DNA from: Candidatus Micrarchaeia archaeon
GTDB taxonomy: Archaea > Micrarchaeota > Micrarchaeia > Anstonellales > Bilamarchaeaceae
Assembly: GCA_041649555.1 (NCBI GenBank)
Contig: JBAZMS010000002.1
Coordinates: 67,898 to 131,897, forward strand
DNA length: 64,000 nucleotides
Direction of reading: 5' to 3'
Shown here: in pieces, positions 1-64,000 of the stretch
How positions within the stretch are numbered: position 1 is the stretch's first letter
Layout: the number at the start of each line of letters is the position of its first letter
The notes under the pieces: generated by a model
The model's input: the letters and a program-made list of their open reading frames with translations, nothing else
Database searches by the model: none
Told to the model about the DNA's origin: nothing
Translations under genes and position numbers: made by a program

Positions 1-3
1 CAA

Positions 4-339
4 TCACTTAAAAGACATAATAAAATTTAGTTTTTCTCCCCCTTCTCCGCTTATCCTGTTATCAGAATTCTCAAAAACATGGGCGCAGATTGAAAGAAAG
101 TTTTGATCGCATCTTCGTATATCCTTATTATTCTTAAATTGCTCTGGAACCTGAATCTCCACATAATCAAATTTTGTATTTTTTGTTTCCTTTTTTATCT
201 CAACCAGTTTATTATAGATCTTTTTTATGTATTTTGGTGAATCCGGAATTTCTCCGTTTTCAAGTTTTGAATATAGCCACATATCAGATTTATCTGTTTC
301 AGACCACTCTTCTTTTGACAAACTAAATTCTATTTTCAT
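4..339 (-). CDS. hypothetical protein (111 aa)
   Basis: Intact ORF in a coding-dense context; no recognisable motif. Confidence 0.3.
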   Translation of the reverse strand: MKIEFSLSKEEWSETDKSDMWLYSKLENGEIPDSPKYIKKIYNKLVEIKKETKNTKFDYVEIQVPEQFKNNKDIRRCDQNFLSICAHVFENSDNRISGEGGEKLNFIMSFK

Positions 340-489
340 TTAATCCCTCCTTTTATTTTCTTTAAAGAAAAGTACAATTGTTCTTTTTCTTATAATCTAT
401 ATATACTAGTGGATGATTGTTTTTATATAACAGGCGGTTTGGCAATAATGCGGTAATTTCTTCATTTTTCCTTTCAAGATTATCCATAA

Positions 490-786
490 CTACCAGTTAT
501 TTTCAATTTCTTTTAACTTTTTTTTGCAGTTTGGGCAAAATATGTCTATTCCGGAACCCAAGGAGGTTTCCAAAACCCTGATTCCAAAGAATTTACTGAA
601 TTTGCAGTTTTTACACTTCTTTGGAAATACTTTTATAATCTCTTTTTTATCTTCTTTGCTTAAAACCATGTTCATGTATTTTGGCCTGTTTTGTTTTATT
701 TTTCCTTCAAGTGATTCTATATTTTCGTATAATATGATTTCTCCATACTCAGTTATTGCCTCTCCTTTCACTTTCCAATCTTCCAT
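490..786 (-). CDS. hypothetical Cys-rich (CxxC...CPNC) zinc-finger-like protein
   Basis: 98-aa ORF with the Cys pairs CKNCK and CPNCKKK near the C-terminus; otherwise unassigned. Confidence 0.3.
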   Translation of the reverse strand: MEDWKVKGEAITEYGEIILYENIESLEGKIKQNRPKYMNMVLSKEDKKEIIKVFPKKCKNCKFSKFFGIRVLETSLGSGIDIFCPNCKKKLKEIENNW

Positions 787-1467
787 TCAGACCACCTTTA
801 ATAAATCTTCAAATTTTTCAATTTCATAATCTGCCTTAAAATCTGATGACCTGTCCCATAATCCGTATTTTGCAAGACAGGTTTTCATTCCTAAAGCATT
901 AGCCCCCTTAATATCTCTTCCGGGGTTATCTCCAACAAATAAGACTTCATTTGGCTCTAATTTTAATTCTTCCAATGCTTTTTTGAATGGAAAATTAGAT
1001 GGTTTATGCTCATTAGTATCATCAAAGGTTACAATCACATCAAATAAATCATCTAAACCTGATAAGACTAATCTCATCCATGCCTTATTTCTTGGAGCAT
1101 CACTTACAACTCCTAGCTTATAATTTTCTTTTAATTTTCTTAAAGTTTCAATTACTTCCGGGTATGGTTTTAGGATTTCAAATTTTCTTTTTAAATATGC
1201 AACAATTGCTGCCTGCTGTATTCTTTCTGCCTTATTTATTTCTAAATTATACTGTTTTATTACCTGATAGAATGTCTTATTATATTCCACTCCATATAAA
1301 TCATAGGTTTCGAATATTTTTTTGTAAATATTTTCTTCTGTATCATTTAGGCCGTATTTTCTCATTTCCTTTGCTGCTGTCTTTGCTGTTTCTCTTTTAA
1401 AGGTTAGAAAGTCTAAAAGAGTATTATCCAAATCAAAAAGAATTGCCTTAAATTTCATTTTTTTCAC
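787..1467 (-). CDS. HAD-superfamily hydrolase (phosphatase-like)
   Basis: N-terminal DxDxT motif 'ILFDLDNTLLDF' and a C-terminal 'VGDNPGRDIKGANALGM' motif IV-like region typical of HAD phosphatases. Confidence 0.65.
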   Translation of the reverse strand: MKKMKFKAILFDLDNTLLDFLTFKRETAKTAAKEMRKYGLNDTEENIYKKIFETYDLYGVEYNKTFYQVIKQYNLEINKAERIQQAAIVAYLKRKFEILKPYPEVIETLRKLKENYKLGVVSDAPRNKAWMRLVLSGLDDLFDVIVTFDDTNEHKPSNFPFKKALEELKLEPNEVLFVGDNPGRDIKGANALGMKTCLAKYGLWDRSSDFKADYEIEKFEDLLKVV

Positions 1468-1829
1468 TTATTTTTTTTATTTGTACTGACATATTCATTA
1501 ATGAATTCTTCGATTGCCTGTACTCTTTCGTCTTTTTCCTGTTTTACTATTTGTTTCTTTTCTGTCTTATATTTTTTCTTATCTTCAAGATATACTGCAT
1601 ATCCTTTTGGGTCAAGCTCTTTTAGCATTTGAAGATATTCTTTTTCATATTCACTTTTTAAGGAGTGCAATCTCATTGAATGTGCAAATCCTGTTATTTT
1701 TTCCTCATTTACTATTAGTTTTTCCAAAGTTAATAAATCCATCAAGTATTCCGCATTTTTTTTATTTGCTTTTTTTAACTTTTCTTTAAGAAATTCACTT
1801 CTTGGTTGGTATTCTTTCATTATGTTCAC
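1464..1829 (-). CDS. hypothetical K/E-rich coiled-coil protein
   Basis: 121-aa ORF with charged/helical composition; no motif recognised. Confidence 0.3.
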   Translation of the reverse strand: MNIMKEYQPRSEFLKEKLKKANKKNAEYLMDLLTLEKLIVNEEKITGFAHSMRLHSLKSEYEKEYLQMLKELDPKGYAVYLEDKKKYKTEKKQIVKQEKDERVQAIEEFINEYVSTNKKNK

Positions 1830-1941
1830 CTTTTGTATAGCTTTTAATTATACAATACTATTTATAAACTTAACATTTCTTATACTATTTATGGTTACTC
1901 TAATCTCAACTTTCTATTCGTTTGAGCCATTCTTACCTGCA

Positions 1942-2469
1942 ATGCATAAATACTCAGCAAATAAGGTAATTCTAATGATAGATAAAGAGCCAAAAGAAAT
2001 AGTTACAAAAGCAATAGAAAAGGTAAAAGATACCTTTGGAACTGTTGCAAAAATAGAAATAGTAAAAGTTAATGGAACAGATTTATATGAAATAGCAAAA
2101 ACAACAGTAGATTTACTTGAAAAAGAGAAAGAAGTAATAGTTAATGTTTCAGGGGGATGGAAATTACTAGCTCAGGGCGTATTATACGGATGTTATGCCC
2201 GAGCTGATTTAGTTTCTAAAATAGTGTGTAATAAAATTGAGGATAATTCCATTGTAGAACTTCCCAAATTAACCTATAATTTAAGTGAGCCTAAAAGAAT
2301 ATTACTTGAAGAAATCTCCAATAGAAATGGTCGAAGTATTTCAGATATTGCAGATAAACTTTCCAAAACCCGTGGAATGCTATATCAACATTTAAAGGAA
2401 TTAAAAGATAGTGGATATGTAGATGAGAAATTTGAGATAACTGATGCTGGGAGGATGGCGTTACTATGA
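1942..2469 (+). CDS. CARF-domain (Csa3-like) + C-terminal winged-HTH regulator
   Basis: N-terminal Rossmann-like part contains 'NVSGGWK', which fits the CARF signature [DN]x[ST]xxx[RK]. The C-terminus 'ISDIADKLSKTRGMLYQHLKELKDSGYV' is a typical wHTH. The ORF track starts at 1822, but that N-terminal extension is a hydrophobic, low-complexity read-through of the promoter region; ATG 1942 (MHKYSANKVILMID) is the likely start. Confidence 0.45.
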   Translation: MHKYSANKVILMIDKEPKEIVTKAIEKVKDTFGTVAKIEIVKVNGTDLYEIAKTTVDLLEKEKEVIVNVSGGWKLLAQGVLYGCYARADLVSKIVCNKIEDNSIVELPKLTYNLSEPKRILLEEISNRNGRSISDIADKLSKTRGMLYQHLKELKDSGYVDEKFEITDAGRMALL

Positions 2470-2716
2470 GTTTATCTCGTATTTTCAAAGATGTATCATC
2501 ATGTTTATATAAAAATATAGTAAAACATACTAACATAATAGTACAAAAACATACTAAAACATGCTATTATGTTAGTACAAAAGTATGCTATGATATGTTA
2601 TTATAATGTAAGATCTTTATTTTAGGTCGGAGTACACCTCCCTGGTTTCCTTTATAAATATAATATCACTTATTCTATTGAGAAAGTGATAAAAAGCTTG
2701 TTGAAGAGGCATTATT
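2470..2716. promoter_or_regulatory. intergenic control region with a 13-bp-arm inverted repeat upstream of the R-M operon
   Basis: 'ACTAACATAATAG' ... ~22 nt ... 'CTATTATGTTAGT' are perfect reverse complements; repeated 'AAACATACTAA' half-sites; 'TTTATAAATATAAT' TATA-like element ~60 nt upstream of ATG 2717. Confidence 0.35.
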
Positions 2717-3577
2717 ATGAAAAAAGATCGCAACGATCCAAAACCCTTTGTTAAATGGGCAGGTGGAAAAAGACAATTAATAGATACCCTGTTTAACAAT
2801 ATTCCAGAGTCTTTTAACAATTATCATGAATCCTTTTTGGGTGGCGGAGCATTATATTTTAAACTATGGTCTGAAGGTCTTATAAAAAAAGCATTTCTTA
2901 ATGATTTTAATCACGATTTGATTAATGTTTATCAAATAATCAAAAGCAGGCCTAAAGAACTTATAGAGGAATTAAAATCTGGAAAATACAAAAATGAAAA
3001 AGATACTTTTTATAATATAAGAAAAAGTAAACCTCATGACTTGGTGGAAACAGCAGCAATTTTTATATATCTTAATAAAACCGCTTTTAATGGACTTTAC
3101 AGGGTAAATTCTAAAGGAGAATTTAATGTTCCTTTTGGAAAATATTCCAACCCAAAAATATGTGATGAGGAAAATATAATGATCGTTTCAGAATCTCTTA
3201 AAAGAGCTGCATTATCTTATGGCGACTTTTCACAAGTATTAAAAAATGTTAAAAAAGGGGATTTTGTATATCTTGATCCTCCCTATCATCCAATATCAAA
3301 AACCTCAAATTTTACTAATTATACTAAATTAGAGTTTAAAGAGGAAGACCAAATAAGGCTTAACGATACCTATAATAGATTAGATAACTCGGGTGCATTT
3401 GTTATGCTTAGCAATAGTACAGCGCCGTTTATTGTAGATCTTTATTCTAATTATAATACTCTAAGAGTTGATGCCAGAAGGGCCATAAATTGCAAAGCAG
3501 ATAAAAGAGGTCTGGTATCTGAACTAGTAGCTTTAAATTATGAGGTAGAATCCCATGCGCCATTTAGAAATTTATAA
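2717..3577 (+). CDS. Dam-family N6-adenine DNA methyltransferase (DpnM/MboA-like, alpha class)
   Basis: Motifs 'FVKWAGGKRQL', 'ESFLGGGALYF' (FxGxG) and 'DPPY' in the Dam (D12 class) order. Confidence 0.8.
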   Translation: MKKDRNDPKPFVKWAGGKRQLIDTLFNNIPESFNNYHESFLGGGALYFKLWSEGLIKKAFLNDFNHDLINVYQIIKSRPKELIEELKSGKYKNEKDTFYNIRKSKPHDLVETAAIFIYLNKTAFNGLYRVNSKGEFNVPFGKYSNPKICDEENIMIVSESLKRAALSYGDFSQVLKNVKKGDFVYLDPPYHPISKTSNFTNYTKLEFKEEDQIRLNDTYNRLDNSGAFVMLSNSTAPFIVDLYSNYNTLRVDARRAINCKADKRGLVSELVALNYEVESHAPFRNL

Positions 3578-4475
3578 TAAAAAAGATCTCAATAATGAAG
3601 AAAAAGTGTTCGATTTTTTAATAAATACTTTAATTCCTTCTGTTACCTCTTGGGATTATTTTGTTAATTGGGATAAAGTAAATAAGAATTTAAATGGAAT
3701 AAAAGTTGAATTAAATCTTCTAAATTCTCTTTTGGATTCCCAAAATTTGGAAAATGATTTTATTTCTCTTGTAAAAAAATACCCAAATATAATAAAAGCT
3801 ATTCCAGTTTTGCTTGCAGTAAGAGAAAAGAATTTAAAAATTCTTAAAGATTATCAAGAGAAAGATTTAGCCTATTTAAGTTTTGACTTTAATAAAACCG
3901 CTGTAAGTGATTCTGAAGCCAAAAACTATTTCATTTTTCTTAAAGAAACTCAATTAACTGAACTTTTCAAAAATAAAAAAATTAAAAATTTTGTTGATTA
4001 TGTTTTTGGTGTGGAAGTTGGGCTTGATTCCAATGGAAGAAAAAACAGAGGAGGAAAATTAATGGAAAAGATAACCGAGGTATTTGTTAAGGATGCTATT
4101 TCCAATAATTTTGAATATTTAGCCCAAGCAACACCTAAAAAAATAAAATTAAAATGGGGTTTTGAAGTGAAGTTTGAGAAATCCCAAAGAAGTTTTGATT
4201 TTGCTATTTTTAATGTTGAAAATAAGAAATTATATCTTATTGAATCTAATTTTTACAATGGCGGTGGCTCAAAACTTAAATCAGTTTGTGGAGAATTCAA
4301 AACTTTGTTTAATGAATTAGGTAAACAGGGAATAGAGTTAATATGGATAACCGATGGAAAAGGCTGGCTTACTGCAAGAAATCCTTTAAGAGAAACCTTT
4401 GATAATAATCATTTTGTATTTAATTTAGAGCTTTTAAAATTAGGTGCATTAAAAGAGGTAATTACAGGAGTGTAA
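3555..4475 (+). CDS. Type II restriction endonuclease, DpnII/MboI family (GATC-type)
   Basis: Blocks 'GVEVGLDSNGRKNR', 'NFYNGGGSKL', 'WITDGKGW' and 'LRETFD' recalled as conserved in R.DpnII/R.MboI; overlaps the upstream MTase stop by 23 nt (operon). Confidence 0.7.
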   Translation: MRHLEIYNKKDLNNEEKVFDFLINTLIPSVTSWDYFVNWDKVNKNLNGIKVELNLLNSLLDSQNLENDFISLVKKYPNIIKAIPVLLAVREKNLKILKDYQEKDLAYLSFDFNKTAVSDSEAKNYFIFLKETQLTELFKNKKIKNFVDYVFGVEVGLDSNGRKNRGGKLMEKITEVFVKDAISNNFEYLAQATPKKIKLKWGFEVKFEKSQRSFDFAIFNVENKKLYLIESNFYNGGGSKLKSVCGEFKTLFNELGKQGIELIWITDGKGWLTARNPLRETFDNNHFVFNLELLKLGALKEVITGV

Positions 4476-4478
4476 TCT

Positions 4479-5210
4479 GTGAAAATTAAGCCTGAAAATT
4501 TTGAATTAGAAAATACTAGTGTTTGGTCTTTTCCTGATAGGGGGGACTGGGCAACACATAAAGGAGATTATAGGGGCAATTTTTCACCATACATTCCAAG
4601 AAATGTAATTCTAAGATATTCAAAAGAAAATGATTTAATTTTAGATCCAATGTGTGGAAGTGGCACAACTCTTGTTGAGGCAAAACTTTTGAATAGGAAT
4701 GGTATTGGTTTTGATATAAATTCAAATGCAATTGAGTTTACTAAAAGTAGATTAAAATTTGACTATCACACCAGGACAAAACAAAGTATATTTTTAGGAG
4801 ATGCTAGAAAATTGAATTTAAAGAATGAATCTATCGATCTTATTGTTTGCCATCCGCCCTATTTGGATATTATAAAGTATAATCCTGAAAATGAAAAAGA
4901 TATTTCAAATATTCATAATCTTGATCAGTTTTTGGGTGAAATTAATTTAATTTCAAAGGAATTCTATAGAGTCTTAAAACCAAATAAATACTGCGCTATT
5001 CTTATTGGAGATACAAGAAGAAAAGGAATGTATATTCCACTTTCTTCTAAGGTTATGGATGTTTTTTTAAGGGCTGGATTTAAGTTAAAAGAGGATATCG
5101 TTAAAATTCAATGGAACTGCAAAACAACTCCTTACTGGAAGAGTTTATCTAGTAAATATAATTTTTTACTAATAATGCATGAGCATTTGTTTATCTTTAA
5201 GAAAAGTTAA
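4479..5210 (+). CDS. second DNA methyltransferase of the R-M system (N6-A/N4-C type; 'DPMCGSGTT' precedes 'CHPPY')
   Basis: AdoMet motif I 'LDPMCGSGTTLVEA' at residue ~56 and catalytic 'SIDLIVCHPPY' at ~125; GTG start at 4479 preceded by an 'AGGAG' Shine-Dalgarno ~10 nt upstream. Confidence 0.65.
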   Translation: MKIKPENFELENTSVWSFPDRGDWATHKGDYRGNFSPYIPRNVILRYSKENDLILDPMCGSGTTLVEAKLLNRNGIGFDINSNAIEFTKSRLKFDYHTRTKQSIFLGDARKLNLKNESIDLIVCHPPYLDIIKYNPENEKDISNIHNLDQFLGEINLISKEFYRVLKPNKYCAILIGDTRRKGMYIPLSSKVMDVFLRAGFKLKEDIVKIQWNCKTTPYWKSLSSKYNFLLIMHEHLFIFKKS

Positions 5211-5222
5211 TTGTTTTTCTGT

Positions 5223-6098
5223 TTAATCACTCAGTTTTTTTAACCATTTTATGAGTTTATCTAATTTTTCTGAATTTTTTCTATATTCTGAGATATACTT
5301 CATTATTTCATACATTGAGGTAATTATGATATTTTTTCCACTACGAAATTTTTTTATGTCTATTGCAGTCATTATATTATTTAACATAGTTTTAATCTCG
5401 TCATTTTCGTTTAATCTAATTGCTAATTCGTTTAATTCATATAATTCACCAATATTTTTTGAGTTTATACTCTCTTTAATGCTTTGTTTAACTATAGAAT
5501 CATCCATAAAATCTTTTTTTGAGTTATCATTAAGTTCATTTCCCCAAATATACTGATATCTTTTACAAAATAATTCCCAAAATTTTGCACTATTTTTAAT
5601 CGAATTTATACTCATTCTTTTCTTCATAATTTCTTTTAAAACTTCGACATCTGCATCATTAAATTTTATCTGTTTTGTATGAGCGCCAATACGTAATGGA
5701 ACTAATCCATCATATTTAATAAATTCAAATGGGTCATTTGATTTTTTAACTTCTAATATAAAATAATCATCTTTATCAATTGAATATTTTTCATGAGATT
5801 CTATGTTACTATCTAACTTTTCTAATTTATTTTTTTTGTATTTTTCAATTGACGCCCATTTTCGTTCCTTTATCCATTCGTTAGTTTTATTTTTATCACC
5901 ACTTTTTATTATGAAATATCCACCGAGACTGTTGTAAAAAGATATAATCCCTTTAAAAAAATCTTCATTATCTGGTAGTCCATTTTCACATTCTTTAAGC
6001 TCATAAAATTGATTTTCTTCTTCCCCTTTTATACCTCCTTCATTTATTTTTGTTTTTATTTCTTCTAAACTAGGTTTAATATCTATTAAATTTATCAT
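5223..6098 (-). CDS. AlbA_2 / Schlafen-like divergent-AAA domain protein
   Basis: N-terminus 'EENQFYELKE...FFKGIISFYNSLGGYFIIKSGD' matches the AlbA_2 pattern (E..E.K ... AFANxxGGyliiGv.D); the C-terminal ~200 aa are unassigned. Confidence 0.45.
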   Translation of the reverse strand: MINLIDIKPSLEEIKTKINEGGIKGEEENQFYELKECENGLPDNEDFFKGIISFYNSLGGYFIIKSGDKNKTNEWIKERKWASIEKYKKNKLEKLDSNIESHEKYSIDKDDYFILEVKKSNDPFEFIKYDGLVPLRIGAHTKQIKFNDADVEVLKEIMKKRMSINSIKNSAKFWELFCKRYQYIWGNELNDNSKKDFMDDSIVKQSIKESINSKNIGELYELNELAIRLNENDEIKTMLNNIMTAIDIKKFRSGKNIIITSMYEIMKYISEYRKNSEKLDKLIKWLKKLSD

Positions 6099-6257
6099 AT
6101 ATACACTTATTTAGATAAAGTTTTAGAATTTTTTGATTTTTATTTTCTTTTGATGTTCCTCTAAATCTTCTTTCTAAAAGAAAACTCCTCAAACAATCCC
6201 TTACTATCATTTAGCCTAAGACTAGCCCCAGTATAAAATTAAACAGAAAATAAAATC

Positions 6258-6818
6258 CTATCCTTTGCAAACCCGAACAAAGTTTTCCAAAACCTTTTTT
6301 CCTATTTCAAAAGAAACCTCTGGATGAAATTGAACACCATAAATATCCTTTTCCTTATGCTTCATTGCCTCATTATTACAGCTTTTTGATTTTGCAAGTA
6401 AAATAAAATCCAAAGGTAAATCAATATACTCGCTATGCTCTTCTCTAAAAAGGGATTTATCTAAAATCCCTTCAAATATTTGATCCTTTTCTATAATTTC
6501 AATTGTTTCCATTTTATTAATATTATTTCCTAAATAAACCTTAGCCCCATACAACAAACCAATCAGTTGATGGCCAAGACAAATTCCTAGGATTGGAATT
6601 TTAACTTTTTTAACAAATTGGAAAAGCTCCAAATACTTCCCCAAATCACTCTTGGTTAAAAGGGTTGGCGCGCCAGAAATAATAATTCCAGAAAAAGAAC
6701 TAAAATCAAACCCTTTGATCTCATCTAACCCAATAACCCTGCTTAAACAATTAAAACTTTTTAAATGATTTTTAATATCCTCAAGATGATTTGTTCCGCA
6801 GTTAATAATTAATATCAT
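6258..6818 (-). CDS. guaA: GMP synthase [glutamine-hydrolysing] subunit A (class I glutamine amidotransferase)
   Basis: 186 aa; 'GICLGHQLIG' catalytic Cys, 'YGVQFHPEV' His/Glu of the triad; collinear with archaeal GuaAA. Confidence 0.7.
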   Translation of the reverse strand: MILIINCGTNHLEDIKNHLKSFNCLSRVIGLDEIKGFDFSSFSGIIISGAPTLLTKSDLGKYLELFQFVKKVKIPILGICLGHQLIGLLYGAKVYLGNNINKMETIEIIEKDQIFEGILDKSLFREEHSEYIDLPLDFILLAKSKSCNNEAMKHKEKDIYGVQFHPEVSFEIGKKVLENFVRVCKG

Positions 6819-6854
6819 ATATAAAAATTGTATTAATATAATAAAAAACTTTCT

Positions 6855-7901
6855 TTAAATCCCCCTAATAAACTCCCCAAACAACTCCCTGCTATCATTT
6901 GGCCCAGGACAGCTTTCAGGATGAAACTGAACAGAAAATATAGGTTTAGAAATATGCCTCATCCCTTCATTACTATTATCCAATAGATTATAATGAGTAA
7001 CTTCAAAACAAGAAGGAACCTTGGAAACAGCAAACCCGTGATTTTGCGTAGTGATTAGAACCTTTTTCCTAAAACAATCATAAACAGGATGATTACTTCC
7101 CCTATGCCCAAACTTCAATTTATAAGTAGAACCTCCAAATGCATGGGCAATACACTGATGTCCAAGACAAATTCCAAACATAGGCAAATCACAAAGTTCT
7201 CTAATAACCTTATGGACATTTTTCAAAAGAGCAGGATCCCCCGGGCCATTTGAAATTACAACTCCGGAAGGATTAAACTTTCTAATCTCCTCGCTTGTAA
7301 AATTATATGGAACAGAAATAACTTCAATTCCTCTTTTATTCAATTCACGGATTATTCCCATCTTTACCCCTAAATCAATCAATACGACCTTCTTATTTCC
7401 ACTTCCAAACCTTTCAACTTTTGAAGTGCCAACCTTTGATACAAAATCAGTCAAAGAATATTCAAATTTCAAATTTTTAATTATCTTTTCAATATCAGGT
7501 TTTTCATTCTCATATACTGCAAGGCAGGATGAAACTACCCCAAATTCTCTTATTTTTTTGGTAATTTCACGGGTATCCACTCCAAAAATTCCTCCAACCC
7601 CAAAATCTTCCAAATACTTATCAAGGCCAGAAGAAAAATCCAACTCCCTTACAACAAACCCTGATACCCAAACCTTGGAACTCTCGCAATTCTTTATATC
7701 CAACCCATAATTTCCAATCAAAGGATAGGTTAAAGTTAAAATCTGCCCAGCATAGCTTGGATCAGTTAACGCTTCCTGATAGCCCTGCATTGAAGTATTA
7801 AACACTAATTCTCCAGTTCTAAAGCCAATTGCCCCAAATCCAGCCCCAAAAAATACACTTCCATCTGATAATATGAGAACCGCATTTTTATTCATAATCA
7901 T
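6855..7901 (-). CDS. carA: carbamoyl-phosphate synthase small (glutaminase) subunit
   Basis: CarA N-domain 'QGYQEALTDPSYAGQILTLTYPLIGNYG' and GATase 'GICLGHQ'. Start moved from the ORF-track value (8033) to ATG 7901 (MIMNKNAVL), which sits 4 nt downstream of a GGAGGT Shine-Dalgarno; 14-nt overlap with the carB stop. Confidence 0.8.
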   Translation of the reverse strand: MIMNKNAVLILSDGSVFFGAGFGAIGFRTGELVFNTSMQGYQEALTDPSYAGQILTLTYPLIGNYGLDIKNCESSKVWVSGFVVRELDFSSGLDKYLEDFGVGGIFGVDTREITKKIREFGVVSSCLAVYENEKPDIEKIIKNLKFEYSLTDFVSKVGTSKVERFGSGNKKVVLIDLGVKMGIIRELNKRGIEVISVPYNFTSEEIRKFNPSGVVISNGPGDPALLKNVHKVIRELCDLPMFGICLGHQCIAHAFGGSTYKLKFGHRGSNHPVYDCFRKKVLITTQNHGFAVSKVPSCFEVTHYNLLDNSNEGMRHISKPIFSVQFHPESCPGPNDSRELFGEFIRGI

Positions 7902-10900
7902 AAAACCTCCGTATCTCATATTCCTCTTTTGAATACTTTTCAATAGCTTCAACAAACTCAACAGCAGTGCGGATATTTGTAATGCATGGAATTCCAAATT
8001 CAATGCTTTTTCTTCGGATAATAAATCCGTCAATATAGCTTTCCTCTTCCTGCGAGGGAATATTAATCACCAGATCTATTTTTCCAAGGTCAATCAATTC
8101 AATTATATCATAGCTTTCTTTTTCATTTCCAAGCTTATTTACAATTCTGATCTCTCCAATTTCACGAAGTTCAAATGCAGTTCCAGGAGTTGCATATAAA
8201 ATAAATCCAAGGGAATGCAGTTTTCTTGCAATCTCCAAAACTTCTTTTCTGTCTTCTTTGCGGACAGTCAAAAGGACACAACCTTTGGAAGCAACACAAA
8301 TCCCACTTGATTTTAATGCCTTATAATACGCTGATTCAAAATCAGAGCCAATTCCCATGCTCTCTCCGGTGCTTTTCATTTCAGGGCCAAGTAAGATATC
8401 CTCTCCGGGAAGTTTAAGAAAAGGAAAAACAACCCCCTTTACTGCATAATGGGTTATTTTCCTTTCTTTTTCTAAAAGTTTTTCACCAAGCATTGATTCA
8501 ACAGCCAGTTTAACCAGGGAAATATCAATTGATTTGGAAAGAAAAGGAACAGTCCTGCTTGCCCGCGGGTTTGCCTCCAAAATATAAATTTCATTGTCCT
8601 TGACTGCAAACTGGATATTCAAAAATCCGGTTATTCCAAGGGAAAGTGAAATCTCCCGGGTATATTTTTTTATTTTCTCAACTATCTTATAGGATAAATT
8701 GAGGGAAGGAATTACAATATTTGCATCCCCTGAATGCACTCCTGCAAACTCAATGTGCTCCATTACTCCTCCAATGAATACATTAGAGCCGTCACATACT
8801 GCATCAACCTCGCATTCAATTGCATTATCAAGGTATTTATCAATTAATACAGGCTTATCTTCGCTTAGTTCAATTGCACTGTCAATATATTTTTCCAATT
8901 CCACTAAAGAAAACACAATCTGCATTCCGCGCCCTGCAATCACATAAGAAGGGCGCACAATTATTGGATAGCCAAGTTTTTGTGCAGCATCAAATGCCTC
9001 TTCTTTTTTTCTTACAGTAAGGCTTGGGGGCTGTTTTATTTTAAGCCTGTCCATCAAATCCTTGAATTTCTCCCTGTCCTCTGCAATGTCTATACTTTCA
9101 AAAGATGTTCCAAGTATTTTAACCCTGTCTTTTAATTTTTCAGCCAATTTAATTGAAGTCTGTCCTCCAAGCTGCACTATGACCCCTAATAAATTCTCAT
9201 CCAATTCATTCTCAATTATATTCAATACGCTCTCATAATCCAAAGGCTCAAAATATAATCTTGAACTCGAATCAAAATCAGTGCTTACTGTTTCAGGGTT
9301 ATTATTAATCATTACAGATTCAATTCCCATCTTCTTTAAGGCAAAGGAGGCCTGAGAGCAGCAATAGTCAAATTCTATTCCCTGTCCAATCCTTATAGGC
9401 CCTGATCCGATAATTATTACTTTTTTCTTTTTCAAAGAAACTGCCTCGTTTTCAGATTCATAAGTGGAATAAAAATAAGGGGTTATTGCCTCAAATTCTC
9501 CAGAACAGCTGTCAACCATTTTATATACCGGAATTATTCCAAAAGATTTCCTGAGATTTCTTATATTCTCTTCTGTTTTTCCCTTCAGGCTTGCAATTTT
9601 AAGATCACTAATCCCAAGTTTTTTATATTCAGATAGGTTTTCTTTTGTAAGAGTTTCATTTTCAATTTTTTTCTCGGTTAAAATCAGTTTTTCAATTCTT
9701 TTCAAAAACCATCTGTTTATTTTTGTAATAGAATAAATCTCCTCGATTGTTTTTCCATCCCTGAAGGCATCAAAGAGTGCAAATAAGCGGAGATTGGTTG
9801 CAGGCTCAAGATGTTTGATATAATCAAATTTAACAGGAATTTTAATCTCAAGCCCTGCCACTGCCTTTAAGAGAGCCTCTTCAAAACTTCTTCCAATTGC
9901 CATAACCTCTCCGGTACTTTTCATCTGTGTTCCAAGGGTTCTTTTTGCAGAAGAAAACTTGTCAAAAGGCCAGCGGGGAATTTTAACCGTTATATAATCA
10001 AGAGATGGTTCAAGCGAGGAGGTTTTTCCAATTATCGGATTTATGATCTCATTTAGGGTTTTTCCAATGGCAATTTTTGCTGCAATGCGCGCAATAGGAT
10101 ATCCAGTAGCTTTTGATGCAAGGGCAGAAGAACGGGAAAGGCGGGGATTTACTTCAATTACGCTGTATTCTCTAGTTTTCCTGTTATATGCAAACTGGAC
10201 ATTGCATGAACCTTGTATTTCAAGAGCCCGCACTATTTTAATTGAAGCATCACGAAATCTTTGGTGCTCTTTATCAGAAAGGGTTTGTGAAGGCGCAACA
10301 ACAATGCTTTCTCCTGTGTGTATTCCCATTGGGTCAAAATTTTCCATATTGCATATGACAATACAATTATCACCCGAATCCCTGACAATCTCATATTCAA
10401 ATTCCTCCCATCCTTTCACGCTTCTCTCAATTAAAACCTCATGATTCATACTAAGCTTGAATGCAACATCCAGCAGGTTTTTAAGTTCGGTTTCATTATT
10501 TGCAAATCCCCCTCCGCTTCCACCAAGGGTAAATGCAGGGCGCACAATTACAGGGTAATTTATTTTCTCGGCATAAGAATAAGCAGAAGAGTGGTCCTTA
10601 ACACTATAGCTTTCAAGTATTGGAATTCCGATTTCTTTCATCAGGGAATTAAATAATTCCCGGCTCTCGGCTTTTTCAATTGAGTTAAAATCAGTTCCAA
10701 TGAGCTTAACATTATATTTTTCAAGTATTCCCTTTTTTTCAAGCTCAACTGCAAGATTGAGTGCAGTCTGCCCTCCGCAGGTTGCAAGAATTGAATCTAT
10801 TCCCTCGTTTATGATTATTTTTTCAATTGTTTTAATATCCAGGGGCTCAATATAAACTGCATCAGCTGTTTGCCTGTCTGTTTGAATTGTTGCAGGGTTA

Positions 10901-11046
10901 GAATTCACCAAAACAACAAATACTTTTTCTTCCTTTAGTGCCCTGCATGCCTGTGTTCCTGAATAATCAAATTCTGCGCTTTGTCCGATTATAATCGGTC
11001 CGGAACCTATTACAAGAACTTTTTTTACATCAGGCATCAAAAACAC
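7888..11046 (-). CDS. carB: carbamoyl-phosphate synthase large subunit
   Basis: 1052 aa; duplicated ATP-grasp halves (VIGSGPIIIGQSAEFDYSG ... IIGSGPIRIGQGIEFDYC) and a C-terminal MGS-like domain. Confidence 0.9.
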   Translation of the reverse strand: MFLMPDVKKVLVIGSGPIIIGQSAEFDYSGTQACRALKEEKVFVVLVNSNPATIQTDRQTADAVYIEPLDIKTIEKIIINEGIDSILATCGGQTALNLAVELEKKGILEKYNVKLIGTDFNSIEKAESRELFNSLMKEIGIPILESYSVKDHSSAYSYAEKINYPVIVRPAFTLGGSGGGFANNETELKNLLDVAFKLSMNHEVLIERSVKGWEEFEYEIVRDSGDNCIVICNMENFDPMGIHTGESIVVAPSQTLSDKEHQRFRDASIKIVRALEIQGSCNVQFAYNRKTREYSVIEVNPRLSRSSALASKATGYPIARIAAKIAIGKTLNEIINPIIGKTSSLEPSLDYITVKIPRWPFDKFSSAKRTLGTQMKSTGEVMAIGRSFEEALLKAVAGLEIKIPVKFDYIKHLEPATNLRLFALFDAFRDGKTIEEIYSITKINRWFLKRIEKLILTEKKIENETLTKENLSEYKKLGISDLKIASLKGKTEENIRNLRKSFGIIPVYKMVDSCSGEFEAITPYFYSTYESENEAVSLKKKKVIIIGSGPIRIGQGIEFDYCCSQASFALKKMGIESVMINNNPETVSTDFDSSSRLYFEPLDYESVLNIIENELDENLLGVIVQLGGQTSIKLAEKLKDRVKILGTSFESIDIAEDREKFKDLMDRLKIKQPPSLTVRKKEEAFDAAQKLGYPIIVRPSYVIAGRGMQIVFSLVELEKYIDSAIELSEDKPVLIDKYLDNAIECEVDAVCDGSNVFIGGVMEHIEFAGVHSGDANIVIPSLNLSYKIVEKIKKYTREISLSLGITGFLNIQFAVKDNEIYILEANPRASRTVPFLSKSIDISLVKLAVESMLGEKLLEKERKITHYAVKGVVFPFLKLPGEDILLGPEMKSTGESMGIGSDFESAYYKALKSSGICVASKGCVLLTVRKEDRKEVLEIARKLHSLGFILYATPGTAFELREIGEIRIVNKLGNEKESYDIIELIDLGKIDLVINIPSQEEESYIDGFIIRRKSIEFGIPCITNIRTAVEFVEAIEKYSKEEYEIRRFYDYE

Positions 11047-11081
11047 TTTCGAGAATTAGAATTTTATATCAACTGAACTTA

Positions 11082-11128
11082 TTTATATATCTTTTGTTTC
11101 AATTAGAACAATAAAGTTGCAGGGGATA
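11082..11128. repeat. 47-bp direct repeat copy 1 (contains TTTATATA box)
   Basis: 'TTTATATATCTTTTGTTTCAATTAGAACAATAAAGTTGCAGGgGATA' identical (42/42 core) to 12647-12693. Confidence 0.8.
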
Positions 11129-11152
11129 TTATTTTATAATTTAAAAACTGAT

Positions 11153-11260
11153 AAAAAAGGTTATGAAAATAAAGGTTATAAAAATAACCTAAAATATTAA
11201 GAATATAAATATAATACCTAATAAAATAATAGATACCTTTAAAAAAGGTTATGAAAATAA
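11153..11260. promoter_or_regulatory. upstream region of the Arch_ATPase gene with two exact 20-nt direct repeats and a 7-bp-arm inverted repeat
   Basis: 'AAAAAAGGTTATGAAAATAA' at 11153-11172 and 11241-11260; 'AGGTTAT-AAAA-ATAACCT' at 11173-11190. Confidence 0.5.
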
Positions 11261-11267
11261 TCTTATT

Positions 11268-12641
11268 ATGAAATTCTACAACAGGGAAGCTGAAAAAAAG
11301 GCATTGGAAGATGCAATAAAAAAATCCCCGGCCCTAATTCTAATTAAAGGCAGAAGGAGAGTTGGAAAAACCGCCCTGATACTTAATTCAATAAAAGAAA
11401 ATGCAATCTATTTTTTTATAGACAATAAAAAAACTGAAAAAAATCTTTTATTTGAATTCGAAGAAATATTAAAAAAGGAGTTGAATCTTCCAAATTACAT
11501 AAAAATTGAAAAATGGGAGCATTTCTTTCAAATTATTTTTGAAAGCAAAAAAACAATTATACTAGACGAATTCCAGAGAATTCTGGGCATCTCCCCTTCT
11601 GCAATAAACCAACTGCAAAAATTCTGGGATTTGAATCCTCCAAAAAATGCCCTGATACTCTCCGGCTCAAATATAGGAATGATAAAAAAAATATTCATAA
11701 ATGAGGGTTCCCCACTATTTAAAAGAGCGACAATGGACATGACCTTAAAATCATTGGATTTTTCGGTATGCAAAAAAATACTAAAAGATCTTGGAATAAA
11801 AGATTTTGAAAACCAGTTTAAAATCTATTCAATTATAGGCGGGATTCCTTATTACTATAGTCTTTTGCAGAATGAAACTATAGAATCATGGAAGGATGTT
11901 GTAAAAATCATATTTCTCAATCCGTTTTCTCCGCTAAAAAATGAGGTAAATGATACATTAATAGAAGGTTTTGGAAAAGAGCATTTAAGTTATTATGCAG
12001 TATTAAATGCAATTGCCCTTGGAAAAACCACAAAAAAAGAAATCTCTGATTTTTCAGGAATATTGCCTTCTTCCATTTCCCCTTATTTATATGATTTGGG
12101 AAATCTTTTGGATATAATAGAATATGAAATTCCGATAACTGAAAAAAAACCGTGGAAAACAAAGCTTGGAAGATTTATTCTAAAGGATAATTTCTTCAGA
12201 TTTTGGTTTAAATTTATATTTAGGCATCAAAGTATTTATGAAAAAGCGAATTATTCATATTTATTTGAATTAATAGAAAAGGATTTTGATTCATTTTCAG
12301 GATTTTCATTTGAAAATGTTGCAAGGGAATTTATACTAAAATTAAACAATAAAAATAATCTTCCGGTTAAATTTGACAAAATCGGCAGATGGTGGGATAG
12401 AAAAGGTCAGGAAATAGACATGGTTCTAATTTCTGATAGGGATGATGCAATAATGCTTATTGAATGCAAATGGAAGGAAGATGCAAACCCGGAAATGATA
12501 TTGTCCTCTCTAATGGAAAAGGAAAAATTCCTAAACCATAAAAAGAAAAATGTTTTCTATGGAATTATTGCAAAAAGTTTTAAAAATAAAACAAAAAATG
12601 CAATAGTTTTTGATATTAATGATCTGGAAAAAAATTTATAA
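11268..12641 (+). CDS. archaeal ATPase (Arch_ATPase/AAA + DUF234-type C-terminus)
   Basis: Walker A 'GRRRVGKTAL', Walker B-like 'IILDEFQ', and a C-terminal 'IGRWWDRKGQEIDMVLI...LIECKWKE' DUF234 signature. Confidence 0.7.
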   Translation: MKFYNREAEKKALEDAIKKSPALILIKGRRRVGKTALILNSIKENAIYFFIDNKKTEKNLLFEFEEILKKELNLPNYIKIEKWEHFFQIIFESKKTIILDEFQRILGISPSAINQLQKFWDLNPPKNALILSGSNIGMIKKIFINEGSPLFKRATMDMTLKSLDFSVCKKILKDLGIKDFENQFKIYSIIGGIPYYYSLLQNETIESWKDVVKIIFLNPFSPLKNEVNDTLIEGFGKEHLSYYAVLNAIALGKTTKKEISDFSGILPSSISPYLYDLGNLLDIIEYEIPITEKKPWKTKLGRFILKDNFFRFWFKFIFRHQSIYEKANYSYLFELIEKDFDSFSGFSFENVAREFILKLNNKNNLPVKFDKIGRWWDRKGQEIDMVLISDRDDAIMLIECKWKEDANPEMILSSLMEKEKFLNHKKKNVFYGIIAKSFKNKTKNAIVFDINDLEKNL

Positions 12642-12646
12642 TTTCT

Positions 12647-12693
12647 TTATATATCTTTTGTTTCAATTAGAACAATAAAGTTGCAGGAGATAC
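12647..12693. repeat. 47-bp direct repeat copy 2 = promoter of the downstream ACT-domain gene
   Basis: Same sequence as 11082-11128; its TTTATATA box is ~25 nt upstream of the inferred transcription start and the gene starts at 12697. Confidence 0.8.
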
Positions 12694-12696
12694 AAA

Positions 12697-13299
12697 ATGA
12701 AAAAGGAAAATATTTCAAATCTAATTTCTTTATATGTGAAAAGAAGGCCATTCATAAAAGAATCACTAAGAGATGGAATAATAAACTACAGCTCACTTGC
12801 ACGAAAAATTTCCTATGAGCTATATGGCAATCATTCAAAAACAGGAGCAATAAAAGTTGCACTTCAAAGATTATCAAAAAAACTAATCGAAAAGGAAGAG
12901 GATTTAGAGCAAAAGATTTTAGCAGTTCTAAAAAACAGCTCATTGGATATAAAAAATAAGATTGCAGTGGTCATTTCTTCATCAGAGTTAAATATAAAAC
13001 CCATTTCGTATGCAAAAAGCGATTTATCAGTAACTTATATATTAAAAGAAGAGCAGCTTTTGGATCTTAAAAAAGAAAGAAAAATAAAAGCAGTGGAAAA
13101 AAATCTGAATCTGATAACAATTAAAAGCAGGGAGGAATTGGAAAATACCCCGGGGGTTTTATCAATGATTCTTGGAGCATTGGCAATTGAAGGAATAAAT
13201 ATACAAGAAATCATCTCCTGCTACACTGATACATTAATAGTTGTAAAAGAATCAGATACTTCAAGGGCTTATGATATCCTTAATGCACTGCTAAAGTAA
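12697..13299 (+). CDS. ACT-domain-containing protein
   Basis: C-terminal ~70 aa 'LITIKSREELENTPGVLSMILGALAIEGINIQEI...LIVVKESDTSRAYDILNALL' has the ACT beta-alpha-beta-beta-alpha-beta pattern. Confidence 0.5.
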   Translation: MKKENISNLISLYVKRRPFIKESLRDGIINYSSLARKISYELYGNHSKTGAIKVALQRLSKKLIEKEEDLEQKILAVLKNSSLDIKNKIAVVISSSELNIKPISYAKSDLSVTYILKEEQLLDLKKERKIKAVEKNLNLITIKSREELENTPGVLSMILGALAIEGINIQEIISCYTDTLIVVKESDTSRAYDILNALLK

Positions 13300-13923
13300 T
13301 TGTCCAACAGATACAAGTATGAGCATCAGGAAAAACAATATCTGAATAAAAACTAAAACAATTACTCCTATTTTTATATTTGATATTATTCCTTTTATAT
13401 TCTCCTTTTGAGAGAAAAGGTCAGTTCGCTGGGCCTTTATGCTATCTTGAAGTTCTCCAACATTTTTGCCAATATCTTCAATGGTTTCGGTGTGATTTGA
13501 AATCGATTCTCCGGCATCCCCAAGGTTTTCTGCGCTTTCTATTAGATCTTCTCCGGTTTCTTTTAAATCAGAGCCAAGCCCGAATGCACTTCCCGCGCTT
13601 CCAAGATTTTTTATGGTGTTTCCGAGGGTTTCAATAGAATTTGAAAATCCACCAAGCGATTCTTTCATTATCGAAAGGGTCGAGTTAATATTTGAAACTT
13701 CAATTTCAAGGCCTTCAAGGCCTTCTTCCAATTCAATAATGCTATTAATTACCTGATCCAATTGAACTTCTATTATTTTTTCAGTATTGTCTAATGCTCC
13801 GTAAATTAAGAATCCGAAAACAAGGCTGAATAAAATTCCGATAACTCCAATTAACACTGCAACATAATAGATTCCTTTTTTTAGAAATTCCATTTCGGTT
13901 TTTGATTCCTTTTCTTCACCCAT
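13291..13923 (-). CDS. hypothetical membrane protein (N- and C-terminal TM helices flanking a coiled-coil/Gly-rich region)
   Basis: Hydrophobic segments at both ends; central heptad-like repeats. Confidence 0.3.
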   Translation of the reverse strand: MGEEKESKTEMEFLKKGIYYVAVLIGVIGILFSLVFGFLIYGALDNTEKIIEVQLDQVINSIIELEEGLEGLEIEVSNINSTLSIMKESLGGFSNSIETLGNTIKNLGSAGSAFGLGSDLKETGEDLIESAENLGDAGESISNHTETIEDIGKNVGELQDSIKAQRTDLFSQKENIKGIISNIKIGVIVLVFIQILFFLMLILVSVGQLL

Positions 13924-13958
13924 AATAATTAGTTTTTACGAAATGTTTTATAAATAAA

Positions 13959-14582
13959 ATGGTATTACACTTATTTATGATTTCATTAATTTTAATTGGA
14001 ATATTTGTAATAGTATATCTTCTTGAAATTTTTCTCGGAATGCCCTTTACCTCTGCATTATGGTTTGATCCTGCAACTTTTCCAACCCATCCGTGGACTG
14101 CAATTACAAGCGTATTTTTACATTCTCCTGCAGATCCGATGCATCTGCTCTTTAATGCCTTCGTACTTTTCATGTTCGGGCCAATTTTAGAACGCAAGAT
14201 AAAAAGAAATAATTTTATAATTCTTTTTCTTGGAGCAGGAATTGCAGGAAGTATCACCTATTATTTAAGCTCTTATCTGAATGTAATGCTCGGGTTTTCA
14301 GATTCACTTGTTCCAGCTTTGGGGGCATCAGGAGCAATATACGGAGTTTTGGGTGCATTGGCAGTTTTGCTTCCGGGCATGATGATTTATGTCTGGTTTA
14401 TTCCAATGAGAATGAGGACTGCTGCAATGCTTTTTGTTGCAATAGAACTTTTTGGAAGTTTTAATGCTGCATCAGGTATAGCCTCTGCAGGACATCTTGG
14501 AGGACTGCTTTTCGGATTCATTTTTGCGTATTATCTTAAAAACAAGGAAAAAAAACAGGATAATTTTTATTCAACATACTGA
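13959..14582 (+). CDS. rhomboid-family intramembrane serine protease
   Basis: 'GASGAIYGVLGA' (GxSG catalytic Ser) and 'SAGHLGGLLFGF' (catalytic His) within ~6 TM segments. Confidence 0.7.
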   Translation: MVLHLFMISLILIGIFVIVYLLEIFLGMPFTSALWFDPATFPTHPWTAITSVFLHSPADPMHLLFNAFVLFMFGPILERKIKRNNFIILFLGAGIAGSITYYLSSYLNVMLGFSDSLVPALGASGAIYGVLGALAVLLPGMMIYVWFIPMRMRTAAMLFVAIELFGSFNAASGIASAGHLGGLLFGFIFAYYLKNKEKKQDNFYSTY

Positions 14583-15542
14583 TTTTTCCTCCTTTTTCCA
14601 AAGCTCAAAAAACAGTATTGAAAATAAAATCAGCATTATTGCAAGATAGAGCGAACTGAAATGAATCCGGGTATCTACTGCATATCTTGAGATTCCATCT
14701 ATTATTGAGAGATAATTAAATATAGAATGAATCAGGACTGCCCCGACAAAACCAAAAATCGTCCATTTTATTTCTTTTCTTTCTTTTGCAATTGCAATTC
14801 CTGCCCCTGCAATTGCAGTAAATATTCCATGCCCTGCCCCTGCAAGAATGCTTCTGGCAAAAATAAAGCTTACCCATTCATAGATTCCAATTCCAATTGG
14901 AGAATTTTGGGTATAATATACCCAGTCTTCAATGAAAGCAAATCCGGTTCCAATTATAAAACCAAAAACAAGCCCGTCAAAAATACCATTAAATTTCCTG
15001 CTTTTTGAAAGAATTAAAAGTCCGATAATTTTTAGTCCCTCTTCAACAAAAGGTGAAACAATTACCGAGTTTATCTGGGAATATCCAAATCCGTATATAA
15101 TGGAGGTATTTATAAAAAAGGAAAGAACTGCTGCAGTGCAGCCCCATAAAAAAAGAGTCGGAAACATGGCCAGCGGCTCTTTATGTTTGTAATCTGTTAT
15201 CCATATAATTGTAGCATACATTATTGCAATAGAAAAAGATATGAGTCCGGAAGCAAGAAAAACTGCCAAAGCCTGTTCTTCTGAATAATTAAAATACTGG
15301 ATCATTAAAGATAGCAATATCAAACAAAAGCTGGCAATTATTCCTATTTGAACTATCCAGTAAACAGGAGAAAACAAAATATTGAAAAGAAGGTCTTTCA
15401 TCTTTCTTTTTTTGTTTTTTATTGTAAATACATTCACAATTTCCTTTTTATTGTGGAATTTTTTGATCAGATTGTAGGTTATAAAAATGGATATTGCAAA
15501 TATTATGAAAAAGAATATTCCGATCTCAGCTAGTATCTCCAT
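14571..15542 (-). CDS. PrsW-like intramembrane metalloprotease
   Basis: Polytopic membrane protein with 'VEEGLK' (EExxK), 'FAFIED' (FxxxE) and 'HGIFTAI'/'HSIFN' motifs recalled for the PrsW family. Confidence 0.45.
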   Translation of the reverse strand: MEILAEIGIFFFIIFAISIFITYNLIKKFHNKKEIVNVFTIKNKKRKMKDLLFNILFSPVYWIVQIGIIASFCLILLSLMIQYFNYSEEQALAVFLASGLISFSIAIMYATIIWITDYKHKEPLAMFPTLFLWGCTAAVLSFFINTSIIYGFGYSQINSVIVSPFVEEGLKIIGLLILSKSRKFNGIFDGLVFGFIIGTGFAFIEDWVYYTQNSPIGIGIYEWVSFIFARSILAGAGHGIFTAIAGAGIAIAKERKEIKWTIFGFVGAVLIHSIFNYLSIIDGISRYAVDTRIHFSSLYLAIMLILFSILFFELWKKEEKSVC

Positions 15543-15589
15543 TATCAGAAATAAAAGAATGAGGTTTTTATAACTTACGATGAAATCTT

Positions 15590-15985
15590 TTATTCATCCT
15601 GCTTTTTTAGAAGCATAACTAATTTTTCCTCATTTTCGCAGCTTTTATCCAAAACAATAAAATCTATTCCGCTTATTTTAACTGTTTTTCCAATAAGTAT
15701 CTTTTGTGGATTGGACATTGCATCAGTTTGGACTATCGTATATCTGTTTTCTCCTCCAAACCCGCAATAAAGTGCATCAACCTGAATGTAGCCTTTTTCA
15801 TAATATATTTTATCTCCAACACCTATACTTATTTCGTCTCCAAATGTATAGGTATAATCAAAAGGATTGAGTGCATTATATTTTTCCATCAAATCAGTTC
15901 TTCCAGAAAACTGCATTAATAACATAACAAAAAATGCCGACACTAAAACAAGAGCAAATATATTTCTCATTTTTAATTTTTCCAT
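15590..15985 (-). CDS. hypothetical secreted/membrane-anchored protein
   Basis: N-terminal signal/TM helix 'IFALVLVSAFFVMLLM'; no motif. Confidence 0.3.
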   Translation of the reverse strand: MEKLKMRNIFALVLVSAFFVMLLMQFSGRTDLMEKYNALNPFDYTYTFGDEISIGVGDKIYYEKGYIQVDALYCGFGGENRYTIVQTDAMSNPQKILIGKTVKISGIDFIVLDKSCENEEKLVMLLKKQDE

Positions 15986-16016
15986 AGTATTATTTAGAGA
16001 TTAAATATTATTAAAC

Positions 16017-16595
16017 CTATCTGATTAATTCTCCAAGAATTTTTGAGGATTTTAATCTGATTTCTTCATGAAGGCTGTTTTTGTGGCAGTCCATAGTTAC
16101 TATTGCAGGAAAATTTTCGACCCTAATTTTCCACATTGCCTCAGGAATTCCAAATTCTTCAAGCATATATACATTCTCGACCTTTTTTATGCAATTTGAT
16201 AAATATGCTCCGGCCCCTCCGATTGCACTTAGATAAACTGCCTTAAAATCTCGTAGTGCTTCAAGGGTTTTTCCCCCCATTCCGCCCTTTCCAATTATTA
16301 TCCGTATTCCATAATTTTTTATTAAATCATGTTCATAAGGTTCTTCACGCATGCTTGTTGTCGGGCCGGCAGAAATTATCTTCCATTCATTCTTTTCTTT
16401 TTTTACAATCGGGCCCAAGTGATAAATAACGCCCCCCTCAAGCGAAAAAGGAAGATCTCTTTTTTCTTGTGTTAAATATAAATGAGCCCTGTCTCTTGCA
16501 CTTACAATTTCTCCATTCAAGAATATGAAATCCCCTATCTTTAGTTTTTTGATTTCATTTTCACTAATAGGGGTATTCAAGTTTATAATCTTCAT
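16017..16595 (-). CDS. fumB: class I (Fe-S) fumarate hydratase, beta subunit
   Basis: C-terminal Fe-S hydro-lyase beta-type domain ('IIIGKGGMGGKT', 'AVYLSAIGGAGAYL'); overlaps and is co-oriented with the alpha subunit. Confidence 0.7.
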   Translation of the reverse strand: MKIINLNTPISENEIKKLKIGDFIFLNGEIVSARDRAHLYLTQEKRDLPFSLEGGVIYHLGPIVKKEKNEWKIISAGPTTSMREEPYEHDLIKNYGIRIIIGKGGMGGKTLEALRDFKAVYLSAIGGAGAYLSNCIKKVENVYMLEEFGIPEAMWKIRVENFPAIVTMDCHKNSLHEEIRLKSSKILGELIR

Positions 16596-17463
16596 ATTTT
16601 ATCTCTCCCATTTCATTTATTCTAATTGTATTTCTTCTAAGAGCCCAGCAGGAAAATAATACTTCAACAAAATATGATGCAGGATGCCTGTGCAAGGCGA
16701 GTATCTTTACATCCAAAAGGGTATTTTCCCCTCCAAGCCCCATTGGTCCAATTCCAAGAGAATTGCCTTCTTTCAATATTCTTTTTTCAAGCCCGTCCAA
16801 TTCTGTATTTTCATTTTCTCTTCCAATATTTTCAAGAAGTTGTTTTTTTGCATAAAAGGAAATAAGGTCTTTTGAGCCACCAATACAAACACTTGCAATT
16901 TCAGGAGGGCATCCTTTTCCCTGAGCCTGAAATATTGCATCCAAAACGCATTTTCTAACTCCGTTTAGATTTCTTTGTGCGTTTAGCAAGGCATCCGGAA
17001 GCGAATACCGCTTGCCTATATTTTCACTTCCCCCTCCTTTCAAAAGAAGAGAAATTTTAAGGTCTTTTCCTTTTTTTTGGGTAAAATAAATCTGGGGTAT
17101 TCCATTTCCGGTATTATCATTGGAATTTTTGCCATTCAAAGAATCAACTGAATTTGGCCGTAATGGAACAGATTTTGTCGCAATACAGGTTGCCTCAATT
17201 ATTATTTTTTTTAGCTCATCTTGTGAAAAATTATCTCCGTATTCTATATAAAATATTGGTATCCCTGTATCCTGGCATATCGGAAGTTTTTTTTCTTTTG
17301 CAATGGAACAATTTTTGATTATATCTAAAAGTATCCCATTTGCATTTTGGTTTGTTTCCCTGGATTTTGCATTTTTAAGCGCCTCAAGCACATCTTCTGG
17401 AATATTCGTTGCAGTTTTTTCATACAATTTCAAAACTGCCTCAATCATCTTCTTTTTTTCCAT
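16564..17463 (-). CDS. fumA: class I (Fe-S) fumarate hydratase, alpha subunit
   Basis: 'CQDTGIPIFYIEYG' signature of the Fe-S hydro-lyase alpha domain; Cys ligands present. Confidence 0.7.
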   Translation of the reverse strand: MEKKKMIEAVLKLYEKTATNIPEDVLEALKNAKSRETNQNANGILLDIIKNCSIAKEKKLPICQDTGIPIFYIEYGDNFSQDELKKIIIEATCIATKSVPLRPNSVDSLNGKNSNDNTGNGIPQIYFTQKKGKDLKISLLLKGGGSENIGKRYSLPDALLNAQRNLNGVRKCVLDAIFQAQGKGCPPEIASVCIGGSKDLISFYAKKQLLENIGRENENTELDGLEKRILKEGNSLGIGPMGLGGENTLLDVKILALHRHPASYFVEVLFSCWALRRNTIRINEMGEIKYEDYKLEYPY

Positions 17464-17467
17464 TCAT

Positions 17468-18607
17468 TCAACCCAGGCATTTTTCCATTTCTTTTTTAAT
17501 ATTTATAATAACTTTTTTTTCAAAAGGATTTGGGATTATTTTTTCTCTTGTTGGGTTTTCAACTGTTTTTGCGATTCCTTTAGCAGCCAGAACATACATT
17601 TCATATTTTATTTTTCTTATATTTAGATCCAAAAGAGATTTGATAAAACCTGGAAAACAAACAGCATTGTTTATCTGATTTGGAGAATTTGATCTTCCGC
17701 TCCCAAATATGTCTATTTTTAGTTCTTTTGCCTGCTCAAGCGTTATCTCTGAATCAGGGTTTGAAAGGGCAAAGACAATGTTTGGCTTTTTCATATTTTG
17801 TATTGTTTTAATTGGAATAGAGCCTGGTTTTGAGGCAGCAATTATTATCTGGGCATTGACCAATGCTTCAGGTTTTCCGTTAAAGTTATTTTTGTTTGTT
17901 ATTTTTGCAAGTTTTTCCTTATGGTATTCAAGATCATTTCGTTTGCCATGGATTGCTCCTTTTGAGTCAAAACAGATAAGATTTTCAAATCCGTAATATA
18001 AGAGAAGATTTGCAATTGCATATCCTGCAGAGCCAGTTCCGATTATTCCAACCAATGCATCTTTTTTCAGGCCCAAAACTTTCATTGCATTAATTAACCC
18101 TGCCAAAACAACCATTGCAGTTCCATGCTGGTCATCATGAAATACAGGAATATTCATTTCTTCTGTCAGTCTTTCATGTATTTTGAATACTTTTGGGGTT
18201 TCAATATCTTCTAAATTGATTAATCCAAATACCGGCTCTAGATATTTTACTGTTTTTATTATTTCTTCTTCATCCCTGCAGTTTAAACAGATTGGAAAGG
18301 CATCAAGGTTTGCAAACTGGCTCATAATCATTGCCTTTCCTTCCATTACCGGAAGAGAAGCTTCAGGCCCAATGTTTCCAAGCCCCAAAACCCTTGTTCC
18401 ATCCGTAACAATTGCAACTGAATTTTTTTTCATGGTTAGTTCATAGACCAATTCCCGTTTCTTTGCAATCTCCAAACAGGGCTTTGCAACACCCGGAGTA
18501 TATAGTAATGCAAGGTCTTCAATTCCCGTTATTTCTTTTTTTGGGATTATTTTTATTTTACCCCCTAATTGTTTGTGTACTCTGGTTGCCTCATCCATAA
18601 AGACCAA
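17468..18607 (-). CDS. NAD(P)-dependent malic enzyme (short archaeal form)
   Basis: 'YTPGVAKPC', 'VAIVTDGTRVLGLGNIGPEASLPVMEGKA' and the Rossmann 'GIIGTGSAGYAIA' match malic enzyme blocks. Confidence 0.75.
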   Translation of the reverse strand: MVFMDEATRVHKQLGGKIKIIPKKEITGIEDLALLYTPGVAKPCLEIAKKRELVYELTMKKNSVAIVTDGTRVLGLGNIGPEASLPVMEGKAMIMSQFANLDAFPICLNCRDEEEIIKTVKYLEPVFGLINLEDIETPKVFKIHERLTEEMNIPVFHDDQHGTAMVVLAGLINAMKVLGLKKDALVGIIGTGSAGYAIANLLLYYGFENLICFDSKGAIHGKRNDLEYHKEKLAKITNKNNFNGKPEALVNAQIIIAASKPGSIPIKTIQNMKKPNIVFALSNPDSEITLEQAKELKIDIFGSGRSNSPNQINNAVCFPGFIKSLLDLNIRKIKYEMYVLAAKGIAKTVENPTREKIIPNPFEKKVIINIKKEMEKCLG

Positions 18608-18640
18608 TCCTATTTATTTACCAATTATTATAAATGTGAT

Positions 18641-19420
18641 TCATGCAAGATAAGTGATTACACCAAGAATGATTACAATTATTCCAAGTATTAATGTTGC
18701 TTTTGAAAAGTTTGCTTTTCTTGCAAAATTAATTAAGATTCCAATTGTTAAAAATCCAATCACTGCTGAAACCCCTGCTCCAATAATCATTGAAAGGCTG
18801 ATTGAAAATCCTTCTTTTATTAGAGGAAGAGATATCTGAGCTAAAAATACGATCGGAATGCTTGCAAGAAAACTTAATTTGAATGCATTTTCCAAGTCAT
18901 ATTTTCTAAATAAGAGTGCTGCAATAGTAATTCCTGACCTGCTTATCCCGGGAAGAGCTGAAAAGCCCTGAAAAATCCCGAGTATAATCCCATTTTTAAT
19001 TGTTAATCTCTTTTCAATTCCTTCTTTTTGCATTTTCTGTGCAAAAGAGATGATTATTAAAAATAATCCAACAAAAATTGTAAAAATCCAATCAGGAAAT
19101 GGGAAATTAAATGCAAAATAAAGTAATGGAAGCGCAACAATCCCGCTAAAAAAAGTTGCAGTAATCAAAAAAATAAGAAGTTCTTTTTTATCATTCTTGT
19201 TAAATATGCTTTTTACTATTTTTATCAATTCAGCTCTAAAATAAACTATTGCTGAAATTAATGTTCCAATATGGAGCCATATCGCATAGGATATTGCATC
19301 GGAATAATCAAATCCAAAAAAATATTTTCCAGCCAATGTTACTATTGCTTCAGAGCTTACAGGAATCCATTCAAATATCCCCTGCAATGTCCCAAGTATT
19401 ACTGCCTGAAATATATCCAT
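18641..19420 (-). CDS. uppP: undecaprenyl-diphosphatase (UppP/BacA)
   Basis: 'LGTLQGIFEWIPVSSEA' and 'LPGISRSGITIAALL' signature motifs; 8 TM segments. Confidence 0.75.
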   Translation of the reverse strand: MDIFQAVILGTLQGIFEWIPVSSEAIVTLAGKYFFGFDYSDAISYAIWLHIGTLISAIVYFRAELIKIVKSIFNKNDKKELLIFLITATFFSGIVALPLLYFAFNFPFPDWIFTIFVGLFLIIISFAQKMQKEGIEKRLTIKNGIILGIFQGFSALPGISRSGITIAALLFRKYDLENAFKLSFLASIPIVFLAQISLPLIKEGFSISLSMIIGAGVSAVIGFLTIGILINFARKANFSKATLILGIIVIILGVITYLA

Positions 19421-19531
19421 ATTATTAATTTAGGGGGTTTATTTATATATTAATCTCTTCGTCAAATGCCAAAGTCGGATAAGACAAGGTTTATAAATAT
19501 TGTCCAAGAGGTATTTTTAAGGTGATTTTAA

Positions 19532-19729
19532 ATGGAGAAAAATCCATTGAGTTTGCTTGCATTGGTCCTTGTAATAGTTGGAGGACTAAATTGGGGTCTG
19601 GTAGGACTTTTTAACCTTGATTTGGTTGCAACTATTTTTGGAGCAGGTTCACTGCTTGCTAATGCAGTATATGTATTAGTTGGACTTGCAGCATTGTATA
19701 CTATATACTATGTAGTGCAGAAGAAATAA
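19532..19729 (+). CDS. DUF378-family small membrane protein
   Basis: 'GGLNWGLVGLF' motif followed by a second TM helix. Confidence 0.55.
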   Translation: MEKNPLSLLALVLVIVGGLNWGLVGLFNLDLVATIFGAGSLLANAVYVLVGLAALYTIYYVVQKK

Positions 19730-19875
19730 TTTTTTTCTAATTTTTTCTTTTTTTTCTTTTATCTGATTTGTTTAATACTTAATTTTTCACTCAGAACTCA
19801 AGATCTTCATCACAAATCAGAAATATTGAGATCATCATTAAATAAAATTATTATAAAAAAGATTTAATATCCCTA

Positions 19876-21474
19876 TTACAACTGCGAATACTCTTCAGCC
19901 AATTTTCTAATTTCCCGATTCTTGGAATTAATATTTTCATTTATAGATATTATCTCTAAAAATATGCTGTCCAAATCATCCCCCTCTTTTCTAATCATAG
20001 CTATATGCATAGAATACCCCTTATTTATCCGGTTTCTTATTTCAATGTCATTTTCCCGTATCATTTTTACTTCCCTTTTAGATATTTTTGGAATTATTTT
20101 TGAAAGAATGATAAAATTTTCCTCTATTTTTTGCTGAATCTCTTTCTGGCTTATAATTATTTCAGGTGACAGTAATTTTTTAGCTGTAAAATATTTTTTG
20201 GAGATTTCACTAATGTCCCTGCAGGAATCCCCGATTCGTTCTATTTCATTAGACATACGGACAAGCAATGAAATTTTTTCTGCCTGTTCTTTGGTTAATT
20301 TTCTTTTGGAAAGTTCAAGTATTGCCCCCTCTATTCTTTTATTCAAATAATCATTTAAGGATTCCATTTTTTCAACTTTCTGGAACAATAAATCATCATT
20401 TTTTTCAAGAAGATTAACTGCCTCCTTATATAACTCATGGGTTATTTCAAATGAGTTAACAATTTCTTTTTCGATTAATTCTATTGCTTTCGGATTGGAT
20501 AAAGGGAATTTATCATTCAGGTATTTTGTTTCAAACACAATCTCCTTTTCAGTTCCAGGAACCAAATGTTCCACTAATTTTCTATACGGAGTAATAATAA
20601 TCAAAAATATTACTGCGATAATTAAATTAAACAATAAATGGGCATTTGCTATCTGCTGGGCAATGCTCCCCCCTATATTAATTACAGCTCCTTCAAAAAC
20701 CCCTAAAAAAGGCAAAATTATCAATGCTCCCCCAAAATTGAAAATAAAATGGGCAATAGCTGCCCGCCTAGCATACAAATCCATTTTAAGTGAAGTTAAA
20801 ACCGGGGTAAATGTTGTTCCGATATTTGCCCCAATCAAAATAGGAACTGCAATGGTTATTCCCATAAGTCCATCCTGTGCAAGAACAATTACTATTCCTG
20901 TTGCAACAGAGCTTGATTGAAATGAAAATGCAAGTATCGCTCCAACAATGATTGCAAGATAAATATTTGATAATTTGGAAATAATGTCTATTATTTGAGG
21001 GTCATCTTTATACGGAGTAATTCCAAGAGAAATTAAATTTAAACTGAAAAATACAAGCCCGAAATAGAATATCGGTTTTCCAAGAAACTTATATCGTTTC
21101 CCAAAAATGTCTATTACAAATCCTAAAAGAAGAATTACAGGAGCAAAAGAAGTTAATTGCAGTGCAACAAGCTGGGAAGTAACTGTTGTTCCGATATTTG
21201 CCCCGATTATTACTCCAAGGCTTTGAGAAAAAGGAATAACTCCTGCATTAACCAGGCTTATTGTAATGACTGTTATTGCAGTACTGGACTGGGCAATTCC
21301 AGTTGCCACTGCCCCAAAAATTGTTCCTTTGATTGGATTTTTGGTCATTTTTGATAAAATAGACCTAAAATTATTTCCAACAGTATGAAGTATTTCCTTG
21401 CTGAAATTTTCAATTCCATAAATAAACAATATAAGTCCCGGAACAATTGCAAATATTAATTCCCATGAAATCAT
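19876..21474 (-). CDS. Na+/phosphate cotransporter (NptA family) with C-terminal PhoU-like domain
   Basis: Two Na_Pi_cotrans repeats ('TGIAQSSTAITVITISL' and 'ANIGTTFTPVL') followed by a helical PhoU-like ~200-aa tail. Confidence 0.65.
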   Translation of the reverse strand: MISWELIFAIVPGLILFIYGIENFSKEILHTVGNNFRSILSKMTKNPIKGTIFGAVATGIAQSSTAITVITISLVNAGVIPFSQSLGVIIGANIGTTVTSQLVALQLTSFAPVILLLGFVIDIFGKRYKFLGKPIFYFGLVFFSLNLISLGITPYKDDPQIIDIISKLSNIYLAIIVGAILAFSFQSSSVATGIVIVLAQDGLMGITIAVPILIGANIGTTFTPVLTSLKMDLYARRAAIAHFIFNFGGALIILPFLGVFEGAVINIGGSIAQQIANAHLLFNLIIAVIFLIIITPYRKLVEHLVPGTEKEIVFETKYLNDKFPLSNPKAIELIEKEIVNSFEITHELYKEAVNLLEKNDDLLFQKVEKMESLNDYLNKRIEGAILELSKRKLTKEQAEKISLLVRMSNEIERIGDSCRDISEISKKYFTAKKLLSPEIIISQKEIQQKIEENFIILSKIIPKISKREVKMIRENDIEIRNRINKGYSMHIAMIRKEGDDLDSIFLEIISINENINSKNREIRKLAEEYSQL

Positions 21475-21540
21475 TTTATCTTTTTAAAATTGATAAAATA
21501 AACTTTATAAACCTAATAGTAATAATATTATTGTGATTTT

Positions 21541-22743
21541 ATGATGGATTCAACAATAAAGTTTAGCAAGATTCCAGTAATGAATACAGCCAAACTGGCA
21601 GCCTATATGTTTTTTGCAATAGGGCTTGTCATGGGTCTTATTATTGGACTACCAATGCTGCTTATTAATCTTGGACTGGCACTAGCGTATATAATTCTGT
21701 TCCCGATTGCAATGGTGATTGTTGGAGCAGTTTTTGGAGCTCTATATGCATTTGGAACAAATTATGGATTTAAATATGCAAATGGACTTCCAGTAGATGT
21801 TTCATATCAATCAGGTCAGCAGGTTGTAATAAAAAAATTGTATGCCATAAAATATGGAATAGTTACAGCATTTCAATGGTTATCAATAATAATTATTCCA
21901 TTGGTGCTAATAAGCCTAATTACAATGATTGCAAATATTGGAGCAGGAATTATGCTTCTGGTCATTGGTTTAATTGGGACAGTAGTAGTTGGATTTATAT
22001 TTGGAATAATTAATGCATTTGGAATAAATGTAGGTTTAGGATTTGCAAAAGGATATCCTGTAAATCTTGAGACAACCCAAAATAAAAGTGTTTTAAAATC
22101 AGTTGATGTTACAAAAACAGGGATAGTTCTTGCAGCAAGCTATCTAATATTTGGGATTCTGCTTGCATTAATCATGCTTTTATTCTATGGAATGTTTGCA
22201 GGTATGATCGATACATTTCTTGGTGCAGCAATGTCAACCTCGTCTCTATCTTCAGATGCAACAACTGCCATAGCAATTATTGGCATAGTTGAAATGTTAA
22301 AATCAGTTCTTCTTATAGGCGCAATAATCTTGCCAATAGCCCTTGCAATCCTTGGATTTATCTCAGGTCTTTTAATTGCCTATGGGGTTAATCTTGGATT
22401 TGGAAAAGAGGGTTATCCAATTGGGCTAACTGTTTCATCTGCGAAATTAACCGTCAATTCAGTTGAAACAAAATCAACAGCAAAACTTTTTGCATTCTAT
22501 TATTTGTTTGCAGGATTGTTTGGAGCTGTTTTAGCCTCAATTGTGGTAATGATGGCAAATGCAGGAGCAGGAATATTAAATCTTTTGATTACTCTAGTTC
22601 TTGATGTTATTATCGGTCTTGTAATGGGTTTTGCACTCAAAAAAGGACTTGATGCAATACAAGGCGGATATGTAATCGAAGGAGAAAACCTCAATTTCTT
22701 GCTTGCAGCAGGCACAGAAAAAAAGGCAAAATCAAAAGCATAA
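21541..22743 (+). CDS. hypothetical polytopic membrane protein with a triplicated internal module
   Basis: Three copies of a [TM-TM]-'G(F/L)xxAxG(Y/L)PV(D/N)L...' unit. Confidence 0.3.
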   Translation: MMDSTIKFSKIPVMNTAKLAAYMFFAIGLVMGLIIGLPMLLINLGLALAYIILFPIAMVIVGAVFGALYAFGTNYGFKYANGLPVDVSYQSGQQVVIKKLYAIKYGIVTAFQWLSIIIIPLVLISLITMIANIGAGIMLLVIGLIGTVVVGFIFGIINAFGINVGLGFAKGYPVNLETTQNKSVLKSVDVTKTGIVLAASYLIFGILLALIMLLFYGMFAGMIDTFLGAAMSTSSLSSDATTAIAIIGIVEMLKSVLLIGAIILPIALAILGFISGLLIAYGVNLGFGKEGYPIGLTVSSAKLTVNSVETKSTAKLFAFYYLFAGLFGAVLASIVVMMANAGAGILNLLITLVLDVIIGLVMGFALKKGLDAIQGGYVIEGENLNFLLAAGTEKKAKSKA

Positions 22744-22858
22744 TCTCTTTTTTCTTTTTCTTATTTTTTTGTTCTTTCATTCTATAATGAATAATCTATT
22801 TAATATTATTTCTATCATTTTAAATAAAAGTTATTAAGAAAAGGTTTAAAAATTAATA

Positions 22859-23818
22859 ATGCCAAATAATGTCAGTGGTAATATGAAATTTGGTTTTTGG
22901 ATTTTATTATTCGTATCAATAGTTCTGTTTTTTGGCTGTATTTCAAATGAACAAAAAGAACAGGATAAACTACAAGTAGTTGTAAGCTTTTATCCTTTAT
23001 ATGATTTTACAGAAAATATCGCAAAAGATAAAATTGAATTGTCCCTTTTAATTCCTGCAGGTTCAGAGCCGCATTCATATGAACCCAAACCATCAGATAT
23101 AAAAAAATTAAATGAGGCCGATATTTTTATATACAATGGCGCAGGGCTTGAGCCCTGGATTGATAATTTACTTGCAGGAGTTGAAAATCCAAATTTATTG
23201 ATAGTTGATACAAGCAATGGAATCGAATTAATCGAAGGCCACCATCATGAAAAAGAACATGAACTTGGGGAAATTGAAGAGGAACATATGGGTATGGACC
23301 CTCACATATGGCTTGATCCAAAAAACGCGATAACTCAAGTTGAGAACATAAAAGAGTCATTGATAGAAAAAGATCCGGAAAATAAAGAAATTTACCAAAA
23401 GAATGCATATGAATATGCAAATCAATTAGAAGAACTGGATATGGAAATAAAAGAGGCATTCAAAACATGCAGAAAAAAAGAGATATTAATAACCCATGAA
23501 ACCCTAGGTTATTTCTGCAAATCTTATGGGTGTATCCAAATCCCGATTACAGGAATAAGCCATGACGAGGAGCCATCTGCAAAAGATCTAATGGACATAA
23601 TAGACCAGGCGAATGAAAAAAATATCACTTATATCTTTTTTGAGAGCTTAATTGACCCAAAATCAGCAGATACAATCGCAACAGAGATAAACGGAAAAAT
23701 AATGGTTTTTAATACCATCCACGGGCTTTCAAAAGAAGAGCAGGAAAAAAATGAGGATTATATCTCCCTGATGAGAAAAAACATTATAAATATAAAGGAA
23801 GCATTAGATTGCAATTAG
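22859..23818 (+). CDS. znuA: Zn/Mn ABC transporter substrate-binding protein (ZnuA/TroA family)
   Basis: Signal peptide, His-rich loop 'HHHEKEHELGEIEEEH' and 'DPHIWLDP' motif. Confidence 0.7.
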   Translation: MPNNVSGNMKFGFWILLFVSIVLFFGCISNEQKEQDKLQVVVSFYPLYDFTENIAKDKIELSLLIPAGSEPHSYEPKPSDIKKLNEADIFIYNGAGLEPWIDNLLAGVENPNLLIVDTSNGIELIEGHHHEKEHELGEIEEEHMGMDPHIWLDPKNAITQVENIKESLIEKDPENKEIYQKNAYEYANQLEELDMEIKEAFKTCRKKEILITHETLGYFCKSYGCIQIPITGISHDEEPSAKDLMDIIDQANEKNITYIFFESLIDPKSADTIATEINGKIMVFNTIHGLSKEEQEKNEDYISLMRKNIINIKEALDCN

Positions 23819-24585
23819 GTGCAAAGGATTTGAAAAACACAATCGCTGAAATGGAGAATGTTTCATTTAAATATGGAGATACATTGGTACTGGATAGTGT
23901 TTTCCTAAAAATAGAAAAAGGGGATTTTCTTGGAATAATCGGGCCAAACGGCTCAGGAAAAACTACCCTTTTAAAATTATTTCTTGGAATTTTAAAACCA
24001 GACAAAGGAAAAGTAAAATTATTTGGAAAAAATATCGAAAAATTTAAGGAATGGGACAAAATTGCATATATCCCCCAAAAAGCAACTAATTTCGACCAGA
24101 ATTTTCCTGCAACTGTTTTTGAGATTGTTTCCATGGGAAGATTTCCAAAACTCGGGGCTTTTAAGAATTTAGATAAGCATGATTTAAAAAAAATTGAACA
24201 TTCATTAAATCTAGTCGGACTTTTGGAAAAAAAAGATGAGTTTATAGGTTCATTATCCGGAGGCCAGCAACAGAGAGTATTTATTGCAAAAGCATTATGC
24301 CAGGAACCAGAATTGATATTTTTGGATGAGCCTACCACAGGAGTTGATTCAAATTCACAGAAAAATTTTTATGAGATATTAAAAAAATTAAATAAAGAGC
24401 TAAAAATAACATTGGTATTGGTATCCCATGATGTGAGTGCTGCATCAGAGCAGATAAATAAGCTTGCCTGCGTGAATCAGAAAGTAATTTTCCATGATTT
24501 AAAAAAGGATAAGAAACACCATTTACTGTGCAATTATGCCAAAGGAACAAAATCCATCCTGCATGATAGTGAGTTATATGCTTGA
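23809..24585 (+). CDS. znuC: Zn/Mn ABC transporter ATP-binding protein
   Basis: Walker A 'GPNGSGKTT', signature 'LSGGQQQRV', Walker B 'IFLDEP'. Confidence 0.75.
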   Translation: MQLGAKDLKNTIAEMENVSFKYGDTLVLDSVFLKIEKGDFLGIIGPNGSGKTTLLKLFLGILKPDKGKVKLFGKNIEKFKEWDKIAYIPQKATNFDQNFPATVFEIVSMGRFPKLGAFKNLDKHDLKKIEHSLNLVGLLEKKDEFIGSLSGGQQQRVFIAKALCQEPELIFLDEPTTGVDSNSQKNFYEILKKLNKELKITLVLVSHDVSAASEQINKLACVNQKVIFHDLKKDKKHHLLCNYAKGTKSILHDSELYA

Positions 24586-25381
24586 ATTTTTGGAATACGG
24601 ATTTATGCAAAGGGCATTTATTTCAGGAATATTAATTGCCATGGTATGTTCGATAATTGGATTATATTTGGTTTTAAGAAGAATGGCCCTAATCGGAGAC
24701 GGACTGGCGCATATTTCTTTTGGAGGAATTGCAGCAGGAATGTTTTTTGGAATTTATCCTTTAATTTCAGCATTGATATTTTCAATTCTTAGCGTAATTG
24801 GAATACAAAAATTAAAAAAAATGAAGGTTTATGGAGATGCTGCAATTGCAATAATGTTTTCATTTGGCCTTTCTTTGGGTGTGATACTTCTTAGTTACTC
24901 TGGAGGATTTAATGCAGATTTGTTTTCTTATTTATTTGGAAGCATTCTTTCTGTCAGCCAAAATGATTTATACCTTATATCCATTCTTGCAATAGGAGTT
25001 TTATCATTTGTTTTCCTTTTCTATAAAGAATTATTTTATATTACTTTTGATGAAGAAGGAGCAAAGGTTTCAGGAATAAATGTTGAAAGGTTTAATACTG
25101 CCCTTTTAATTTTATGTGCAATTGCAATAGTTATTTCCCTAAGAGTTGTCGGGGTACTTCTTGTTGCATCGTTTATTGCAATTCCTGCATCCACTGCCCT
25201 TTTATTCAGGTCAAGCTTTAAGAATTCAATAATTTTTTCTGCAGTTATTGCAATTTCCTCTATAATTATAGGTCTTAGCGCTTCATACTATCTTGACTTG
25301 GCAGCAGGAGGGGCAGTTGTATTTACACTTGTTCTGGTTTTTGCATTATCCCTAATTTATAAAAATTTATTAAAAAAGTAA
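24536..25381 (+). CDS. znuB: Zn/Mn ABC transporter permease
   Basis: ~8 TM ABC-3 type permease placed after the ATPase. Confidence 0.7.
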   Translation: MPKEQNPSCMIVSYMLEFLEYGFMQRAFISGILIAMVCSIIGLYLVLRRMALIGDGLAHISFGGIAAGMFFGIYPLISALIFSILSVIGIQKLKKMKVYGDAAIAIMFSFGLSLGVILLSYSGGFNADLFSYLFGSILSVSQNDLYLISILAIGVLSFVFLFYKELFYITFDEEGAKVSGINVERFNTALLILCAIAIVISLRVVGVLLVASFIAIPASTALLFRSSFKNSIIFSAVIAISSIIIGLSASYYLDLAAGGAVVFTLVLVFALSLIYKNLLKK

Positions 25382-25414
25382 TAACTTTTAATATTTATTC
25401 CTCCTCTTTTTATT

Positions 25415-25798
25415 ATGCCAATAGTAAGTCTTTCTGTAAATAATAAATTATTAGAGGAAATAAGCCTTCTTATAAAAGAAAAGGGGTATTCAGGGAAATC
25501 CGAAGTATTTCGGGCAGGAATTAGAAAATTAATTGAAGATAAAAAAGAAAAGGAAAAATTATCAGGAAATGTACGGGCTATTCTTATAATTACCCTAAAA
25601 GAGCATGCAGGAGAATTTATTACAGAATTAAAGCATAGGTTTTCAGATATTACTGATACTCAAATCCATACTGGGCTTGGAAAGGAAAAATGCGCAGAAA
25701 TATTTGTTTTAAACGGAGATGCAAACAAAATAAAAAAACTTTTAAATGAACTTGAAACCAGTAAAAAAATAGAAAATGCAAGATTAATCGTTCCATAA
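25415..25798 (+). CDS. NikR-like ribbon-helix-helix metalloregulator
   Basis: N-terminal RHH 'IVSLSVNNKLLEEISLLIKEKGYSGKSEVFRAGIRKLIE'; C-terminal ACT-like domain with a His/Cys cluster. Confidence 0.5.
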   Translation: MPIVSLSVNNKLLEEISLLIKEKGYSGKSEVFRAGIRKLIEDKKEKEKLSGNVRAILIITLKEHAGEFITELKHRFSDITDTQIHTGLGKEKCAEIFVLNGDANKIKKLLNELETSKKIENARLIVP

Positions 25799-25806
25799 TT
25801 TTTGTT

Positions 25807-27366
25807 TTACTTGCTCAAATCTCTTTCATTTGGAGGATTATAACTAGGAAAGTTTGTATCAAGGTCTGGTTTTAATCTTATTATTTCTTTATCATACCAT
25901 CTAAGCATTTTAATTATATATTCTTCATTAAAATTGGAATCCTCTTTTGGAGCATCCAATTCATTAATTTGCATTTGAACTGCATCCGCCATTTCACTAT
26001 CCCCTGCACCTTTTAAATAAGTTAATTCATCCAATAATTCTGATCTTCTTTTTTCTTTTTCTTTTTTGGATGCAGAACTTTCAGGGATTTTTGGTTTGGA
26101 TTTTTTATCATTAAAATCCTTAAGTTTTTGTTCAAACTCTTGTTTGCCTTCCATAATTGCAGCATATTGTTCAAATGCCATATTATTTTTTATTATTGCC
26201 TTTACTCTGGGGTCAATAACTTCCGAAGCATCAGAATAAATTTGATTGCCAATAACAGTAATTTTTCCAGGCACAACAAAATCCCTGCTTGCAGCTTTTG
26301 GAAGTATTACACTTGCCATTTTTCCGCTGTTTTTATTTTTTACAGAATTCATAGTTCCAAATATTACGATAGAGTTATCTTTGCAAAGTTCAATAAATGT
26401 TGATATTTCATCGCATATTTTTGATGATCTGGCTTTGGACACTTTAGCATTGTATATCGCAGCAACATTGGGGGCCATTTTTGCCATTGTTTTATCAATA
26501 ATATTTTCAATTGTTTTTGAAGAGTGTAAAAATTCAATTTCTGGGCATTCTGAAGGCAATTTTAGGATTCTGTTTGCATTTTTATTTTTATCCAATATAT
26601 TAATTTTAAATATTCCTTCATTTAATAGGAAATTATTTATTTTATATTCTATTAGTGTTCTTGAAGAATTTTTCTTTATTATTTCGGGAACTTTTGAAGG
26701 ATCCATAAATGCTGGAGCAGGATGGGTTTCTTGTTTATTCAAATTTAAGACGACCTCTGAATTAGGATAAATGAATATTTCCCGACGATAATCTTCATTT
26801 GAAATAAAATCGTTAATGCGGACATATGAATCATTTTCTGTTCCGATAATATCTCCATCCTCCAATATAAAACCAGAATTTTTTGGATCTAGCACCCTAC
26901 TTCCCATTCCAAATTCTTTAACACAGGGAGGAATAGAACTCTCTGGAAGAAGTATTTTTCTTCCCATACGTTTAACATATGCTTTTCCAGATGCTTTAAA
27001 GTTTGATGAAAATATTGAGGTATCTTTTGTGGCACTAATAAAACTTATGCAATGTTTTTTTAACAATTTTATCTTATCTTTAAATTTTTCATCGTATTCA
27101 TACTTAATAGAAATGCCGTTAATGTGTTTTGTAATCACTATCGGAGGATTTATCTTAAACTCTGCGGAAATTTTTTCGCATTCTTCTAATTCCTCATATA
27201 TTTTTCCGATTTCCTTTCCCTTTTCTTTGTATTCTTCTATTTCTTTTGGATCTAGTTCCATCTCTTTTTTTATTTTTTTTTGAGCATCCTTGTTAATCTT
27301 TGAAATTCTTGCAAGAAATTCTTCATTGCTTTCAATTTTTTTTTCTGCTTTATTTTTTTTAGTCAT
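25807..27366 (-). CDS. hypothetical protein (519 aa), K/E-rich termini
   Basis: Long ORF co-oriented and tightly spaced with the next two genes; no motif recognised. Confidence 0.3.
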   Translation of the reverse strand: MTKKNKAEKKIESNEEFLARISKINKDAQKKIKKEMELDPKEIEEYKEKGKEIGKIYEELEECEKISAEFKINPPIVITKHINGISIKYEYDEKFKDKIKLLKKHCISFISATKDTSIFSSNFKASGKAYVKRMGRKILLPESSIPPCVKEFGMGSRVLDPKNSGFILEDGDIIGTENDSYVRINDFISNEDYRREIFIYPNSEVVLNLNKQETHPAPAFMDPSKVPEIIKKNSSRTLIEYKINNFLLNEGIFKINILDKNKNANRILKLPSECPEIEFLHSSKTIENIIDKTMAKMAPNVAAIYNAKVSKARSSKICDEISTFIELCKDNSIVIFGTMNSVKNKNSGKMASVILPKAASRDFVVPGKITVIGNQIYSDASEVIDPRVKAIIKNNMAFEQYAAIMEGKQEFEQKLKDFNDKKSKPKIPESSASKKEKEKRRSELLDELTYLKGAGDSEMADAVQMQINELDAPKEDSNFNEEYIIKMLRWYDKEIIRLKPDLDTNFPSYNPPNERDLSK

Positions 27367-27372
27367 TAAAAT

Positions 27373-28593
27373 TTACCCTACCTTTACTGCGCCAAATTCT
27401 TTTGTTAGCGGCTTATACTTTCTTGGTTTTTCTAAAATTTCATCTATAGCAACGCCATTTATTTTAGTAGTTTCATTTCTTTTTTTCTTCAATTCTTCCA
27501 TACTTTTTGAAGACATTTTTGCCATTCGCTCTATATTTGCGTTTCCCATTCCCTGCGCATAACCTTTCATCATTCCAAATGATTTTTTTATATCTTTCAT
27601 GTGGCCCTTTTCTTCCATCATTTTAAGCATTTCAGGCAATTCTTTCATTTTTTGCATAATTTCCGGAGTAACCTTGGCTCCGTTTGCCTCGCTTATTTTC
27701 ATAAGTCTTTCCAAATCTTCTGCAGACATTTGTTTTAATGTTTCTAAACCTGCAAGGTTCTGCTCTGCAGTACTCCCCATATCTTTCATTTGGTTTGCCA
27801 TGTCGTTTGGGTCAATTGAAGGCATTGCCCGGGTCATTACTTCTTGAAGAGACATAATTAACTGAATATTATTTTGAAAAATATCATCCATTTGAAGTAA
27901 ACCCCTTCGGTATATTGCATCCTTTGTTATAATTATCTCTTCAGGCATGTTTGATTTTGCAAGAAATGATTTTTTTGTCAATAAATTTGTGTACTCCATT
28001 CCGATTGCCCCAATAGATGTGGATTTCATAGGACAGCTGTATATTACATCTTCATAAATATCAAAAAAACCAGAACCATCCCCGTTCTTAACTGTCATTG
28101 ATGCAATAGGAGTTGTAAATGGATCCTCAGTATGGGAATAAGAGACATGAAAAAATCCTTTTTTTAAAAATACATTTTTTACCAATTCACCATAATGCCT
28201 TTCTTTTGTTTTAGGATTAGTTACATCCCATTTTTCAAATCCAGATAATTGTAATTCGCTATTAGGTCCTGCAAAAATTGTTTTTGAAACCCTATATTTA
28301 AAATCATTATTTGGTTTATCCTTTCCTTTATTATAGGATATATTAATTTGTATTCTGGTTCTTTTTCCAGAATTAATAGTATCCCCGTCCATAAGTTTTG
28401 GATATTCGCTTTTAAATTTATCCAATTTGCTGTGATCTTTGGTCTTTTGAAATTCTTCTATTAATTTAGCCTCAGTTTCTACCGAGGGAATACCTATTTT
28501 TTTTCCATTTTTTCTTTTTATAAATCCATTTGGACCTAATACATATAAATTAATTCTCCCGGTTTCAATATCAAATGTCATCATTTGCGCCAT
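27373..28593 (-). CDS. hypothetical protein with Met-rich SRP54-M-like C-terminal region
   Basis: C-terminus 'EIMQKMKELPEMLKMMEEKGHMKDIKKSFGMMKGYAQGMGNANIERMAKMSS'. No GTPase motifs. Start placed at the internal Met (MAQMMTF) just after the upstream gene's stop; the ORF track extends to 28659. Confidence 0.3.
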   Translation of the reverse strand: MAQMMTFDIETGRINLYVLGPNGFIKRKNGKKIGIPSVETEAKLIEEFQKTKDHSKLDKFKSEYPKLMDGDTINSGKRTRIQINISYNKGKDKPNNDFKYRVSKTIFAGPNSELQLSGFEKWDVTNPKTKERHYGELVKNVFLKKGFFHVSYSHTEDPFTTPIASMTVKNGDGSGFFDIYEDVIYSCPMKSTSIGAIGMEYTNLLTKKSFLAKSNMPEEIIITKDAIYRRGLLQMDDIFQNNIQLIMSLQEVMTRAMPSIDPNDMANQMKDMGSTAEQNLAGLETLKQMSAEDLERLMKISEANGAKVTPEIMQKMKELPEMLKMMEEKGHMKDIKKSFGMMKGYAQGMGNANIERMAKMSSKSMEELKKKRNETTKINGVAIDEILEKPRKYKPLTKEFGAVKVG

Positions 28594-28595
28594 CT

Positions 28596-28913
28596 TTATT
28601 TCAATGCTTCTCCGCATTGCTTGCAGAATTTTGTTCCTATAACATATTCTATATTGCATTTTTCACATTTTACAATTAGACGGAATCCACATTCTGGGCA
28701 GAATTTTGCATCTGGTTCCAGTTTAGCCTTGCATTTTGGACATTTTTCCAAAGGTTTTTTTGATCCTTTTTCATTTTTTAGCGCATCTAAACCTTTTGTT
28801 GCCCCTGCAACAACACTTCCGGTTGCAATATCTCCGGCCTTATAAGTTAAATTATCCTTTGTCCGTTTGAGTACTGTATCCATTACACCATCCAGTATGC
28901 CCATATCTTTCAC
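28596..28913 (-). CDS. double zinc-ribbon protein
   Basis: 'CPKCKAKLEPDAKFCPECG' and 'CEKCNIEYVIGTKFCKQCG'. Confidence 0.45.
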   Translation of the reverse strand: MKDMGILDGVMDTVLKRTKDNLTYKAGDIATGSVVAGATKGLDALKNEKGSKKPLEKCPKCKAKLEPDAKFCPECGFRLIVKCEKCNIEYVIGTKFCKQCGEALK

Positions 28914-29058
28914 CCCATTATCTCAAAATTTTTTGTATATATAACTTAGGGATATTTAAAATTGTTTTTGTTTTGAAAAATCGGTCTTTAAAACAATTTT
29001 TCCAACTTTATAAGATACAAAAGTATTTAAACATATTCTATTATTGTAATATGTTAAT

Positions 29059-29352
29059 ATGAACAAAAAAGAATTATATAAACTGCGCTCCCAAATGTGC
29101 AAATCATTTTCAAATCCGGCAAGACTTGAAATACTAGATAAATTGCGATATAAGGAATTATCTGTTTGTCAAATAATTGAAAAAACAGGGCTTTTGCAGG
29201 CAAATGTATCCCAGCAGCTATCATTTATGAAAAATCAAAAAATTTTAAATTCCCGAAGGGATGGAAAAAACATCTATTATTCAATTTCAGATGAAAGAAT
29301 AATCAAGGCATTTGATTTATTGTTTGAATTTTTAAAATCAAGAAAATATTAG
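29059..29352 (+). CDS. ArsR/SmtB-family HTH transcriptional regulator
   Basis: 'FSNPARLEILDKL...ELSVCQIIEKTGLLQANVSQQLSFMKNQKIL' helix-turn-helix layout. Confidence 0.65.
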   Translation: MNKKELYKLRSQMCKSFSNPARLEILDKLRYKELSVCQIIEKTGLLQANVSQQLSFMKNQKILNSRRDGKNIYYSISDERIIKAFDLLFEFLKSRKY

Positions 29353-29365
29353 AGGTGAAGAAAAA

Positions 29366-29605
29366 ATGGAAAAACCAAAAATAAAAGTGTATTCGACATC
29401 GGCCTGTCCTTATTGCGTCTATGCAAAAGACTTCATAAAGGGGCTTGGTTATGAATTTGAAGATATAAATGTTGGCATCGACCAGAAGGCTGCAATGGAA
29501 ATGGTTCAAAAATCAGGGCAGATGGGCGTTCCGGTAATTGAAATCAATGGACAGATAATAATCGGTTTTGATAAGGCAGGTATAATGAGGGCGCTTGGAA
29601 AATAA
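29366..29605 (+). CDS. glutaredoxin-like protein (CPYC active site)
   Basis: 'YSTSACPYCVYAK' thioredoxin-fold active site; 79 aa. Confidence 0.7.
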   Translation: MEKPKIKVYSTSACPYCVYAKDFIKGLGYEFEDINVGIDQKAAMEMVQKSGQMGVPVIEINGQIIIGFDKAGIMRALGK

Positions 29606-29629
29606 CCTTTATATATAAATATGTTTTAA

Positions 29630-30661
29630 TTGATTATTATGAACTTATCCAAAAAAGAAGAAAAAATCTTAAAATCAATAATTGTTGCTTCAGAAAATGA
29701 TCCAAACAAACCGGAATTTCCAGCAGATAATCCAAAATTTCCAGCCACCCCCACATATAAAATCAAAGTTTTAGGGTTTTCAAATGTTTGGCTAAAAGAT
29801 GAAAGTTATAATCCTACAGGAACTCACAAGGATAGAATGGCATGGGAAATAATTGTAACTTACAGAAATTTCCTGATTGCCAAAAAAAGAGGACAAATTA
29901 AAACTGCCCTCCCAACAATGTCATTAATTTCATCAGGTTCAGCAGCAATTGCAATCCAGACGCAACTTAGAAAGTATAATCTGCCAAATCTTAGGGTTTT
30001 GATTGATAAAAATATTGATAACTTTATTTTAAATGCAATGAAAAAAATCGGTTGCAAAATATATACGATTGATTTGAAAAAAAAATCTTTAGGGTGGAAG
30101 GAGATTTTAGGTATAACTAAAAATCCCAATGGTTTTGATATTACTTCAAGCGAAGCCTTGGACCCTACAACCAGATTTTATGACTGGCTTAGTTATGAAA
30201 TAATAAATTCTTCTCCGGATTATTGTTTCATACCTTTTGGAACAGGCAACCTATTTGAAAATATCCTAAATATTAATAAAAAAGAAGTTTCAACTAAAAA
30301 TCACGACCCCCGTTTCAAAGGCAGACTAGAGATATTGAGAAAATGTAATTTTTTAGGAGCTACCTCTAATAATCCAAAAACAAAAGCAGATAAGTTATAT
30401 GCTCCGCATCTTCCATTCATTCATTTTGATGAACAATGGATTAGATTATACCGCAATGCCGGTTTTTGCGGATCAGAATCAGAGGTATATCCAATAAAAG
30501 AGAAGTTTTTAAATGATGCATTAGAAATTGCAAAAGCCCAAAAAATAAAGTGTGAACCTTCAGGAATTGCAGGTTTGGCATTGCTTCTCCAGATAAGAAA
30601 TAAAATTCCAAAAAACAAAAAAATTCTCATCGTTAATACTGGAAAAACTAAATATCCTTAG
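29630..30661 (+). CDS. PLP-dependent enzyme of the Trp-synthase-beta/Thr-synthase (fold type II) family, atypical
   Basis: 'ESYNPTGTHKDRMAWE' (PLP-Lys in 'THKDR' rather than the usual 'SFKDR') and a glycine loop 'PFGTGNLFENI'. Confidence 0.5.
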   Translation: MIIMNLSKKEEKILKSIIVASENDPNKPEFPADNPKFPATPTYKIKVLGFSNVWLKDESYNPTGTHKDRMAWEIIVTYRNFLIAKKRGQIKTALPTMSLISSGSAAIAIQTQLRKYNLPNLRVLIDKNIDNFILNAMKKIGCKIYTIDLKKKSLGWKEILGITKNPNGFDITSSEALDPTTRFYDWLSYEIINSSPDYCFIPFGTGNLFENILNINKKEVSTKNHDPRFKGRLEILRKCNFLGATSNNPKTKADKLYAPHLPFIHFDEQWIRLYRNAGFCGSESEVYPIKEKFLNDALEIAKAQKIKCEPSGIAGLALLLQIRNKIPKNKKILIVNTGKTKYP

Positions 30662-30715
30662 TTTTGGAAAATAAACATATCCTTTAAATCCTATTTCTTT
30701 TTTATCTATATTTAT

Positions 30716-31561
30716 ATGTCGGAAAAACTAAAATCAACAAAAATAGGCCTTATTGCCAATTTTCTTTTGTTAATCATTAAATTATATTTTGGTTTAATAT
30801 CAGGAAGTCTGGCACTTTTATCTGATGCCCTGAATTCATTTACTGATATTTTGGCATCAATTGGAATATATTTGGCAGTAAAAGAGGGGCAAAAGAAAAA
30901 TGATTCAGATCACCAATTTGGTCATTATGCAGCAGAACCATTATCTGCATTTGTTGTTTCAATTTTGGCGGCAATTCTTGCATTTGAAATTTTAAAAAGT
31001 GCAGTAGAAAAAATAATCTCACCTTCTATATTAAATGTAGGGTTAGTCACTATAGGGGTTGTTTTGCTTGTTTTGGTTACAAAATCTGTTCTTTATTTTT
31101 ATTTTAGAAGCATAAACAAAAAAGAGCCAAGCCAGGCAATGCAGGCATATATGATGGATAGCAAAAACGATGTCGGAGTTTCAGTAATTGTTTTATTTGG
31201 GGTTGCAGGCGCATTTTTGGGTTATCCAATGTTGGATAGCGTATCTGCAATTCTTGTTTCCCTATACATCTTCAAAAACGCATTTGACCTTGGAAAAAAG
31301 AATGTAAATTTTTTAATGGGAAGTTCTCCTGAAAGAGAGGTAATCTATAATTTCGAAAAATTAATCTTAAAAAATAAAAAAGTAAAAAATACAAAAGTAA
31401 TTGCCCATTATTTTGGGGATACATTTCATTTGGATATTACTATAAAAGTTGATAAAGAATTAAATGTTGCAAAAGCCCATTTAATTGCAGAAGAGGTTAA
31501 AAAAGAAATACTAAAACAAGATGATATTTCTCATGTTCAGGTTCATGTGGAGCCGTATTAA
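30716..31561 (+). CDS. cation diffusion facilitator (CDF) family metal efflux transporter
   Basis: TM2 'LLSDALNSFTD' and TM5 'DSKNDVGVS' metal-site motifs; a C-terminal cytoplasmic domain. Confidence 0.7.
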   Translation: MSEKLKSTKIGLIANFLLLIIKLYFGLISGSLALLSDALNSFTDILASIGIYLAVKEGQKKNDSDHQFGHYAAEPLSAFVVSILAAILAFEILKSAVEKIISPSILNVGLVTIGVVLLVLVTKSVLYFYFRSINKKEPSQAMQAYMMDSKNDVGVSVIVLFGVAGAFLGYPMLDSVSAILVSLYIFKNAFDLGKKNVNFLMGSSPEREVIYNFEKLILKNKKVKNTKVIAHYFGDTFHLDITIKVDKELNVAKAHLIAEEVKKEILKQDDISHVQVHVEPY

Positions 31562-33074
31562 CCTAGATAGGTTACTAATCCTCTTCCTTTAGATTCACTT
31601 GCAATTACTTCGAGTTGACAGTTAAATTCAATTGGGTATTTTCTTTCGTCTTTAGGTATTGCAAGCCCCATTTTTTCCATCAGATTTTTTATAAAAAACA
31701 GAGCCTCTAATTTATTATCATGTATTGCAATTTTTTTTACTTCCCTTAAAAGTCCTTCCATATGGCCCCTTAAAGTTCCCCCATAAGGTATTTTTCCAAG
31801 TATTATCATTGCACTCATATTGTTATAATTTTCATATCCCATATCCACAAAATTAAATGCTGTACTTACATTGTGTGCGCTTAAAACTAATGCGTAATTT
31901 TTATGAGTTTTATTATACTCTGCCAATCTATCTAAACTTCCCCTATCACAAACCCAAAATGCTCCGTTACACATTACTTTTCCGCTTCCATATATTTCAT
32001 CCCCGCATAAAAGAAGAACATTTTTTGGATTTTGGGGAAATTCCATATAATCTATTTGTGTATTAATTTCTGAAAGTTGGGTTAGGTAATTGAGTTCTGT
32101 TGGGGCATTCTCAATCAAATCCATTACGCTTGCAAATTCAAGATATAATCTTTCTCCAGTTAACTTTTCTAATTGTATCATGGATTCTTTTAATTTTAAA
32201 AGAGTAAATTTATTGGCCAATGTATCTGCTTTATTAAATATATCTGGAGTTTCACTTTCCTCAAAGATATATCTTCCGGTATCAAACTCATTATTTTCAT
32301 TAATTACATGGGCCATGCAGGCAAGTTCCCGATATCTTCTATTTCTTGAAAAATAATAATCATCTAGGTTTCTTCCATTAATATTTTTTAAATTGAACAG
32401 TTCTCCAAATCCTCCAACTGCCAAACTTGCAAGACCAAAAACAAATTTAATATATCCCTCATTATATGCAGTTGAAGTATATCCAAATCCTGAAATTGCC
32501 GGCGCAAAAACATCAATGAATTGCCCGTTGATTATTTTTGTTTCATCAATGTTTCTCCCCATCTGTTTTAGTTTGTTAATAAAGCGGGATCCAAAAAGCA
32601 GTTATATTCTCTTCCAATCATAGGTTCGATAATTATTGCCATTCCAGAATTAAATCCCGCATCTTTTCTAAATGCAATTGCAGAAGGAGTATTTTCACTA
32701 TCAAGCACTTCATTTATTGCAGTTATTAATTCGTTTAAATTATTTTTACAAAATACGCTTTTATAAGCTCCAAACCCCCGTGAATCCCCATTTGCAGAAG
32801 ACCTTACAACCAAAAAAGGGCTACTGTTTAATATTTTAAGAATGAGTTTTAGATCATCAATTTCTTTATCAGTATATCTTTTTTCATTACTTTTTAATTT
32901 CTCAGTCCACTCCATTGAAAGTACTGCCCTTGGGTTTATGCTAAAACCAGCTTCTTCTATAGCCATGCTTTTGTCATATAACTGCCAGGCCTTTTCACCA
33001 AGCAATCTTCCACCTATCAAATGCCAGTTATTTTGATAATGAGTTTTTGCTTTTTTTCCAATAAGTTTCCCCAT
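31558..33074 (-). pseudogene. PPDK_N (PEP/pyruvate-binding, PEP-synthase/rifampin-phosphotransferase-like) domain gene split by a frameshift
   Basis: Upstream ORF (33074-32568) carries 'LVVRSSANGDSRGFGAYKSVF', the PPDK_N hallmark (VRSSA...SFAG). It stops 5 nt before the ATG of the 334-aa ORF (32562-31558), which is in another frame, and that second frame is closed only 5 codons upstream. Confidence 0.5.
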
Positions 33075-33115
33075 ATTAAACTATTATACTGTGTGTGGTA
33101 ATGTTTAAATATATA

Positions 33116-34105
33116 TTAGTTTTTCATTTTTTCTTTTATCTGTTCAATCCTATAATTCTGGTCTGCATCCAAAACTTCAACTTTTCGATCTCCAAATTGT
33201 TTATGCATTAAATACCCTGCATATGCAATCATTGCTCCATTGTCTCTGTTGAACTCATCTGGTGCAACACCAAATTCAATTCCGTCTTCATCGCACATAG
33301 TTTTGAGCATTTGCTGTATGCGCTTATTCTGGGCAACTCCCCCGCAAACAATTATCCCTTTTCTTTTGGTAAGATATAAGGCTCTTTCTGTTGCCTCGCA
33401 TAACTCTGAAAAGGCAGTTTCCATTAGGGAATAGCATAAGTCTTCTTTGGATTCTTTTCCAATTAAATTTTCTGCATAAGTTAAAAGCCCTGAAAATGTT
33501 AAATTCATCCCTTTAACAGTATATGGAAACTCGATATATCTTCCAGTTTTTGCAAGCCTTTCAATTTCTGCACCTGATGCATATTCGATTCCAAGTTTTC
33601 TTGCAAAATTATCAAATAGGTTTCCAACTCCGATATCAAAAGTTTCACCCAGAATTTGAAATTCAAAAGGTTTTTTTTCAATTAAAATCTGGGTATTTCC
33701 ACCGCTGATATACAGAATCAATGGCTTTTCAATTTTGGAATACAGCTCGCTTATTTTTATATGGGCATATGGATGATTTACTCCGATTATTTTTTTAGAA
33801 TATTTTAAAGCAAGATATTTTGCCCCAATAACCCCAACTTTTAAAGGAGCTCCAATTCCAGGGCCTTGGGCAAAAGAAATCAAATCAACATCTTCAATTT
33901 TCACACCAGCCTTGCATAGTGCCTGATTTAATATTTTAAGAAAAACTTCGCTGTGATGGTCTGCTGCTTTTCTAGGGATTATTCCTTCATTTTTAGGTTT
34001 GTATGTATCCATCTCATTTGATAATATTTCTTTATTTCTGCAAATTCCAATTCCAAGCGTATGTGCAGTGCTCTCAATTCCAAGAACTATCAATACAACC
34101 ACCAA
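33116..34105 (-). CDS. kae1: tRNA N6-threonylcarbamoyladenosine synthase Kae1/TsaD
   Basis: 329 aa; N-terminal 'LGIESTAHTLGIGI', metal-binding 'HPYAHI', ASKHA fold pattern. Confidence 0.75.
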   Translation of the reverse strand: MVVVLIVLGIESTAHTLGIGICRNKEILSNEMDTYKPKNEGIIPRKAADHHSEVFLKILNQALCKAGVKIEDVDLISFAQGPGIGAPLKVGVIGAKYLALKYSKKIIGVNHPYAHIKISELYSKIEKPLILYISGGNTQILIEKKPFEFQILGETFDIGVGNLFDNFARKLGIEYASGAEIERLAKTGRYIEFPYTVKGMNLTFSGLLTYAENLIGKESKEDLCYSLMETAFSELCEATERALYLTKRKGIIVCGGVAQNKRIQQMLKTMCDEDGIEFGVAPDEFNRDNGAMIAYAGYLMHKQFGDRKVEVLDADQNYRIEQIKEKMKN

Positions 34106-34722
34106 AATGCAAGTATAGCAGATAGATTATAAAGAAAATGAATTAAAATGCAGGGCAAAATGCTTTTTGAATCCTTATAAATATATGCAAGAATCAATCC
34201 CATTCCAAAAGTTCCAATTATCTGGGTATATGAACCGTATGCAAAATGTGCAAGTGAAAAAATAATCGAAGATGGCAGTATTCCAAACTTTTGGGTTAAA
34301 AACCCCCTGAAAAACAATTCCTCGCTTACAGGCCCTATAAAAACTGCAGCAAATATTACCAAGGGGGTGAACATTTCTATTTTTTCAATAGTTTTATACT
34401 GATCAGATATTCCAAAGAAATTAAGGACAATTCCTAAAAAAAGAAGATATACTATTATTCCAAAAAATCCGAAGAAGACATATTTTGCTGTTTTTTCCCA
34501 GTTATAGTTTATTTTAAGTTTTATGAAAGTTTCTTTGATATTTTTTTCATATAAGAAAGCCAATGCAAAAAAAATCAAAAATGAATGCAGCAACAATACT
34601 CCGGTTTCAATATTTAAAATTCCAAAAAAAGAACCAATAATATAAAAAATAAGAAGCAAAATTGAAATAATTAAAAATCTAACTTCTTTTATCTCTTTTC
34701 GTAATATCCGCATCGCCCACAT
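34090..34722 (-). CDS. CPBP-family (CAAX/Abi) intramembrane metalloprotease
   Basis: 'SEELFFRGF' (EExxxR) and 'FSLAHFAYG' (FxxxH) motifs. The ORF-track start (34767) overlaps the S27ae gene, so the internal Met at 34722 is preferred. Confidence 0.6.
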
Positions 34723-34853
34723 GAAACCCTGTTTTTGTGTTCTGCAAGCTTTACTCCGTCTCCGCATTTAGGACAGGATCTTCCGGATTTATACTTGTAC
34801 GGTTTTTTTTCTTTTTTTGCCTTTGGTTTTTTCTCAACTTTTTTTTCAGCCAT
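34689..34853 (-). CDS. rps27ae: 30S ribosomal protein S27ae (zinc ribbon)
   Basis: Not in the ORF track (54 aa). Translation '[54 protein letters not shown]' has the C4 zinc ribbon and sits immediately downstream of S24e, as in many archaea. Confidence 0.7.
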
Positions 34854-34863
34854 CAGTGTTCAC

Positions 34864-35187
34864 CTATTTCTTTTTTGCCTTTTCTTTTTTTGGTTTTTTC
34901 TCAGCAATTTTATCCCGGACTAACAAGTGATAAGGTTCTGTTTTTTTCATTTTTTCTTCATTTTCATAAACATGAAGTTTCACATTAATTTTTGTAGATC
35001 CGTATTGAGTCTCAACTTTTGAAAGAACGCTCAATTGTGGGTTTGCCCCGATTTTTGAGCAAATTTCTTTTTTGATTTCCTCTCTTTTTGGAGTAGGCCC
35101 GCTAAAAGAAATTAGTGCATTTGCTTCTTTTCTGTCAAATAGTGCGTTTTTTGTTTCTTCCATTTTTTCAAATTTCATTTCATTCAC
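34864..35187 (-). CDS. rps24e: 30S ribosomal protein S24e
   Basis: 'EANALISFSGPTPKREEIKKEI' matches the S24e core. Confidence 0.75.
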   Translation of the reverse strand: MNEMKFEKMEETKNALFDRKEANALISFSGPTPKREEIKKEICSKIGANPQLSVLSKVETQYGSTKINVKLHVYENEEKMKKTEPYHLLVRDKIAEKKPKKEKAKKK

Positions 35188-35564
35188 CTTATTCTTTCAA
35201 ATTTTCGTTTTCCCATACACTGCATTACTTCTGCCTCTTTTCCTGCCTCTGCGGTTGCAAGAGATTCTGGAGGCATTTCTATATCATATGTTTCATATGT
35301 TTGTGCATCCATTACATTTGCAATACTTCCACTCACCGAAAGGATCTGGACAGTTCTTCTCTCTATTACTGGAACTTCAACATCCCCATCGCTTGGAGTC
35401 AGGGTAATCTTTTTTTGCCCGTCAAATACTCCAATTCCGGTAATTCTCATTTTTGTAGAGCCGTGTTTTCCAGGTTTTGATATTTCTATTTGAACTACCT
35501 TGCATGGCACGCCGTCTATTAGCATGTGCCTTCCTTCTTTTATATCTTTTGCTGAACCAAACAT
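35184..35564 (-). CDS. eif5a: translation initiation factor 5A (aIF-5A)
   Basis: Hypusine loop 'SKPGKHGSTK' and the OB-fold pattern that follows. Start placed at MFGSAKD (35564) rather than the ORF-track 35588. Confidence 0.8.
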   Translation of the reverse strand: MFGSAKDIKEGRHMLIDGVPCKVVQIEISKPGKHGSTKMRITGIGVFDGQKKITLTPSDGDVEVPVIERRTVQILSVSGSIANVMDAQTYETYDIEMPPESLATAEAGKEAEVMQCMGKRKFERIR

Positions 35565-35702
35565 CTTCTCTACCATTAAAAACACCAATAATATATCTAG
35601 TTTAAGATAATTATAAGGATAGGTTTTATAAAGATTAACCCTTTAGAAGATTTTCTGTTTTTAATACAAATATTTTTAATTATCAATCAATAATTAAAAT
35701 TA

Positions 35703-36419
35703 ATGATAATTGACACCCATTTTCATATTGATTCATTTGAATCATTTTCCATTCCGGAAAATATCTTTCCGGTTTTAGTCGGGTATTCCCACAAATCAAA
35801 TTTGAAAACAGCAGAGATGGGAGAAAAATTAAATCTTCCATATGTTCTTGGAATCGCGCCGCAAACTGCAATAATCGAGGGAATTGAAAAGTTGGATAAT
35901 TGGATCGATTTTATAAAATCCAAAAATCCGGTTGCAATAGGGGAAGTTGGATTGGATTTTTACTGGGCAAAAACAGAAAAGCACTTAAAAGATGAATATT
36001 TTCTTTTTGATAAAATGCTCGATCTTTCAAATACGCTAAATCTTCCACTTGTGATACATTCAAGAAAATCCGAAAAGCAGGTGTTTGAAATATTAAAAAG
36101 GAGGGAAAAAAGAGATTTTCTCATGCATTATTTTTCCGGGGATTATCTTCTTGCAAAAGAAATTATCGATTTTGGAGGATTAATTTCGATATCCCCCATG
36201 CATTCTAAGAATAGAAAAGAGGTAATTCAAAAAATACCTCTTGAGTTTTTGGTTGTGGAAACTGATGCTCCTTATGTTGTGAGGGACATACAAGATATTA
36301 AAAAAGCAATACAATATATATCTGATGTGAAGAGTATTAGTTTTCAGGATGTTGAGGACGAGACATTTAAAACTTCCTCAAAATTTTTCAATTTAGGTGA
36401 AAGGTATGGATTTTTTTAA
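35703..36419 (+). CDS. TatD-family metal-dependent hydrolase
   Basis: N-terminal 'IDTHFHID' metal-binding motif; TIM-barrel-sized (238 aa); later 'HSR' and 'ETDAPY' motifs. Confidence 0.55.
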   Translation: MIIDTHFHIDSFESFSIPENIFPVLVGYSHKSNLKTAEMGEKLNLPYVLGIAPQTAIIEGIEKLDNWIDFIKSKNPVAIGEVGLDFYWAKTEKHLKDEYFLFDKMLDLSNTLNLPLVIHSRKSEKQVFEILKRREKRDFLMHYFSGDYLLAKEIIDFGGLISISPMHSKNRKEVIQKIPLEFLVVETDAPYVVRDIQDIKKAIQYISDVKSISFQDVEDETFKTSSKFFNLGERYGFF

Positions 36420-36882
36420 GAACATTTTCAATAAAAAACCAAGAATCGCATTTCTTATAGACGGGCCGAATACAATAAGAAAAAAATTTAACATCGATCT
36501 TAAGGTTGTTTTAAATGAAATAAAAAAATATGGCGAAATCAGAATTGCAAAAATATACCTAGACCAATATGCCTCTGAAAAATTAATTGAAGCAATGATT
36601 AATCAGGGGTTTGATACTGAAACAACAACAGGGGATGTTGATGTTACAATGGCAATTGAGGCAATGGAATATGTTCTTGACCCGAATATTGATTTATTGG
36701 CATTTATGACGCGGGACACTGATTTCAGGCCAGTTCTGGTAAAGGCACGGGCAAAAGGAAAAAAAACAATAATTGCTGCAACAGATGTTGCATTCTCTGT
36801 AGCGCTTAGAAATACTGCGGATGTAATAATTATAATTGATGAAAATGGAAAAGCCGAACATTTAAAAAATAATCCAATGTGA
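36397..36882 (+). CDS. NYN/LabA-like domain protein (putative RNase)
   Basis: 'LIDGPN', 'GDVDVTMAIEAME', 'TRDTDFRPV' match the NYN catalytic Asp pattern. Confidence 0.6.
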   Translation: MKGMDFFKNIFNKKPRIAFLIDGPNTIRKKFNIDLKVVLNEIKKYGEIRIAKIYLDQYASEKLIEAMINQGFDTETTTGDVDVTMAIEAMEYVLDPNIDLLAFMTRDTDFRPVLVKARAKGKKTIIAATDVAFSVALRNTADVIIIIDENGKAEHLKNNPM

Positions 36883-36909
36883 ATAAGTTAATTTTATTTT
36901 TTGAGGTGA

Positions 36910-37140
<231 letters not shown>

Positions 37141-37151
37141 TTAAAATTACT

Positions 37152-37308
37152 GGGCTTGTAGTTCACCGGTAGAACGCTCCCTTGGCATGGGAGAGGCAGG
37201 GGGTTCAATATACTGTTTTGGGTTTAGGGTTTAGAAGTTTTGGGTTAATTATGCACAAAACTCAAAACTGAAAACAATCAGATTATTATGAAATTCCCCC
37301 CAAGTCCA
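37152..37308 (+). tRNA. tRNA-Ala (anticodon GGC) with an ~85-nt intron inside the T-loop
   Basis: Acceptor GGGCTTG/CAAGTCC with a G3:U70 wobble (alanine identity element). D-arm GTTC-ACCGGTA-GAAC. Anticodon arm CTCCC-TTGGCAT-GGGAG. T-stem GGGGG (37199-37203) pairs with CCCCC (37296-37300). T-loop TTCAA|..intron (~37209-37293)..|TT. Discriminator A37308; CCA not encoded. Confidence 0.7.
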
Positions 37309-37700
37309 TTTCTTTGTTTTGGGTTAATCTGCTTATAGGTTAGTTTTGAGAGTATATTAGGCAATTATATTACTAATTTATTCCACATTTTACCACAATT
37401 CATTTAAACCTTTCCAATCTATATATTATGCTCGCGCCTTTGGATTTTCCGGGTGCCTTGGAAAAAGGTATATTGCAGAACTCTCTGTTTGGCTATAACC
37501 AGCAATGTGATGTCTGGGCTTTATCTCATCGCATGAAGCTTGTGCCATTTAAGTAATTCTGTATTATGAAGAACGCAGTAATAACCAATGAGCTAGGTTT
37601 ATGTTGGCTCTTTCCTGCAGGTTCTTCGACCGAGTCCAGAAAGGTGCGGGCTGTTTTTTTCTTAATTTTGTTGTAATATATTTTTAAAAATTAATTAATT
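37309..37700. other. ~390-nt gene-free segment, candidate structured ncRNA (unassigned)
   Basis: No ORF >60 aa on either strand in a genome that is otherwise >90% coding. Contains GC-richer patches ('GCGCCTTTGGATTTTCCGGGTGCC', 'GAGTCCAGAAAGGTGCGGGCTG') and ends in a T7 run at ~37656-37662. Confidence 0.2.
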
Positions 37701-38225
37701 TTAAAGACCTTTGAGTTTATTCAAAATTTCTTGTTTTTTTCTTTCATTTTCCATTTCCCGCCTTTCTATAGCAGCTGTATAAAGTTCTTTTCCTTTTTCA
37801 CTTGTTATAAGCCAGAGATTAAGGCCGTTTATTATGCTACTTAGAATATTTTTTGGAAATTCCCCTTCATATTCCTTTATTCTTTTTATTAATTCATCAG
37901 CTGCCAGAGTTTTTGTTTCATCGGTTGTATTATCGAATATAACTTCTTTAAGAGTTCGCAAATTCATATCTACAATATTATCATGAGTGTATTCTTTTTT
38001 TGGTTTATCTTTATTTTTGGGTTTTTTTTTATCTGATTTCTTTAGTAATTCATCGCGAGCCTCGTATAATTCCCCCATGCGTACTTCTGCACTTGCATGC
38101 CCGGGATTTTTATCCGGATGATATCTTTTTGCAAGTCTTTTAAATGCTTTTTTTATCTCTTCTTTATTTGCATCCTGCCTAACCCCAAGAACTGTGTAAG
38201 GATTTCTTTTTTGTTTTCCGGTCAC
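37701..38225 (-). CDS. J-domain (DnaJ-like) protein
   Basis: 'NPYTVLGVRQDANKEEIKKAFKRLAKRYHPDKNP' with the HPD motif; the C-terminal ~100 aa are unassigned. Confidence 0.6.
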   Translation of the reverse strand: MTGKQKRNPYTVLGVRQDANKEEIKKAFKRLAKRYHPDKNPGHASAEVRMGELYEARDELLKKSDKKKPKNKDKPKKEYTHDNIVDMNLRTLKEVIFDNTTDETKTLAADELIKRIKEYEGEFPKNILSSIINGLNLWLITSEKGKELYTAAIERREMENERKKQEILNKLKGL

Positions 38226-38354
38226 AATATGATTTTGAATAATAGTGTTTTTAAATGTTACTTTTTATGTTTTATATTGTTTTAATGAAATCACATATGC
38301 AAAGAGTTTTATATTTACACCCCTAATATTACTTTCTTTAAAAAGGTAATTTTT

Positions 38355-41162
38355 ATGTCTGAATTAAAAAAAGTAAGCGATGCAATATGGAAAATTGAAA
38401 AAGAGGAAAGTATGAATGTCCCTGCATATGTTTTTGGAACAGAAAGAATAGTCCAGAAAATGAAGGGAGATAAGACATTTATCCAATTAAAAAATGCAGC
38501 GTCCCTTCCAGGAATAATTGATCGGGCCTGCGTTATGCCCGATGGCCATGAAGGATATGGTTTTCCAATTGGAGGAGTTGCAGCCTTTGATGCAAATGAG
38601 GGAATTGTTTCCCCCGGAGGCATAGGGTATGATATTAACTGCCTTCATCCAGATTCAAAAATTTTAACTTCCCTTGGCTATACAAAAAAAATAAAAGAGT
38701 TTGAAAATGATTTTTCCTTTATGGTCCAGACAAATGGAACAATTCTAATGCATGGAAAATCTTCCCTATGCACTGGAAATTTAAATCGAAATGCAATTTC
38801 ATTTATGTATAAACAATATGAAGGAATTCTTTACTCTGTTTCAACTCTTTCAAATGCAGTTTCTCTAACTCCTGACCATCCAATATTTACTATAAATGGA
38901 AAAAAACTTCCAGATCAATTAAAAGAGGGCGATTTAATCCTGGTATATCCTTTCGAAGGAGTTCAATATTCCCCACTTGATGGAAATGAAGAAGAAATTG
39001 CAAGATATGCAAAATTACTTGGATATTTGACTGGAGACGGAACCCTGACTTATTGTGGAAAAAAGTTGAGAGTAACTTTTTTTGGAAAGGAAAAAGATCT
39101 TGAAAAAATAAAAGAGGATGTAACTTTTTTAGGTTATCATTCCCATTTGCGTACAAGAACAAGAAAACATAAAATAAATGAAAAAGAATTTATTTCAACT
39201 AATTCAGAGCTTCATGTGTATTCTGATGAATTTGCAAAAAAACTGCTCGAACTTGAAGCTCCACTCGGAAATAAGACAAAAACCATTTTTAGAATTCCAA
39301 ACTGGATAAGGCAATCTCCATTATGGATAAAAAGATTATATCTTGCATCTCTTTTTGGAGCAGAGCTTTCTAGTCCAAAAACCTCTTCAAAAACCGGATT
39401 TTATATGCCTATTTTAAGTATGAACAAGGAAGAAAAATTAGAAGAAAATTTAAGGGGGTTTTTTCTTGATTTAACAGAGCTTCTCAAGGAATTTTCAGTA
39501 GAGGTTTCAAAAATTGCCTTTGTTGAAAAAATAAAAGATAAGATAAGATTAAGATTGGAAATTGATGGAACTGAAGAAAATATTGAAAATTTATATTCAA
39601 AAATAGGTTTTGAGTATAATGAAGATAGGCTGTTTCTTGGGCTTTGCACGATTTTATATATAAGATATAAGAGGCAATATCGAGATAAAAGAGAAGAAAT
39701 AAGGGCAAAGGTAGTTGAATATAAATCAAAAGGGTTTTCCTTAAAGGAACTTCAAAAAAGATTCTCTGGAAAATGGGCAAACAATAGATTTATCGAAAGA
39801 GCATATTATGAAAATAAAAGTGCTAGAGCTCCATTGTCAATTAAAAGTTTTAATGATTTTGCAGCCAAACAAAAAGAATATTATTCTTCCTTTGGTGCAT
39901 TAGCCTCGCCTATTTTAGATATTTCAAAAACTAATTATTCTGGAAAGGTTTTTGATTTTACTATAGAAGGAGTTCATAAATTTATTGCACAGCAAATAGT
40001 AGTTTCAAATTGCGGCGTCAGGCTGTTAACAACTAATTTAACCGAAGACCAAGTCCGCCCAAAAATAAAAGAATTATGCGATAAATTATTCAAAAATGTT
40101 CCTTCAGGAGTTGGTTCAGAAAGCAAACTAAAAATCTCTCATGAAGAACTAGACAGTGCAGTAGAGCTTGGAATTGATTGGGCAATAGAAAAAGGATATG
40201 GCAGGAAAGAAGATAAACAGAGAACAGAAGAATATGGAAGAATGATTGGAGCTGATGCAACAGCAGTATCTCCTACTGCAAAAAAAAGAGGAAAAACACA
40301 ATTTGGAACGCTTGGTGCGGGAAATCATTTTTTAGAAATTCAAAAAATAGAAAAAATACATGATGAAAATTCTGCAAAATCATTTGGTCTTGAAGAAGGA
40401 AAAATTGCAGTAATGATTCATTGCGGTTCTAGAGGCTATGGCCATCAAATCTGTTCTGATGCCCTTCCAATACTTTTAACTTATGCAAGGAAAAATAATA
40501 TTTCACTTCCTGATCCAGAATTAGTTTATGCTCCAATACAAAGTGAGGAAGGACAAAAATACCTAAAAGGAATGCAATGCGGTGTAAATTATGCATTCAT
40601 AAACAGGCATGTAATTATGCACTGGGTAAGAGAAACCTTTGATGAGGTATTTGGAAAAGGAACTTCTGATTCAATGAATCTTGTATACGATGTTGCGCAT
40701 AATATCGCAAAATTTGAAAAACACCTTGTTAATGGAAAAACCCAAGAATTATTGGTGCATAGAAAAGGAGCAACAAGGGCATTTCCAAAAGGAAGGGAAG
40801 AATTGCCCATTGAATATCGCTCAATCGGACAGCCGGTTTTAATTCCAGGTTCAATGGGAACTGCAAGCTATGTTTTAGTTGGAGAGGAAAAAGGCCTTGA
40901 GGTTTCCTGGGGTTCAACCTGCCATGGTGCAGGAAGAGTGATGAGCAGGGGGGAGGCAATAAGGTCTTTTAGGGGAGATAAATTAAGAGATGAACTCTGG
41001 AACCAAAATAAAATATATGTTCGCGCAACTAACCCCAAAGTAATTGCAGAAGAGGCTCCAAATGCTTATAAGGATGTTGATGAAGTAGTTGAGAGCGTTG
41101 TAAAGGCAGGGATAAGCAAAATTACTGCAAGAATGAAACCTATAGGGGTAGTTAAAGGATAA
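38355..41162 (+). CDS. rtcB: tRNA-splicing ligase RtcB, interrupted by an intein
   Basis: Exteins: 'MPDGHEGYGFPIGGVAAF', 'GGIGYDIN|C...N|CGVRLLTT', 'GAGNHFLEIQ', 'HCGSRGYGHQ', 'HNIA', 'HRKGATRA' (metal/GMP site residues). 935 aa minus a 457-aa intein = 478 aa, the usual RtcB size. Confidence 0.85.
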   Translation: MSELKKVSDAIWKIEKEESMNVPAYVFGTERIVQKMKGDKTFIQLKNAASLPGIIDRACVMPDGHEGYGFPIGGVAAFDANEGIVSPGGIGYDINCLHPDSKILTSLGYTKKIKEFENDFSFMVQTNGTILMHGKSSLCTGNLNRNAISFMYKQYEGILYSVSTLSNAVSLTPDHPIFTINGKKLPDQLKEGDLILVYPFEGVQYSPLDGNEEEIARYAKLLGYLTGDGTLTYCGKKLRVTFFGKEKDLEKIKEDVTFLGYHSHLRTRTRKHKINEKEFISTNSELHVYSDEFAKKLLELEAPLGNKTKTIFRIPNWIRQSPLWIKRLYLASLFGAELSSPKTSSKTGFYMPILSMNKEEKLEENLRGFFLDLTELLKEFSVEVSKIAFVEKIKDKIRLRLEIDGTEENIENLYSKIGFEYNEDRLFLGLCTILYIRYKRQYRDKREEIRAKVVEYKSKGFSLKELQKRFSGKWANNRFIERAYYENKSARAPLSIKSFNDFAAKQKEYYSSFGALASPILDISKTNYSGKVFDFTIEGVHKFIAQQIVVSNCGVRLLTTNLTEDQVRPKIKELCDKLFKNVPSGVGSESKLKISHEELDSAVELGIDWAIEKGYGRKEDKQRTEEYGRMIGADATAVSPTAKKRGKTQFGTLGAGNHFLEIQKIEKIHDENSAKSFGLEEGKIAVMIHCGSRGYGHQICSDALPILLTYARKNNISLPDPELVYAPIQSEEGQKYLKGMQCGVNYAFINRHVIMHWVRETFDEVFGKGTSDSMNLVYDVAHNIAKFEKHLVNGKTQELLVHRKGATRAFPKGREELPIEYRSIGQPVLIPGSMGTASYVLVGEEKGLEVSWGSTCHGAGRVMSRGEAIRSFRGDKLRDELWNQNKIYVRATNPKVIAEEAPNAYKDVDEVVESVVKAGISKITARMKPIGVVKG
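38640..40010 (+). mobile_element. intein with LAGLIDADG homing-endonuclease domain inside rtcB
   Basis: Begins with Cys (CLHPDSKILTSLGY) right after the extein 'GYDIN'. Two LAGLIDADG-type motifs ('LLGYLTGDGTL', 'LYLASLFGAELS'). Ends '...VVSN' followed by extein 'CGVRL'. Confidence 0.75.
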
Positions 41163-41175
41163 TGTAATTCCTGTT

Positions 41176-42141
41176 TTATTTTTTAATTAAATAATTATAT
41201 CCAGGTGTCCATTCATCAGTTCTAAGAATTACTGAATCTATCGTATTTATTACATTTGGAAATTTTTCCTTTAATTTTTTAATTATTCCATAGTATTCAT
41301 CATAATTTTTAATCACGAATTCAAGTTCTATTCTCCAAATATTTCTTATAAAATATTGGATTTGAGGTATTTGGCTGCAATATTCCAATAACATCTTTTC
41401 CTCCTCTTTGGTATAACTGTCAATTTTGATCATTGCCTTATAATGTTCAAGATTTAGTTTTATCAAATCAATTTGGACTCTATATTGGAGTATTATCTCT
41501 AATTTTTCCATCCTTTTTATTTTTGAAATTACAGTTGTAGGGTTTGTTGAGGCATATCTTGCTATCTCCACTGTAGAACTTCTTGCATTGGAAATGAGAT
41601 ACTCTAATATTTTTTGATCTGTTTTATCTAATTTATTCTGGATAATTTTACCTGCAAATTCTACAGGTTTACATAGCTCATTATTAAAATACATTTTTGG
41701 ATATTGCTTAACATCTAAAAGCCAGTCTCCATAAAAATCAATAATTATGTCTTTAAATTCAGAAATAATCTTATTTTTTAAATCATAAAAAACATAAATA
41801 TCATCTGAATATGCTGCAAATATAAGATCCCATGAGCCGTCGCATTCTCCCATCCAGTATATATTTATAAATTTTCTAAGAGAATCGATAAGAACTTCTT
41901 TTCTGTTTGGAATATTTTTTAATTTAATATATACTTTAAATAACTGAAAACCCATTTTATTTGGATTTATTGAGGTTGTAAATCCAGTGAGTATCCCATT
42001 TTTTATGAGCTGATTTATTCTATATGCAACTGTTTGTCTTGAACGGCGTATTTTTTTGCCAAGTTCACTATCTGAAATTCTGCAATTTTTATCTAATTCA
42101 CTTAAGATTTGTTTGTCGATTTTATCGAGTTTATATTCCAT
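41176..42141 (-). CDS. tandem Lrp/AsnC-type transcriptional regulator (two HTH + RAM modules)
   Basis: 'DKIDKQILSELDKNCRISDSELGKKIRRSRQTVAYRINQLIKNGIL' and a second copy 'DKTDQKILEYLISNARSSTVEIARYASTNPTTVISKIKRMEKL'. ATG at 42141 (MEYKL) preferred over the GTG at 42150. Confidence 0.6.
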   Translation of the reverse strand: MEYKLDKIDKQILSELDKNCRISDSELGKKIRRSRQTVAYRINQLIKNGILTGFTTSINPNKMGFQLFKVYIKLKNIPNRKEVLIDSLRKFINIYWMGECDGSWDLIFAAYSDDIYVFYDLKNKIISEFKDIIIDFYGDWLLDVKQYPKMYFNNELCKPVEFAGKIIQNKLDKTDQKILEYLISNARSSTVEIARYASTNPTTVISKIKRMEKLEIILQYRVQIDLIKLNLEHYKAMIKIDSYTKEEEKMLLEYCSQIPQIQYFIRNIWRIELEFVIKNYDEYYGIIKKLKEKFPNVINTIDSVILRTDEWTPGYNYLIKK

Positions 42142-42250
42142 AAATATCACTTATATTTAGCATTTTAAAAGAAAAAGTATTAAAATAGTATGTTTTTGCA
42201 AAAAATTGAAAGATATATTTAATATATTTCTAATGTTCTAATAGATGTGG
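42114..42250. repeat. bidirectional promoter region, copy A (Lrp <-> radical SAM)
   Basis: ~130-nt segment ~90% identical to 43513-43650, including the first 9 codons of the Lrp gene on the minus strand. Confidence 0.75.
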
Positions 42251-42257
42251 TGATAAT

Positions 42258-43433
42258 ATGAAAAGGATGGTATTACCTCAAAATGTTGAAAAGGTGTTTT
42301 CGGGAAAAATGCCTAACGGTTTTATTAACAATGTAAATGGCTGGTTTTTTACCAAAAGGGAGGTAAAACAAGCAGCAAAGAAAGGTAAATTGCTAACCTT
42401 AGATGTGGATATGAGTGGTAAAGGAATATGTTCACTCAAATGCCCTCATTGCTTTAGAAGATCAAATGAATTTTTAAAAATGAAAGTGCGTGATTTTGTA
42501 AGTTATGATGAGTTACTTGTAAGAATTGATGAAGCAAGAAAACTTGGTCTTAAATCTGTAAAATTAATTGGCCCAGGAGAGCCTTTAGAGGATCCAAACT
42601 TCATAAAACTTTTAATTGCCTTAAGAAAAAGGAATATAACCCCCATAGTGTTTACTAAATCATATATTCTTGGAGATGATTCTCTTTGCCAAAAACTTCA
42701 TGGAATGGATGGAAAGACAATGATTAAACTTTTAAAAGAATTGGATGTGAGTATTTTATTTGGCGTAACTTCTTTTAATTCTGAATATGAAGATGGGGTA
42801 GTCGGCAGAATTGGATTTCATAAAGCAAGAGAAGAAGCAATAAGAAGACTTTGTGAGGCAGGATTTAATGAATTTGTTCCAGGACAGGCAACAAGACTTG
42901 CAATGGTATTTAATCCAATAACCCCTTATAATATAAACGAAATTTATGATGCTTATGTGTGGGCAAGAGAGAGAAATATACATCCAATATCATCCCCAAC
43001 AATGGTTGCAGGAAAAGGACTTGATACAATATCTTCCATACTTCCAGATAAAGATAAGTTGATTGACCTTTATGTTAAAATAAACCTTTGGGCAATAGAA
43101 CATGAAGTTTATACCCTTAGTGATATTAAAAAATATGGAGTAGCATCCTATGTTGGGGGCCACTGGTGCAATCAGATCTCAGTTGGAATGTTTATGAGAG
43201 GAGATGGAATAGTTCTTAGATGCCCTGGTGATGATATAACCATCCAAGGAGATATTAATGAACAATCTTTGACTCAAATATGGAACAATAGTGAAAACAA
43301 AAGAAAATACGCAGGCCAGTTTAACAATGGGTGTCCTCCAAAAGATGGACAGAATAGTACTGGTGCAAGATCTTTTCCGGAAGGGTTTTTTGTCGAAGTT
43401 AAAAGACGCATATTGGATTATTTTAAAAGGTAA
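42258..43433 (+). CDS. radical SAM enzyme with C-terminal Cys-rich (SPASM/twitch-like) region
   Basis: 'CSLKCPHC' (Cx3Cx2C), 'LIGPGEPLEDPNF' (GGEPL-like), C-terminal Cys in 'GHWCNQ', 'LRCPGDD', 'NNGCPP'. Confidence 0.7.
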   Translation: MKRMVLPQNVEKVFSGKMPNGFINNVNGWFFTKREVKQAAKKGKLLTLDVDMSGKGICSLKCPHCFRRSNEFLKMKVRDFVSYDELLVRIDEARKLGLKSVKLIGPGEPLEDPNFIKLLIALRKRNITPIVFTKSYILGDDSLCQKLHGMDGKTMIKLLKELDVSILFGVTSFNSEYEDGVVGRIGFHKAREEAIRRLCEAGFNEFVPGQATRLAMVFNPITPYNINEIYDAYVWARERNIHPISSPTMVAGKGLDTISSILPDKDKLIDLYVKINLWAIEHEVYTLSDIKKYGVASYVGGHWCNQISVGMFMRGDGIVLRCPGDDITIQGDINEQSLTQIWNNSENKRKYAGQFNNGCPPKDGQNSTGARSFPEGFFVEVKRRILDYFKR

Positions 43434-43512
43434 ATCCTTTTATCACCAAAATAGCTAAACCCCCTTTCTTTAGAAGGGGGATTGCTATTATATTTTATGT
43501 CTACTTATTATC

Positions 43513-43650
43513 TGTCGATTTTATCGAGTTTGTATTCCATAAATATCACATATATTTGGCATTTTAAAAGAAAAAGTATTAAAATATTATGTTTTTGCAA
43601 AAAATTAAAGAGAATATTTAATATATAAGTTCTGTTCTAATGTTATATAA
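43513..43650. repeat. bidirectional promoter region, copy B (upstream of the 439-aa gene), carrying a truncated Lrp 5' fragment
   Basis: Minus strand reads ATG GAA TAC AAA CTC GAT AAA ATC GAC AGA TAA (MEYKLDKIDR*), a truncated duplicate of the Lrp start. 'AAGGTGGTAAA' Shine-Dalgarno before ATG 43660. Confidence 0.75.
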
Positions 43651-43659
43651 GGTGGTAAA

Positions 43660-44979
43660 ATGTCAAATTTAGAAGGTTATTTAAATAATGTGGATGGTGT
43701 TACTAAACAAGCGATCCAGAAAAAAGTATTAACAAGAATGGATCTTAAAGGAGAGAATAGATTCTATAATTCTATAGAAGCGAAAACTAAGATTAGATTG
43801 TTTGATACATTAGTTTATCTCTTACATTACTATTCAGGGTCTGATGAGGAAACAGTTAAACAGAACACATTACAAAAGTTAATTGAATTTTGTGTGAATC
43901 ATGGAGCATTTTTCAATTTGTTAGAACTATCTGATGATAAAGAGTTACCTCCTATTGTAAGAGAAGCATTTAAGAATAATATGGCAAATGCAATTTTACA
44001 TTTTATTAAAAACCACCATTTTTCTCTTTATGAAATAGTATATATATCCAAAAGTGAGAACTTTCATCCATTAATAAGACAAGTTGCTATGGATAACTTA
44101 AATGATTCAGCCCTATATCATATTGAAAATGGAGCTAGCGTGATTGATCTAATAAGCATAGCTAATGATACCAAAATGTTTTCTCCATCTGTTAGAAATA
44201 TTGCTTCTGATGATATAAAAATTAGGACAAAGTATTATATAGAACATACAGTAAAAGAAAAAAACTGGCCTGGTGCTGACTCCTTTATCAAAAGCTTTAA
44301 TACTCTTTCGAAAAATCAAATTTCTTTATCTGTGTTGCAAGACGATCAATATCATAAGTTGATTGAAGAATTAATATGTGGGGTTTTTTCTATTGAGTAT
44401 AACGAATATAGAAAGGATAGTTCTAATGGGAATTTTGCTATTATATTTGTAAATATAGTAATTTTGTTATTCCAAGCAATACCTGAAAATTTCTATGAAT
44501 CTGTTTCACAGAAATTTTTTGAAGTAATGAAACGGAATCCTACGATCGTATATATGTTAACAAATGATGAGGCTCTCCCACTATCTTTACGCGAATTTTT
44601 TGGATCTAAATACTTAGATTTGATCGAAAATAATTCGCATGATAAAATAAAATTCTGTAATAAAATGGTTAAAATATGTAATAGTGAAAATTCCCCTTCA
44701 TCAATGAGAATATATGCTGGAAAACAATATGTGTGTGCCCTTTTAGATACTTATATGCACCCGGAGGATCTTTTACTTAAATTAATTAAAAATGAAAAAA
44801 CTTTAGGAGAGGTAAGAGTGTTTGCCCAAATAAAATTGAATCAGATCTTTAAAAAAGTAATTGATGAATTAAAATTAAATGAAAGAAATCCTCTTGAAAG
44901 GGACGGAATTATAAGTAAACCTAAATTTAGATTTATAAAAAAACTAGTCAAACCTTTTAGGCGTCTAGTTAAAACATAA
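43660..44979 (+). CDS. hypothetical alpha-helical protein (439 aa)
   Basis: No motif recognised; driven by the duplicated promoter. Confidence 0.3.
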   Translation: MSNLEGYLNNVDGVTKQAIQKKVLTRMDLKGENRFYNSIEAKTKIRLFDTLVYLLHYYSGSDEETVKQNTLQKLIEFCVNHGAFFNLLELSDDKELPPIVREAFKNNMANAILHFIKNHHFSLYEIVYISKSENFHPLIRQVAMDNLNDSALYHIENGASVIDLISIANDTKMFSPSVRNIASDDIKIRTKYYIEHTVKEKNWPGADSFIKSFNTLSKNQISLSVLQDDQYHKLIEELICGVFSIEYNEYRKDSSNGNFAIIFVNIVILLFQAIPENFYESVSQKFFEVMKRNPTIVYMLTNDEALPLSLREFFGSKYLDLIENNSHDKIKFCNKMVKICNSENSPSSMRIYAGKQYVCALLDTYMHPEDLLLKLIKNEKTLGEVRVFAQIKLNQIFKKVIDELKLNERNPLERDGIISKPKFRFIKKLVKPFRRLVKT

Positions 44980-45076
44980 TCCTCTCCCTTCTTTTTTATT
45001 TAAGTATCGAATAGGATATTTATCACATAAAGATATATTTATAAACACTTCTATCCATATACTATCATAGATATAT

Positions 45077-46744
45077 ATGAACTCACACGCAATGATTCCA
45101 ACCCAGATCTATACAAAAGGAGTTGCAGGAATGGGCAGTAGCAATGACAATGCAGCAATAATATTTGGAAATAAGAGATGGGTTGGCTCCAGAAAAGATA
45201 TGGATGAAAAACTAAAAACTCTAATTTCTCCAACACAAGATCTAAATATGAAGTCTAGTTTTCCAAACCCTAATCAGGATGGAAGATATAACAGCATTTA
45301 CCATCAGGATGGAATTCTTATTCCAGGATTAAAAGATAGCCATGCCCACCCGGTTTTATATTCAATAATTGGATCGTTAGATCCAATTTATATTTTTGGT
45401 TTGAAAAATAAACATGAAATCCTAGATAAAATTAGAAAAGAAATTGATACAAGAAAGGAAAAAGGCATAATCTTTGCTTATGATTTAAATACCACCTTAA
45501 TAAAAGATTTGAATAGCCAGGATCTTAATTTGATAGAATCCGAACTCCCAGTGATTATTTTTGATCCATCTTATCATGGGGCAATTGCAAATTCAAAAGC
45601 ATTATCTGTTATCAATCAATTGGCAATTAAAAAGAAAAAAGAGTTAGGGCGAGAGCTTGCAGGACAAATGCTTCCAAATGGAAAATTAAGCGAGGAATAT
45701 GTATTTTTAGCATTTGAGCTAATGGATTCTGTTTTTGGAAAAGATATTAGCGAGGCGGCAAAAAACGAATCCAAACACATAATTTCATATCTTGAAAATA
45801 TGTTAAAAAGGGGAGTTACAAGCTGCAATGACATGCTTATTTCAACACCGACTCAGGTTTATGCACTCCTTTTAGCAAATCTTGAATGGAAAGATTTGAA
45901 AAATTCTAAATTTCCAGTCGATAAAATTTATTTAAGGCCGGATTTATTCCTGCTTTTCTCAAAAAATAAACAAACATATGGGGAAATAATTTCCAAATTG
46001 AATCCATGGATTAATGAAAATAAGGTAGGATTAAAACTTTTTTCTGATGGTTCTTTTGGAAGTTATACTGCAAATCTTTCAGAAAATTATTCCAATGCAA
46101 ATACAAATGGAATCGCATTTGATTCCAGAGCGCTGTACACTGATGCATTTAATCTTATTAAACAATTAGGCATAAAGGATGTGAGAATACATGCAATAGG
46201 AGATAGGGGAATACTCCATGCATTAAATATGATTCGAATTGCCCGTTCGGTAATTGGCAGGGATTTAAATGCAGGAATAGAACATTTTGAACTTTCAGGA
46301 TATTCCAATATAATTCAAATTGCAAAACAGATGGGAATTAAGGTTTGTATACAACCAAACTTTAATTCAGACATATATGATTATAGGGATAGATTGGGTG
46401 AGAGAATATCCCAGATTAATCCCTTAAAAAGTATCTCTAATTTAGAGATACCTATGACTTTTGGAACAGATGGAATGCCGGATAGCATGTTATTTGCATT
46501 ATTTTCAGCAATAAATCATCCAAACCCCAAGCAGGCACTCTCTTTTGAAGAATCATTGATATTTTCTTCTGATCCGGATCCATCCAATTTAATTATAATT
46601 TCTAACAATGCTTTTAAGAGTTTACAAAGAATGCCCGACCAAGAGCAAATTAAGATTGCATTTAAAAGATCAGATGAAATTGCAGCTGCCCTAAATCAAT
46701 CAGTTTTGAAAACCATTATCGGCGGAATTCTAGCATCCTCTTAA
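45077..46744 (+). CDS. amidohydrolase-family (Amidohydro_3-like) metal-dependent hydrolase
   Basis: 'IPGLKDSHAHP' (HxH metal site), 'RIHAIGDRGILHALN', C-terminal 'FGTDGMPDS' typical of the amidohydrolase TIM barrel. Confidence 0.5.
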   Translation: MNSHAMIPTQIYTKGVAGMGSSNDNAAIIFGNKRWVGSRKDMDEKLKTLISPTQDLNMKSSFPNPNQDGRYNSIYHQDGILIPGLKDSHAHPVLYSIIGSLDPIYIFGLKNKHEILDKIRKEIDTRKEKGIIFAYDLNTTLIKDLNSQDLNLIESELPVIIFDPSYHGAIANSKALSVINQLAIKKKKELGRELAGQMLPNGKLSEEYVFLAFELMDSVFGKDISEAAKNESKHIISYLENMLKRGVTSCNDMLISTPTQVYALLLANLEWKDLKNSKFPVDKIYLRPDLFLLFSKNKQTYGEIISKLNPWINENKVGLKLFSDGSFGSYTANLSENYSNANTNGIAFDSRALYTDAFNLIKQLGIKDVRIHAIGDRGILHALNMIRIARSVIGRDLNAGIEHFELSGYSNIIQIAKQMGIKVCIQPNFNSDIYDYRDRLGERISQINPLKSISNLEIPMTFGTDGMPDSMLFALFSAINHPNPKQALSFEESLIFSSDPDPSNLIIISNNAFKSLQRMPDQEQIKIAFKRSDEIAAALNQSVLKTIIGGILASS

Positions 46745-47668
46745 TTATATTTTTCCGTTAAGTTGAAGCAACTTATAAAACATCCCTATATTCACATATA
46801 CACTTTCTCTCATAAATTCAGGTAATATGTTTTTTGGGTGGTTATCCAAACTTTCAGAAGTAGTCAGTCTTCCGTCCGTAGTCATTCTTGGCATTATATA
46901 TTCCCAGCATGCATTGGAATTTAAATTTTCCATAAATTTCTCATCAATGGTTTTGAATTTGGAATTAAATTCATTTACAATTACTGTATCTGCGCCTTTT
47001 TGAGGAAGCGCTTCTGCAACTATGAACAAATCAACTTCTTTCATAATCTCTTCCAATGGTTTTTTTTCTAAAACCGAACCATTCTTTTTTATCTCTTCAA
47101 TTACTTCTTTTTGGCTTGAAGCCCCGTCTATAATGCTGTTTTCATAAAATTTCATTCCAAATTTCGACCAGATTCTATAAAATGATTTAATTGGCCTTGA
47201 ATATCTTATCAATCCGTATGCCCCTATTTTCAATCCTTCCAGTTTTCCAAACCTTTTCCATAAATTATACAAATTCCATAATGCTGCAATAGTGTGGTCA
47301 TCACCCATCATTGCATTTAATACCGGAATTTTAACATTTCTAAACATTTCCGGATTATACGGGCCCCTTATTGCCATTATATCGGATACATCAGATAATG
47401 AATTAACTGTGTCCATCACTCCTTCTTCTCCGGATTCAAGATAAGTTCCTTTAATACCTTCAATTCCAATCCAGCCTCCTCCTCCTTTAATTATTCCTGA
47501 TTTTAGAGAAGCAGTTGTTCTTGTGCTTTCTGCTGCAAATAACAATCCCAGTACTTTGTTTTTTAGGATATCTGGCCTTTTTCCATCTTCAAACTCTTTT
47601 GCGATTTTGAAAATATCCAATATCATCTCTTTATCCAAATCCTTTGGAACTAGAATGTGTTTTGTCAT
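46745..47668 (-). CDS. divergent aspartate/ornithine carbamoyltransferase-fold protein
   Basis: 'FAAESTRTTASL' (STRTR with the second Arg replaced), 'GEEGVMDT', 'DIMAIRG', 'IPVLNAMMGDDHTIAALWN' (HPxQ position degenerate), 'LKIGAYG'. Start moved to MTKHILVP (47668), which follows a GGTGAGAGG Shine-Dalgarno. Confidence 0.5.
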   Translation of the reverse strand: MTKHILVPKDLDKEMILDIFKIAKEFEDGKRPDILKNKVLGLLFAAESTRTTASLKSGIIKGGGGWIGIEGIKGTYLESGEEGVMDTVNSLSDVSDIMAIRGPYNPEMFRNVKIPVLNAMMGDDHTIAALWNLYNLWKRFGKLEGLKIGAYGLIRYSRPIKSFYRIWSKFGMKFYENSIIDGASSQKEVIEEIKKNGSVLEKKPLEEIMKEVDLFIVAEALPQKGADTVIVNEFNSKFKTIDEKFMENLNSNACWEYIMPRMTTDGRLTTSESLDNHPKNILPEFMRESVYVNIGMFYKLLQLNGKI

Positions 47669-47850
47669 ACCTCTCACCAAATATATTAGAAAAAGAAATT
47701 TTTTAAAGTGTGGCCAACCTTTTCTTACTATAATTTCGAGTGAAAATTCAGAATAAAATGCAGGTATTGTCCTATGGGTTTTTAACCTGTTCAATAAATA
47801 AATTTTTAGAAATACAAAAATTATTTAAATAACCTAATCTATATCTTATC

Positions 47851-48843
47851 ATGAAACAAACAAACAAAATATTATTCGTCTTGATTTTATTTTTGGGATT
47901 AGCCAATTTATCATATTCTGTTTCGTTAAATGAAATAATACTTTCTATTTTCGGGGATAGATCAGCAATAATTTTATTAGAGCCAACACTCAATCAGGGA
48001 CTCTATTCTGATTCAGTTTGGCCTACAGTTAGCACAGATGTTTCCTCTCCGTTTGGCCCAAGGCTAAAAGCATCAGATAATTTTAGGTATGATTTTCACA
48101 AAGGTATCGACATAGCAGGAAATTTAAATGATCCAGTCTATTCAATAGATGAAGGAGTTGTGTATAATATCTATCCTGATGGAAGCTCAACTTATCCTAA
48201 TGGGGGAAATGTTATTGTAATAAGGCACACTCCCAAAGAACCGATTTTATTTCATGGAAATTATTATACCCGGTATTATTCGGTTTATATGCACTTAAAT
48301 GAAATTTTAATCCAGCCGAATCAATTTGTAAACAAGGGCCAGGTAATCGGGAAAATGGGCCATTCGGGAACAACTGATTTTAATCATTTGCACTTTGAAA
48401 TAAGAGTTCAAACTACCTGTTCACAAGAATATCAAATTGCAAATCCAAAAGCATCATGTTCTCAGGTTTTTCTGGTTCCAACAGATCCGCATGTAAATCC
48501 ATTTTTATTTTTGAATTATAAAAATAGAGGTAACATGGATGTGCAGGTTTTAAGGTCAAACCCTTTAAAAATAAAAATATCTTCTGATAATAAAGAACTT
48601 GATTTTAATTCGGTATATGTTGTGTACGGAAAAAAAGAGAAAAAAATAGACCTTAATTTAAGAGAAGGAATCGATCCTTTAAACATGGACAACAATTTAT
48701 ATGATGGAGTTCTAATTAGCCCCTTAAAATTTAACAAGGATTCTTCAAAATATGAAATCGAGATAACTTTCAATAATTTTAAAAACTATGATTTTATCGA
48801 GGTAAGGGATATATTCGGAAAAGGAGTAAAACTTTCAAAATAA
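47851..48843 (+). CDS. secreted M23-family (LytM-like) metallopeptidase
   Basis: Signal peptide; 'HKGIDIAG', 'YMHLN', 'GHSGTTDFNHLHFEIR' (HxxxD ... HxH). Confidence 0.7.
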   Translation: MKQTNKILFVLILFLGLANLSYSVSLNEIILSIFGDRSAIILLEPTLNQGLYSDSVWPTVSTDVSSPFGPRLKASDNFRYDFHKGIDIAGNLNDPVYSIDEGVVYNIYPDGSSTYPNGGNVIVIRHTPKEPILFHGNYYTRYYSVYMHLNEILIQPNQFVNKGQVIGKMGHSGTTDFNHLHFEIRVQTTCSQEYQIANPKASCSQVFLVPTDPHVNPFLFLNYKNRGNMDVQVLRSNPLKIKISSDNKELDFNSVYVVYGKKEKKIDLNLREGIDPLNMDNNLYDGVLISPLKFNKDSSKYEIEITFNNFKNYDFIEVRDIFGKGVKLSK

Positions 48844-48845
48844 TT

Positions 48846-49058
48846 TTATTTTTTTCCAAGCTCTTTTTCTGCAAATTTAATATCCTCATAAGTTACTGTT
48901 TTTCTTCCAGCATGCCTTGCAACTGTTATTGCAAGCCTTGAAGATCTTGTTGCAATATCTTCCAAATATTCAACTAATGCTTCCACTGCCTCATTGCTTA
49001 CTCTTTCAGCACCAGATTTTCTGATTATTCTCTCTATAGGAGCCTTAGGTATGTCCAT
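48846..49058 (-). CDS. archaeal histone (HMf-like histone fold)
   Basis: 70 aa; 'APIERIIRKSGAERVSNEAVEALVEYLEDIA...AGRKTVTYEDIKFA' matches the archaeal histone consensus. Confidence 0.75.
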   Translation of the reverse strand: MDIPKAPIERIIRKSGAERVSNEAVEALVEYLEDIATRSSRLAITVARHAGRKTVTYEDIKFAEKELGKK

Positions 49059-49074
49059 ATCATCACAAATAAGC

Positions 49075-49176
49075 TATAATCAGTTCATTTTAAAAGATTT
49101 GCGTTCAAATCTGTTTATTTTTGGTTTAATCAGTTCTAATCTGCTAGATTTTGCCTTAATCAGTTCTAATCTGTCT
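49075..49176. repeat. three direct copies of a 'TAATCAGTTC(T/A)AATCTG' element in the histone/speH divergent promoter
   Basis: Copies at ~49077, ~49128 and ~49157; the last two are 17/17 identical and 29 nt apart. Confidence 0.6.
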
Positions 49177-49243
49177 TTTTTTGAAAAAAACCTTGGAAAA
49201 CTAAGGGAATAGCTTTTTAAACATTTTGTAAATTAAATAAAAT

Positions 49244-49621
49244 ATGCAAAATATAACAGTAAGAAACTTCAAACCCAAGGAACAATTGGGTATGCATTTG
49301 GTTGCTGAAATTTATTTTTCAGACCCAGCTGTTCTAAATGATGAAGAAAAGATAAGGGAAGCATTGATAGATGCTTCTATTGCAGGAAACATGACAGTTA
49401 TTAATACTTCTTCACATAAATTTTCTCCGCACGGAGTTACTGCGTTAGTTTTGTTGGCAGAATCACACATTTCAATTCATACCTGGCCAGAGCATGGTTA
49501 TGCAGCAATAGATATATTTGCCTGCGGCAGGGGAGAACCTGAAAAATCACTTGAAAGGCTAAAAGAATTACTGCCTGTAAAAGAATTAAAAGTTTTAAAA
49601 ATTAACAGAGGGCTGTTCTAA
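49244..49621 (+). CDS. speH: S-adenosylmethionine decarboxylase proenzyme (pyruvoyl-dependent, SpeH type)
   Basis: 'LVLLAESHISIHTWPE' self-cleavage Ser motif; 125 aa. Confidence 0.8.
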   Translation: MQNITVRNFKPKEQLGMHLVAEIYFSDPAVLNDEEKIREALIDASIAGNMTVINTSSHKFSPHGVTALVLLAESHISIHTWPEHGYAAIDIFACGRGEPEKSLERLKELLPVKELKVLKINRGLF

Positions 49622-49762
49622 TTATTTGTTTTTTTTTATTTTCTGCTTAGCTTTCGCTAATATTTTTTAAAATAAATTAAGATCTGCTGAATTCTTCAAG
49701 ATAAATTTTGAAAGCAATGGTTATTCTTGCACTCCACTTGTTCCAATTTAATTTAATTAAAT

Positions 49763-51335
49763 TTGGAGGTGATCTATCCGCAGGTTCCCCTACGGATACC
49801 TTGTTACGACTTAGCCCTCCTCACACTTCCCCGATTCGAACCTGACTATGATCAGGGCCTCATCGAAAAAATATTCGGATGACTTGACGGGCGGTGTGTG
49901 CAAGAAGCAGGGACACATTCACCGCGAGATAGTGACTCGCGATTACTAGCCATTCCAGCTTCATGAGGGTGAGTTGCAACCCTCAATTCGAACTATGGTT
50001 GGATTTAGGGGATTTGCTTCTCCTCTCGGAGTTGCGGCCCATTGTTCCAATCACTGTATGCCGCGTGTAGCCCAAGGCATTCGGGCCATACTGACCTACC
50101 GTCGCCCACTTCTTCCTCCCATTTAACACGGGCAGTCCTCTTAAAGTGCTCCATATCCGCAGATATAGATAGCAACTAAGAGCATGGGTCTCGCTCGTTT
50201 CAGGACTTAACCTGACAGTTCACACCACGAGCTGACGATGGCCATGCAACACCTCTCGGCTTGTCAGGCAAGATCTTTAGTCTGACCTTCATACTGCCGT
50301 CGGCCTTGGTGATATTTCTGGCGTTGTATCCAATTAAACCGTAGCATCCACGGCTTGTGGTGCTTCCCCGCCAATTCCTTTAAGTTTCAATCTTGCGATC
50401 GTACTCCCCAGGCGGCAGACTTAACACTTACATACCTAAAACTTAAAAATTTAAGTTATAAGGTTCTACGCTACAGCACTTCCCTAACTTACGTTAGAGA
50501 AACACCAGAGTCTGCATCATTTACTGCTAGGACTACCGGGGTCTCTAATCCCGTTCGCTCCCCTAGCCTTCGTCCCTCACCGTCAGAAACGTTTTGATTG
50601 GGCGCCTTCGCCACTGATAGTCCACCTAGGATCAACGGATCGTAATCTTTAAATTGCAAATTTTAGACGCAGTTTAAAGATTTTTACCCCTACCCCAGGT
50701 GTACTCCCAATCTCCCCCGTTCTCTAGCCTAACAGTATCTACTGCACGCCTTAGAGTTAAGCCCTAAGATTTCACAGTAGACTTAATAAGCCGGCTACGG
50801 ACGCTTTAGGCCCAGTATACGTGGGTACCACTCGAGGCGCTGGTATTACCGCGGCGGCTGCCACCAGTCTTTCCCACACCCTTATTCTCCAAGTTATTTA
50901 CACTTGGCAAAAGACATTGGCAAAGCCAATGCCACTCAGAATCCCCCTATCACGCTTTCGCGCATTGTAAAGTTTTCGTCCCTGCTGCATCCCGTAGGAC
51001 TAGGGCCCTTGTCTCAGTGCCCTTCTGGGGGCCACCACTCTCATGGCCCCTAGAGATTATAGGTTTGGTGAGCCGTTACCACACCAACAGCCTAATCCCC
51101 CGCAGTCCCGTCCTATGGCGGTCTGGCTACAATTTGCCAGCCTTTTGAATGATTAAGCATTCCAGCATAAATCATCTATCGTGGATTATCCTCAGTTTCC
51201 CGAGGTTATACACGTCCTTAGGGTAGGTTGACTACGTGTTACTCAGCCTTGTGCCACTTTTGGAAGCCCAAAAGTAGACTTGCATGGTTTATTCGGATTC
51301 TGATAGCAGTACCCTCCAGTAGGATCAACTGGAAT
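49763..51335 (-). rRNA. rrs: 16S ribosomal RNA (stand-alone, no linked 23S or spacer tRNA)
   Basis: Minus-strand reading gives 5' 'ATTCCAGTTGATCCTACTGGAGGGTACTGCTATCA...' and 3' '...AAGTCGTAACAAGGTATCCGTAGGGGAACCTGCGGATAGATCACCTCC'. Universal blocks are present (the 515 region 'GTGGCAGCCGCCGCGGTAATAC', the 806 region 'GGATTAGAGACCCCGGTAGTCC'). Confidence 0.9.
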
Positions 51336-51606
51336 TTGGAGTACCTAAAGAATTGTTGTTGTTACACCATTACTTTCATTTAAACTCTTGAAGACTCAGT
51401 CAAATCTATAAGTAAATAGATTTCCATTTTCTCTATTCACCAAGTTATTTTTGATATACTTGGTGATAACCTTTATTGAATATAAGAAAGGTAAGCAATA
51501 TATATGATAGTGAGACTTTATAAAGGTTTCTTTTTCAAATCCCTCAAATTCTCGACTAAAAATATTTTTTTCAAATCTCTGGCTATCTAATTATCGATCA
51601 TCCACT

Positions 51607-52665
51607 TTATAATGATATTTCCAGTTCATCATGAGCCATAATTACCTCTAATTCTCTTTCTCTATATTTAGGCTCCTTTTCTATAATCTCTTTTTTAAAG
51701 ACCTTTGCCCTTTCAAATACCTCTTCAATCCCAAAATCATCCCTTGTTGGTTCATGATGTCCAAGAACAACTCTTTTTACATTTGCTGCCAATGCAGTTA
51801 AAATTGCCCATTCATAAGTGCTGTGGCCCCAATCTATTTTACTAGGGTATTCTTCAGGAGTGTATTGTGCGTCATAATATAATATGTCTGCTTCTCCTGC
51901 AAGTTTTACCAATCTTGGATCAACTATATCCCTATGTTCAGTATCAGTTGCAATTACAATTGATTTTCCTGCATTATTTAATCTATAGGCAAATATTCCA
52001 TCAGGATGGGATAATTCTACAGGTATAACCTCGACAGTTCCAATTTTCACTTTTGGAGGTGCAGTTCTTTTTAATTCGTTGCTACAATCTATCATAGCCG
52101 GAAGATCATCAAATTCCACTGGAAAATTTGGAAATTCTTGCTGTCCTCTTAATGTTTCCTCCATCGATTTTCTTTGGTTATGTCTTGAAACTAAATTTAT
52201 TATACTATCACTAAAAAATATCGGAACAAAAAAAGGAAGACCCTGAATGTGGTCCCAATGAACATGAGTGCAGAGAATATAAATGAGATTTCCATATAAT
52301 GTAGTGAGTGGATTATAACCTGTTTTGTCCACAAATTTTCTTTTTGCAAGTTCTCCTCCTAAATCTGCAGCGCCATTTCCTACATCAATTACTATTAAAG
52401 GACTATCTGGTGCTTGTATCTCGATACAGGTAGTATTTCCTTTGTATGTTCCAATAATTGATTGTGGCTGGGATGATAAAAATTTCTCAACCTTGCCATT
52501 ATCAAGTTTTCCATATGTATCTAAAAGGTTATCAATTCCAAATTCTCCCAATCTTTCAAAGATTTTCGTTATTTTTTTGCGTACATCCCCTGATTTTAAT
52601 GGCGCACACCTGCTACCTGTTGCTCCCCACACCCTCATTTTTAAAGAAATTGAATTACTGTTCAT
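51607..52665 (-). CDS. metallo-beta-lactamase-fold hydrolase
   Basis: 'YILCTHVHWDHIQGLPFF' (HxHxDH) followed by downstream His/Asp ligands. Confidence 0.6.
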   Translation of the reverse strand: MNSNSISLKMRVWGATGSRCAPLKSGDVRKKITKIFERLGEFGIDNLLDTYGKLDNGKVEKFLSSQPQSIIGTYKGNTTCIEIQAPDSPLIVIDVGNGAADLGGELAKRKFVDKTGYNPLTTLYGNLIYILCTHVHWDHIQGLPFFVPIFFSDSIINLVSRHNQRKSMEETLRGQQEFPNFPVEFDDLPAMIDCSNELKRTAPPKVKIGTVEVIPVELSHPDGIFAYRLNNAGKSIVIATDTEHRDIVDPRLVKLAGEADILYYDAQYTPEEYPSKIDWGHSTYEWAILTALAANVKRVVLGHHEPTRDDFGIEEVFERAKVFKKEIIEKEPKYRERELEVIMAHDELEISL

Positions 52666-52713
52666 AAGTACCTATTAAAACAAAAAATATAAAAATGGAT
52701 ATCTTAAAAAAAA

Positions 52714-53571
52714 TCAATAAATTTTCTTTTTTAAAAAATTAGGGATTCCAAAGCTTCCGATATGTATCTCTTTATTATAGTATTTTAAACCTTCAATACT
52801 TCCAATTTTCTTAGAATCAAAATTATTTATCGGATCATACTTTTTTGAACAGAATGAAAACCCGATCACTCCGCTTGGGTATGTCGGAACAAGGGCAAAA
52901 TAATATTTATAAATTGGAAATAAATCCTGCAATTCCTTTCCAGTCCTCTCAATTATATCCTGATGGTAATACATTGATTCTGATTGCGTTACTAAAATTC
53001 CATCTTCGTTTAGTGCATCATTTATATCAGAATAAAATTGCCTTTGAAATAAAATTTCAGCAGGGCCCACAGGATCGCTCGAATCAACAATTATAATATC
53101 ATAATTTTTATTTTCTTTTATAAATTTAGCCCCATCCTCTGTATAAATCTTAACTCTTTTATCATTTAATCCTTGTGAAACTTCCGGGAAATGTCTTTTG
53201 CCAACCTCAATTACTTCCTCATCAATTTCACATAAATGTATCTCCTCAATTTTTTTATGTTTTACTATTTCACTTATTGTTCCCCCATCCCCGCCTCCAA
53301 TAACCAAAACTTTTTTTGGATTAGGATGGGCAAATATCGGAACATGGGCAATCATTTCGTGATATGCAAAATTATCAAATTCAGTCAGCATTACCGCATC
53401 ATCCAAGACAAGCATTTTTCCAAATCCTTTTGTCTGCATAATTCGTACCCGCTGAAATTTTGAATTGTAATCCTCTATTACTTTTTCTATTTCTATTCTC
53501 ATTCCCCTTCCTTTTTTTGCCTCATCGCCTTCCTGAAAAAAATATTTTTCCATTTTTTTTCCACACCTCAT
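52714..53571 (-). CDS. speE: spermidine synthase / polyamine aminopropyltransferase
   Basis: 'KVLVIGGGDGGTISEIVKH', 'DIIIVDSSDPVGPA' and the proton-relay region match SpeE. Confidence 0.8.
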   Translation of the reverse strand: MRCGKKMEKYFFQEGDEAKKGRGMRIEIEKVIEDYNSKFQRVRIMQTKGFGKMLVLDDAVMLTEFDNFAYHEMIAHVPIFAHPNPKKVLVIGGGDGGTISEIVKHKKIEEIHLCEIDEEVIEVGKRHFPEVSQGLNDKRVKIYTEDGAKFIKENKNYDIIIVDSSDPVGPAEILFQRQFYSDINDALNEDGILVTQSESMYYHQDIIERTGKELQDLFPIYKYYFALVPTYPSGVIGFSFCSKKYDPINNFDSKKIGSIEGLKYYNKEIHIGSFGIPNFLKKKIY

Positions 53572-53942
53572 TTTCTTTTTAATATTTTCATTCTTGATTT
53601 TTTAGCCCCAAAATAATTAATTGAAAACCTTTTCATTTTTTCAAAGTCATATTCTTTGCAACTAAATAAATCTATATATCCATATCCTATGTTCCCGTTT
53701 TTTGAAATCCCGAAATGACAACATATTGAGGATGTTTCTATCAATTGTATTGCAGTATATCCGCAATACCCCTGTTTCTTTCCAAAATATTTTATGATTG
53801 TTTTTCCAAATTTTTTCATTTTTATTATTTTGCACAATTGCGCGATATACTCTATTATTACTTTTTTATTTTCAACTCTTGTTATATCACATCCACATAT
53901 ATCCAAATGAGTTGATGTCCCCCAATATTTAATGTCCATCAA
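53568..53942 (-). CDS. AdoMetDC-like pyruvoyl-enzyme paralog (possibly an arginine decarboxylase-type derivative)
   Basis: 'GYTAIQLIETSSICCHF...GYIDLFSC' parallels speH 'GVTALVLLAESHISIHTW...AAIDIFAC'; overlaps speE by 4 nt. Confidence 0.5.
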   Translation of the reverse strand: MMDIKYWGTSTHLDICGCDITRVENKKVIIEYIAQLCKIIKMKKFGKTIIKYFGKKQGYCGYTAIQLIETSSICCHFGISKNGNIGYGYIDLFSCKEYDFEKMKRFSINYFGAKKSRMKILKRK

Positions 53943-54109
53943 AAAACCTTTTTAGTTTTATTTGCCCTAATAATACTTATAAATCTATTTGCAAAATATA
54001 TTAAATTGGTTCATTATTTCATTTCTTTTTTTGAAATAAGATATCTTTTTAAATACTCTCTATATAAGTATTACAATTAAAACCGATGAGTTTATTATGA
54101 GGTGTCTAT

Positions 54110-54577
54110 ATGCCAAGTTATATAAAATTTGAAACGCCAGTTGAATTAGTCCCGAAAATTTTGGATGTAATCTCTCATGCAAAGGAAAGCGGAAAAGTAA
54201 GAAAAGGAGTAAATGAAACAACAAAGTCAATAGAGAGAAAAAATGCAAAGCTTGTTGTGATTGCAGAAGATGTGGACCCAGAGGAAATAGTAATCCATAT
54301 TCCAATGCTGTGTGAAGAAAAAGGAATTCAGTTTGCATATGTTAAAACAAAAGTTGATCTTGGAAAATCAGTTGGAATGTCTGTTGGAACATCCTGCATT
54401 GCAGTTGATGATGCAGGTTCGTCATCAGAAGCCCTTTTGGATATCTTAAAAAGGCTTCCAAAGCCAGAAAGCAAGGTTGAAGAAAAAAAAGCAGAGCTTC
54501 ATTCTGAAAAACCAAAAGAGGAAAAAATTGCAAAACCAAAAACTGAAAAAAAACCAAAACAAGAAAAGAAAAAATAA
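54110..54577 (+). CDS. rpl7ae: 50S ribosomal protein L7Ae (with K/E-rich C-terminal extension)
   Basis: 'VRKGVNETTKSIERKNAKLVVIAEDVDPEEIVIHIPMLCEEKGIQFAYVKTKVDLG' matches L7Ae almost block-for-block. Confidence 0.8.
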   Translation: MPSYIKFETPVELVPKILDVISHAKESGKVRKGVNETTKSIERKNAKLVVIAEDVDPEEIVIHIPMLCEEKGIQFAYVKTKVDLGKSVGMSVGTSCIAVDDAGSSSEALLDILKRLPKPESKVEEKKAELHSEKPKEEKIAKPKTEKKPKQEKKK

Positions 54578-54594
54578 TTTATAGGTGAAATTAA

Positions 54595-54804
54595 ATGGCA
54601 AATGAAGCATATCCGGCAAAAATTGTCGAAATAAAAACCAAAACAGGTTCCTGTGGTGAGATATACCAGGTTTTATGCAAGGTTTTAGAAGGTCCGGATA
54701 CCGGAAAAATTCTTACAAGAAATGTAAAAGGTCCTGTCAAGGAAGATATGATAATCATGCTCCTTGATACTGAAAGGGAAGCAAGAGAAATTAAGAGCAG
54801 GTGA
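54595..54804 (+). CDS. rps28e: 30S ribosomal protein S28e
   Basis: 'AKIVEIKTKTGSCGEIYQVLCKVLEGPDTGKILTRNVKGP' matches the S28e core. Confidence 0.75.
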   Translation: MANEAYPAKIVEIKTKTGSCGEIYQVLCKVLEGPDTGKILTRNVKGPVKEDMIIMLLDTEREAREIKSR

Positions 54805-54809
54805 TTTAA

Positions 54810-55010
54810 ATGCCCGATTGCACATTCTGTCAGGAACCTTTGGCAAAAGGAAGGGGAATTCTATTCATAAAAAGAGATGGAAAAGCATTTTATTATTGCT
54901 CAAGCAAATGCAGAAAAAACTCACTCAATCTTAAAAGAGAGGGAAGAAAAAAGAAATGGACAAAAAGCTATAGAACCTTTAAGGCATCTCAGGGCAAAAA
55001 CAAAAAGTGA
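54810..55010 (+). CDS. rpl24e: 50S ribosomal protein L24e
   Basis: 'CTFCQEPLAKGRGILFIKRDGKAFYYCSSKC' is the L24e zinc-binding fold. Confidence 0.75.
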   Translation: MPDCTFCQEPLAKGRGILFIKRDGKAFYYCSSKCRKNSLNLKREGRKKKWTKSYRTFKASQGKNKK

Positions 55011-55471
55011 ATTTTATGGAAATGACAGTAGTTTTAATAAAGCCTGATGCAGTTCAGAGAGATTTGATCGGAGAAATAATTGCAAGATTTGAAAAAAAAG
55101 GACTTAAAATTGCAGGATTAAAAATGATGCAGTTCACTCCTGAAATTTCAAAACAACATTATTCTCATTTAGTTGAAAAATCATTTTATTCTGGCCTTGA
55201 AACTTTTATGACTTCATGCCCCATAGTTGCAATTGCAGTTGAAGGAAAAGATGCAGTTGAGGTTGTAAGAAATATTGTCGGGGTTACAAATGCAAGAGAG
55301 GCACTTCCCGGAACAATTCGGGGGGATTTCTCAATGAGTGTTTCAAAAAATACAATTCATGCAAGTGATTCAAAAGAAAATGCCCGAAAAGAATTGGAAA
55401 GATTTTTCAAAAAGGAAGAATTGTTTTCTTATTCGAAACCAGATAATTACTATTCGCATGATGAACTCTAA
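55007..55471 (+). CDS. ndk: nucleoside diphosphate kinase
   Basis: 'VVLIKPDAVQRDLIGEIIARFE', 'GDFSMSVSKNTIHASDS' (active-site His). Confidence 0.8.
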   Translation: MNFMEMTVVLIKPDAVQRDLIGEIIARFEKKGLKIAGLKMMQFTPEISKQHYSHLVEKSFYSGLETFMTSCPIVAIAVEGKDAVEVVRNIVGVTNAREALPGTIRGDFSMSVSKNTIHASDSKENARKELERFFKKEELFSYSKPDNYYSHDEL

Positions 55472-55472
55472 T

Positions 55473-56489
55473 TTAAATTTGATTTTTTTCTTTTGGAAAA
55501 CCATACAACTCTCTAAATTTTACTATTCCGCCATATTTTCTTACCACTGAATCAGGAATATGGGTATTAAGGCCAATAACCACATTTAGTTGTTCAAGGG
55601 ATGGAACCTCCATAAACATTTGTATGTATTCTCTCATTAGTGTTGCTATAAATTCCGGATTTTTTAATTTTTCAAGTTTTTCTTTTTCTGAAATATTAGA
55701 AAATTTATACTGTTCAAGAACCTTTTCAAATCTTTTCTTCATTTCTTCATTTCTTTTTCTTATTTTTAATGATACTGGGCATCCCCTTTTTTCTTTGGTA
55801 TAATACCCCCACATTCCATCATTATCTTGGGGGACCAAATACTTGTCCCTATTAACCAATGTGCTTATTTCCTCATCTGTTATATCCCTGATTTTATAAT
55901 AGTCGGATTTCTTGTTTAATTTTGCATTTTTAAAAATTTCTTTAAATCTTCTGCTTCCGATATCTACATTGCAAAAAATGCTTGTTTTTTTATCCTCGGA
56001 TACAAAATCCACAACAAAATATTCCCTGATCATAAATAATCCTGCAATTTCCCAGTCTGCTTTAAATCTGGATTTTTTTAAAAAATCATATATTTGTGTT
56101 TCTGCTTCTTGTTTATATCCTTCTATTTTTTCATTTTGCAAATAATAAAGGGAAATCCAGAGAATAAATAATTCTTTGTCATGTTCGTTGAAATCCAGTT
56201 TGCCTTCATTTTCCATTAAAGGCAGGGTGATTTCAAGCAAATTGCACCATGTTTCAAGAAGAAACCCCTGCCTATGCTTTGTGCGCATTTTTATTTCATT
56301 CATTTTTTCTAAGATCTGTCCACCCTTAGGGATATTATTTAAAAAATTTAAGATTTGTCTGAAATCCATATTCCTTATTCTTGTTAAAAGATTAGTTTTA
56401 TTTTCTATATCCTCACAAATAGGTGGAACAAGTTTAATTCTTTTTTTTGGAACGTAATTATCTGTGAGAATAGTTGATAAAGAACCCAT
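55473..56489 (-). CDS. hypothetical protein (338 aa)
   Basis: Intact ORF, no motif recognised. Confidence 0.3.
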   Translation of the reverse strand: MGSLSTILTDNYVPKKRIKLVPPICEDIENKTNLLTRIRNMDFRQILNFLNNIPKGGQILEKMNEIKMRTKHRQGFLLETWCNLLEITLPLMENEGKLDFNEHDKELFILWISLYYLQNEKIEGYKQEAETQIYDFLKKSRFKADWEIAGLFMIREYFVVDFVSEDKKTSIFCNVDIGSRRFKEIFKNAKLNKKSDYYKIRDITDEEISTLVNRDKYLVPQDNDGMWGYYTKEKRGCPVSLKIRKRNEEMKKRFEKVLEQYKFSNISEKEKLEKLKNPEFIATLMREYIQMFMEVPSLEQLNVVIGLNTHIPDSVVRKYGGIVKFRELYGFPKEKNQI

Positions 56490-56653
56490 GTGATTATCTA
56501 TATCCTATTGTGTTTTTAAACCTATTTTTGTAAAGATTGTGGTAGATTGTTACAACTCTTTTTATACTTTTCGTAGCATAATTATTTTACACACGATAAG
56601 GTGAACTAAAATGAATTTAGAAAATAAGATGAATAAAAATTTGGATTTTTTCA

Positions 56654-56845
56654 ATGCCCTGCAGTCTAATTTGTCTTATCGCTGGCACGAGTTCAACTAA
56701 TTCTAAAATAAGTTCAGAGATACTTGAGAAAATACTTTATCTCTATTTTGTAGAGCGCCTGAATATAAGAAGAATTGCAAAAGAGCTCAATCTTTCACAT
56801 ATGAGTATATACCGGGCATTGAATAGGTGTCATTATGATTTTTAA
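56654..56845 (+). CDS. small HTH-containing ORF (possible gene remnant)
   Basis: 'VERLNIRRIAKELNLSHMSIYRALNR' is a classic helix-turn-helix; the N-terminus is low-quality and an overlapping second frame (from ATG ~56607) is also open. Confidence 0.25.
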   Translation: MPCSLICLIAGTSSTNSKISSEILEKILYLYFVERLNIRRIAKELNLSHMSIYRALNRCHYDF

Positions 56846-56866
56846 AAATAATTGAGGTGCGTTAAT

Positions 56867-58150
56867 ATGAAATATAATAAAATAATTTTAGATGAAAACG
56901 AACTCCCAAAATATTATTATAATATTTTGCCAGACCTTCCCGAAGCCCTGCCTCCACCAATAAATCCGCAAACAAAAGAACCAATTTCTCCAAAAGATTT
57001 GGAAATTATTTTTCCAAAAGAATTAATAAGACAGGAAATGTCCAAGGAACCAAGGATAAAAATCCCAGATGAAATAAAGGAAGTATTATTGAAAATGGGC
57101 AGACCATCCCCTCTAATCAGGGCCAAATATCTTGAAAAATATCTTAAAACCCCTGCAAAAATTTATTTTAAGCATGAAGGATTAAACCCCTGCGGCTCTC
57201 ACAAGCCAAATACAGCAATTGCCCAGGCATATTATAACCAAAAAGAAGGAACAGAAACTTTATCAACTGAAACCGGGGCAGGCCAATGGGGAACAGCACT
57301 TTCATATTCGTGTAATTTTTTCGGCCTTAAATGCGAGGTATTTATGGTAAGAATTAGTTTTGACCGAAAACCACACAGAAAAATTATGATGCAAACTTAT
57401 GGTGCAGATGTTTATCCCTCCCCTAGCAGTAAAACAGAATTTGGAAAAGCATATCTTAAGAAAAATCCGAATACTCCAGGAAGCTTGGGCATTGCAATAA
57501 GCGAGGCAATAGAGGTTGCAATAAAAAATGAAAATACAAAATATTCTCTTGGAAGCGTTTTAAATCATGTAATGCTACATCAAACAGTTATTGGGCTTGA
57601 AGTAAAAAAACAATTAGAAATTGCCCAGGAAACTCCTGATATTTTGATTGGTTGCGTTGGAGGGGGTTCAAATTTTGCAGGATTTTCATTCCCATTTATG
57701 AAAGATAAATTAAAAGGAAATTCAAATGCAAGATTTATTGCAGTAGAGCCTTCAACCTGTCCAACTCTTACAAAAGGGGATTATAGATATGATCATGGGG
57801 ATACGGCAGGTCTGACTCCTCTTTTGAAAATGTATACACTTGGAAAAGATTTTATTCCTCCTCCAATATATGCAGGAGGTCTTAGATACCATGGGATGAG
57901 TCCGATTATTTCACTTCTTGCAAAATATAATTTTGTTGAACCTGAAGCCTATCCACAAAAAGAGGTATTTGATTCTGCCAGAATATTTGTAAGAACAGAA
58001 GGGATTATTCCTGCGCCAGAATCCGCCCATGCAATACATTCTGCAATAAAACATGCGATTATATGTAAAGAAAAGAATGAGAAAAAAACAATTGTTTTCA
58101 ATCTCAGCGGCCATGGACTTTTGGATTTGGGGGCATACGAAAGTATTTAA
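56867..58150 (+). CDS. trpB2: tryptophan synthase beta-like PLP enzyme, TrpB2 subfamily
   Basis: '[25 protein letters not shown]' (PLP-Lys), N-terminal '[15 protein letters not shown]' TrpB2-type extension, ~428 aa; GAGGTG Shine-Dalgarno before ATG 56867. Confidence 0.7.
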
Positions 58151-58187
58151 TATTTTTCTTACCTAATTAGTTATAAAAGGGATTAAG

Positions 58188-58673
58188 ATGAGGTATAAAG
58201 GAAAATATCCAGAACCAAAAAAAAGTAAGAGTATTCCACTTAGAAAACTTTTTATGGCCGAAGAAAGAGTTGCCGATGAAATTGCCAATAGTATTCGTTT
58301 GGATAAGGATTTAGAAAGAAAAGAATCGTTGCTGTTAGCGCAAAGAAATATTGCGATTGGAATCATCTCAAGAAAAAATTTCATTTTAGAAAGCATTAAA
58401 TATGCAGTATTACTTGCAAAAACTCTTCGGGTTGAAAAACTTGAAGCATTTGCATCAGATTATAAGGAAATGGCAGAGGATTTAAAATATTTTCATCAAT
58501 CTCATTTGGAATTTTCCTATGATTCTCACATTGCTGTATTATATCATGCAGCATCAATTGCCTACCAAAGATTGGGGGATTCAAATAATGCGCAGGATTG
58601 TTTACAAAACGCCAAGTTCTTTTTTACAGAGTCTGTTGCTGCATCAGGGCCTGAAAAGGCAATGTTTCATTAG
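58188..58673 (+). CDS. hypothetical alpha-helical protein (161 aa)
   Basis: No motif recognised. Confidence 0.3.
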   Translation: MRYKGKYPEPKKSKSIPLRKLFMAEERVADEIANSIRLDKDLERKESLLLAQRNIAIGIISRKNFILESIKYAVLLAKTLRVEKLEAFASDYKEMAEDLKYFHQSHLEFSYDSHIAVLYHAASIAYQRLGDSNNAQDCLQNAKFFFTESVAASGPEKAMFH

Positions 58674-59800
58674 ATAATTTCCATTTTTTCAATTGCCTCA
58701 TTAATTATCCTATCGAGATTTACTTCATTTGCAAACCCATCTATTCTCTCTTTTTTTGCTTTTGTTGCAGGATGTTTTATTGAGCTCAAAGAACAGCAAT
58801 CCCTATATTCCTCATTGGATAATTCGTATGTTCCAATTTCTTTTGCAATTTTAATTGTTTTTAATTTATTAAATCCGACAAGGGGTCGGTAAATTGGAAT
58901 CTTTATTCCATATGTTGCAGAATAAATATTCTCAATTGTCTGGGATGCAACCTGCCCAATGGAATCTCCGCTGACCATTCCAAGTATATCTTCTTTTTCG
59001 CAGATTTTTTCTCCAATCCGATATAAAAATCTCCGGAACAAAACCAACTCATATTTTGGATTTGTTTCAAAAACATATTTATAAAATACTGAATAGGGAA
59101 TTAGATATAATCTTCCTCTATTTCCATATTCTCCGAGTTTTTTTATTAATTTAATTATTTTGCTCTCTGCTACTCTTTCTTTTGAAAGAGAATAAATATG
59201 CAAAAAATCAATATTGCAACCTCTTCCCATCATCAAATATGATGCTACAACTGAATCTATCCCTCCGGATAAAAGGCACAGCAATCTTCCTGATGATCCG
59301 ATGGGGAGGCCTTCAAGTCCGCTTTCTCTTCTTAAAAAAACCAGAAAACAATTCTCAAGAACCTCTATATTTATTTTTATTTGTGGATTTTTCAAATCTA
59401 TCTTCAGCTTCAGTTTCTCATACAGGTGTTCTCCTATCTCCTTATTTATCTCCATTGAATTTTCAGGATATTTTTTATCTGATCTTTTTGTTTCAACCTT
59501 GATAGTTTTATCTTTGATTAATTCTATATTTTCATTTAGATACTCTATGATCCCGTTTTTATCCCTTTTTAGTTTTTTTCCGATTCCAAAATATGAAATT
59601 CCGAATATTTTTTTCAGGTTTTCAATTATTTTTTCTTCGTTTTCGCAGTATTCAATCAATATTCTTGATTCTTGTTTGTATATCCTTTTAATTAGGCCTT
59701 CCAATTTTTCCAGAATATTCTCTATCAGGATGTTTTCAAATTCAGGCCGGTTTTTTCCTTTTAGTGCAATTTCATTATAATGTATAATGGCAATTTTCAT
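58670..59800 (-). CDS. thiI: tRNA 4-thiouridine synthase ThiI (THUMP + PP-loop)
   Basis: PP-loop 'LLSGGIDSVVASYLM' preceded by a THUMP-like N-domain. Confidence 0.75.
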   Translation of the reverse strand: MKIAIIHYNEIALKGKNRPEFENILIENILEKLEGLIKRIYKQESRILIEYCENEEKIIENLKKIFGISYFGIGKKLKRDKNGIIEYLNENIELIKDKTIKVETKRSDKKYPENSMEINKEIGEHLYEKLKLKIDLKNPQIKINIEVLENCFLVFLRRESGLEGLPIGSSGRLLCLLSGGIDSVVASYLMMGRGCNIDFLHIYSLSKERVAESKIIKLIKKLGEYGNRGRLYLIPYSVFYKYVFETNPKYELVLFRRFLYRIGEKICEKEDILGMVSGDSIGQVASQTIENIYSATYGIKIPIYRPLVGFNKLKTIKIAKEIGTYELSNEEYRDCCSLSSIKHPATKAKKERIDGFANEVNLDRIINEAIEKMEII

Positions 59801-59805
59801 AGATA

Positions 59806-60702
59806 TTACCTTGTAATTATAGTTCCGGCTTCTCCGGCAATCGCATCCAATACCTTATCAAGAGAAGTGATTATTGCCTTGTTTCCCCCATTTTTTATAA
59901 AAGTTATGCATGCTTCAATTTTCGGGCCCATGCTTCCTTTTGCAAAATGCCCGTCTTTTAAATATTCCTCTGCCTTATTTATAGTTATTTTATATAATGC
60001 TTTTTGGTTTGGAGAATGAAAATTCAAATATACATTGCTTACTGCAGTCAAAATCATCAAAACATCTACGCCGAGTTCGTTTGCAAGGACCTGCGAGGCC
60101 CGGTCCTTATCGATTACAGCTTCAATTCCCTCTATTTTTTTATTTTTTATGACTGGAATTCCGCCCCCTCCTGTGCAAATAACTATCACTCCGGTTTCCA
60201 CTAATTTTTTTATTGAATTTATCTCTAATATTTTTATTGGTTTGGGTGAGGCGACAACCCTCCGGTACCCTTTTTTGAGCTCATAGGCCATGTTCTCTGA
60301 TTTTTTTTCATCATAATACGGTCCGACTGGTTTTGTTGGATTTTTGAATGCCAAATCCCCCTTTTTAACAAGTGTCTGCGTAACGATTGTAACCACTTCT
60401 TTTTTGGTTAAATTCCGTATAAATTGTTCTATCCAGTATCCTATTTGCCCCTGGCTCATTGCTCCGCAAACATCAAGGGGCATTGGTTCAACTTCCCGGC
60501 GGGCCTGTTCCTGCTGAATTAAAATATTTCCAACCTGCGGTCCGTTTCCATGCGTGATTATTATTTTATGTTTTTTTTCTATCAGTTTTGAGATATATCT
60601 GCAGCTTTTTTCTATATTTTTTTTCTGCTCTTTTTCAGTTCCTGCCTCACCTTTCTGCAGAATTGCGTTTCCCCCGAGTGCTATTACAATTTTCATAAAC
60701 AA
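59806..60702 (-). CDS. arcC: carbamate kinase
   Basis: 'MKIVIALGGNAI', 'ITHGNGPQVG', C-terminal 'GGGGIPV' match the carbamate kinase family. Confidence 0.75.
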   Translation of the reverse strand: MFMKIVIALGGNAILQKGEAGTEKEQKKNIEKSCRYISKLIEKKHKIIITHGNGPQVGNILIQQEQARREVEPMPLDVCGAMSQGQIGYWIEQFIRNLTKKEVVTIVTQTLVKKGDLAFKNPTKPVGPYYDEKKSENMAYELKKGYRRVVASPKPIKILEINSIKKLVETGVIVICTGGGGIPVIKNKKIEGIEAVIDKDRASQVLANELGVDVLMILTAVSNVYLNFHSPNQKALYKITINKAEEYLKDGHFAKGSMGPKIEACITFIKNGGNKAIITSLDKVLDAIAGEAGTIITR

Positions 60703-60712
60703 AAACCAGTTG

Positions 60713-61189
60713 TTATTCTTTTGGAGCAGAAGAAAAATATTTTCTGAATTTTTCAGTTAAAATCAGTCTTTTCGTTCTTCCCGCACTCTTTTGCTCTATA
60801 AATTTCAAATCAACAAGTTCTTTTATATATGGATAAACCGAAGGCCCCAATTTTTTTGCAACAACTGATTTTAGTATATTCCCGTCGTTCATATTTATGA
60901 AACTTAATACCCTTATTGCTCCCCGCCCAAGTTCAACATCCTGTGCAAGTCCCCGTACTGATTCTGCGTATTCGTTTTTTATTTTCATTATATATTTTCC
61001 TTCATTTTCGCAGATTTCTATTGCGCTGTTTCGCGATAGGTATTCATTTTGAATCTCTTTTAAAAGTTCTATTATTTTCTGCTCATTTTTTATTCCGCAT
61101 ATCTTTTTTATCTCATCAACTTTTAATTCTCTCGCGCTTATAAAAAGAGATGCCTCGATTATTCCTTTTGGATTTTGCATAACTATCAT
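60713..61189 (-). CDS. scpB: segregation and condensation protein B (ScpB-like, tandem wHTH)
   Basis: 'GIIEASLFISARELKVDEI' N-terminal signature; ~155 aa. Confidence 0.55.
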   Translation of the reverse strand: MIVMQNPKGIIEASLFISARELKVDEIKKICGIKNEQKIIELLKEIQNEYLSRNSAIEICENEGKYIMKIKNEYAESVRGLAQDVELGRGAIRVLSFINMNDGNILKSVVAKKLGPSVYPYIKELVDLKFIEQKSAGRTKRLILTEKFRKYFSSAPKE

Positions 61190-61722
61190 CTTACCACAAA
61201 ATTAATTAATTCTTTGCTGTAATCTGTTTCATCAATACTTTTTCTTTTGCCGGAAATTGCAGATATAATATCCTTTATGCACCTTAAAACGCTTTTTTGT
61301 GAAGTATCAACTTCAAAAAGTTTGCCGCGAAGATTTTTTCTGGATTTTAAATAGCAATAATCCAATAATTCGACCATTAGGTTGTCATTTATCTTTTTTG
61401 CGGCATATTTTCTTTTTATCAGTCTTTTTTCAAGTGTTTTTTTATTGCACCTTAAAATGAATATAAAATCCGAATCAAGTTTTATCTCGCATAATAGATG
61501 CGATTCTATTATCCAGCTTTTTCTTTTTCGAAGCTCTTTTTTAAGTGCATTTCTAAATTTTGGCATTAAAACCTCCATTTCATTATTTTTATCCAATTTG
61601 AATGCCTTTATTTTTTCTATCAGTTTTTTGCAGTCATAAAGTTCTATTCCGGTTTTTTTTGAAAGTTTTTTGGCAATTGTGGTTTTTCCACACCCGGGCG
61701 TTCCGGTTATGATTATTTTCAT
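61186..61722 (-). CDS. Fap7/adenylate-kinase-6-like P-loop kinase
   Basis: 'IIITGTPGCGKTT' P-loop; the layout resembles Fap7/AK6 more than Cmk or Adk. Confidence 0.5.
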   Translation of the reverse strand: MKIIITGTPGCGKTTIAKKLSKKTGIELYDCKKLIEKIKAFKLDKNNEMEVLMPKFRNALKKELRKRKSWIIESHLLCEIKLDSDFIFILRCNKKTLEKRLIKRKYAAKKINDNLMVELLDYCYLKSRKNLRGKLFEVDTSQKSVLRCIKDIISAISGKRKSIDETDYSKELINFVVR

Positions 61723-62049
61723 TTAAAGCACTTTTGAAAGATTACTCAAATATTTTTTTCCAATTTCAAGAATTTCAATTCCTTTTTTAGTCAATGTGTA
61801 GTATTTTCTTCTATTTTCAAATTTTGATTGGATAAGCCCTTCTGATTCTAATCTATACAACACCAAATAAATCATAACTTTGCTTGTTTCAAATCCGAAT
61901 TTTTTTTTAATTGCGCTATCCAATGCGTATGCATATAATTTTTTCTCTCTTTTGATCAATGATAATATATATAGCCACAAATTTCCAGAAGTTAAATGTT
62001 TTTTTAATCTTCTTGTAGGGGAATATGCATCTATTTTATTTTTTTCCAT
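61723..62049 (-). CDS. PadR-family transcriptional regulator
   Basis: 'YAYALDSAIKKKFGFETSKVMIYLVLYRLESEGLIQS' wHTH typical of PadR. Confidence 0.6.
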   Translation of the reverse strand: MEKNKIDAYSPTRRLKKHLTSGNLWLYILSLIKREKKLYAYALDSAIKKKFGFETSKVMIYLVLYRLESEGLIQSKFENRRKYYTLTKKGIEILEIGKKYLSNLSKVL

Positions 62050-62099
62050 AATTTAAACAATCAGGTAATCTTTATAAACATTATATCCCTATCCAAATT

Positions 62100-63320
62100 A
62101 TGAGTTATAAATTTCTGCTGATATTTTTATTTGTTATATCAGTATTTTTATCAGCAGATTCTTTTTTTAGTATAAATGACCTTCAAAAATTTATTCTTCC
62201 TGCAACAATTCTTCTTGTAAGTGCTATTTTTGCCCTTTCCTGGGCCCTTTCAGACCTTTTCAATTCTCCAGAATTGAAAGCATGGGTAAAAATAGAGCTT
62301 AGAAGCTTTATTTCAGGGGCAATTTTAATGATTCTTGTGCTGGCATTATTTTTTGGAACAAATTCCGTAACATATATTTTAACTGGGCAACCCGATGTTT
62401 CAGGGGCTGCAATAAACACATTAGAAGGATTTACAAAACCGCTTGAAGCTGCATATTCGGAATTAGTTACTGCCTCGCATTATATAGGAATGGCTGCGGG
62501 TTTTGGATATTCCGCGCCTGCATGGATGTATTATTTTTCATATAGTTTTATGAACAGCCCCCACTCCGGTGTTTCCGCCCTAAATAGCATGGTTATGCAG
62601 GGCGCAACAAGCATAAGCCAGGGAATTTTCATTTATTACACCCTGATAGTTCTTCTTGATTACTTTTCCAAGGTTATCCCCCCGGTAATTCTTCCAATTG
62701 CCCTTTCGTTAAGATTTATCCCATTTACAAAAAAGATAGGAAACACTTTGATAGCGCTTTGCATAGGTGCTGCGATAATCTTTCCTGTTTCTGTTCTTTT
62801 AGTTTCAGAATTTCATAACATTGCAATGAAAAATATCGGCACTCCGACACTGGATATGGAACCGTTCAAAAGTTTTTCATATCCTGCAATCGGCTGGCTT
62901 TGCGGAGGAGGGGATGCTGTAATAGGAACTGCAAAAGCATTTATCCAAGTTGGCGAGTTTGTATGGGGAATCATTGAAGGAGTTGCATGTTGCGCTGCAT
63001 TTCCTCCAAGCTGCCCTATTAATTTTGTACTTTGCTTTACTGCTGCAAGTTCAGTTGTTTATCCTATAACCGTTGGAGCTTACCAGGCATTGTTTTGGAC
63101 AATTGTTGCAATGGATTATAATTCATTTTTTGGAGAAGTTGATGTAATAGGGATATATTACTCCCTTTCAGCATTTCTTGAAACAGTAATAAAATACCTG
63201 CTAATAAGTGTAATTGACGCCCTGTTAATAATTATAATCACTGTAGTTGGCACAAAAAGTATTTCAATGGCAATTGGCGGAGAAGGATATTTCTATGGAA
63301 TACAAAGGTTGATCGGATGA
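62100..63320 (+). CDS. hypothetical polytopic membrane protein (406 aa)
   Basis: ~10 predicted TM segments; Cys-rich loop 'GVACCAAFPPSCPINF'. Confidence 0.3.
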   Translation: MSYKFLLIFLFVISVFLSADSFFSINDLQKFILPATILLVSAIFALSWALSDLFNSPELKAWVKIELRSFISGAILMILVLALFFGTNSVTYILTGQPDVSGAAINTLEGFTKPLEAAYSELVTASHYIGMAAGFGYSAPAWMYYFSYSFMNSPHSGVSALNSMVMQGATSISQGIFIYYTLIVLLDYFSKVIPPVILPIALSLRFIPFTKKIGNTLIALCIGAAIIFPVSVLLVSEFHNIAMKNIGTPTLDMEPFKSFSYPAIGWLCGGGDAVIGTAKAFIQVGEFVWGIIEGVACCAAFPPSCPINFVLCFTAASSVVYPITVGAYQALFWTIVAMDYNSFFGEVDVIGIYYSLSAFLETVIKYLLISVIDALLIIIITVVGTKSISMAIGGEGYFYGIQRLIG

Positions 63321-64000
63321 GGGCCATATTCTTTTTTTTAATTTTAATTTCAATTTTTTTTCCTGCAAACGGCATTGAAATCACCCTTGACCAGATAATG
63401 CAGACTGATGCCGGGCTTTTAATAGGCGCAGTAATTCTATTCAATATTTCTATAATAACCCTTGCATTTATATACGGAAAATCTGCAAATGATGCGCACG
63501 CCCTTGTGTTTTCAAAAGACGAATCATATCACCTGCTATTCTCCATAATTCTTTTGCTTTTTGTAGTGGGGATTTTAGCATCTTTTTGCAGCATTTTTTC
63601 AGCATTTTTTGGTTTTGCATTTGATTCTGCAGGAATTAGCGATGCCTGCTCTGATAAACTGGATAGCGGCCCTGTTGAAGTATCAACCTGTTATGTATCA
63701 AAAATGGAAAATGATGCAAAAAATCTTGTCTCCAATTCAATAGATTTATCTGTGGATTATGAAATGAGCTCAATGTGGATTTATTCTTTCAATATCCCTA
63801 TGTTTGGAACAACAATGACCCCTACAAAAGCATACAAAAAGGCATATGGAATGACTTTTGATATGATGAATACTTTATTTGCAACTCCTGCACTAATAAG
63901 CCTTTCAATGCAAAAAATCTTTTTGAAATATGCAGAAACAATTTCAATTGCCATTCTTCTTCCTGCAGCACTTTTACTAAGAATATTCTTTCCAACAAGG
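63317..64000 (+). CDS. hypothetical membrane/secreted protein (partial, runs off the window end)
   Basis: ATG at 63317 overlapping the previous stop; signal-like 'IFFFLILISIFFPANG'. Confidence 0.25.
   Translation, partial: MRAIFFFLILISIFFPANGIEITLDQIMQTDAGLLIGAVILFNISIITLAFIYGKSANDAHALVFSKDESYHLLFSIILLLFVVGILASFCSIFSAFFGFAFDSAGISDACSDKLDSGPVEVSTCYVSKMENDAKNLVSNSIDLSVDYEMSSMWIYSFNIPMFGTTMTPTKAYKKAYGMTFDMMNTLFATPALISLSMQKIFLKYAETISIAILLPAALLLRIFFPTR

Follow-up and report, generated by a model that had tools for sequence, protein, structure and literature searches.

A Csa3-family CARF-wHTH gene heads a probably exchangeable defense slot in Micrarchaeota, filled in one genome by a DpnII-type restriction-modification cassette

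Does a CARF-domain sensor gene placed directly ahead of a restriction-modification (R-M) operon control restriction, or do the two only share a neighborhood? The question is raised by a genome of a Candidatus Micrarchaeia archaeon (Micrarchaeota being tiny DPANN archaea), for which an initial annotation had proposed a compact defense island of a CARF-wHTH gene, an R-M operon of three genes, and a Schlafen-like gene, with possible control of restriction by a signal nucleotide or other ligand. Here, the window refers to the whole stretch of DNA analyzed, 64,000 nt (64 kb) in length, within which the features considered are the following.

787..1467, minus strand, HAD-family hydrolase (Pfam HAD_2, 1e-35)
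1464..1829, minus strand, 121-aa protein, divergent from the CARF gene, with no family match in Pfam or NCBIfam
1834..1854, no strand assigned, candidate palindromic operator TGTATAGCTTTTAATTATACA, consensus TGTATAG-N7-CTATACA (motif search)
1861..1868, plus strand, TATA box TTTATAAA of the putative CARF promoter (read from the sequence)
1891..2469, plus strand, Csa3-family CARF-wHTH protein, 192 aa (Pfam, PADLOC, NCBIfam, AlphaFold2, Foldseek)
2470..2716, plus strand, structured spacer unique to this genome, 247 nt (sequence inspection, RNA fold)
2717..3577, plus strand, Dam-like D12 class N6-adenine DNA methyltransferase with a DPPY motif (Pfam, TIGR00571)
3555..4475, plus strand, DpnII/MjaIII-family Type II restriction endonuclease (Pfam)
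4479..5210, plus strand, second DNA methyltransferase, N6_N4 family (Pfam, PADLOC)
5223..6098, minus strand, near-orphan protein of 291 aa, N-terminal region weakly similar to AlbA_2 (Pfam, below cut-off)
6258..6818, minus strand, GMP-synthase-subunit-A-like glutamine amidotransferase (Pfam GATase, 4.3e-31)

All five genes of the proposed island (CARF-wHTH, Dam-like, DpnII, second methyltransferase, and AlbA_2-like) are present and intact, with domain matches far above chance. The first product is indeed a CARF-wHTH protein of the Csa3 family, matching Pfam HFX_2341_N (1.3e-8, 35.8 bits; cut-off, 30), Csa3_N (1.8e-7, 31.6 bits; cut-off, 27), HTH_5 (1.2e-6, 28.8 bits; cut-off, 22), and HTH_24 (24.0 bits; cut-off, 21.9), as well as PADLOC CARF3 (1.1e-49) and NCBIfam TIGR01884 cas_HTH ("Csa3"), for which its 76.2 bits passed the cut-off of 60.2. 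The gene had been given a start at 1942, but the true start is the ATG at 1891: the 17 added N-terminal residues contain the conserved first strand, TLISTFYSF, and a public Micrarchaeia protein has exactly the sequence of the resulting 192-aa product. A profile search of PDB sequences led to the wHTH of PH1932. The AlphaFold2 model (pLDDT of 94.3) gave the lowest Foldseek E-values with Csa3 (2WTE and 6WXQ; E of 5e-9) and the top TM-score with the CARF-HTH ring nuclease Sis0811/Sso1393 (TM of 0.66; rmsd of 4.0). The 147 homologues (55 to 79% identity) were almost all from Micrarchaeota, and none of them was on a viral contig; the gene was present in ca. 90 Micrarchaeota loci, at 47 to 79% identity. 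Among 33 diverse homologues, the pocket residues S10, G88, and K91 were invariant, and the recognition helix region of the wHTH, GMLYQHLKELK, was among the best-conserved stretches of the protein. Most likely, the product is a dimeric transcription factor, predicted to sense a ligand.

The three genes behind the spacer form a DpnII/MboI/MjaIII-type M-R-M set, all of it intact, as had been annotated. The Dam-like protein covers the entire PF02086 profile (positions 1 to 253 of 253; 6.6e-64) and reaches 290 bits against TIGR00571 (cut-off, 115), the nuclease spans positions 2 to 277 of 278 of the Pfam DpnII profile PF04556 (1.1e-90), and the second methyltransferase matches PF01555 (5.2e-27) and, over its full length, PADLOC MTase_II (3e-89). 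Their reading frames had been described as overlapping, which is true of the Dam-like and nuclease genes (23 nt) but not of the nuclease and second methyltransferase genes, which lie 3 nt apart. The nuclease is 76 to 77% identical to those of two Micrarchaeota relatives and 60 to 67% identical to methanogen proteins, one of them named MjaIII by its source. DpnII (Streptococcus pneumoniae), MboI, and MjaIII have the same Dam-like methylase, DpnII-family nuclease, and N6_N4-family methylase; the gene order is that of MboI, the second methylase is in the position held by DpnA and M.MboIC, and there is no notable difference in the enzymes, only in the location of the cassette. By family membership, then, this is an ordinary R-M cassette of the GATC type, a specificity that is predicted in this way, and it is expected to function as other Type II systems do, methylating host DNA and cutting unmethylated DNA. 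GATC was mildly depleted in the window (observed/expected ratio of 0.66), and the same was seen in loci without this cassette.

The gene at 5223..6098 had been taken for an AlbA_2/Schlafen protein, an assignment that fell short, with 22.1 bits against a cut-off of 25.3 for Pfam PF04326 (E of 2.4e-4). Neither HATPase_c_4 nor an HTH was found in its product by Pfam, and it had no PADLOC or NCBIfam match, while the genuine AlbA_2, HATPase_c_4, and wHTH architecture was found in genes behind CARF at other loci (L002, L010, L014, L021, and L025). Only two relatives of the protein were retrieved among 1.8 billion representatives, and the gene of the one with 40% identity is flanked by a Type IIG R-M gene on one side and a genuine AlbA_2 gene on the other; the protein is a member of a tiny family sitting in defense islands.

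The housekeeping flanks that had been described, the HAD hydrolase on one side and guaA-like, carA, and carB genes on the other, were confirmed by Pfam and NCBIfam. The HAD hydrolase marks the side of the locus that is conserved and passed on vertically. In about half of the related loci, tblastn placed it upstream of CARF in the divergent orientation (47 to 69% identity); the conserved CARF neighbors among the loci were this gene and one for a beta-CASP/metallo-beta-lactamase-fold protein. The 121-aa gene, the true start of which is probably an ATG near 1820, has homologues in the same position in seven loci (L001, L002, L012, L025, L026, L046, and L054). The amidotransferase, whose top NCBIfam match was GMP synthase subunit A, below the model cut-off, showed no synteny with CARF in relatives and marks the right boundary of the variable region, where housekeeping genes resume. 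Within the 64-kb window, no cas gene, nucleotide cyclase, or CRISPR-like array was found, so that the CRISPR-free context noted at the outset held; the absence from it of cas10 and of a CBASS-type cyclase, both looked for as sources of a ligand, was counted against control by CARF.

Do the genes of the island belong together? They had been suggested to travel as a group of four. In the synteny survey, the set of four never recurred, and the nearest CARF relatives (79, 70, and 68% identity) carried MmeI-type, YhcG, and AlbA_2 genes as cargo. What recurred was the CARF gene, followed on the same strand by its first downstream gene in 59 of 64 loci. The gap between the two was 12 nt or less (overlaps included) in 41 of those 59, with 9 nt or a 4-nt overlap as the usual spacing, and identical 9-nt Shine-Dalgarno-like linkers stood ahead of unrelated cargo genes. 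The downstream gene itself was hypervariable and nearly always of a defense type, with restriction of Types I, II, IIG, and IV represented, and unknowns as well. Pfam annotation of ca. 50 such genes in relatives returned Type I R-M, Type II sets with MvaI or DpnII, Type IIG of the Eco57I/MmeI kind, PLD-SNF2, GmrSD, YhcG, AlbA_2, RmuC, DUF3800, NurA-HerA, C5 methylase, and UvrD-PDDEXK, and no cas genes. Restriction genes adjoined CARF repeatedly. Behind the cassettes of at least 10 loci (L002, L014, L017, L025, L027, L028, L032, L058, L059, and L085), we found diverged copies of the CARF 3' end, 16 to 78 nt long and 82 to 100% identical. The real association is broader than the pairing in this window, a lineage-conserved CARF gene heading a slot for many different defense cassettes.

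The particular cassette found here was more widely and more loosely placed. The same M-R-M set stood directly behind CARF in L007 and L034, a combination that was found in one other lineage and is trailed there by an integrase (of the tyrosine type in L007, where it follows the cassette, with homologues in no other locus). In L094, 3 kb separated the same cassette from CARF, and it lay on the HAD side, behind another operon, while L098 had a GATC-type set with a different gene order, convergent to CARF. Outside Micrarchaeota, in methanogens, no CARF neighbor of the same cassette was found. DNA homology of the R-M genes to L007 and L094 was confined to 2736-5205, ending exactly at the three coding regions. 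Compared with L007, the R-M proteins were 76 to 78% identical (78% for the Dam-like gene and 76% for the second methyltransferase) and CARF only 62%, a difference that fits separate histories.

The promoter region of CARF offers a candidate for the mode of regulation. The palindrome adjoins the TATA box TTTATAAA, which is 30 nt 5' of the CARF ATG, so that the CARF mRNA would be leaderless or near-leaderless; in relatives, the motif TTTAWAA(R)CTTAAC is kept at the same distance from CARF. When up to 2 mismatches were allowed, the palindrome at 1834..1854 was the sole match in the 64-kb window. A search of 748 kb of related loci gave 35 matches. Most of these (27 of 35) were 57 to 85 nt 5' of a CARF start, 7 stood where a longer CARF operon begins, and 1, a perfect second copy, was in the promoter of a neighboring UvrD-nuclease gene in L008, with none elsewhere in those 748 kb. 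The conserved palindrome is thus specific to the promoters of CARF operons, with that one exception, and would be the binding site of the CARF protein.

On these grounds, we can propose how the locus would work. Unrelated defense genes would be exchanged between genomes in the slot behind CARF, which in this genome is occupied by the M-R-M cassette together with the near-orphan gene. The CARF pocket of the protein would receive a nucleotide-like ligand, and the wHTH domains of its dimer would bind the palindrome, the protein thereby controlling how active its own promoter is. This promoter must also drive the cargo in most relatives, because only 9 nt lie between the CARF stop and the cargo or the two overlap by 4 nt. 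The link between CARF and R-M is looser in this window, with the structured spacer and its own TATA box in between. The 247-nt gap is an outlier (gaps exceeded 130 nt in 2 of 59 loci), and the spacer, which folds with a z-score of -2.98, includes a 34-bp tandem repeat (2511-2582), a perfect 14-nt inverted repeat (2528-2541 and 2564-2577), and a Shine-Dalgarno-like AGAGG ahead of the Dam ATG; it had no match in Rfam and no homologue in any related locus. Like the width of the gap, two features of the spacer were counted against control of R-M by CARF, namely, a second TATA-like box at 2651-2658 and the lack of a copy of the CARF operator anywhere between CARF and the Dam gene (2470-2716). On the other hand, runs of 5 or more T are absent from the spacer, so read-through is possible, and control of restriction by CARF through read-through transcription would be plausible here. 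Since the spacer carries a TATA box of its own, ligand control of restriction is something that we infer for this window and is not written in the sequence.

Taking all this together, we consider it fairly probable that the interval is a single copy of a Micrarchaeota-wide locus, in which a vertically inherited Csa3-family CARF-wHTH gene heads an exchangeable defense slot. Another account, which strikes us as rather unlikely, has the locus as a recombination hotspot only, the CARF 3' end being an attachment or homology site where defense cassettes land, with R-M genes that run autonomously from their own promoter and a CARF protein that has no functional tie to restriction and would regulate itself or other targets. 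It would fit the CARF 3'-end repeats that flank cassettes, the integrase beside the same cassette in L007, the operator-free spacer with its TATA-like box, and the varied placement of such sets (on the HAD side in L094, convergent in L098, and CARF-free in methanogens). However, the 41 of 59 loci with cargo within 12 nt of the CARF stop or overlapping it, together with the shared Shine-Dalgarno-like linkers, make co-transcription nearly unavoidable, so that the CARF promoter would drive the cargo in most genomes. The second perfect operator, in the UvrD-nuclease promoter of L008, also argues against this account, as does the fact that the L007 integrase is without a homologue in the other loci.

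The dedicated module of four genes, in which a CARF sensor, the M-R-M set, and an AlbA_2 effector would have co-evolved and moved together, with a signal nucleotide gating restriction, was largely refuted by the synteny survey, and we now regard it as highly improbable. In its favor are the adjacency of all four genes, the presence of this M-R-M set behind CARF in L007 and L034 as well, and the conservation of the pocket residues. However, the whole set was seen only once, its AlbA_2-like member is near-orphan, the closest CARF relatives carry different cargo, the unequal similarity to L007 (76 to 78% against 62%) fits separate histories, and the R-M homology ends sharply at the three coding regions. 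The CARF protein could also be a ring nuclease instead of a transcription factor, or both, since its model superposed best on Sis0811. That it acts chiefly on cyclic oligoadenylates, as a ring nuclease, or as a sponge for its ligand (compare Crn1/Sis0811), and not as a regulator at a promoter, so that its place beside defense genes would reflect the damping of a signal made elsewhere, appears improbable to us. The invariant S10 in the first loop and K91 after strand 4 would suit such a role, serine and lysine of such kinds being used by ring nucleases according to the literature. Against it, a conserved palindrome at a fixed promoter distance is characteristic of a DNA-binding protein that regulates its own gene, the recognition helix region is strongly conserved, and no cyclase was seen nearby in the 64-kb window; moreover, nuclease and DNA-binding activities are not mutually exclusive.

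In order to put the exchangeable slot headed by CARF into perspective, we compared it with known systems. Csa3 (Csa3a/Csa3b of Sulfolobales; PDB 2WTE, 6WXQ, and 6W11) has the same two-domain architecture, and its DNA target is reported to be palindromic (PMC8844856), as is the target predicted here, although identity to the solved structures is only ca. 15% and the sequence profile of the CARF protein does not reach them. Csa3 genes are in or beside a CRISPR-cas locus, typically of Type I-A, whereas none was found here or among the examined cargo of relatives; unlike them, the Micrarchaeota gene heads a restriction/defense operon and is conserved across a DPANN lineage. The pocket of the Csa3 CARF dimer binds cyclic tetra-adenylate; in our protein, the loop residues S10, G88, and K91 are conserved. 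The pairing of CARF with R-M had been thought undescribed, which overstates the case, as CARF-AAA+-HTH proteins of the RtcR-like family are often encoded next to R-M genes, and ligand-controlled restriction has been proposed for them (Makarova et al. 2014, PMC4012209). The RtcR-like proteins come from bacteria, where they are sigma-54 enhancer-binding proteins that combine a divergent CARF with an AAA+ domain, whereas this one is small, archaeal, of the Csa3 type, and without an ATPase. The arrangement also differs from C-protein-controlled R-M, where a small HTH controller gene with C-box operators immediately precedes the R-M genes, in that 2470-2716 has no CARF operator and the regulator is a 192-aa CARF-wHTH protein, not a small HTH-only one.

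By analogy, the closest match to the apparent working of the locus would be the WYL-domain regulators of the BrxR/CapW type, which are found upstream of diverse defense systems (PMC9122601, PMC9122589). Shared with them are a ligand-sensor and wHTH regulator directly upstream of unrelated defense systems, on the same strand, and a palindromic site in its own promoter. The differences are that the sensor here is CARF, with no WYL match in Pfam, that the hosts are archaea with TATA/BRE promoters, that the regulator stays at one chromosomal position, upstream of which synteny is conserved, and that successive cassettes are separated by copies of the regulator 3' end. The last of these recalls integrons and chromosomal defense hotspots, where a fixed platform with one promoter is followed by exchangeable, mostly promoter-less cassettes separated by repeats, as may be the case here. 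In contrast to integrons, no platform integrase was found, only one unrelated integrase at a single locus (L007), and the repeats derive from the platform gene itself, whose 3' end they copy, instead of being attC-like hairpins.

The locus therefore consists of known parts in a BrxR-like arrangement that is apparently undescribed. Tentatively, it may be an integron-like, lineage-wide defense platform of Micrarchaeota. Cassettes would then excise as circles carrying one copy of the CARF tail and re-insert by a single crossover, leaving diverged tail copies between cassettes, and, because Type III CRISPR is rare in these archaea, something other than Cas10 would supply the CARF ligand. On such a platform, a ligand-responsive CARF promoter would express whichever cassette is inserted, and the CARF 3' end would serve as the recombination site.

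Five genes lie between a HAD hydrolase gene and the guaA-like, carA and carB genes in the window (ORF listing and family searches). The features of this region are listed below.

787-1467, minus strand: HAD hydrolase gene, left flank
1834-1854: candidate operator palindrome
1861-1868: TATA box of the CARF gene
1891-2469, plus strand: CARF-wHTH protein gene, first of the five, ATG start at 1891 (Pfam, PADLOC, NCBIfam)
2717-3577: Dam-like methylase gene, profile matched end to end
3555-4475: DpnII-family nuclease gene, 23-nt overlap with the Dam gene, profile matched end to end
4479-5210: N6_N4 methylase gene, profile matched end to end
5223-6098, minus strand: orphan gene
from 6258, minus strand: guaA-like, carA and carB genes, right flank

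In Pfam, the product of the first gene matched HFX_2341_N and Csa3_N above the cut-offs, as well as HTH_5 and HTH_24; PADLOC gave a match to CARF3 (1.1e-49), and the NCBIfam Csa3 model TIGR01884 scored 76.2 bits against a cut-off of 60.2. The initial annotation had recognized a CARF-wHTH product starting at 1942. The family assignment was borne out by these matches and by a Csa3-like structural model, but the start was moved to the ATG at 1891, since the shorter product leaves the first 19 positions of the PADLOC profile unmatched. The residues gained in this way form the conserved first strand, and a public Micrarchaeia protein of 192 aa has exactly the resulting sequence. The AlphaFold2 model was confident (pLDDT, 94.3). 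Its top structural matches were the Sulfolobus (S. solfataricus) Csa3 structures, apo and cA4 bound (E value of 5e-9), and it was best superposed on the CARF-HTH ring nuclease Sis0811/Sso1393 (TM, 0.66). A sequence profile compared with PDB sequences did not reach the Csa3 or ring nuclease structures, so that structure comparison was needed. Its domains and its score with the curated model place the protein in the Csa3 family, although the contextual hallmark of that family, a CRISPR-cas neighborhood, is absent around this gene. Among 5.8 billion proteins searched, 147 homologues with 55 to 79% identity were found, the named ones almost all from Micrarchaeota. Among 33 diverse members (67% mean column identity), invariant residues included S10 (first loop), G88 and K91 (both in the SGGWK loop that follows strand 4), and the GMLYQHLKELK helix of the wHTH domain. 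An HMM of this Micrarchaeota family found no second copy in the window, where the other Csa3/CasR PADLOC matches were due only to the wHTH part of an Lrp-like ORF (41176-42150, minus strand). The 324-aa Lrp/AsnC-like protein encoded there matches six Csa3/CasR/CARF3 profiles (to 1.3e-9) and is a trap for automated "Csa3" calls, profile coverage being restricted to the wHTH portion.

Scans of genome and metagenome collections yielded 22 and 68 related CARF loci (designated L001, L002, and so on). The HAD hydrolase gene is divergently upstream of the CARF gene in about half of them, as it is in the window, and a 121-aa upstream gene is also often kept. A virus or plasmid origin was rejected, as no CARF relative was found on any of 2.9 million viral contigs. 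The CARF gene is thus a conserved gene of the lineage that stands outside any mobile four-gene island. Two MAGs, JACRGB01 (L003 and L005) and JAUSHJ01 (L004 and L006), each contained two CARF loci with different cargo; in JACRGB01, the HAD-CARF arrangement is found at both, with a Type I R-M system at one and an MvaI M-R-M set at the other. Such pairs represent either genuine paralogy or the binning of two strain variants into one MAG. The CARF gene itself is sometimes disrupted or lost, as indicated by a truncated copy in L021 (1209-3969, aa 1 to 124 only), a 3' fragment in L022 (10001-10249, aa 110 to 192), and a bare tail in L087 (965-1075, aa 156 to 192).

The Dam-like methylase, the nuclease, and the second methylase fit their full profiles, confirming the M-R-M set of the DpnII type proposed from the sequence, and all three genes look functional as far as can be read from it. 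The system itself is ordinary and its enzymes are textbook, but its placement varies among loci. In L007 and L034, a CARF gene whose product is 62% identical to that of the window is followed after 9 nt by a Dam-DpnII-methylase set with 76 to 78% identity, and in L007 an integrase comes next. In L094, the set lies behind a HAD-HD-beta-CASP operon on the other side of the CARF gene, while in L098 a DpnII-Dam-methylase set is convergent to it. Methanomethylovorans has a 63%-identical nuclease within a different defense island lacking CARF, and more distant homologues are found in methanogens and other DPANN, one of them named MjaIII by its source. When the window is compared with L007 or L094, DNA similarity is confined to positions 2736-5205. 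Together with the varied placement, this indicates that the R-M cassette is a mobile three-gene unit, which has entered the CARF neighborhood several times. Depletion of GATC was discarded as a sign of R-M activity, since it is about as pronounced, or more so, in loci that lack the cassette. GATC is mildly depleted in the window (observed/expected ratio of 0.66), where the most depleted 4-nt palindrome is ACGT (0.32), and strongly depleted (0.09 to 0.22) in L014, L016, L041, and L052, with no cassette nearby.

The gene beyond the cassette had been taken for an AlbA_2 (Schlafen-like) gene, a weak call, since its product scored 22.1 bits against the Pfam cut-off of 25.3. Just two relatives were found among 1.8 billion representative proteins. 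The sole clear one (40% identity) is in L101 (3272-8256), in an apparent three-gene operon that is not adjacent to a CARF gene and consists of an MmeI/Eco57I Type IIG enzyme, the orphan-family protein (4-nt overlap), and an AlbA_2 plus HATPase_c_4 protein. This placement marks the orphan gene as belonging to a rare family of defense islands, and membership in AlbA_2 is not demonstrable. Farther right, 72 nt just downstream of the guaA-like gene (6182-6252) share 78% identity with the 3' end of the carA coding region (6870-6940) and may be a remnant of an amidotransferase C terminus at the right-hand limit of the variable region. The longest carA ORF (6855-8033, minus strand), with a TTG start codon at 8033, shares ca. 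145 nt with the end of carB (7888-11046, minus strand); as 6855-7910 already fits the full CarA model, the real start is probably near 7910.

What recurs downstream of the CARF gene is a slot for defense genes. Among 64 nonredundant loci with enough sequence, the first ORF 3' of CARF was on the CARF strand in 59, and in 41 of these 59 the gap was no longer than 12 nt (exactly 9 nt in 15 loci, with a 4-nt ATGA overlap in another 15). The 9-nt linker is Shine-Dalgarno-like (TGA-GGTGAnnnn-ATG), and identical linkers precede unrelated genes: GGCGAAATA/T is found before an MmeI-type methylase, HsdM, and an Eco57I-type enzyme, and GATGATATT before an AlbA_2-like gene and an Eco57I-type enzyme. Pfam searches of ca. 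50 cargo genes identified AlbA_2 plus HATPase_c_4 plus wHTH proteins (the commonest), Type I R-M systems (HsdR/M/S, with HARE-HTH and RmuC), MvaI/BcnI and DpnII Type II sets, Eco57I/MmeI Type IIG enzymes, a PLD-SNF2 helicase with an Eco57I-type methylase, GmrSD, YhcG/DUF1016, DUF3800, NurA-HerA, C5 methylase, DUF4011 helicase, UvrD-PDDEXK, and AIPR; about ten had no Pfam match, and none was a cas gene. Cargo does not track the CARF tree, the nearest relatives of the window gene being followed by MmeI-type (79%), YhcG (70%), and AlbA_2 (68%) cargo. The expectation that the four genes travel together was therefore not upheld, although the other part of the initial interpretation, the association of CARF with restriction genes, is genuine and seen repeatedly. 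The partners in it are a conserved regulator gene and a general slot for defense cassettes, which does not amount to a dedicated CARF-R-M-AlbA_2 module.

An alignment of CARF upstream regions revealed a palindrome, TGTATAG-N7-CTATACA, directly before a TATA box (TTTAWAA), with the start codon ca. 30 nt past the latter. The copy at 1834-1854 is the only match with up to 2 mismatches in the 64 kb. There were 35 matches in 748 kb of loci: 27 were located 57 to 85 nt 5' of the CARF start, 7 at the head of a longer operon with one or two genes between promoter and CARF, and 1 in the promoter of a convergent UvrD-PDDEXK gene (L008), with none at any other place. By a rough estimate, ca. 0.2 matches with up to 1 mismatch would be expected by chance per 334 kb at this spacing. 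The pattern is that of an autoregulated DNA-binding protein, and we infer that the CARF-wHTH protein binds the palindrome. The additional copy in L008 (4047-4067) is perfect and lies 3' of the TATA box of the helicase-nuclease gene, a repressor-like position, whereas the copy in the CARF promoter is 5' of its TATA box. In some genomes, the operator and promoter are 0.3 to 1.4 kb upstream of CARF, with one or two same-strand genes between (L009, 8925-10001, where the extra gene is YhcG-like; L010, 2656-4013; L036; L037; and L079), which indicates that either side of CARF can take up cargo.

The regulatory link between CARF and restriction is the weakest part of the argument in this particular genome. 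The gap between CARF and cargo in the window is 247 nt (2470-2716), and only 2 of 59 other loci have a gap of >130 nt. This spacer includes a 34-bp tandem repeat, a perfect 14-nt inverted repeat, a predicted 16-bp RNA stem (fold z = -2.98), and a second TATA-like box at 2651, with no runs of five or more T and no operator copy. A known RNA was rejected, as no Rfam match was obtained even at an E value of 1, and no homologue of the spacer was found in ca. 100 related loci, making it unique to this genome. An operator before the Dam gene was sought at up to 2 mismatches and not found, a 29-nt similarity between the CARF and Dam promoter regions was mostly the TATA box in AT-rich sequence, and scans for sigma-70 promoters and intrinsic terminators were uninformative for an archaeon (counts at or below the shuffled expectation). 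The R-M genes are probably transcribable on their own, with read-through from the CARF promoter possible. A 46-aa ORF at 2466-2606 (plus strand, MSLSRIFKDV...), present in the public gene call of the same contig (L024), has an ATGA overlap with the CARF stop like first cargo genes elsewhere, and L005 has a similar TGAGTTTAT... sequence past its CARF stop codon. The ORF could be a small gene or a remnant of an older cargo gene.

Copies of the CARF 3' end are signs of cassette exchange. One of them, a direct repeat of 72 to 77 nt (ca. 90 to 98% identical), is found in L002, where a single AlbA_2 gene separates it from the 3' end of the CARF gene itself. Tail copies of 16 to 78 nt (82 to 100% identical) are also found past the first cassette, 10 to 30 nt ahead of the next gene, in L014, L017, L025, L027, L028 (two copies), L032, L058, L059, and L085. 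The divergence of the repeats makes an assembly artifact unlikely. The observed layout is exactly what would result if a circular cassette with a tail copy underwent one crossover with the resident CARF gene, and we infer that such crossovers are the mechanism of exchange. A common integrase was considered and rejected: an integrase adjoins cargo in one locus only (L007) and has no homologue in ca. 90 loci. In the window, no CARF 3'-end remnant was found past the R-M cassette at the protein level. The 13 nt TATGAGTTTATCT that span the CARF stop (2465-2477) recur exactly, as a direct repeat, inside the 3' end of the orphan gene just past the cassette (5250-5262), but about one 13-nt repeat is expected by chance, so this one may mean nothing.

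As initially stated, the window (ca. 30% G+C) is devoid of cas genes and CRISPR arrays: family scans of the 64 kb found no cas gene and no nucleotide cyclase, and tandem-repeat and spaced direct-repeat searches found no CRISPR-like array. According to a study of Cas4 (PMC5704561), the Cas4 encoded by most DPANN is solo rather than CRISPR-associated, which is in keeping with CRISPR being uncommon in these archaea. Just past carB, ca. 5 kb from the R-M cassette, an ATPase_2/DUF234 protein (11268-12641, plus strand) matches the PADLOC candidate defense family PDC-S27 (4.6e-40). A pooled PADLOC scan of 12000-64000 gave single-member matches to mad3 (1.6e-28), mad2 (1.8e-21), mad8 (4e-15), QatD, and AriA, some of which are probably generic enzyme folds, e.g., TatD and ABC ATPases. 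A complete archaeal 16S rRNA gene is present at 49764-51335 (minus strand), and no 23S or 5S gene was reported in the 64 kb, which suggests that the rRNA genes are unlinked.

In its apparent mode of action, the locus is closest to the BrxR/WYL regulators found upstream of diverse bacterial defense systems and islands (PMC9122601, PMC9122589), with a CARF sensor in place of the WYL domain. The pairing of CARF and R-M had been regarded as undescribed; the general idea is not new, since CARF and WYL proteins were predicted to be ligand-binding regulators of defense, and a CARF-AAA+-HTH family adjoining R-M systems was noted (Makarova et al. 2014, PMC4012209). No description of this locus was found in full-text searches (Csa3 and Micrarchaeota; CARF, R-M, and DPANN), the 2020 CARF classification paper being outside their scope. 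The point of interest is the architecture of the locus, which merits follow-up. With it, a principle known from WYL proteins in bacteria, a sensor-regulator in front of interchangeable defense systems, would be extended to a CARF protein in DPANN archaea, and a conserved CARF sensor detached from CRISPR raises the question of which ligand it senses and what makes that ligand. The CARF 3'-end repeats point to a simple mechanism of cassette exchange. The slot is precisely placed and easy to find, just past one conserved gene, and the uncharacterized Micrarchaeota genes within it are strong candidates for new defense functions.

Follow-up and report, generated by a model that had tools for sequence, protein, structure and literature searches.

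The gene at 1891-2469 of the DNA analysed here (a 64 kb stretch, hereafter the window) encodes a CARF plus winged-helix (wHTH) regulator of the Csa3 (CARF3) clade. The explanation preferred here, with moderate confidence, is that this Csa3-family transcription factor is encoded by a conserved gene heading a variable restriction and defence island, that it is autoregulated, and that its read-through feeds cassettes inserted site-specifically behind it. The csa3-like gene is chromosomal, is conserved by vertical descent in Micrarchaeota and does not belong to the adjoining restriction-modification (R-M) unit; the DpnII-type R-M system is one inserted cassette of the variable island that the gene heads. 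The protein is probably a sensor-regulator and the anchor of the island, not the C-protein of an R-M system, since its promoter palindrome is conserved and the gap before the R-M genes is unique to the window genome and apparently cassette-borne. The promoter, the gene and the repeat that spans its end are arranged as follows:

1834-1854 (no strand assigned): 21-bp palindrome TGTATAG-CTTTTAA-TTATACA, 6 nt upstream of the TATA box
1861-1868, forward strand: TATA box TTTATAAA of the csa3-like gene, read from the sequence, with the ATG 30 nt downstream
1891-2469, forward strand: csa3-like CARF plus wHTH regulator gene, 192 aa (CARF at about 1891-2265, wHTH at about 2287-2460, motif 2 NVSGGWK at 2143-2163)
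2465-2477, forward strand: left copy of a 13-bp direct repeat, TATGAGTTTATCT, spanning the csa3-like stop codon; a putative att core
5250-5262, forward strand: right copy of TATGAGTTTATCT, exact, 40 nt beyond the last R-M gene

The reading frame is open from 1822 to 2469 on the forward strand, and an earlier note on this DNA had placed the start codon at 1942. This is not borne out. The start is ATG 1891, on three lines of evidence: an NCBI entry identical to the 192-aa protein (and named Csa3 there) begins MVTLISTFYSFEPF; the segment TLISTFYSFEPF, upstream of Met 1942, is kept in 39/39 aligned homologues; and TTTATAAA at 1861-1868 is 30 nt before ATG 1891, the geometry of leaderless archaeal mRNAs. 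Starting at 1942 would remove beta1 and the beta1-alpha1 pocket loop, which is part of the ligand pocket. The longest possible start, 1822, had been dismissed in the same note as a read-through of promoter DNA, correctly, as both the operator-like palindrome and the TATA box lie within 1822-1890.

The Csa3 architecture that the note had described, with a Rossmann-like N-terminal domain, NVSGGWK and then a wHTH, is agreed upon by Pfam matches, motif and AF2 model. The N-terminal part of the protein matches Pfam HFX_2341_N (2.6e-9; 38 bits) and Csa3_N (1.5e-7; 31.9 bits), exceeding the respective cut-offs of 30 and 27 bits, and the C-terminal part matches HTH_5/ArsR (1.5e-6). Of the PADLOC profiles, CARF3--CARF matches end to end (5.4e-57), with CasR (5e-27) and Csa3 (1.2e-17) at higher values. 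The AF2 model (pLDDT 94.1) has the order b1-a1-b2-a2-b3-a3-b4-a4-b5-b6, a six-stranded Rossmann-like CARF, followed by the wHTH. Structural comparison, which had been proposed as a check of the assignment, gave Csa3, Can2 and Card1 as the best matches of this model.

The gene does lie outside any CRISPR-Cas context, as had been claimed. An array search of the window was negative; no Cas family was found among the top 25 families listed per scan for 64 window ORFs, or among the top 25 listed for the neighbours of ~70 orthologues; and no cyclase or Cas10 was seen within the 64 kb window. A further CARF gene was also sought there: the A1 profile search returned the csa3-like gene alone, and the sole match from hhalign against 62 window ORFs was of the wHTH, to 41176-42150 (reverse strand), with no second CARF. 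This ORF was rejected as a second CARF protein, its PADLOC Csa3 and CasR matches being confined to HTH parts. Relatives of the csa3-like protein were not found in IMG/VR viral contigs.

Within the 64 kb window, 1834-1854 is the single match to TGTATAG-N7-CTATACA at one mismatch or fewer. Orthologous loci carry the same palindrome about 56 nt before the ATG, and its arms co-vary among loci (TGTCTATA..TATAGACA, TGTACA..TGTACA, TGTTAAGG..CCTTAACA); the strict palindrome form is present in 25/68 loci, with a background of 0.013 per 110 nt. These loci also conserve TTTAWAA and then CTTAAC at an unchanged distance, and the recognition helix YQHLKEL is almost invariant among homologues. The palindrome at 1834-1854 is likely the operator of a dimeric wHTH protein. 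An ATG 30 nt after a TATA box, in turn, implies that the csa3-like mRNA would be leaderless. Additional operator copies in the loci, including any beside defence genes, were found in one locus only (L008).

Conservation of the gene, and variability of what follows it, are most evident from a set of ~90 Micrarchaeota loci, 72 of them non-redundant and used for strand and gap counts; ORFs were called mechanically, and many of the metagenome contigs are short. The upstream side consists of conserved housekeeping genes (FtsZ, HAD, AAA proteins). On the downstream side, restriction or defence genes follow the orthologues in almost every locus examined, and differ from genome to genome. The first of them may be AlbA_2-HATPase_c_4-HTH, RmuC, a D12 methyltransferase, UvrD-PDDEXK, DUF1016, ResIII, MmeI/Eco57I, GmrSD or HARE-HTH, among others, while second and third genes include N6_Mtase, N6_N4_Mtase, Eco57I, HsdM/R/S, DpnII, MvaI and a C5 methyltransferase. 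On one long contig the csa3-like gene is followed by AlbA_2, DUF488, AIPR, NucS-like and type IIG genes, and on another by TIR, a BsoBI R-M system and GmrSD. The first downstream ORF is co-oriented with the csa3-like gene in 68/72 non-redundant loci. It usually begins between -26 and +50 nt relative to the stop codon; 16 loci have a gap of +9 nt and 15 one of -4 nt. At a typical junction the stop codon is followed by a Shine-Dalgarno sequence and then the next ATG, or overlaps that ATG as ATGA.

Relatives of the csa3-like gene are found in Woesearchaeota, Aenigmarchaeota and Nanoarchaeota. The arrangement recurs in deeply diverged DPANN lineages, with proteins 26-46% identical: distant relatives are followed by a HinfI R-M system, by GmrSD and UvrD-PDDEXK, or by GIY-YIG/DUF2779 genes.

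The boundary between conserved and variable DNA is sharp. Pairs of related genomes are alignable only to +0 to +11 nt beyond the csa3-like stop codon; L010 and L044, for example, are 95.6% identical across 2008 nt and unrelated thereafter. Twelve loci contain a total of 17 remnants of C-terminal codons (the last 10-37 codons of the csa3-like gene), separating successive cassettes. All 17 are downstream and on the same strand, with none upstream or on the opposite strand, and most loci have no remnant at all. Every remnant inspected closely ends in a stop codon, and in several cases an ATG comes after it, across a short junction. Remnants of the 3' end between cassettes indicate site-specific insertion at the 3' end of the gene, and we infer from these sequence patterns that cassettes enter there by site-specific recombination. 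In the window, the TATGAGTTTATCT repeat that brackets the R-M genes would fit this, at an E value (0.012, for a 90-nt query against 12 kb downstream) that is modest when taken alone. A tyrosine integrase gene (Phage_integrase) lies at the far end of the DpnII cassette in L007; it is the only integrase gene among the ~90 loci, and a tblastn search for its relatives was negative in the remaining loci and in the window.

These breakpoints could also mean that the gene is a landing pad and nothing more: the 3' end of this well-conserved, single-copy gene would be an attachment site for integrative elements, as with tRNA genes, its regulatory targets would be elsewhere, perhaps in a global regulon such as MM_0565 has, and the defence genes would be functionally unrelated to it. 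Breakpoints exactly at the stop codon, the existence of 3'-end remnants, and synteny that is kept upstream and varies downstream are all as expected of a landing pad; so is the restriction of operator copies, with the exception of L008, to the csa3-like promoter of each locus. The R-M system of the window is moreover equipped with a TATA box and a Shine-Dalgarno sequence of its own, and MM_0565 of Methanosarcina mazei affects many genes without regulating the adjacent cas genes (PMC7465815). We nevertheless consider this rather unlikely. The gene encodes a CARF sensor, and CARF domains are otherwise associated with antiviral signalling; the cassettes are almost always co-oriented and abut its stop codon with a Shine-Dalgarno sequence or ATGA overlap, so that co-transcription from the csa3-like promoter is hard to avoid; and the arrangement persists over deeply diverged DPANN lineages.

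What the sensor might respond to can be approached from the residues of its pocket. The [DN]x[ST]xxx[RK] signature, reported in the earlier note, is indeed present, as N85-V-S87-G88-G89-W-K91 (numbered from ATG 1891) after beta4; in 39 homologues, G88 and K91 of this motif 2 are invariant, and N85, S87 and G89 are kept by 90% or more. Csa3 binds cA4 via motif 2, and via a motif 1 of the form hydrophobic-G-F-(N/D)-x-hydrophilic-F, in which G9-F10-N11 are essential for stacking of cA4 (adenine) (PMC8844856). In the corresponding pocket loop of the csa3-like protein, T7-F-Y-S10-F-E-P-F14 (encoded at 1909-1932), an alignment by eye on the beta1 register has Y9-S10-F11 in place of G9-F10-N11, with E12 and F14 retained. 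As these three residues are replaced, the ligand of the csa3-like CARF pocket may be other than cA4.

The pocket also bears on whether the protein is mainly a ring nuclease (a Crn1-like CARF-HTH protein) that degrades cyclic oligoadenylate, and not a transcription factor. Over its full length the protein reaches its highest TM-scores with Sis0811 and Sso1393 (0.62-0.65), and S10 of the beta1-alpha1 loop and K91 of the pocket floor, invariant in the close family, match the catalytic or binding pair of Crn1 enzymes, S11/S12 and K106/K169 (PMC9638899). The pair is not diagnostic of a ring nuclease, however, since Card1 has it too and does not cleave cA4 (PMC9638899), and S10 is not conserved in more distant relatives. 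All 23 PADLOC matches are to CARF3, CasR, Csa3, CARF4, CARF1 or CARF_m1, and none (0/23) is to CARF7; the conserved promoter palindrome and recognition helix favor DNA binding; and the organisms are without a known source of cyclic oligoadenylate. A ring nuclease therefore seems very improbable.

Behind the csa3-like gene, the window contains the following:

2470-2716, forward strand: leader of the R-M operon, apparently cassette-borne, 247 nt, 25.5% G+C, with one GATC, at 2612
2508-2608 (no strand assigned): 34-nt tandem repeat of about 2.1-3 units, holding a 14-nt inverted repeat
2651-2658, forward strand: the R-M operon's own TATA box TTTATAAA, by consensus only
2706-2709, forward strand: GAGG Shine-Dalgarno sequence, 7 nt before ATG 2717, by consensus only
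2717-3577, forward strand: D12-class (Dam/DpnM-like) N6-adenine DNA methyltransferase (Pfam MethyltransfD12, 6.6e-64; PADLOC MTase_II, 4e-98)
3555-4475, forward strand: DpnII/MboI-family restriction endonuclease, GATC type (Pfam DpnII, 1.1e-90; PADLOC REase_II, 4.4e-91)
4479-5210, forward strand: second methyltransferase, N6_N4_Mtase family (DpnA/MboC-like; Pfam, 5.2e-27; PADLOC MTase_II, 3e-89)

By its gene families this is an M-R-M type II system of the DpnII/MboI type, and a specificity for GATC would follow from the family. Orthologues with such a cassette behind them number three, in the window, L007 and L041. In the latter two it begins 9 nt past the stop codon of the orthologue, without the gap or its palindrome.

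The gap itself was described accurately in the earlier note: it is 247 nt long, from the csa3-like stop (2469) to the D12 methylase (2717), and contains a strong palindrome, a perfect 14-nt inverted repeat (2528-2541 and 2564-2577, with a 22 nt spacer). An inverted repeat of 14 nt was reached in 0/2000 dinucleotide shuffles, and this one is the longest of all 247-nt tiles in the window. As RNA, the gap folds with z = -2.98, and no Rfam family match was found in the region. The block at 2508-2608 could represent recombinase arm sites, a cassette operator or an RNA hairpin. The inverted repeat (TACTAACATAATAG) is unrelated to the family operator TGTATAG..CTATACA, of which there is no copy in 2470-2716, and blastn and blastx detected no homologues of the gap in 88 loci or the remaining window. 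The gap looks like part of the inserted DpnII cassette. Two further candidates in this region were rejected. The promoters at 1861-1889 and 2651-2679 are alike over 29 nt (79% identity), but this is probably chance or AT-rich TATA context, and was set aside because the CTTAAC of orthologous csa3 promoters is missing from the R-M promoter. A 46-aa ORF at 2466-2606, with an ATGA overlap with the stop codon, is without homologues and resembles AT-rich noise.

The gap palindrome was the basis on which the note proposed the protein as a controller of the R-M operon. Part of this stands, in that the link to R-M is non-random, defence genes lying behind nearly all orthologues; the specific mechanism, on the palindrome in 2470-2716, does not. 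A dedicated C-protein analogue of the DpnII-type operon, binding the 2470-2716 repeats and timing methylase and endonuclease, would account for a highly significant inverted repeat placed between the regulator and the R-M promoter, for palindromes being bound by wHTH dimers, and for the same R-M type behind orthologues in the window, L007 and L041, but is the least probable of the readings considered: TACTAACATAATAG does not resemble the operator of the family, which sits at the csa3-like promoter, the gap is missing before the same cassette in L007 and L041 and without a homologue in the loci examined, orthologues 55-79% identical that keep the recognition helix YQHL precede unrelated cassettes, and size and fold are unlike those of C proteins.

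In the preferred reading, a conserved regulator heading a variable island, a dimeric csa3-like protein would bind palindromes of the 1834-1854 type and so autoregulate its leaderless transcript. In most genomes this transcript would run on into the defence cassettes without a break, since nothing but a Shine-Dalgarno sequence lies between the stop codon and the next ATG, or the two overlap as ATGA; ligand binding by the CARF domain would then adjust how strongly whichever cassettes are plugged in are expressed. The window cassette carries its own 247-nt leader (TATA box, Shine-Dalgarno sequence and repeat block), which is unusual among the loci, so any Csa3-like control here would be via read-through from the csa3-like promoter and not the gap palindrome. 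With promoter-like elements belonging to the R-M system itself, functional coupling between the csa3-like gene and the R-M genes may be weak in the window.

No description of such an arrangement was found in the literature on Csa3 or CARF with R-M, Micrarchaeota or DPANN, but several known systems resemble it in part. Csa3a and Csa3b of Saccharolobus/Sulfolobus (PDB 2WTE, 6W11, 6WXQ) also consist of a CARF and a C-terminal wHTH, in ~200 aa; motif 2, T94-M-G96-M-R98 in Csa3 and S87-G-G-W-K91 here, keeps a small-G-hydrophobic-basic pattern; and Csa3 factors bind palindromic promoter elements, of which the csa3-like promoter has a conserved example. The proteins are, however, only 12-16% identical, and unlike Csa3, the csa3-like gene is not close to a type I-A or type III CRISPR-Cas system, its neighbors being R-M and other defence cassettes, and its own 3' end apparently serves as an insertion point. 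MM_0565 is likewise a ~200-aa CARF-wHTH protein of the HFX_2341_N/Csa3-like family, and Methanosarcina CARF-wHTH proteins were recovered at 33% identity with a DPANN relative as query. MM_0565 is dimeric, binds at the promoter of its own gene, regulates cas1-solo, a mobile-element gene, and has no known ligand; it differs in lying beside a type I-B CRISPR locus and in having global effects on transcription (PMC7465815). An array of defence cassettes behind the gene is not reported. The RtcR-like CARF-AAA+-HTH regulators, which are genomically associated with R-M systems and not with CRISPR (Makarova et al. 2014, PMC4012209), are similar in having a CARF-type sensor in a transcription regulator associated with R-M. 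They differ in being bacterial sigma-54 activators with a divergent CARF and an AAA+ module (PMC4012209), and in that no role as an insertion site is described for them.

Can1, Can2 and Card1 (CARF4) have in common with the csa3-like protein the N-[IV]-[ST]-G-G-x-K loop and the Ser of the beta1 loop, but in these cA4-activated effectors the CARF is fused to PD-(D/E)XK nucleases, whereas the output of the csa3-like protein is a wHTH. C proteins such as C.PvuII and C.AhdI are Xre-type HTH proteins of ~80-100 aa that travel with the R-M unit and usually precede the endonuclease gene. The two are alike in that an HTH protein is encoded ahead of an R-M operon, has a palindromic operator at the promoter of its own gene and probably regulates itself; the csa3-like protein, in contrast, has 192 aa and a sensor domain, is conserved in its lineage, and stays while the cassettes change. 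In C systems, the C-box is shared by the regulator and R-M promoters, whereas the csa3-like operator is found only at 1834-1854.

Integron platforms are comparable too, as are integrative elements that insert at the 3' ends of tRNA genes or protein genes. Co-oriented cassettes that may share one promoter, site remnants between them in 12 loci, exact breakpoints and a restored target 3' end would be points of likeness. The differences are that no integrase adjoins the site, a gene for one occurring in 1 of ~90 loci, that the "site" lies within a coding sequence, at the 3' end of a regulator gene, and that mobility of the cassettes is putative. A more far-reaching version of the preferred reading, which is possible but speculative, is an integron-like DPANN platform: largely promoterless cassettes would insert site-specifically at the last codons of the gene and be stacked there, with 3'-end remnants between them, under a single CARF-governed promoter, and a nucleotide messenger, from a source that is non-CRISPR or even the host cell of the episymbiont, would switch the whole exchangeable arsenal on and off.

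For annotation, the consequences are a corrected gene start, and a label, "CRISPR-associated Csa3," that is misleading for the csa3-like family. Breakpoints at the stop codon and stacked 3'-end remnants mark a precise and easily searchable hotspot of DPANN defence islands, a help in mining for new defence genes and in the search for the recombinase and the ligand. CARF sensors are understood almost wholly as receivers of type III CRISPR cyclic oligoadenylate; here a csa3-like CARF regulator is conserved ahead of R-M and innate defence genes, in lineages mostly without type III systems. If this regulator truly controls the cassettes, nucleotide second-messenger signalling would govern restriction, an undescribed link between layers of defence.

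The csa3-like gene lies in an open forward-strand frame spanning 1822 to 2469. The identical 192-aa NCBI protein, named [quoted passage not shown] and taken from a 263-kb contig, starts at the ATG at 1891; the TATA box 30 nt before this ATG fits a leaderless archaeal mRNA; and the residues T-L-I-S-T-F-Y-S-F-E-P-F, encoded upstream of the methionine at 1942 where an earlier note had begun the gene, are kept in 39 of 39 aligned homologues. The start at 1942 is therefore wrong. The same note's reading of the longer start at 1822 as read-through of promoter DNA stands, as do its gene end at 2469, methylase start at 2717 and the 247 nt between them. The features used below are:

1834-1854, 21-bp palindrome TGTATAG-N7-TTATACA, immediately upstream of the csa3-like TATA box
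1861-1868, TATA box of the csa3-like gene (TTTATAAA)
1891-2469 (+), csa3-like gene
2465-2477 (across the csa3-like stop codon) and 5250-5262 (40 nt after the last R-M gene), 13-bp direct repeat TATGAGTTTATCT, E = 0.012
2651-2658, TATA box of the 247-nt gap
2706-2709, GAGG Shine-Dalgarno sequence of the gap
2717-3577 (+), Dam-like D12 methylase (Pfam/PADLOC)
3555-4475 (+), DpnII-family endonuclease (Pfam/PADLOC)
4479-5210 (+), N6_N4 methylase (Pfam/PADLOC)
49764-51335 (-), archaeal 16S rRNA gene

The N-terminal two-thirds of the protein match Pfam HFX_2341_N (2.6e-9) and Csa3_N (1.5e-7), both over their curated cut-offs, and more weakly CARF_Card1; the C-terminal third matches ArsR-type and other winged-helix families. 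The PADLOC model CARF3--CARF covers it end to end (5.4e-57), with the CasR and Csa3 models next. An AlphaFold2 model (39 homologues, mean pLDDT 94.1) runs b1-a1-b2-a2-b3-a3-b4-a4-b5-b6 in its topology and ends in a three-helix winged helix. The earlier note had recognized a Csa3 architecture in NVSGGWK (encoded at 2143-2163), a Rossmann-like N-domain and a C-terminal wHTH, and had suggested structure prediction and Foldseek as a check; against the PDB, the top full-length matches are Csa3 structures (6wxq, 1.8e-9; 2wte; 6w11), followed by Can2, the CARF-HTH ring nucleases Sis0811 and Sso1393, Csm6, Cam1, Card1 and Cad1. This is a genuine CARF-wHTH regulator of the Csa3 clade, starting at 1891 and standing without CRISPR context. 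Its family is small: of 1.84 billion proteins, 326 representatives reach E <= 1e-3 and 39 reach E <= 1e-30.

The predicted ligand pocket resembles that of Csa3 only in part. Across the 39 aligned homologues, motif 2 (N85-V-S87-G88-G89-W-K91) varies little or not at all, and it matches both T94-M-G96-M-R98 of Csa3 (PMC8844856) and the N-[IV]-[ST]-G-G-T-K loop of Can2 and Card1. Motif 1 differs: the adenine-stacking T7-M-G9-F10-N11-E12-T-F14 of Csa3, in which the mutants F10A and G96A abolish cA4 binding (PMC8844856), here reads T7-F-Y9-S10-F11-E12-P-F14. In S10 and K91 the protein has the counterparts of a Ser/Lys pair found in Crn1 ring nucleases and in Card1 (PMC9638899). Because motif 2 and this pair are present but motif 1 is replaced, a nucleotide ligand is plausible from the residues, and cA4 is not to be assumed.

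No CRISPR-like array was found in the 64-kb window by Tandem Repeats Finder and a direct-repeat search, and no Cas family is among the best 25 families listed per scan (64 ORFs, PADLOC and Pfam), where a weak Cas match is possible; within these bounds the CRISPR-Cas context is absent, as had been claimed. The scans returned R-M genes, the csa3-like protein, and housekeeping RtcB, carbamoyl-phosphate synthase, fumarase, TsaD, spermidine synthase and NDK. A second PADLOC Csa3/CasR/CARF3 match, at 41176-42150 (-, 324 aa), was rejected: it covers wHTH segments only (residues 6-55 and ~157-222), with no CARF. Other repeats include a 30-nt tandem repeat (2.7 copies, 49103-49183) some 600 nt past the 3' end of the 16S rRNA gene, and three copies of the 21-nt element TAAAAAAGGTTATGAAAATAA (11152-11260) in the intergenic stretch from which carB (7888-11046, -) and a gene at 11268-12641 (+) diverge.

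Orthologues 47-79% identical were compared at 24 loci from Micrarchaeota genomes and about 62 from metagenomes (both designated by L-numbers), and on several long contigs; many contigs are short, ORFs were called mechanically, and family counts are drawn from the best 25 families listed. Upstream genes are recurrent housekeeping ones, mostly on the opposite strand: among 90 upstream ORFs the listed families give FtsZ/tubulin at least 11 times, HAD at least 10 and AAA ATPases at least 6, and a beta-CASP/RMMBL protein of ~452 aa recurs on annotated long contigs. In the window, a 121-aa ORF and a HAD hydrolase occupy this place on the opposite strand. The first downstream ORF is co-oriented in 68 of 72 non-redundant loci and usually starts -26 to +50 nt from the csa3-like stop codon, most often at +9 nt (16 loci) or -4 nt (an ATGA overlap, 15 loci); the +9 junctions read TGA-GGTGAnnnn-ATG, with the Shine-Dalgarno sequence right at the stop codon.

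What follows, here called the cassette, differs by genome and consists overwhelmingly of restriction or defence genes: a DpnII M-R-M set in this window, L007 and L041; other R-M families (MvaI/BcnI M-R-M, type I HsdR/M/S, type IIG Eco57I/MmeI, BsoBI R-M); and GmrSD, PLD-SNF2 helicase, UvrD-PDDEXK, DUF1016/YhcG, RmuC, HARE-HTH nucleases, AlbA_2-HATPase_c_4-HTH, AIPR, TIR and a NucS-like nuclease. The commonest first cassette (9 of 66; L002, L010, L014, L022, L032, L066 and others) is the AlbA_2 (Schlafen)-HATPase_c_4-HTH protein of ~440-465 aa; its overlap with the stop codon is always 4 or 26 nt, and PADLOC pAgo-associated models match it too. More distant DPANN relatives (26-46% identity), labeled Aenigmarchaeota, Woesearchaeota and Nanoarchaeota, have the same layout, with HinfI R-M downstream at L103, GmrSD, UvrD-PDDEXK and a C5/Eco57I methylase at L104, and GIY-YIG/DUF2779/HATPase_c_3/ResIII genes at the Woesearchaeota loci L105-L107.

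The exchange point is sharp. In related locus pairs both the upstream genes and the csa3-like gene can be aligned, and similarity is gone 0-11 nt past the stop codon: L010 and L044 are 95.6% identical across 2008 nt, up to +5, and L079/L085, L003/L005, L004/L006 and L002/L032 behave alike. A profile of the last 30 residues found 17 extra copies (remnants) of the C-terminal 10-37 codons in 12 loci, up to five in one, all downstream and on the same strand, with none upstream or on the opposite strand in these loci. Each one examined closes with a stop codon; in several, a short Shine-Dalgarno-like junction then leads to the ATG of the following gene. Remnant-bearing arrays include:

L032/L100 (Ga0209514_10000001, 1.37-Mb contig), 8582-16580
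L035, 1940-2014 and 2602-2682
L002, 6806-6916
L034, 9520-9585
L022, 2499-2546 and 3880-3969

On the 1.37-Mb contig the order is csa3-like gene, AlbA_2, remnant, DUF488 and a 254-aa ORF, remnant, AIPR, remnant, NucS-like nuclease, remnant, type IIG R-M. Such a pattern would be the expected product of repeated site-specific integration at the 3' end of a gene, each element restoring that end. We infer this mechanism from the arrangement, since an integrase was seen at L007 alone among ~90 loci: a tyrosine recombinase (Phage_integrase; L007/L031, 4383-5378, -) directly after the DpnII M-R-M cassette.

In the window the three genes 3' of the csa3-like gene form a DpnII/MboI-type M-R-M system, and the segment enclosed by the 13-bp repeats has a G+C of 0.26-0.29 (window, 0.32). 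Adjoining it is a 291-aa ORF (5223-6098, -; G+C 0.236) whose 3' end overlaps the right repeat; it has a weak Schlafen/AlbA_2 match (2.4e-4) and no PADLOC match, and may be another island gene. At the other end, a 46-aa ORF (2466-2606, +) has an ATG overlapping the csa3-like stop (ATGA), the -4 geometry of the 15 other loci; no homologues were found, and it is unlikely to be a gene, though it might be the relic of a junction. GATC occurs once in the 247-nt leader (2612) and twice, 9 nt apart (2726, 2735), in the first 20 nt of the methylase gene; it is scarce in the window (122 observed, 184 expected, ratio 0.66), and GTAC (0.62) and ACGT (0.32) are likewise under-represented.

The strong palindrome that the earlier note saw in the gap is real. 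This perfect 14-nt inverted repeat (2528-2541/2564-2577) is longer than any other inverted repeat in the window, none of 2000 shuffles equals it, and a 34-nt tandem repeat (2508-2608) encloses it; the gap has an RNA fold z of -2.98. The gap is nevertheless an outlier, its +247 nt being among the largest spacings seen and no other locus having a homologue; at L007 and L041 an R-M cassette with proteins 75-78% identical starts 9 nt after the orthologue, without such a leader. We read the gap as probably part of the inserted cassette, whose repeats might serve as arm sites for a recombinase, as an operator specific to the cassette or as an RNA hairpin.

The family-conserved palindrome sits instead at the csa3-like promoter. 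It recurs at equal distance, ~-56 from the ATG, in orthologous loci, with co-varying arms (TGTCTATA..TATAGACA, TGTACA..TGTACA, TGTTAAGG..CCTTAACA), and 25 of 68 loci have its strict form, the background rate being 0.013 per 110 nt. Within the window, gap included, 1834-1854 is the only copy. The sole extra copy in any locus (GTATAG-N7-CTATAC, L008 4047-4067) sits at the start of a UvrD-PDDEXK gene whose orientation is divergent. Because Csa3 factors and the related MM_0565 bind promoter DNA as dimers (PMC7465815, PMC8844856), MM_0565 its own promoter (PMC7465815), we infer by analogy that the csa3-like protein may autoregulate at this candidate operator; since most cassettes abut its stop codon, control of this promoter would control them too.

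The main rival, that the csa3-like gene is merely a conserved landing pad, appears unlikely. The original proposal of a controller of the R-M operon is not supported: the protein is probably not a C-protein-like component, as its orthologues precede differing cassettes and the gap is unique among the compared loci. No publication on such an arrangement was found in the literature on Csa3/CARF with R-M, Micrarchaeota or DPANN; Makarova et al. 2014 (PMC4012209) report only that some CARF genes occur away from CRISPR loci and that there is an association between RtcR-like CARF regulators and R-M systems. Judged from the compared loci, the csa3-like gene is the conserved head of a DPANN defence island, the point behind which cassettes swap. 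It would most likely, if with some reserve, act by autoregulation: a ligand would modulate the protein at its own promoter, and the transcript would run on into whichever cassettes follow.

Follow-up and report, generated by a model that had tools for sequence, protein, structure and literature searches.

A probable long-target-duplication insertion of an ATPase-nuclease gene into the carB/ACT intergenic region of a Micrarchaeota archaeon

How does a single gene come to lie between two copies of what appears to be the promoter of its neighbour? The question is raised by a metagenome-assembled Micrarchaeota contig on which an ATPase gene stands between carB, encoding the large subunit of carbamoyl-phosphate synthase, and an ACT-domain gene, with the same 47 nucleotides on either side of it. 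A sequence-only reading of the locus had taken this arrangement as the mark of an ATPase cassette that inserted into, and duplicated, its target promoter. We have followed up that reading within the window, the 64-kb stretch of DNA that was studied (Table 1), and in related contigs and homologous loci; the deposited assembly places the repeat and the ATPase gene in a 263-kb contig.

Table 1. Features of the carB/ACT locus; positions are those of the window
Feature	Position	Strand	Basis or remark
carB (carbamoyl-phosphate synthase large subunit)	7888..11037	-	Pfam CPSase_L_D2/D1/D3 and MGS; intact left neighbour of the target site
TATA-like element TGATATAAAA (minus-strand letters), ~25 nt upstream of the carB ATG	11062..11071	-	Read from the sequence
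Target-site duplication, copy 1: TATA box through Shine-Dalgarno of the putative ACT-gene promoter	11082..11128	+	Colinear with the single copy in L003, L158, L159 and L160
Inserted cassette, 1517 bp	11129..12645	+	Absent from four orthologous loci
Cassette leader and putative regulatory module, 13.7% GC	11129..11267	+	
Distal operator-like palindrome	Half-sites AAGGTTAT at 11157 and 11172, ATAACCTA at 11184	+	
AT-rich TATA-like spacer	about 11192-11234	+	In leader
Palindrome ACCTTTAAAAAAGGT	11235-11249	+	In proximal operator-like site
Proximal operator-like site	AAGGTTAT at 11245, ATAATCTT at 11257	+	Ends 4 nt before the ATG
AAA+ ATPase, winged helix and PD-(D/E)xK nuclease gene, 457 aa	11268..12641	+	Pfam ATPase_2/DUF234; PADLOC PDC-S27
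Target-site duplication, copy 2: TATA 12646-12653 and Shine-Dalgarno GGAG 12686-12689 of the ACT gene (putative)	12646..12692	+	
DUF7523 and ACT domain gene, right neighbour of the target site	12697..13299	+	Pfam

The repeat, the cassette and the encoded protein

The bracketing of the ATPase gene by the repeat was borne out. The repeat reads TTTATATATCTTTTGTTTCAATTAGAACAATAAAGTTGCAGG[G/A]GATA and is identical at 46 of 47 positions, the first 42 nt being exact and the single mismatch falling at position 43 (G at 11124, A at 12688) before the final GATA; extended without gaps it covers 53 nt, 50 of them identical (11076-11128 against 12640-12692). The possibility that the 47-mer is a common promoter element found no support in the window, as it occurs just twice in the 64 kb, with no further copy even at up to 12 substitutions, and a search of both strands of the window with the 42-mer, allowing up to 3 mismatches, returned exactly two matches against none expected from 100 shuffles. 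A tRNA attachment site as the target was rejected, the window being devoid of tRNA genes.

Copy 1 begins 44 nt beyond the start codon of carB, retains its native upstream context and now points into the cassette, and copy 2 lies between the ATPase stop codon (12639-12641) and the ATG of the ACT-domain gene, separated from each by 4 nt. The true start of carB is the ATG at 11037 on the minus strand, the listed GTG at 11046 being an upstream extension; orthologues that align with the N-terminus MPDVKKVLVIGSGP have their start directly at the intergenic region. A block, AGAATTAGAATTTTATATCA, is conserved in the related contigs L003 and L158 at the TATA-like element upstream of carB, and this element, which lies outside the duplication, is probably the carB promoter. 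On the other side, copy 2 had been read as clearly the promoter of the ACT-domain gene. Its placement stands: TTTATATA is found 51 nt before the ATG and a Shine-Dalgarno sequence, GGAG, 7-11 nt before it, and an alignment with four orthologous intergenic regions shows each block conserved in the same place; the promoter role, to which this position and conservation point, is better described as putative. Transcription of the ACT-domain gene would be expected to start near 12676, given the usual archaeal TATA-to-start spacing. The three gene calls are confirmed by Pfam profile matches (carB; ATPase_2 and DUF234, with AAA_14; DUF7523 and ACT), and in relatives the ACT-domain gene adjoins genes of the arginine pathway, either carB or, in L162, argG/argH.

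The cassette holds one ORF, whose Pfam matches are only to ATPase_2, DUF234 and AAA domains, and no integrase or transposase domain was found in it with Pfam. Its GC content is 27.6% against 32.4% for the window; compositional foreignness is uninformative here, as the GC and third-position GC of the ORF lie inside the range of the window. A search for terminal inverted repeats gave a longest inverted end-to-end match of 7 nt, no better than in shuffles. The leader contains two operator-like palindromic sites, and this two-palindrome module is present upstream of every clade homologue examined. In unrelated contexts (L014, L017, L019, L020 and L072) it keeps the same register relative to the ATG, and in L020 and L072 both half-sites co-vary, a conservation from which we infer that the palindromes may be operators. 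At the right end no copy of the operator motif was found beyond chance, the half-sites being confined to the left end, and a 27-nt likeness between the operator and the 3′ end of the ORF was discarded, as it is not kept in homologues. Two further candidates were rejected: an RNA element in the leader or in the repeat, neither of which matches Rfam at E≤1, and an integron cassette, for which the 4 nt between stop codon and repeat are too short to hold attC.

The encoded protein scores 94.8 bits against DUF234 (cut-off 22.5) and 60.4 bits against ATPase_2 (cut-off 33.2), and its Walker A (G28-T35) and Walker B (D100-E101) motifs are invariant in 23 homologues, as are the PD-(D/E)xK catalytic residues D384, E399 and K401. 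The AlphaFold model (pLDDT 92) has a C-terminal alpha-beta-beta-beta-alpha-beta core, the nuclease core, with D384 on strand 2 and E399-x-K401 on strand 3. Among structural matches 2fna is the best, followed by STAND and ORC/Cdc6 ATPases; the protein also weakly resembles the transposition ATPases TnsC and MuB in sequence and structure, a likeness that reflects the general AAA+ fold. The PADLOC PDC-S27 profile PDLC04984 matches residues 3-406 (E=4.6e-40), which counts as a full-length match. PADLOC lists PDC-S27 as a candidate defence system of one gene, in which an ATPase is fused to a PD-(D/E)xK nuclease and which is reported to be abundant in Archaea (PMC12988326); the full-length match and the shared architecture place the protein in this candidate antiviral family. 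We found no report in the literature on PDC-S27 of gene mobility or of a conserved upstream operator module. A recent donor was sought among 5.8 billion proteins and rejected, the closest homologue being merely 59% identical and relatives on viral contigs at most 33% identical.

Empty sites and the age of the insertion

One comparison proposed with the original reading is that of the carB/ACT junction in relatives lacking the ATPase. In four related contigs, L003, L158, L159 and L160/L161, whose ACT proteins are 85%, 84%, 71% and 67% identical, respectively, to that of the window, carB on the minus strand and the ACT-domain gene on the plus strand lie only 93-124 nt apart, and the spacer between them contains one promoter-like copy and no ATPase gene. 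The left flank, one copy of the repeat and the right flank of the window align colinearly with these empty regions, the 47-mer being orthologous carB/ACT intergenic sequence. The insertion anticipated by the reading is thus supported by four empty sites with a single copy each. As the outgroups at 67-71% identity are all empty, the filled state is therefore derived, and because the two copies in the window differ at 1 of 47 positions, compared with 8-9 of 47 from the orthologous sequence of L158 and L003, the duplication took place long after the split from these two relatives. By these comparisons, the insertion between carB and the ACT-domain gene is both derived and recent.

A second gene in the window, encoding a radical SAM protein, is also bracketed by a repeat, of 134 nt, and looks ancestral, being present in the more distant L164 and absent from the closer L163. 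Flanking repeats in this genome are therefore not always the mark of an incoming gene.

Flanking duplications across the gene family

Homologues of the ATPase that are 52-58% identical carry the same leader module in the same register and sit in unrelated loci: the cas4-cas1 interval; the gap between the genes for a solute-binding protein (Pfam SBP_bac_3) and an M42 peptidase; the gap between those for an MNT-type nucleotidyltransferase and an RNA 3′-terminal phosphate cyclase (RTC); and a position after spt5. The cassette is a discrete unit that recurs in genomic surroundings unrelated to one another. Flanking repeats were not detectable at these loci, and relatives with the ATPase and without the duplication, which the original reading had named as a case against itself, do therefore exist; these are separate insertions, probably of greater age, and not the same event.

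The family was surveyed at 120 loci, representing 88 distinct cassettes, with a flanking direct repeat counted at a score of at least 16 and shifted intervals serving as controls. Such repeats were found at 11 of the 120 loci (10/88 distinct cassettes) against 2 of 750 controls (Fisher p about 4e-7), a ~37-fold enrichment for flanking duplications which, together with the PDC-S27 match, bears out the earlier suspicion that these ATPase genes are mobile or defensive. Elsewhere in the family the duplications measure 25, 36, 46, 48, 50, 67 and about 97 bp. The first four cases, at 46-50 nt, had suggested a dedicated enzyme; a fixed stagger of ~47 bp was rejected once gapped alignment and empty sites added lengths of 25, 36, 67 and about 97.

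Duplications of three lengths, 25 bp, the 47 bp of the carB/ACT locus and 67 bp, have been verified against empty sites. At L119 a cassette of 1565 nt is exactly abutted by a 25-bp duplication and is 87-91% identical to copies at another site in related gut viral contigs; a protein-based search recovered the empty junction in 78 of 79 related contigs (an exact-pattern search for the empty site gave zero matches). All 78 contigs have the 25-mer at the empty target, and it is absent beside the cassette at its other site, so the repeat is derived from the target and not borne by the element. At L111 the duplication, 67 bp long, takes in the intergenic region as well as the Shine-Dalgarno sequence and opening codons of the gene downstream; the empty site is seen in L249 and L250. 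The same mode of insertion recurs in the family, and the survey suggests that the family as a whole, bacterial relatives included, moves by long and variable target duplication.

The repeats at L107 and L032 include terminator or REP-like sequences that are also present elsewhere, and some of the family's repeats may have other origins. A search for the empty site of L107 by way of the terminator sequence was uninformative, as the matches share only a 24-nt hairpin, which shows that the L107 repeat includes a common terminator.

Mode of insertion and its alternatives

We propose that a self-contained cassette inserted into the ~100-nt divergent carB/ACT promoter region and duplicated 47 bp of its target, and that insertion with long target duplication is very probably the mode by which it did so. 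Nicks or breaks on the two strands, ~47 nt apart and made either by a host enzyme or by the cassette's own nuclease, would open the target; a linear copy of the cassette would then be joined between the breaks, and fill-in of the single-stranded flanks would give rise to the direct repeat. Following insertion carB would retain its own promoter to the left, the promoter in copy 1 would read into the cassette and, as the duplication runs from TATA box to Shine-Dalgarno sequence, the ACT-domain gene would retain a complete core promoter in copy 2. Insertions that duplicate downstream expression signals may survive because they are non-polar. The variable length of the duplications argues for a repair-type or illegitimate joining over a transposase of fixed stagger. 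With no homologue closer than 59% identity, neither the incoming molecule nor its ends are visible.

Insertion with long target duplication is known for restriction-modification genes of bacteria (Nobusato et al. 2000, Gene 259:99; Furuta et al. 2010, PMC2853133), including two cases of 46 bp in H. influenzae (PMC2853133, PMC2993543), and a solitary mcrA homologue nuclease gene has been reported as its cargo (PMC2993543). The present insertion resembles these in being a small unit of defence type that lacks both an integrase and a transposase, in its repeats of more than 30 bp and in the single copy at the empty locus of a relative, and the length of the repeat, 47 bp here and 46 bp in H. influenzae, varies between events in both. 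Measured against the definition of Furuta et al. 2010, it has flanking direct repeats >30 bp (47 nt, 46/47), a single-copy repeat at the relatives' empty locus (L003, L158, L159, L160/L161) and an insert <20 kb without a mobile-element gene (1517 bp, one ORF); restriction and modification homologues as cargo are absent, there being no methyltransferase. It differs in that the cargo is a single ATPase-nuclease gene of the candidate family PDC-S27, that the duplicated segment comprises a complete, putative core promoter and that the host is a DPANN archaeon, the published cases that we found being all bacterial; the recurrence across one gene family in both domains is shown here.

The cassette shares with insertion sequences and other DNA transposons its discreteness, its occurrence at different sites and its target-site duplication. 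Typical insertion sequences produce a fixed target duplication of 2-15 bp, and casposons one of 14-15 bp. Unlike these, the cassette has neither a DDE, HUH, serine, tyrosine or Cas1 transposase nor terminal inverted repeats, and its duplication is 47 bp, with 25 to about 98 bp in the family. Integration of the Cas1/casposon type, prompted by the homologue between cas4 and cas1, was rejected, since a Cas1 gene lies neither in nor immediately beside the insert and that homologue is itself without a flanking repeat. Direct repeats of tens of bp also flank integrative elements of tyrosine recombinases (attL/attR, often in tRNA genes); here neither the insert nor its neighbours, carB and the ACT-domain gene, include an integrase gene, the window has no tRNA and the repeat is target-derived, lineage-specific intergenic DNA.

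These comparisons bear on the readings that compete with ours. One of them, which we regard as unlikely, is that the cassette is an autonomous one-gene element whose own ATPase-nuclease would make long-stagger cuts in intergenic targets and drive insertion. The sole protein of the mobile unit does combine an AAA+ ATPase, a DNA-binding winged helix and a conserved PD-(D/E)xK nuclease, it bears the weak resemblance to TnsC and MuB, its family is enriched for flanking duplications and the same cassette is found at two sites in related elements. However, that resemblance is just the general AAA+ fold, no terminal inverted repeats or conserved end motifs are present, the operator half-sites lie at the left end only, duplications of 25 to about 98 bp are unlike those of any known transposase, and restriction-modification genes of all types share the mode (PMC2853133), which argues for a generic route. 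Integration of a circular cassette that already carried a 47-nt copy, whether Campbell-type or site-specific and by an integrase in trans or host RadA, is very unlikely. It would suit direct repeats of 40-60 nt, typical of attL/attR, and repeat-flanked units able to excise and re-enter the same site in other cells, and a k=31 assembly graph fits a 1564-bp circle of repeat plus cassette equally well; yet the insert has no integrase, the window holds no tRNA from which the repeat could derive, and the 47-mer is lineage-specific intergenic sequence with 8-9 differences even in the closest relatives, so an incoming element would need to have lived at this same site before. The target-derived repeat of L119 speaks against it as well.

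The k=31 graph comes from a Logan re-assembly of the sample with the same protein, which breaks at the repeat: the ATPase lies on its own contig of 1582 nt, which opens with the final 30 nt of the repeat and closes with its initial 30 nt, and the contig with the ACT-domain gene begins inside the repeat. In a metagenome-assembled genome this could be taken to mean that the chromosome is empty and that the ATPase segment, a small circle or part of another strain, was threaded in through the 42-mer, and the G/A difference at position 43 fits either topology. We consider such an artefact highly improbable, as 1582 nt is exactly the k=31 expectation for a chromosomal repeat-cassette-repeat (1522 unique nt plus 2 x 30), a 42-nt repeat is far below the read length and the k-mers of standard metagenome assemblers and is resolved inside the 263-kb contig, and independent assemblies confirm the same architecture for other family members. 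Least weight of all is given to an ancestral ATPase with its repeats, deleted independently in the relatives by recombination between them. Such a deletion leaves precisely a one-copy empty site, and one probably occurred at the radical SAM gene, present in L164 and absent from L163. Here, however, at least three or four independent losses (L003/L158, L159, L160) would be required, no relative has the ATPase at the carB/ACT site, its closest homologues are in unrelated loci, and the copies are 98% identical against an orthologue divergence of 17-19%, which dates the duplication after the splits unless gene conversion homogenised the copies.

Long target duplication has been catalogued for bacterial restriction-modification genes since 2000, and we found neither a mechanism nor an archaeal example. 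The carB/ACT locus provides a clean archaeal case with four empty-site controls, with a cargo from a candidate defence family that ranks among the most abundant in Archaea. The family carries such duplications repeatedly in both domains, two further filled/empty pairs having been verified, and its members travel as tight units of putative promoter, operator and gene. They offer natural substrates for testing the transposase-free spread of single defence genes, for example the gut-element cassette found at two sites. Self-mobilisation by the ATPase-nuclease would, if true, be a new type of transposition with long, variable duplications in both Archaea and Bacteria, and would explain mechanistically how long target duplications arise on insertion. 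Finally, insertion with long target duplication would give the downstream gene fresh expression signals, and so allow a cassette to land in promoter regions without silencing its neighbours.

Filled and empty states of the carB/ACT junction

The evidence supports a model in which the ATPase gene of the window is an archaeal PDC-S27 case of insertion with long target duplication, which is a known class though mechanistically unexplained. The sequence-only reading had described a 47-nt direct repeat bracketing this gene, TTTATATATCTTTTGTTTCAATTAGAACAATAAAGTTGCAGG(G/A)GATA, and this was borne out, with 42 nt exact, then one G/A difference, then GATA. Its two copies are unique within the 64-kb window, where the 42-mer with at most three mismatches gives two matches, both of them repeat copies (chance expectation none), and the 47-mer with at most 12 substitutions gives the same two only. 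The gene calls of that reading (carB, Arch_ATPase/DUF234 and the ACT gene) also hold. The 64-kb window contains no tRNA, and repeat and insertion are not tied to one; neither leader nor repeat matched an Rfam family.

Features of the filled site, two-palindrome modules and empty sites in relatives (window numbering unless a comparison locus is named)
Feature	Position	Details
carB	true ATG at 11037, minus strand	GTG at 11046 in the ORF list is an extension
Repeat copy 1	11082-11128	starts 44 nt past carB start
Insert	11129-12645	1517 bp; one gene behind a 139-nt leader of 13.7% GC
ATPase_2 + DUF234 protein gene	11268-12641	457 aa
Repeat copy 2	12646-12692	starts 4 nt after ATPase stop, ends 4 nt before ACT start
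DUF7523 + ACT protein gene	12697-13299	
Two-palindrome module, window	11150-11267	
Two-palindrome module, L014	3000-3116	
Two-palindrome module, L017	5885-6000	
Two-palindrome module, L019	5890-6000	
Two-palindrome module, L020	4665-4778	
Empty site, L003		ACT 85% identical; carB start to ACT start 93 nt; one promoter-like copy, no ATPase
Empty site, L158		ACT 84% identical; carB-ACT spacer 97 nt
Empty site, L159		ACT 71% identical; carB-ACT spacer 124 nt
Empty site, L160/L161		ACT 67% identical; carB-ACT spacer 109 nt

The closest matches of the window are Micrarchaeota (DPANN archaea) metagenome-assembled genomes. Scanning the ACT protein against species-representative genomes gave L003, and looking up further ACT homologues gave L158-L162, of which L158, L159 and L160/L161 are three independent empty sites additional to L003; in L162 (ACT identity 62%) the upstream neighbour of the ACT gene is argG, not carB. 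The empty-site comparison that had been suggested therefore yields four relatives with no ATPase and a single repeat copy at the carB/ACT junction. When an empty site is reconstructed from the window left flank, one copy and the right flank, its alignment with each of the four relatives is colinear, with conservation of TTTA-AT (TATA box), of TTTTG and of a G-rich Shine-Dalgarno directly before the start codon. The window copies differ from each other at 1 of 47 positions, as against 8 differences of each copy from L158 and 9 from L003, which indicates that the filled state is derived and arose long after this lineage had parted from its nearest sampled relatives. Together, the empty sites and the near-identical copies support the earlier proposal of a cassette insertion with promoter duplication.

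The cassette protein and its leader

Walker A (G28..G33-K34-T35), Walker B (D100-E101) and D384 ... E399-x-K401 are invariant in 23 homologues of the ATPase protein. Its AlphaFold model is confident (pLDDT 92) and places an N-terminal AAA+ domain before a helical/winged-helix region, followed by a C-terminal alpha-beta-beta-beta-alpha-beta unit with D384 on strand 2 and E399/K401 on strand 3, a predicted PD-(D/E)xK arrangement. Among solved structures, sequence matches are to the archaeal AAA+ ATPases 2fna and 2qen and weakly to TnsC, while fold matches are to 2fna first, then STAND ATPases (CED-4, plant resistosomes, MalT), ORC/Cdc6, RuvB and MuB. PADLOC assigns the protein to the candidate single-gene defence family PDC-S27 (E=4.6e-40), an unvalidated family that a 2026 survey describes as an ATPase fused to a PD-(D/E)xK nuclease and that is especially abundant in Archaea (PMC12988326).

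Even the nearest ATPase homologues reach no more than 52-59% identity, and their genomic contexts all differ: they lie, for instance, between an SBP_bac_3 (Pfam) solute-binding protein gene and a peptidase M42 gene with an IS200-type gene nearby, between genes for an MNT-type nucleotidyltransferase and an RNA 3'-terminal phosphate cyclase (RTC), or after spt5. Whatever the context, a two-palindrome module lies upstream of every clade ATPase_2/DUF234 gene examined: the distal palindrome reads AAGGTTAT-N4-8-ATAACCTT with an extra half-site in front, and the proximal one ends a few nucleotides before the ATG. Half-site distances from the start codon are nearly constant (for the window and L014 they are -111/-96/-84 and -35/-23/-11), and in two loci, L020 and L072, both half-sites are altered together, to AAGATT..AATCTT and AATGATTAT..ATAATCATT. 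We infer that the palindromes are operators, most simply bound by the ATPase protein's own winged helix, although RNA hairpins would explain the symmetry just as well. With operators, it looks like autoregulation travels together with the ATPase gene. In Bacteroidetes-type relatives CCGAAAYGGCYGTTTCGG occurs twice, and repeats of the GTAACTTAC type are present in the gut-element cassette.

No terminal inverted repeats were found on the insert. As the first half-site adjoins the stop codon of the preceding gene in L014 and L019, and only 4 nt separate ATPase stop and repeat in the window, the mobile unit is essentially leader plus ORF. A 52%-identical homologue (L014 3117-4505, also L015 and L016) sits between cas4 and cas1 in a Micrarchaeota CRISPR adaptation module, its leader beginning at the cas4 stop codon and its own stop codon overlapping the cas1 start; a flanking repeat was looked for there and none detected.

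Flanking duplications across the family

Metagenome and viral contigs were scanned by alignment, which yielded 137 further family loci, and complete genes were scored by the best ungapped direct repeat between 350 nt upstream and 350 nt downstream, with equal-length intervals shifted along the same loci as controls (n=750). Scores of at least 16 occurred at 11/120 family loci versus 2/750 control intervals, and at 10/88 after near-identical cassettes were collapsed (Fisher p ~4e-7). Repeat lengths are 25, 36, 46, 47, 48, 50, 67 and ~97 nt, and the downstream copy usually begins 0-19 nt after the stop codon. Four of the 11 are not counted secure, the repeats being multicopy short repeats in L054 and L029 and including REP- or terminator-like sequence found elsewhere in L032 and L107. 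In a Bacteroidetes-type group (L045, L049, L054, L060) the stop codon is exactly where homology ends, and the next base is the first of the L045 repeat. The control scan also found a 41-nt direct repeat (ACCACATCGACCTGCTGTGCCGTGGAAACCCGATACAAACAATA) bracketing a ~1.3 kb segment ~2 kb upstream of the ATPase homologue in L115, possibly a gene from some other family that is likewise bracketed by repeats.

Filled and empty states were verified in two further cases. The 1565-nt cassette of L119, with a sigma-70-type promoter, operator-like repeats, ORF and terminator, has copies at 87-91% identity in thirteen related gut viral contigs whose flanks are unrelated to its own, and a 25-bp direct repeat, AGGAGGRGATGCGTATGGRCTACAA, marks the exact bounds of the homology block. 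This repeat comprises the Shine-Dalgarno and ATG of the next gene together with its first codons. Flanking genes are adjacent, with one 25-mer copy, in 78/79 related contigs. The 25-mer is absent beside the cassette at its other site, and by this sequence comparison the repeat is demonstrably target-derived. In L111 the 67-bp duplication spans a terminator tail, intergenic spacer and Shine-Dalgarno and reaches about nine codons into the downstream gene; its left copy has decayed (GGAGG to GGCGA, ATG to GTG), and the empty site is seen in L249 and L250. In all three verified cases, the window included, cassette and downstream gene are co-oriented and the duplication provides the downstream gene's own expression signals a second time. 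The related viral contig L172 carries a different ~770-nt insert (2218-3018) at the junction where L119 received its cassette, with two small ORFs, toxin-antitoxin-like by size and arrangement. A target duplication is not obvious there, and this junction looks like a hotspot for insertions.

Insertion mechanism and its consequences

Insertion with long target duplication came to light through H. pylori genome comparison (Nobusato et al. 2000; via PMC2853133) and extended to type I-IV restriction systems across many bacteria (Furuta et al. 2010, PMC2853133), including two H. influenzae cases with 46-bp repeats (PMC2853133); a solitary mcrA nuclease gene is also reported cargo (PMC2993543). The published definition of the class (PMC2853133) asks for repeats above 30 bp, for only one copy where the locus is empty and for the absence of any other mobility gene, and the window case shows all three. 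The window case differs in its archaeal host, in its cargo, a single ATPase-nuclease rather than a restriction-modification pair, and in duplicating a whole core promoter. We found no archaeal case in the literature, the sole archaeal mention being an ISH2 insertion with a 55-bp duplication (PMC7002104), and to our knowledge neither the family-wide recurrence of duplications nor the conserved operator module has been reported before.

End product and polarity of the window insertion are shown. We infer that they arose from two strand breaks ~47 nt apart in the target, between which a linear cassette was joined, fill-in of the flanks then yielding the direct repeat. A fixed-stagger transposase is disfavoured by variable duplication length and missing end motifs. 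That a circle integrated by way of a repeat copy that already existed is unlikely, the 47-mer being lineage-specific intergenic DNA and the L119 repeat coming from its target, and an ATPase ancestral at the site and repeatedly lost in relatives is contradicted by the empty outgroups and the near-identity of the copies.

An assembly artefact or free circle is very improbable: the Logan k=31 assembly of SRR8542065 (L001, L002) does break at the 42-nt exact repeat, leaving the ATPase on a 1582-nt contig, but the ends of that contig, which consist of the repeat's last 30 nt and its first 30 nt and overlap by 18 nt, are expected from either topology, the deposited 263-kb contig resolves the repeat, and the architecture recurs in independent assemblies of other family members. 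Among homologues in the protein database, many lie on 1.5-1.75 kb contigs, and this may likewise be how repeat-flanked cassettes show up in short-k assemblies. Furuta et al. suggested double-strand breakage as the common factor and gave no mechanism (PMC2853133). That the cassette's own nuclease-ATPase cuts the target is the most interesting possibility, and is suggested by the family enrichment for flanking duplications and by the protein's domain content, yet it is rather doubtful given a cassette with no end signals and unrelated restriction-modification cargo that behaves alike.

A second single gene of the window, a radical SAM/SPASM gene (42258-43433), is also enclosed by a direct repeat of 134 nt whose copies (42109-42242, 43508-43641) are 88% identical. 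Copy 1 holds the first 33 nt of a divergent Lrp/AsnC regulator gene (41176-42141, minus strand) and the shared promoter region; copy 2, which has a pseudo 5' end of that gene, lies immediately upstream of ORF 43660-44979. The RtcB tRNA-splicing ligase gene (38355-41162) has an intein (Pfam Intein_splicing within the 935-aa RtcB). The Lrp/radical-SAM pair is present in L164 (64.5% and 68% identity), a more distant relative, and the radical SAM gene is missing from L163, a closer one. It is therefore likely that the duplication is older and that L163 later lost the gene by repeat-mediated deletion. Promoter-region duplications around single genes are thus not unique to the ATPase in this genome, and such flanking repeats make genes easy to lose.
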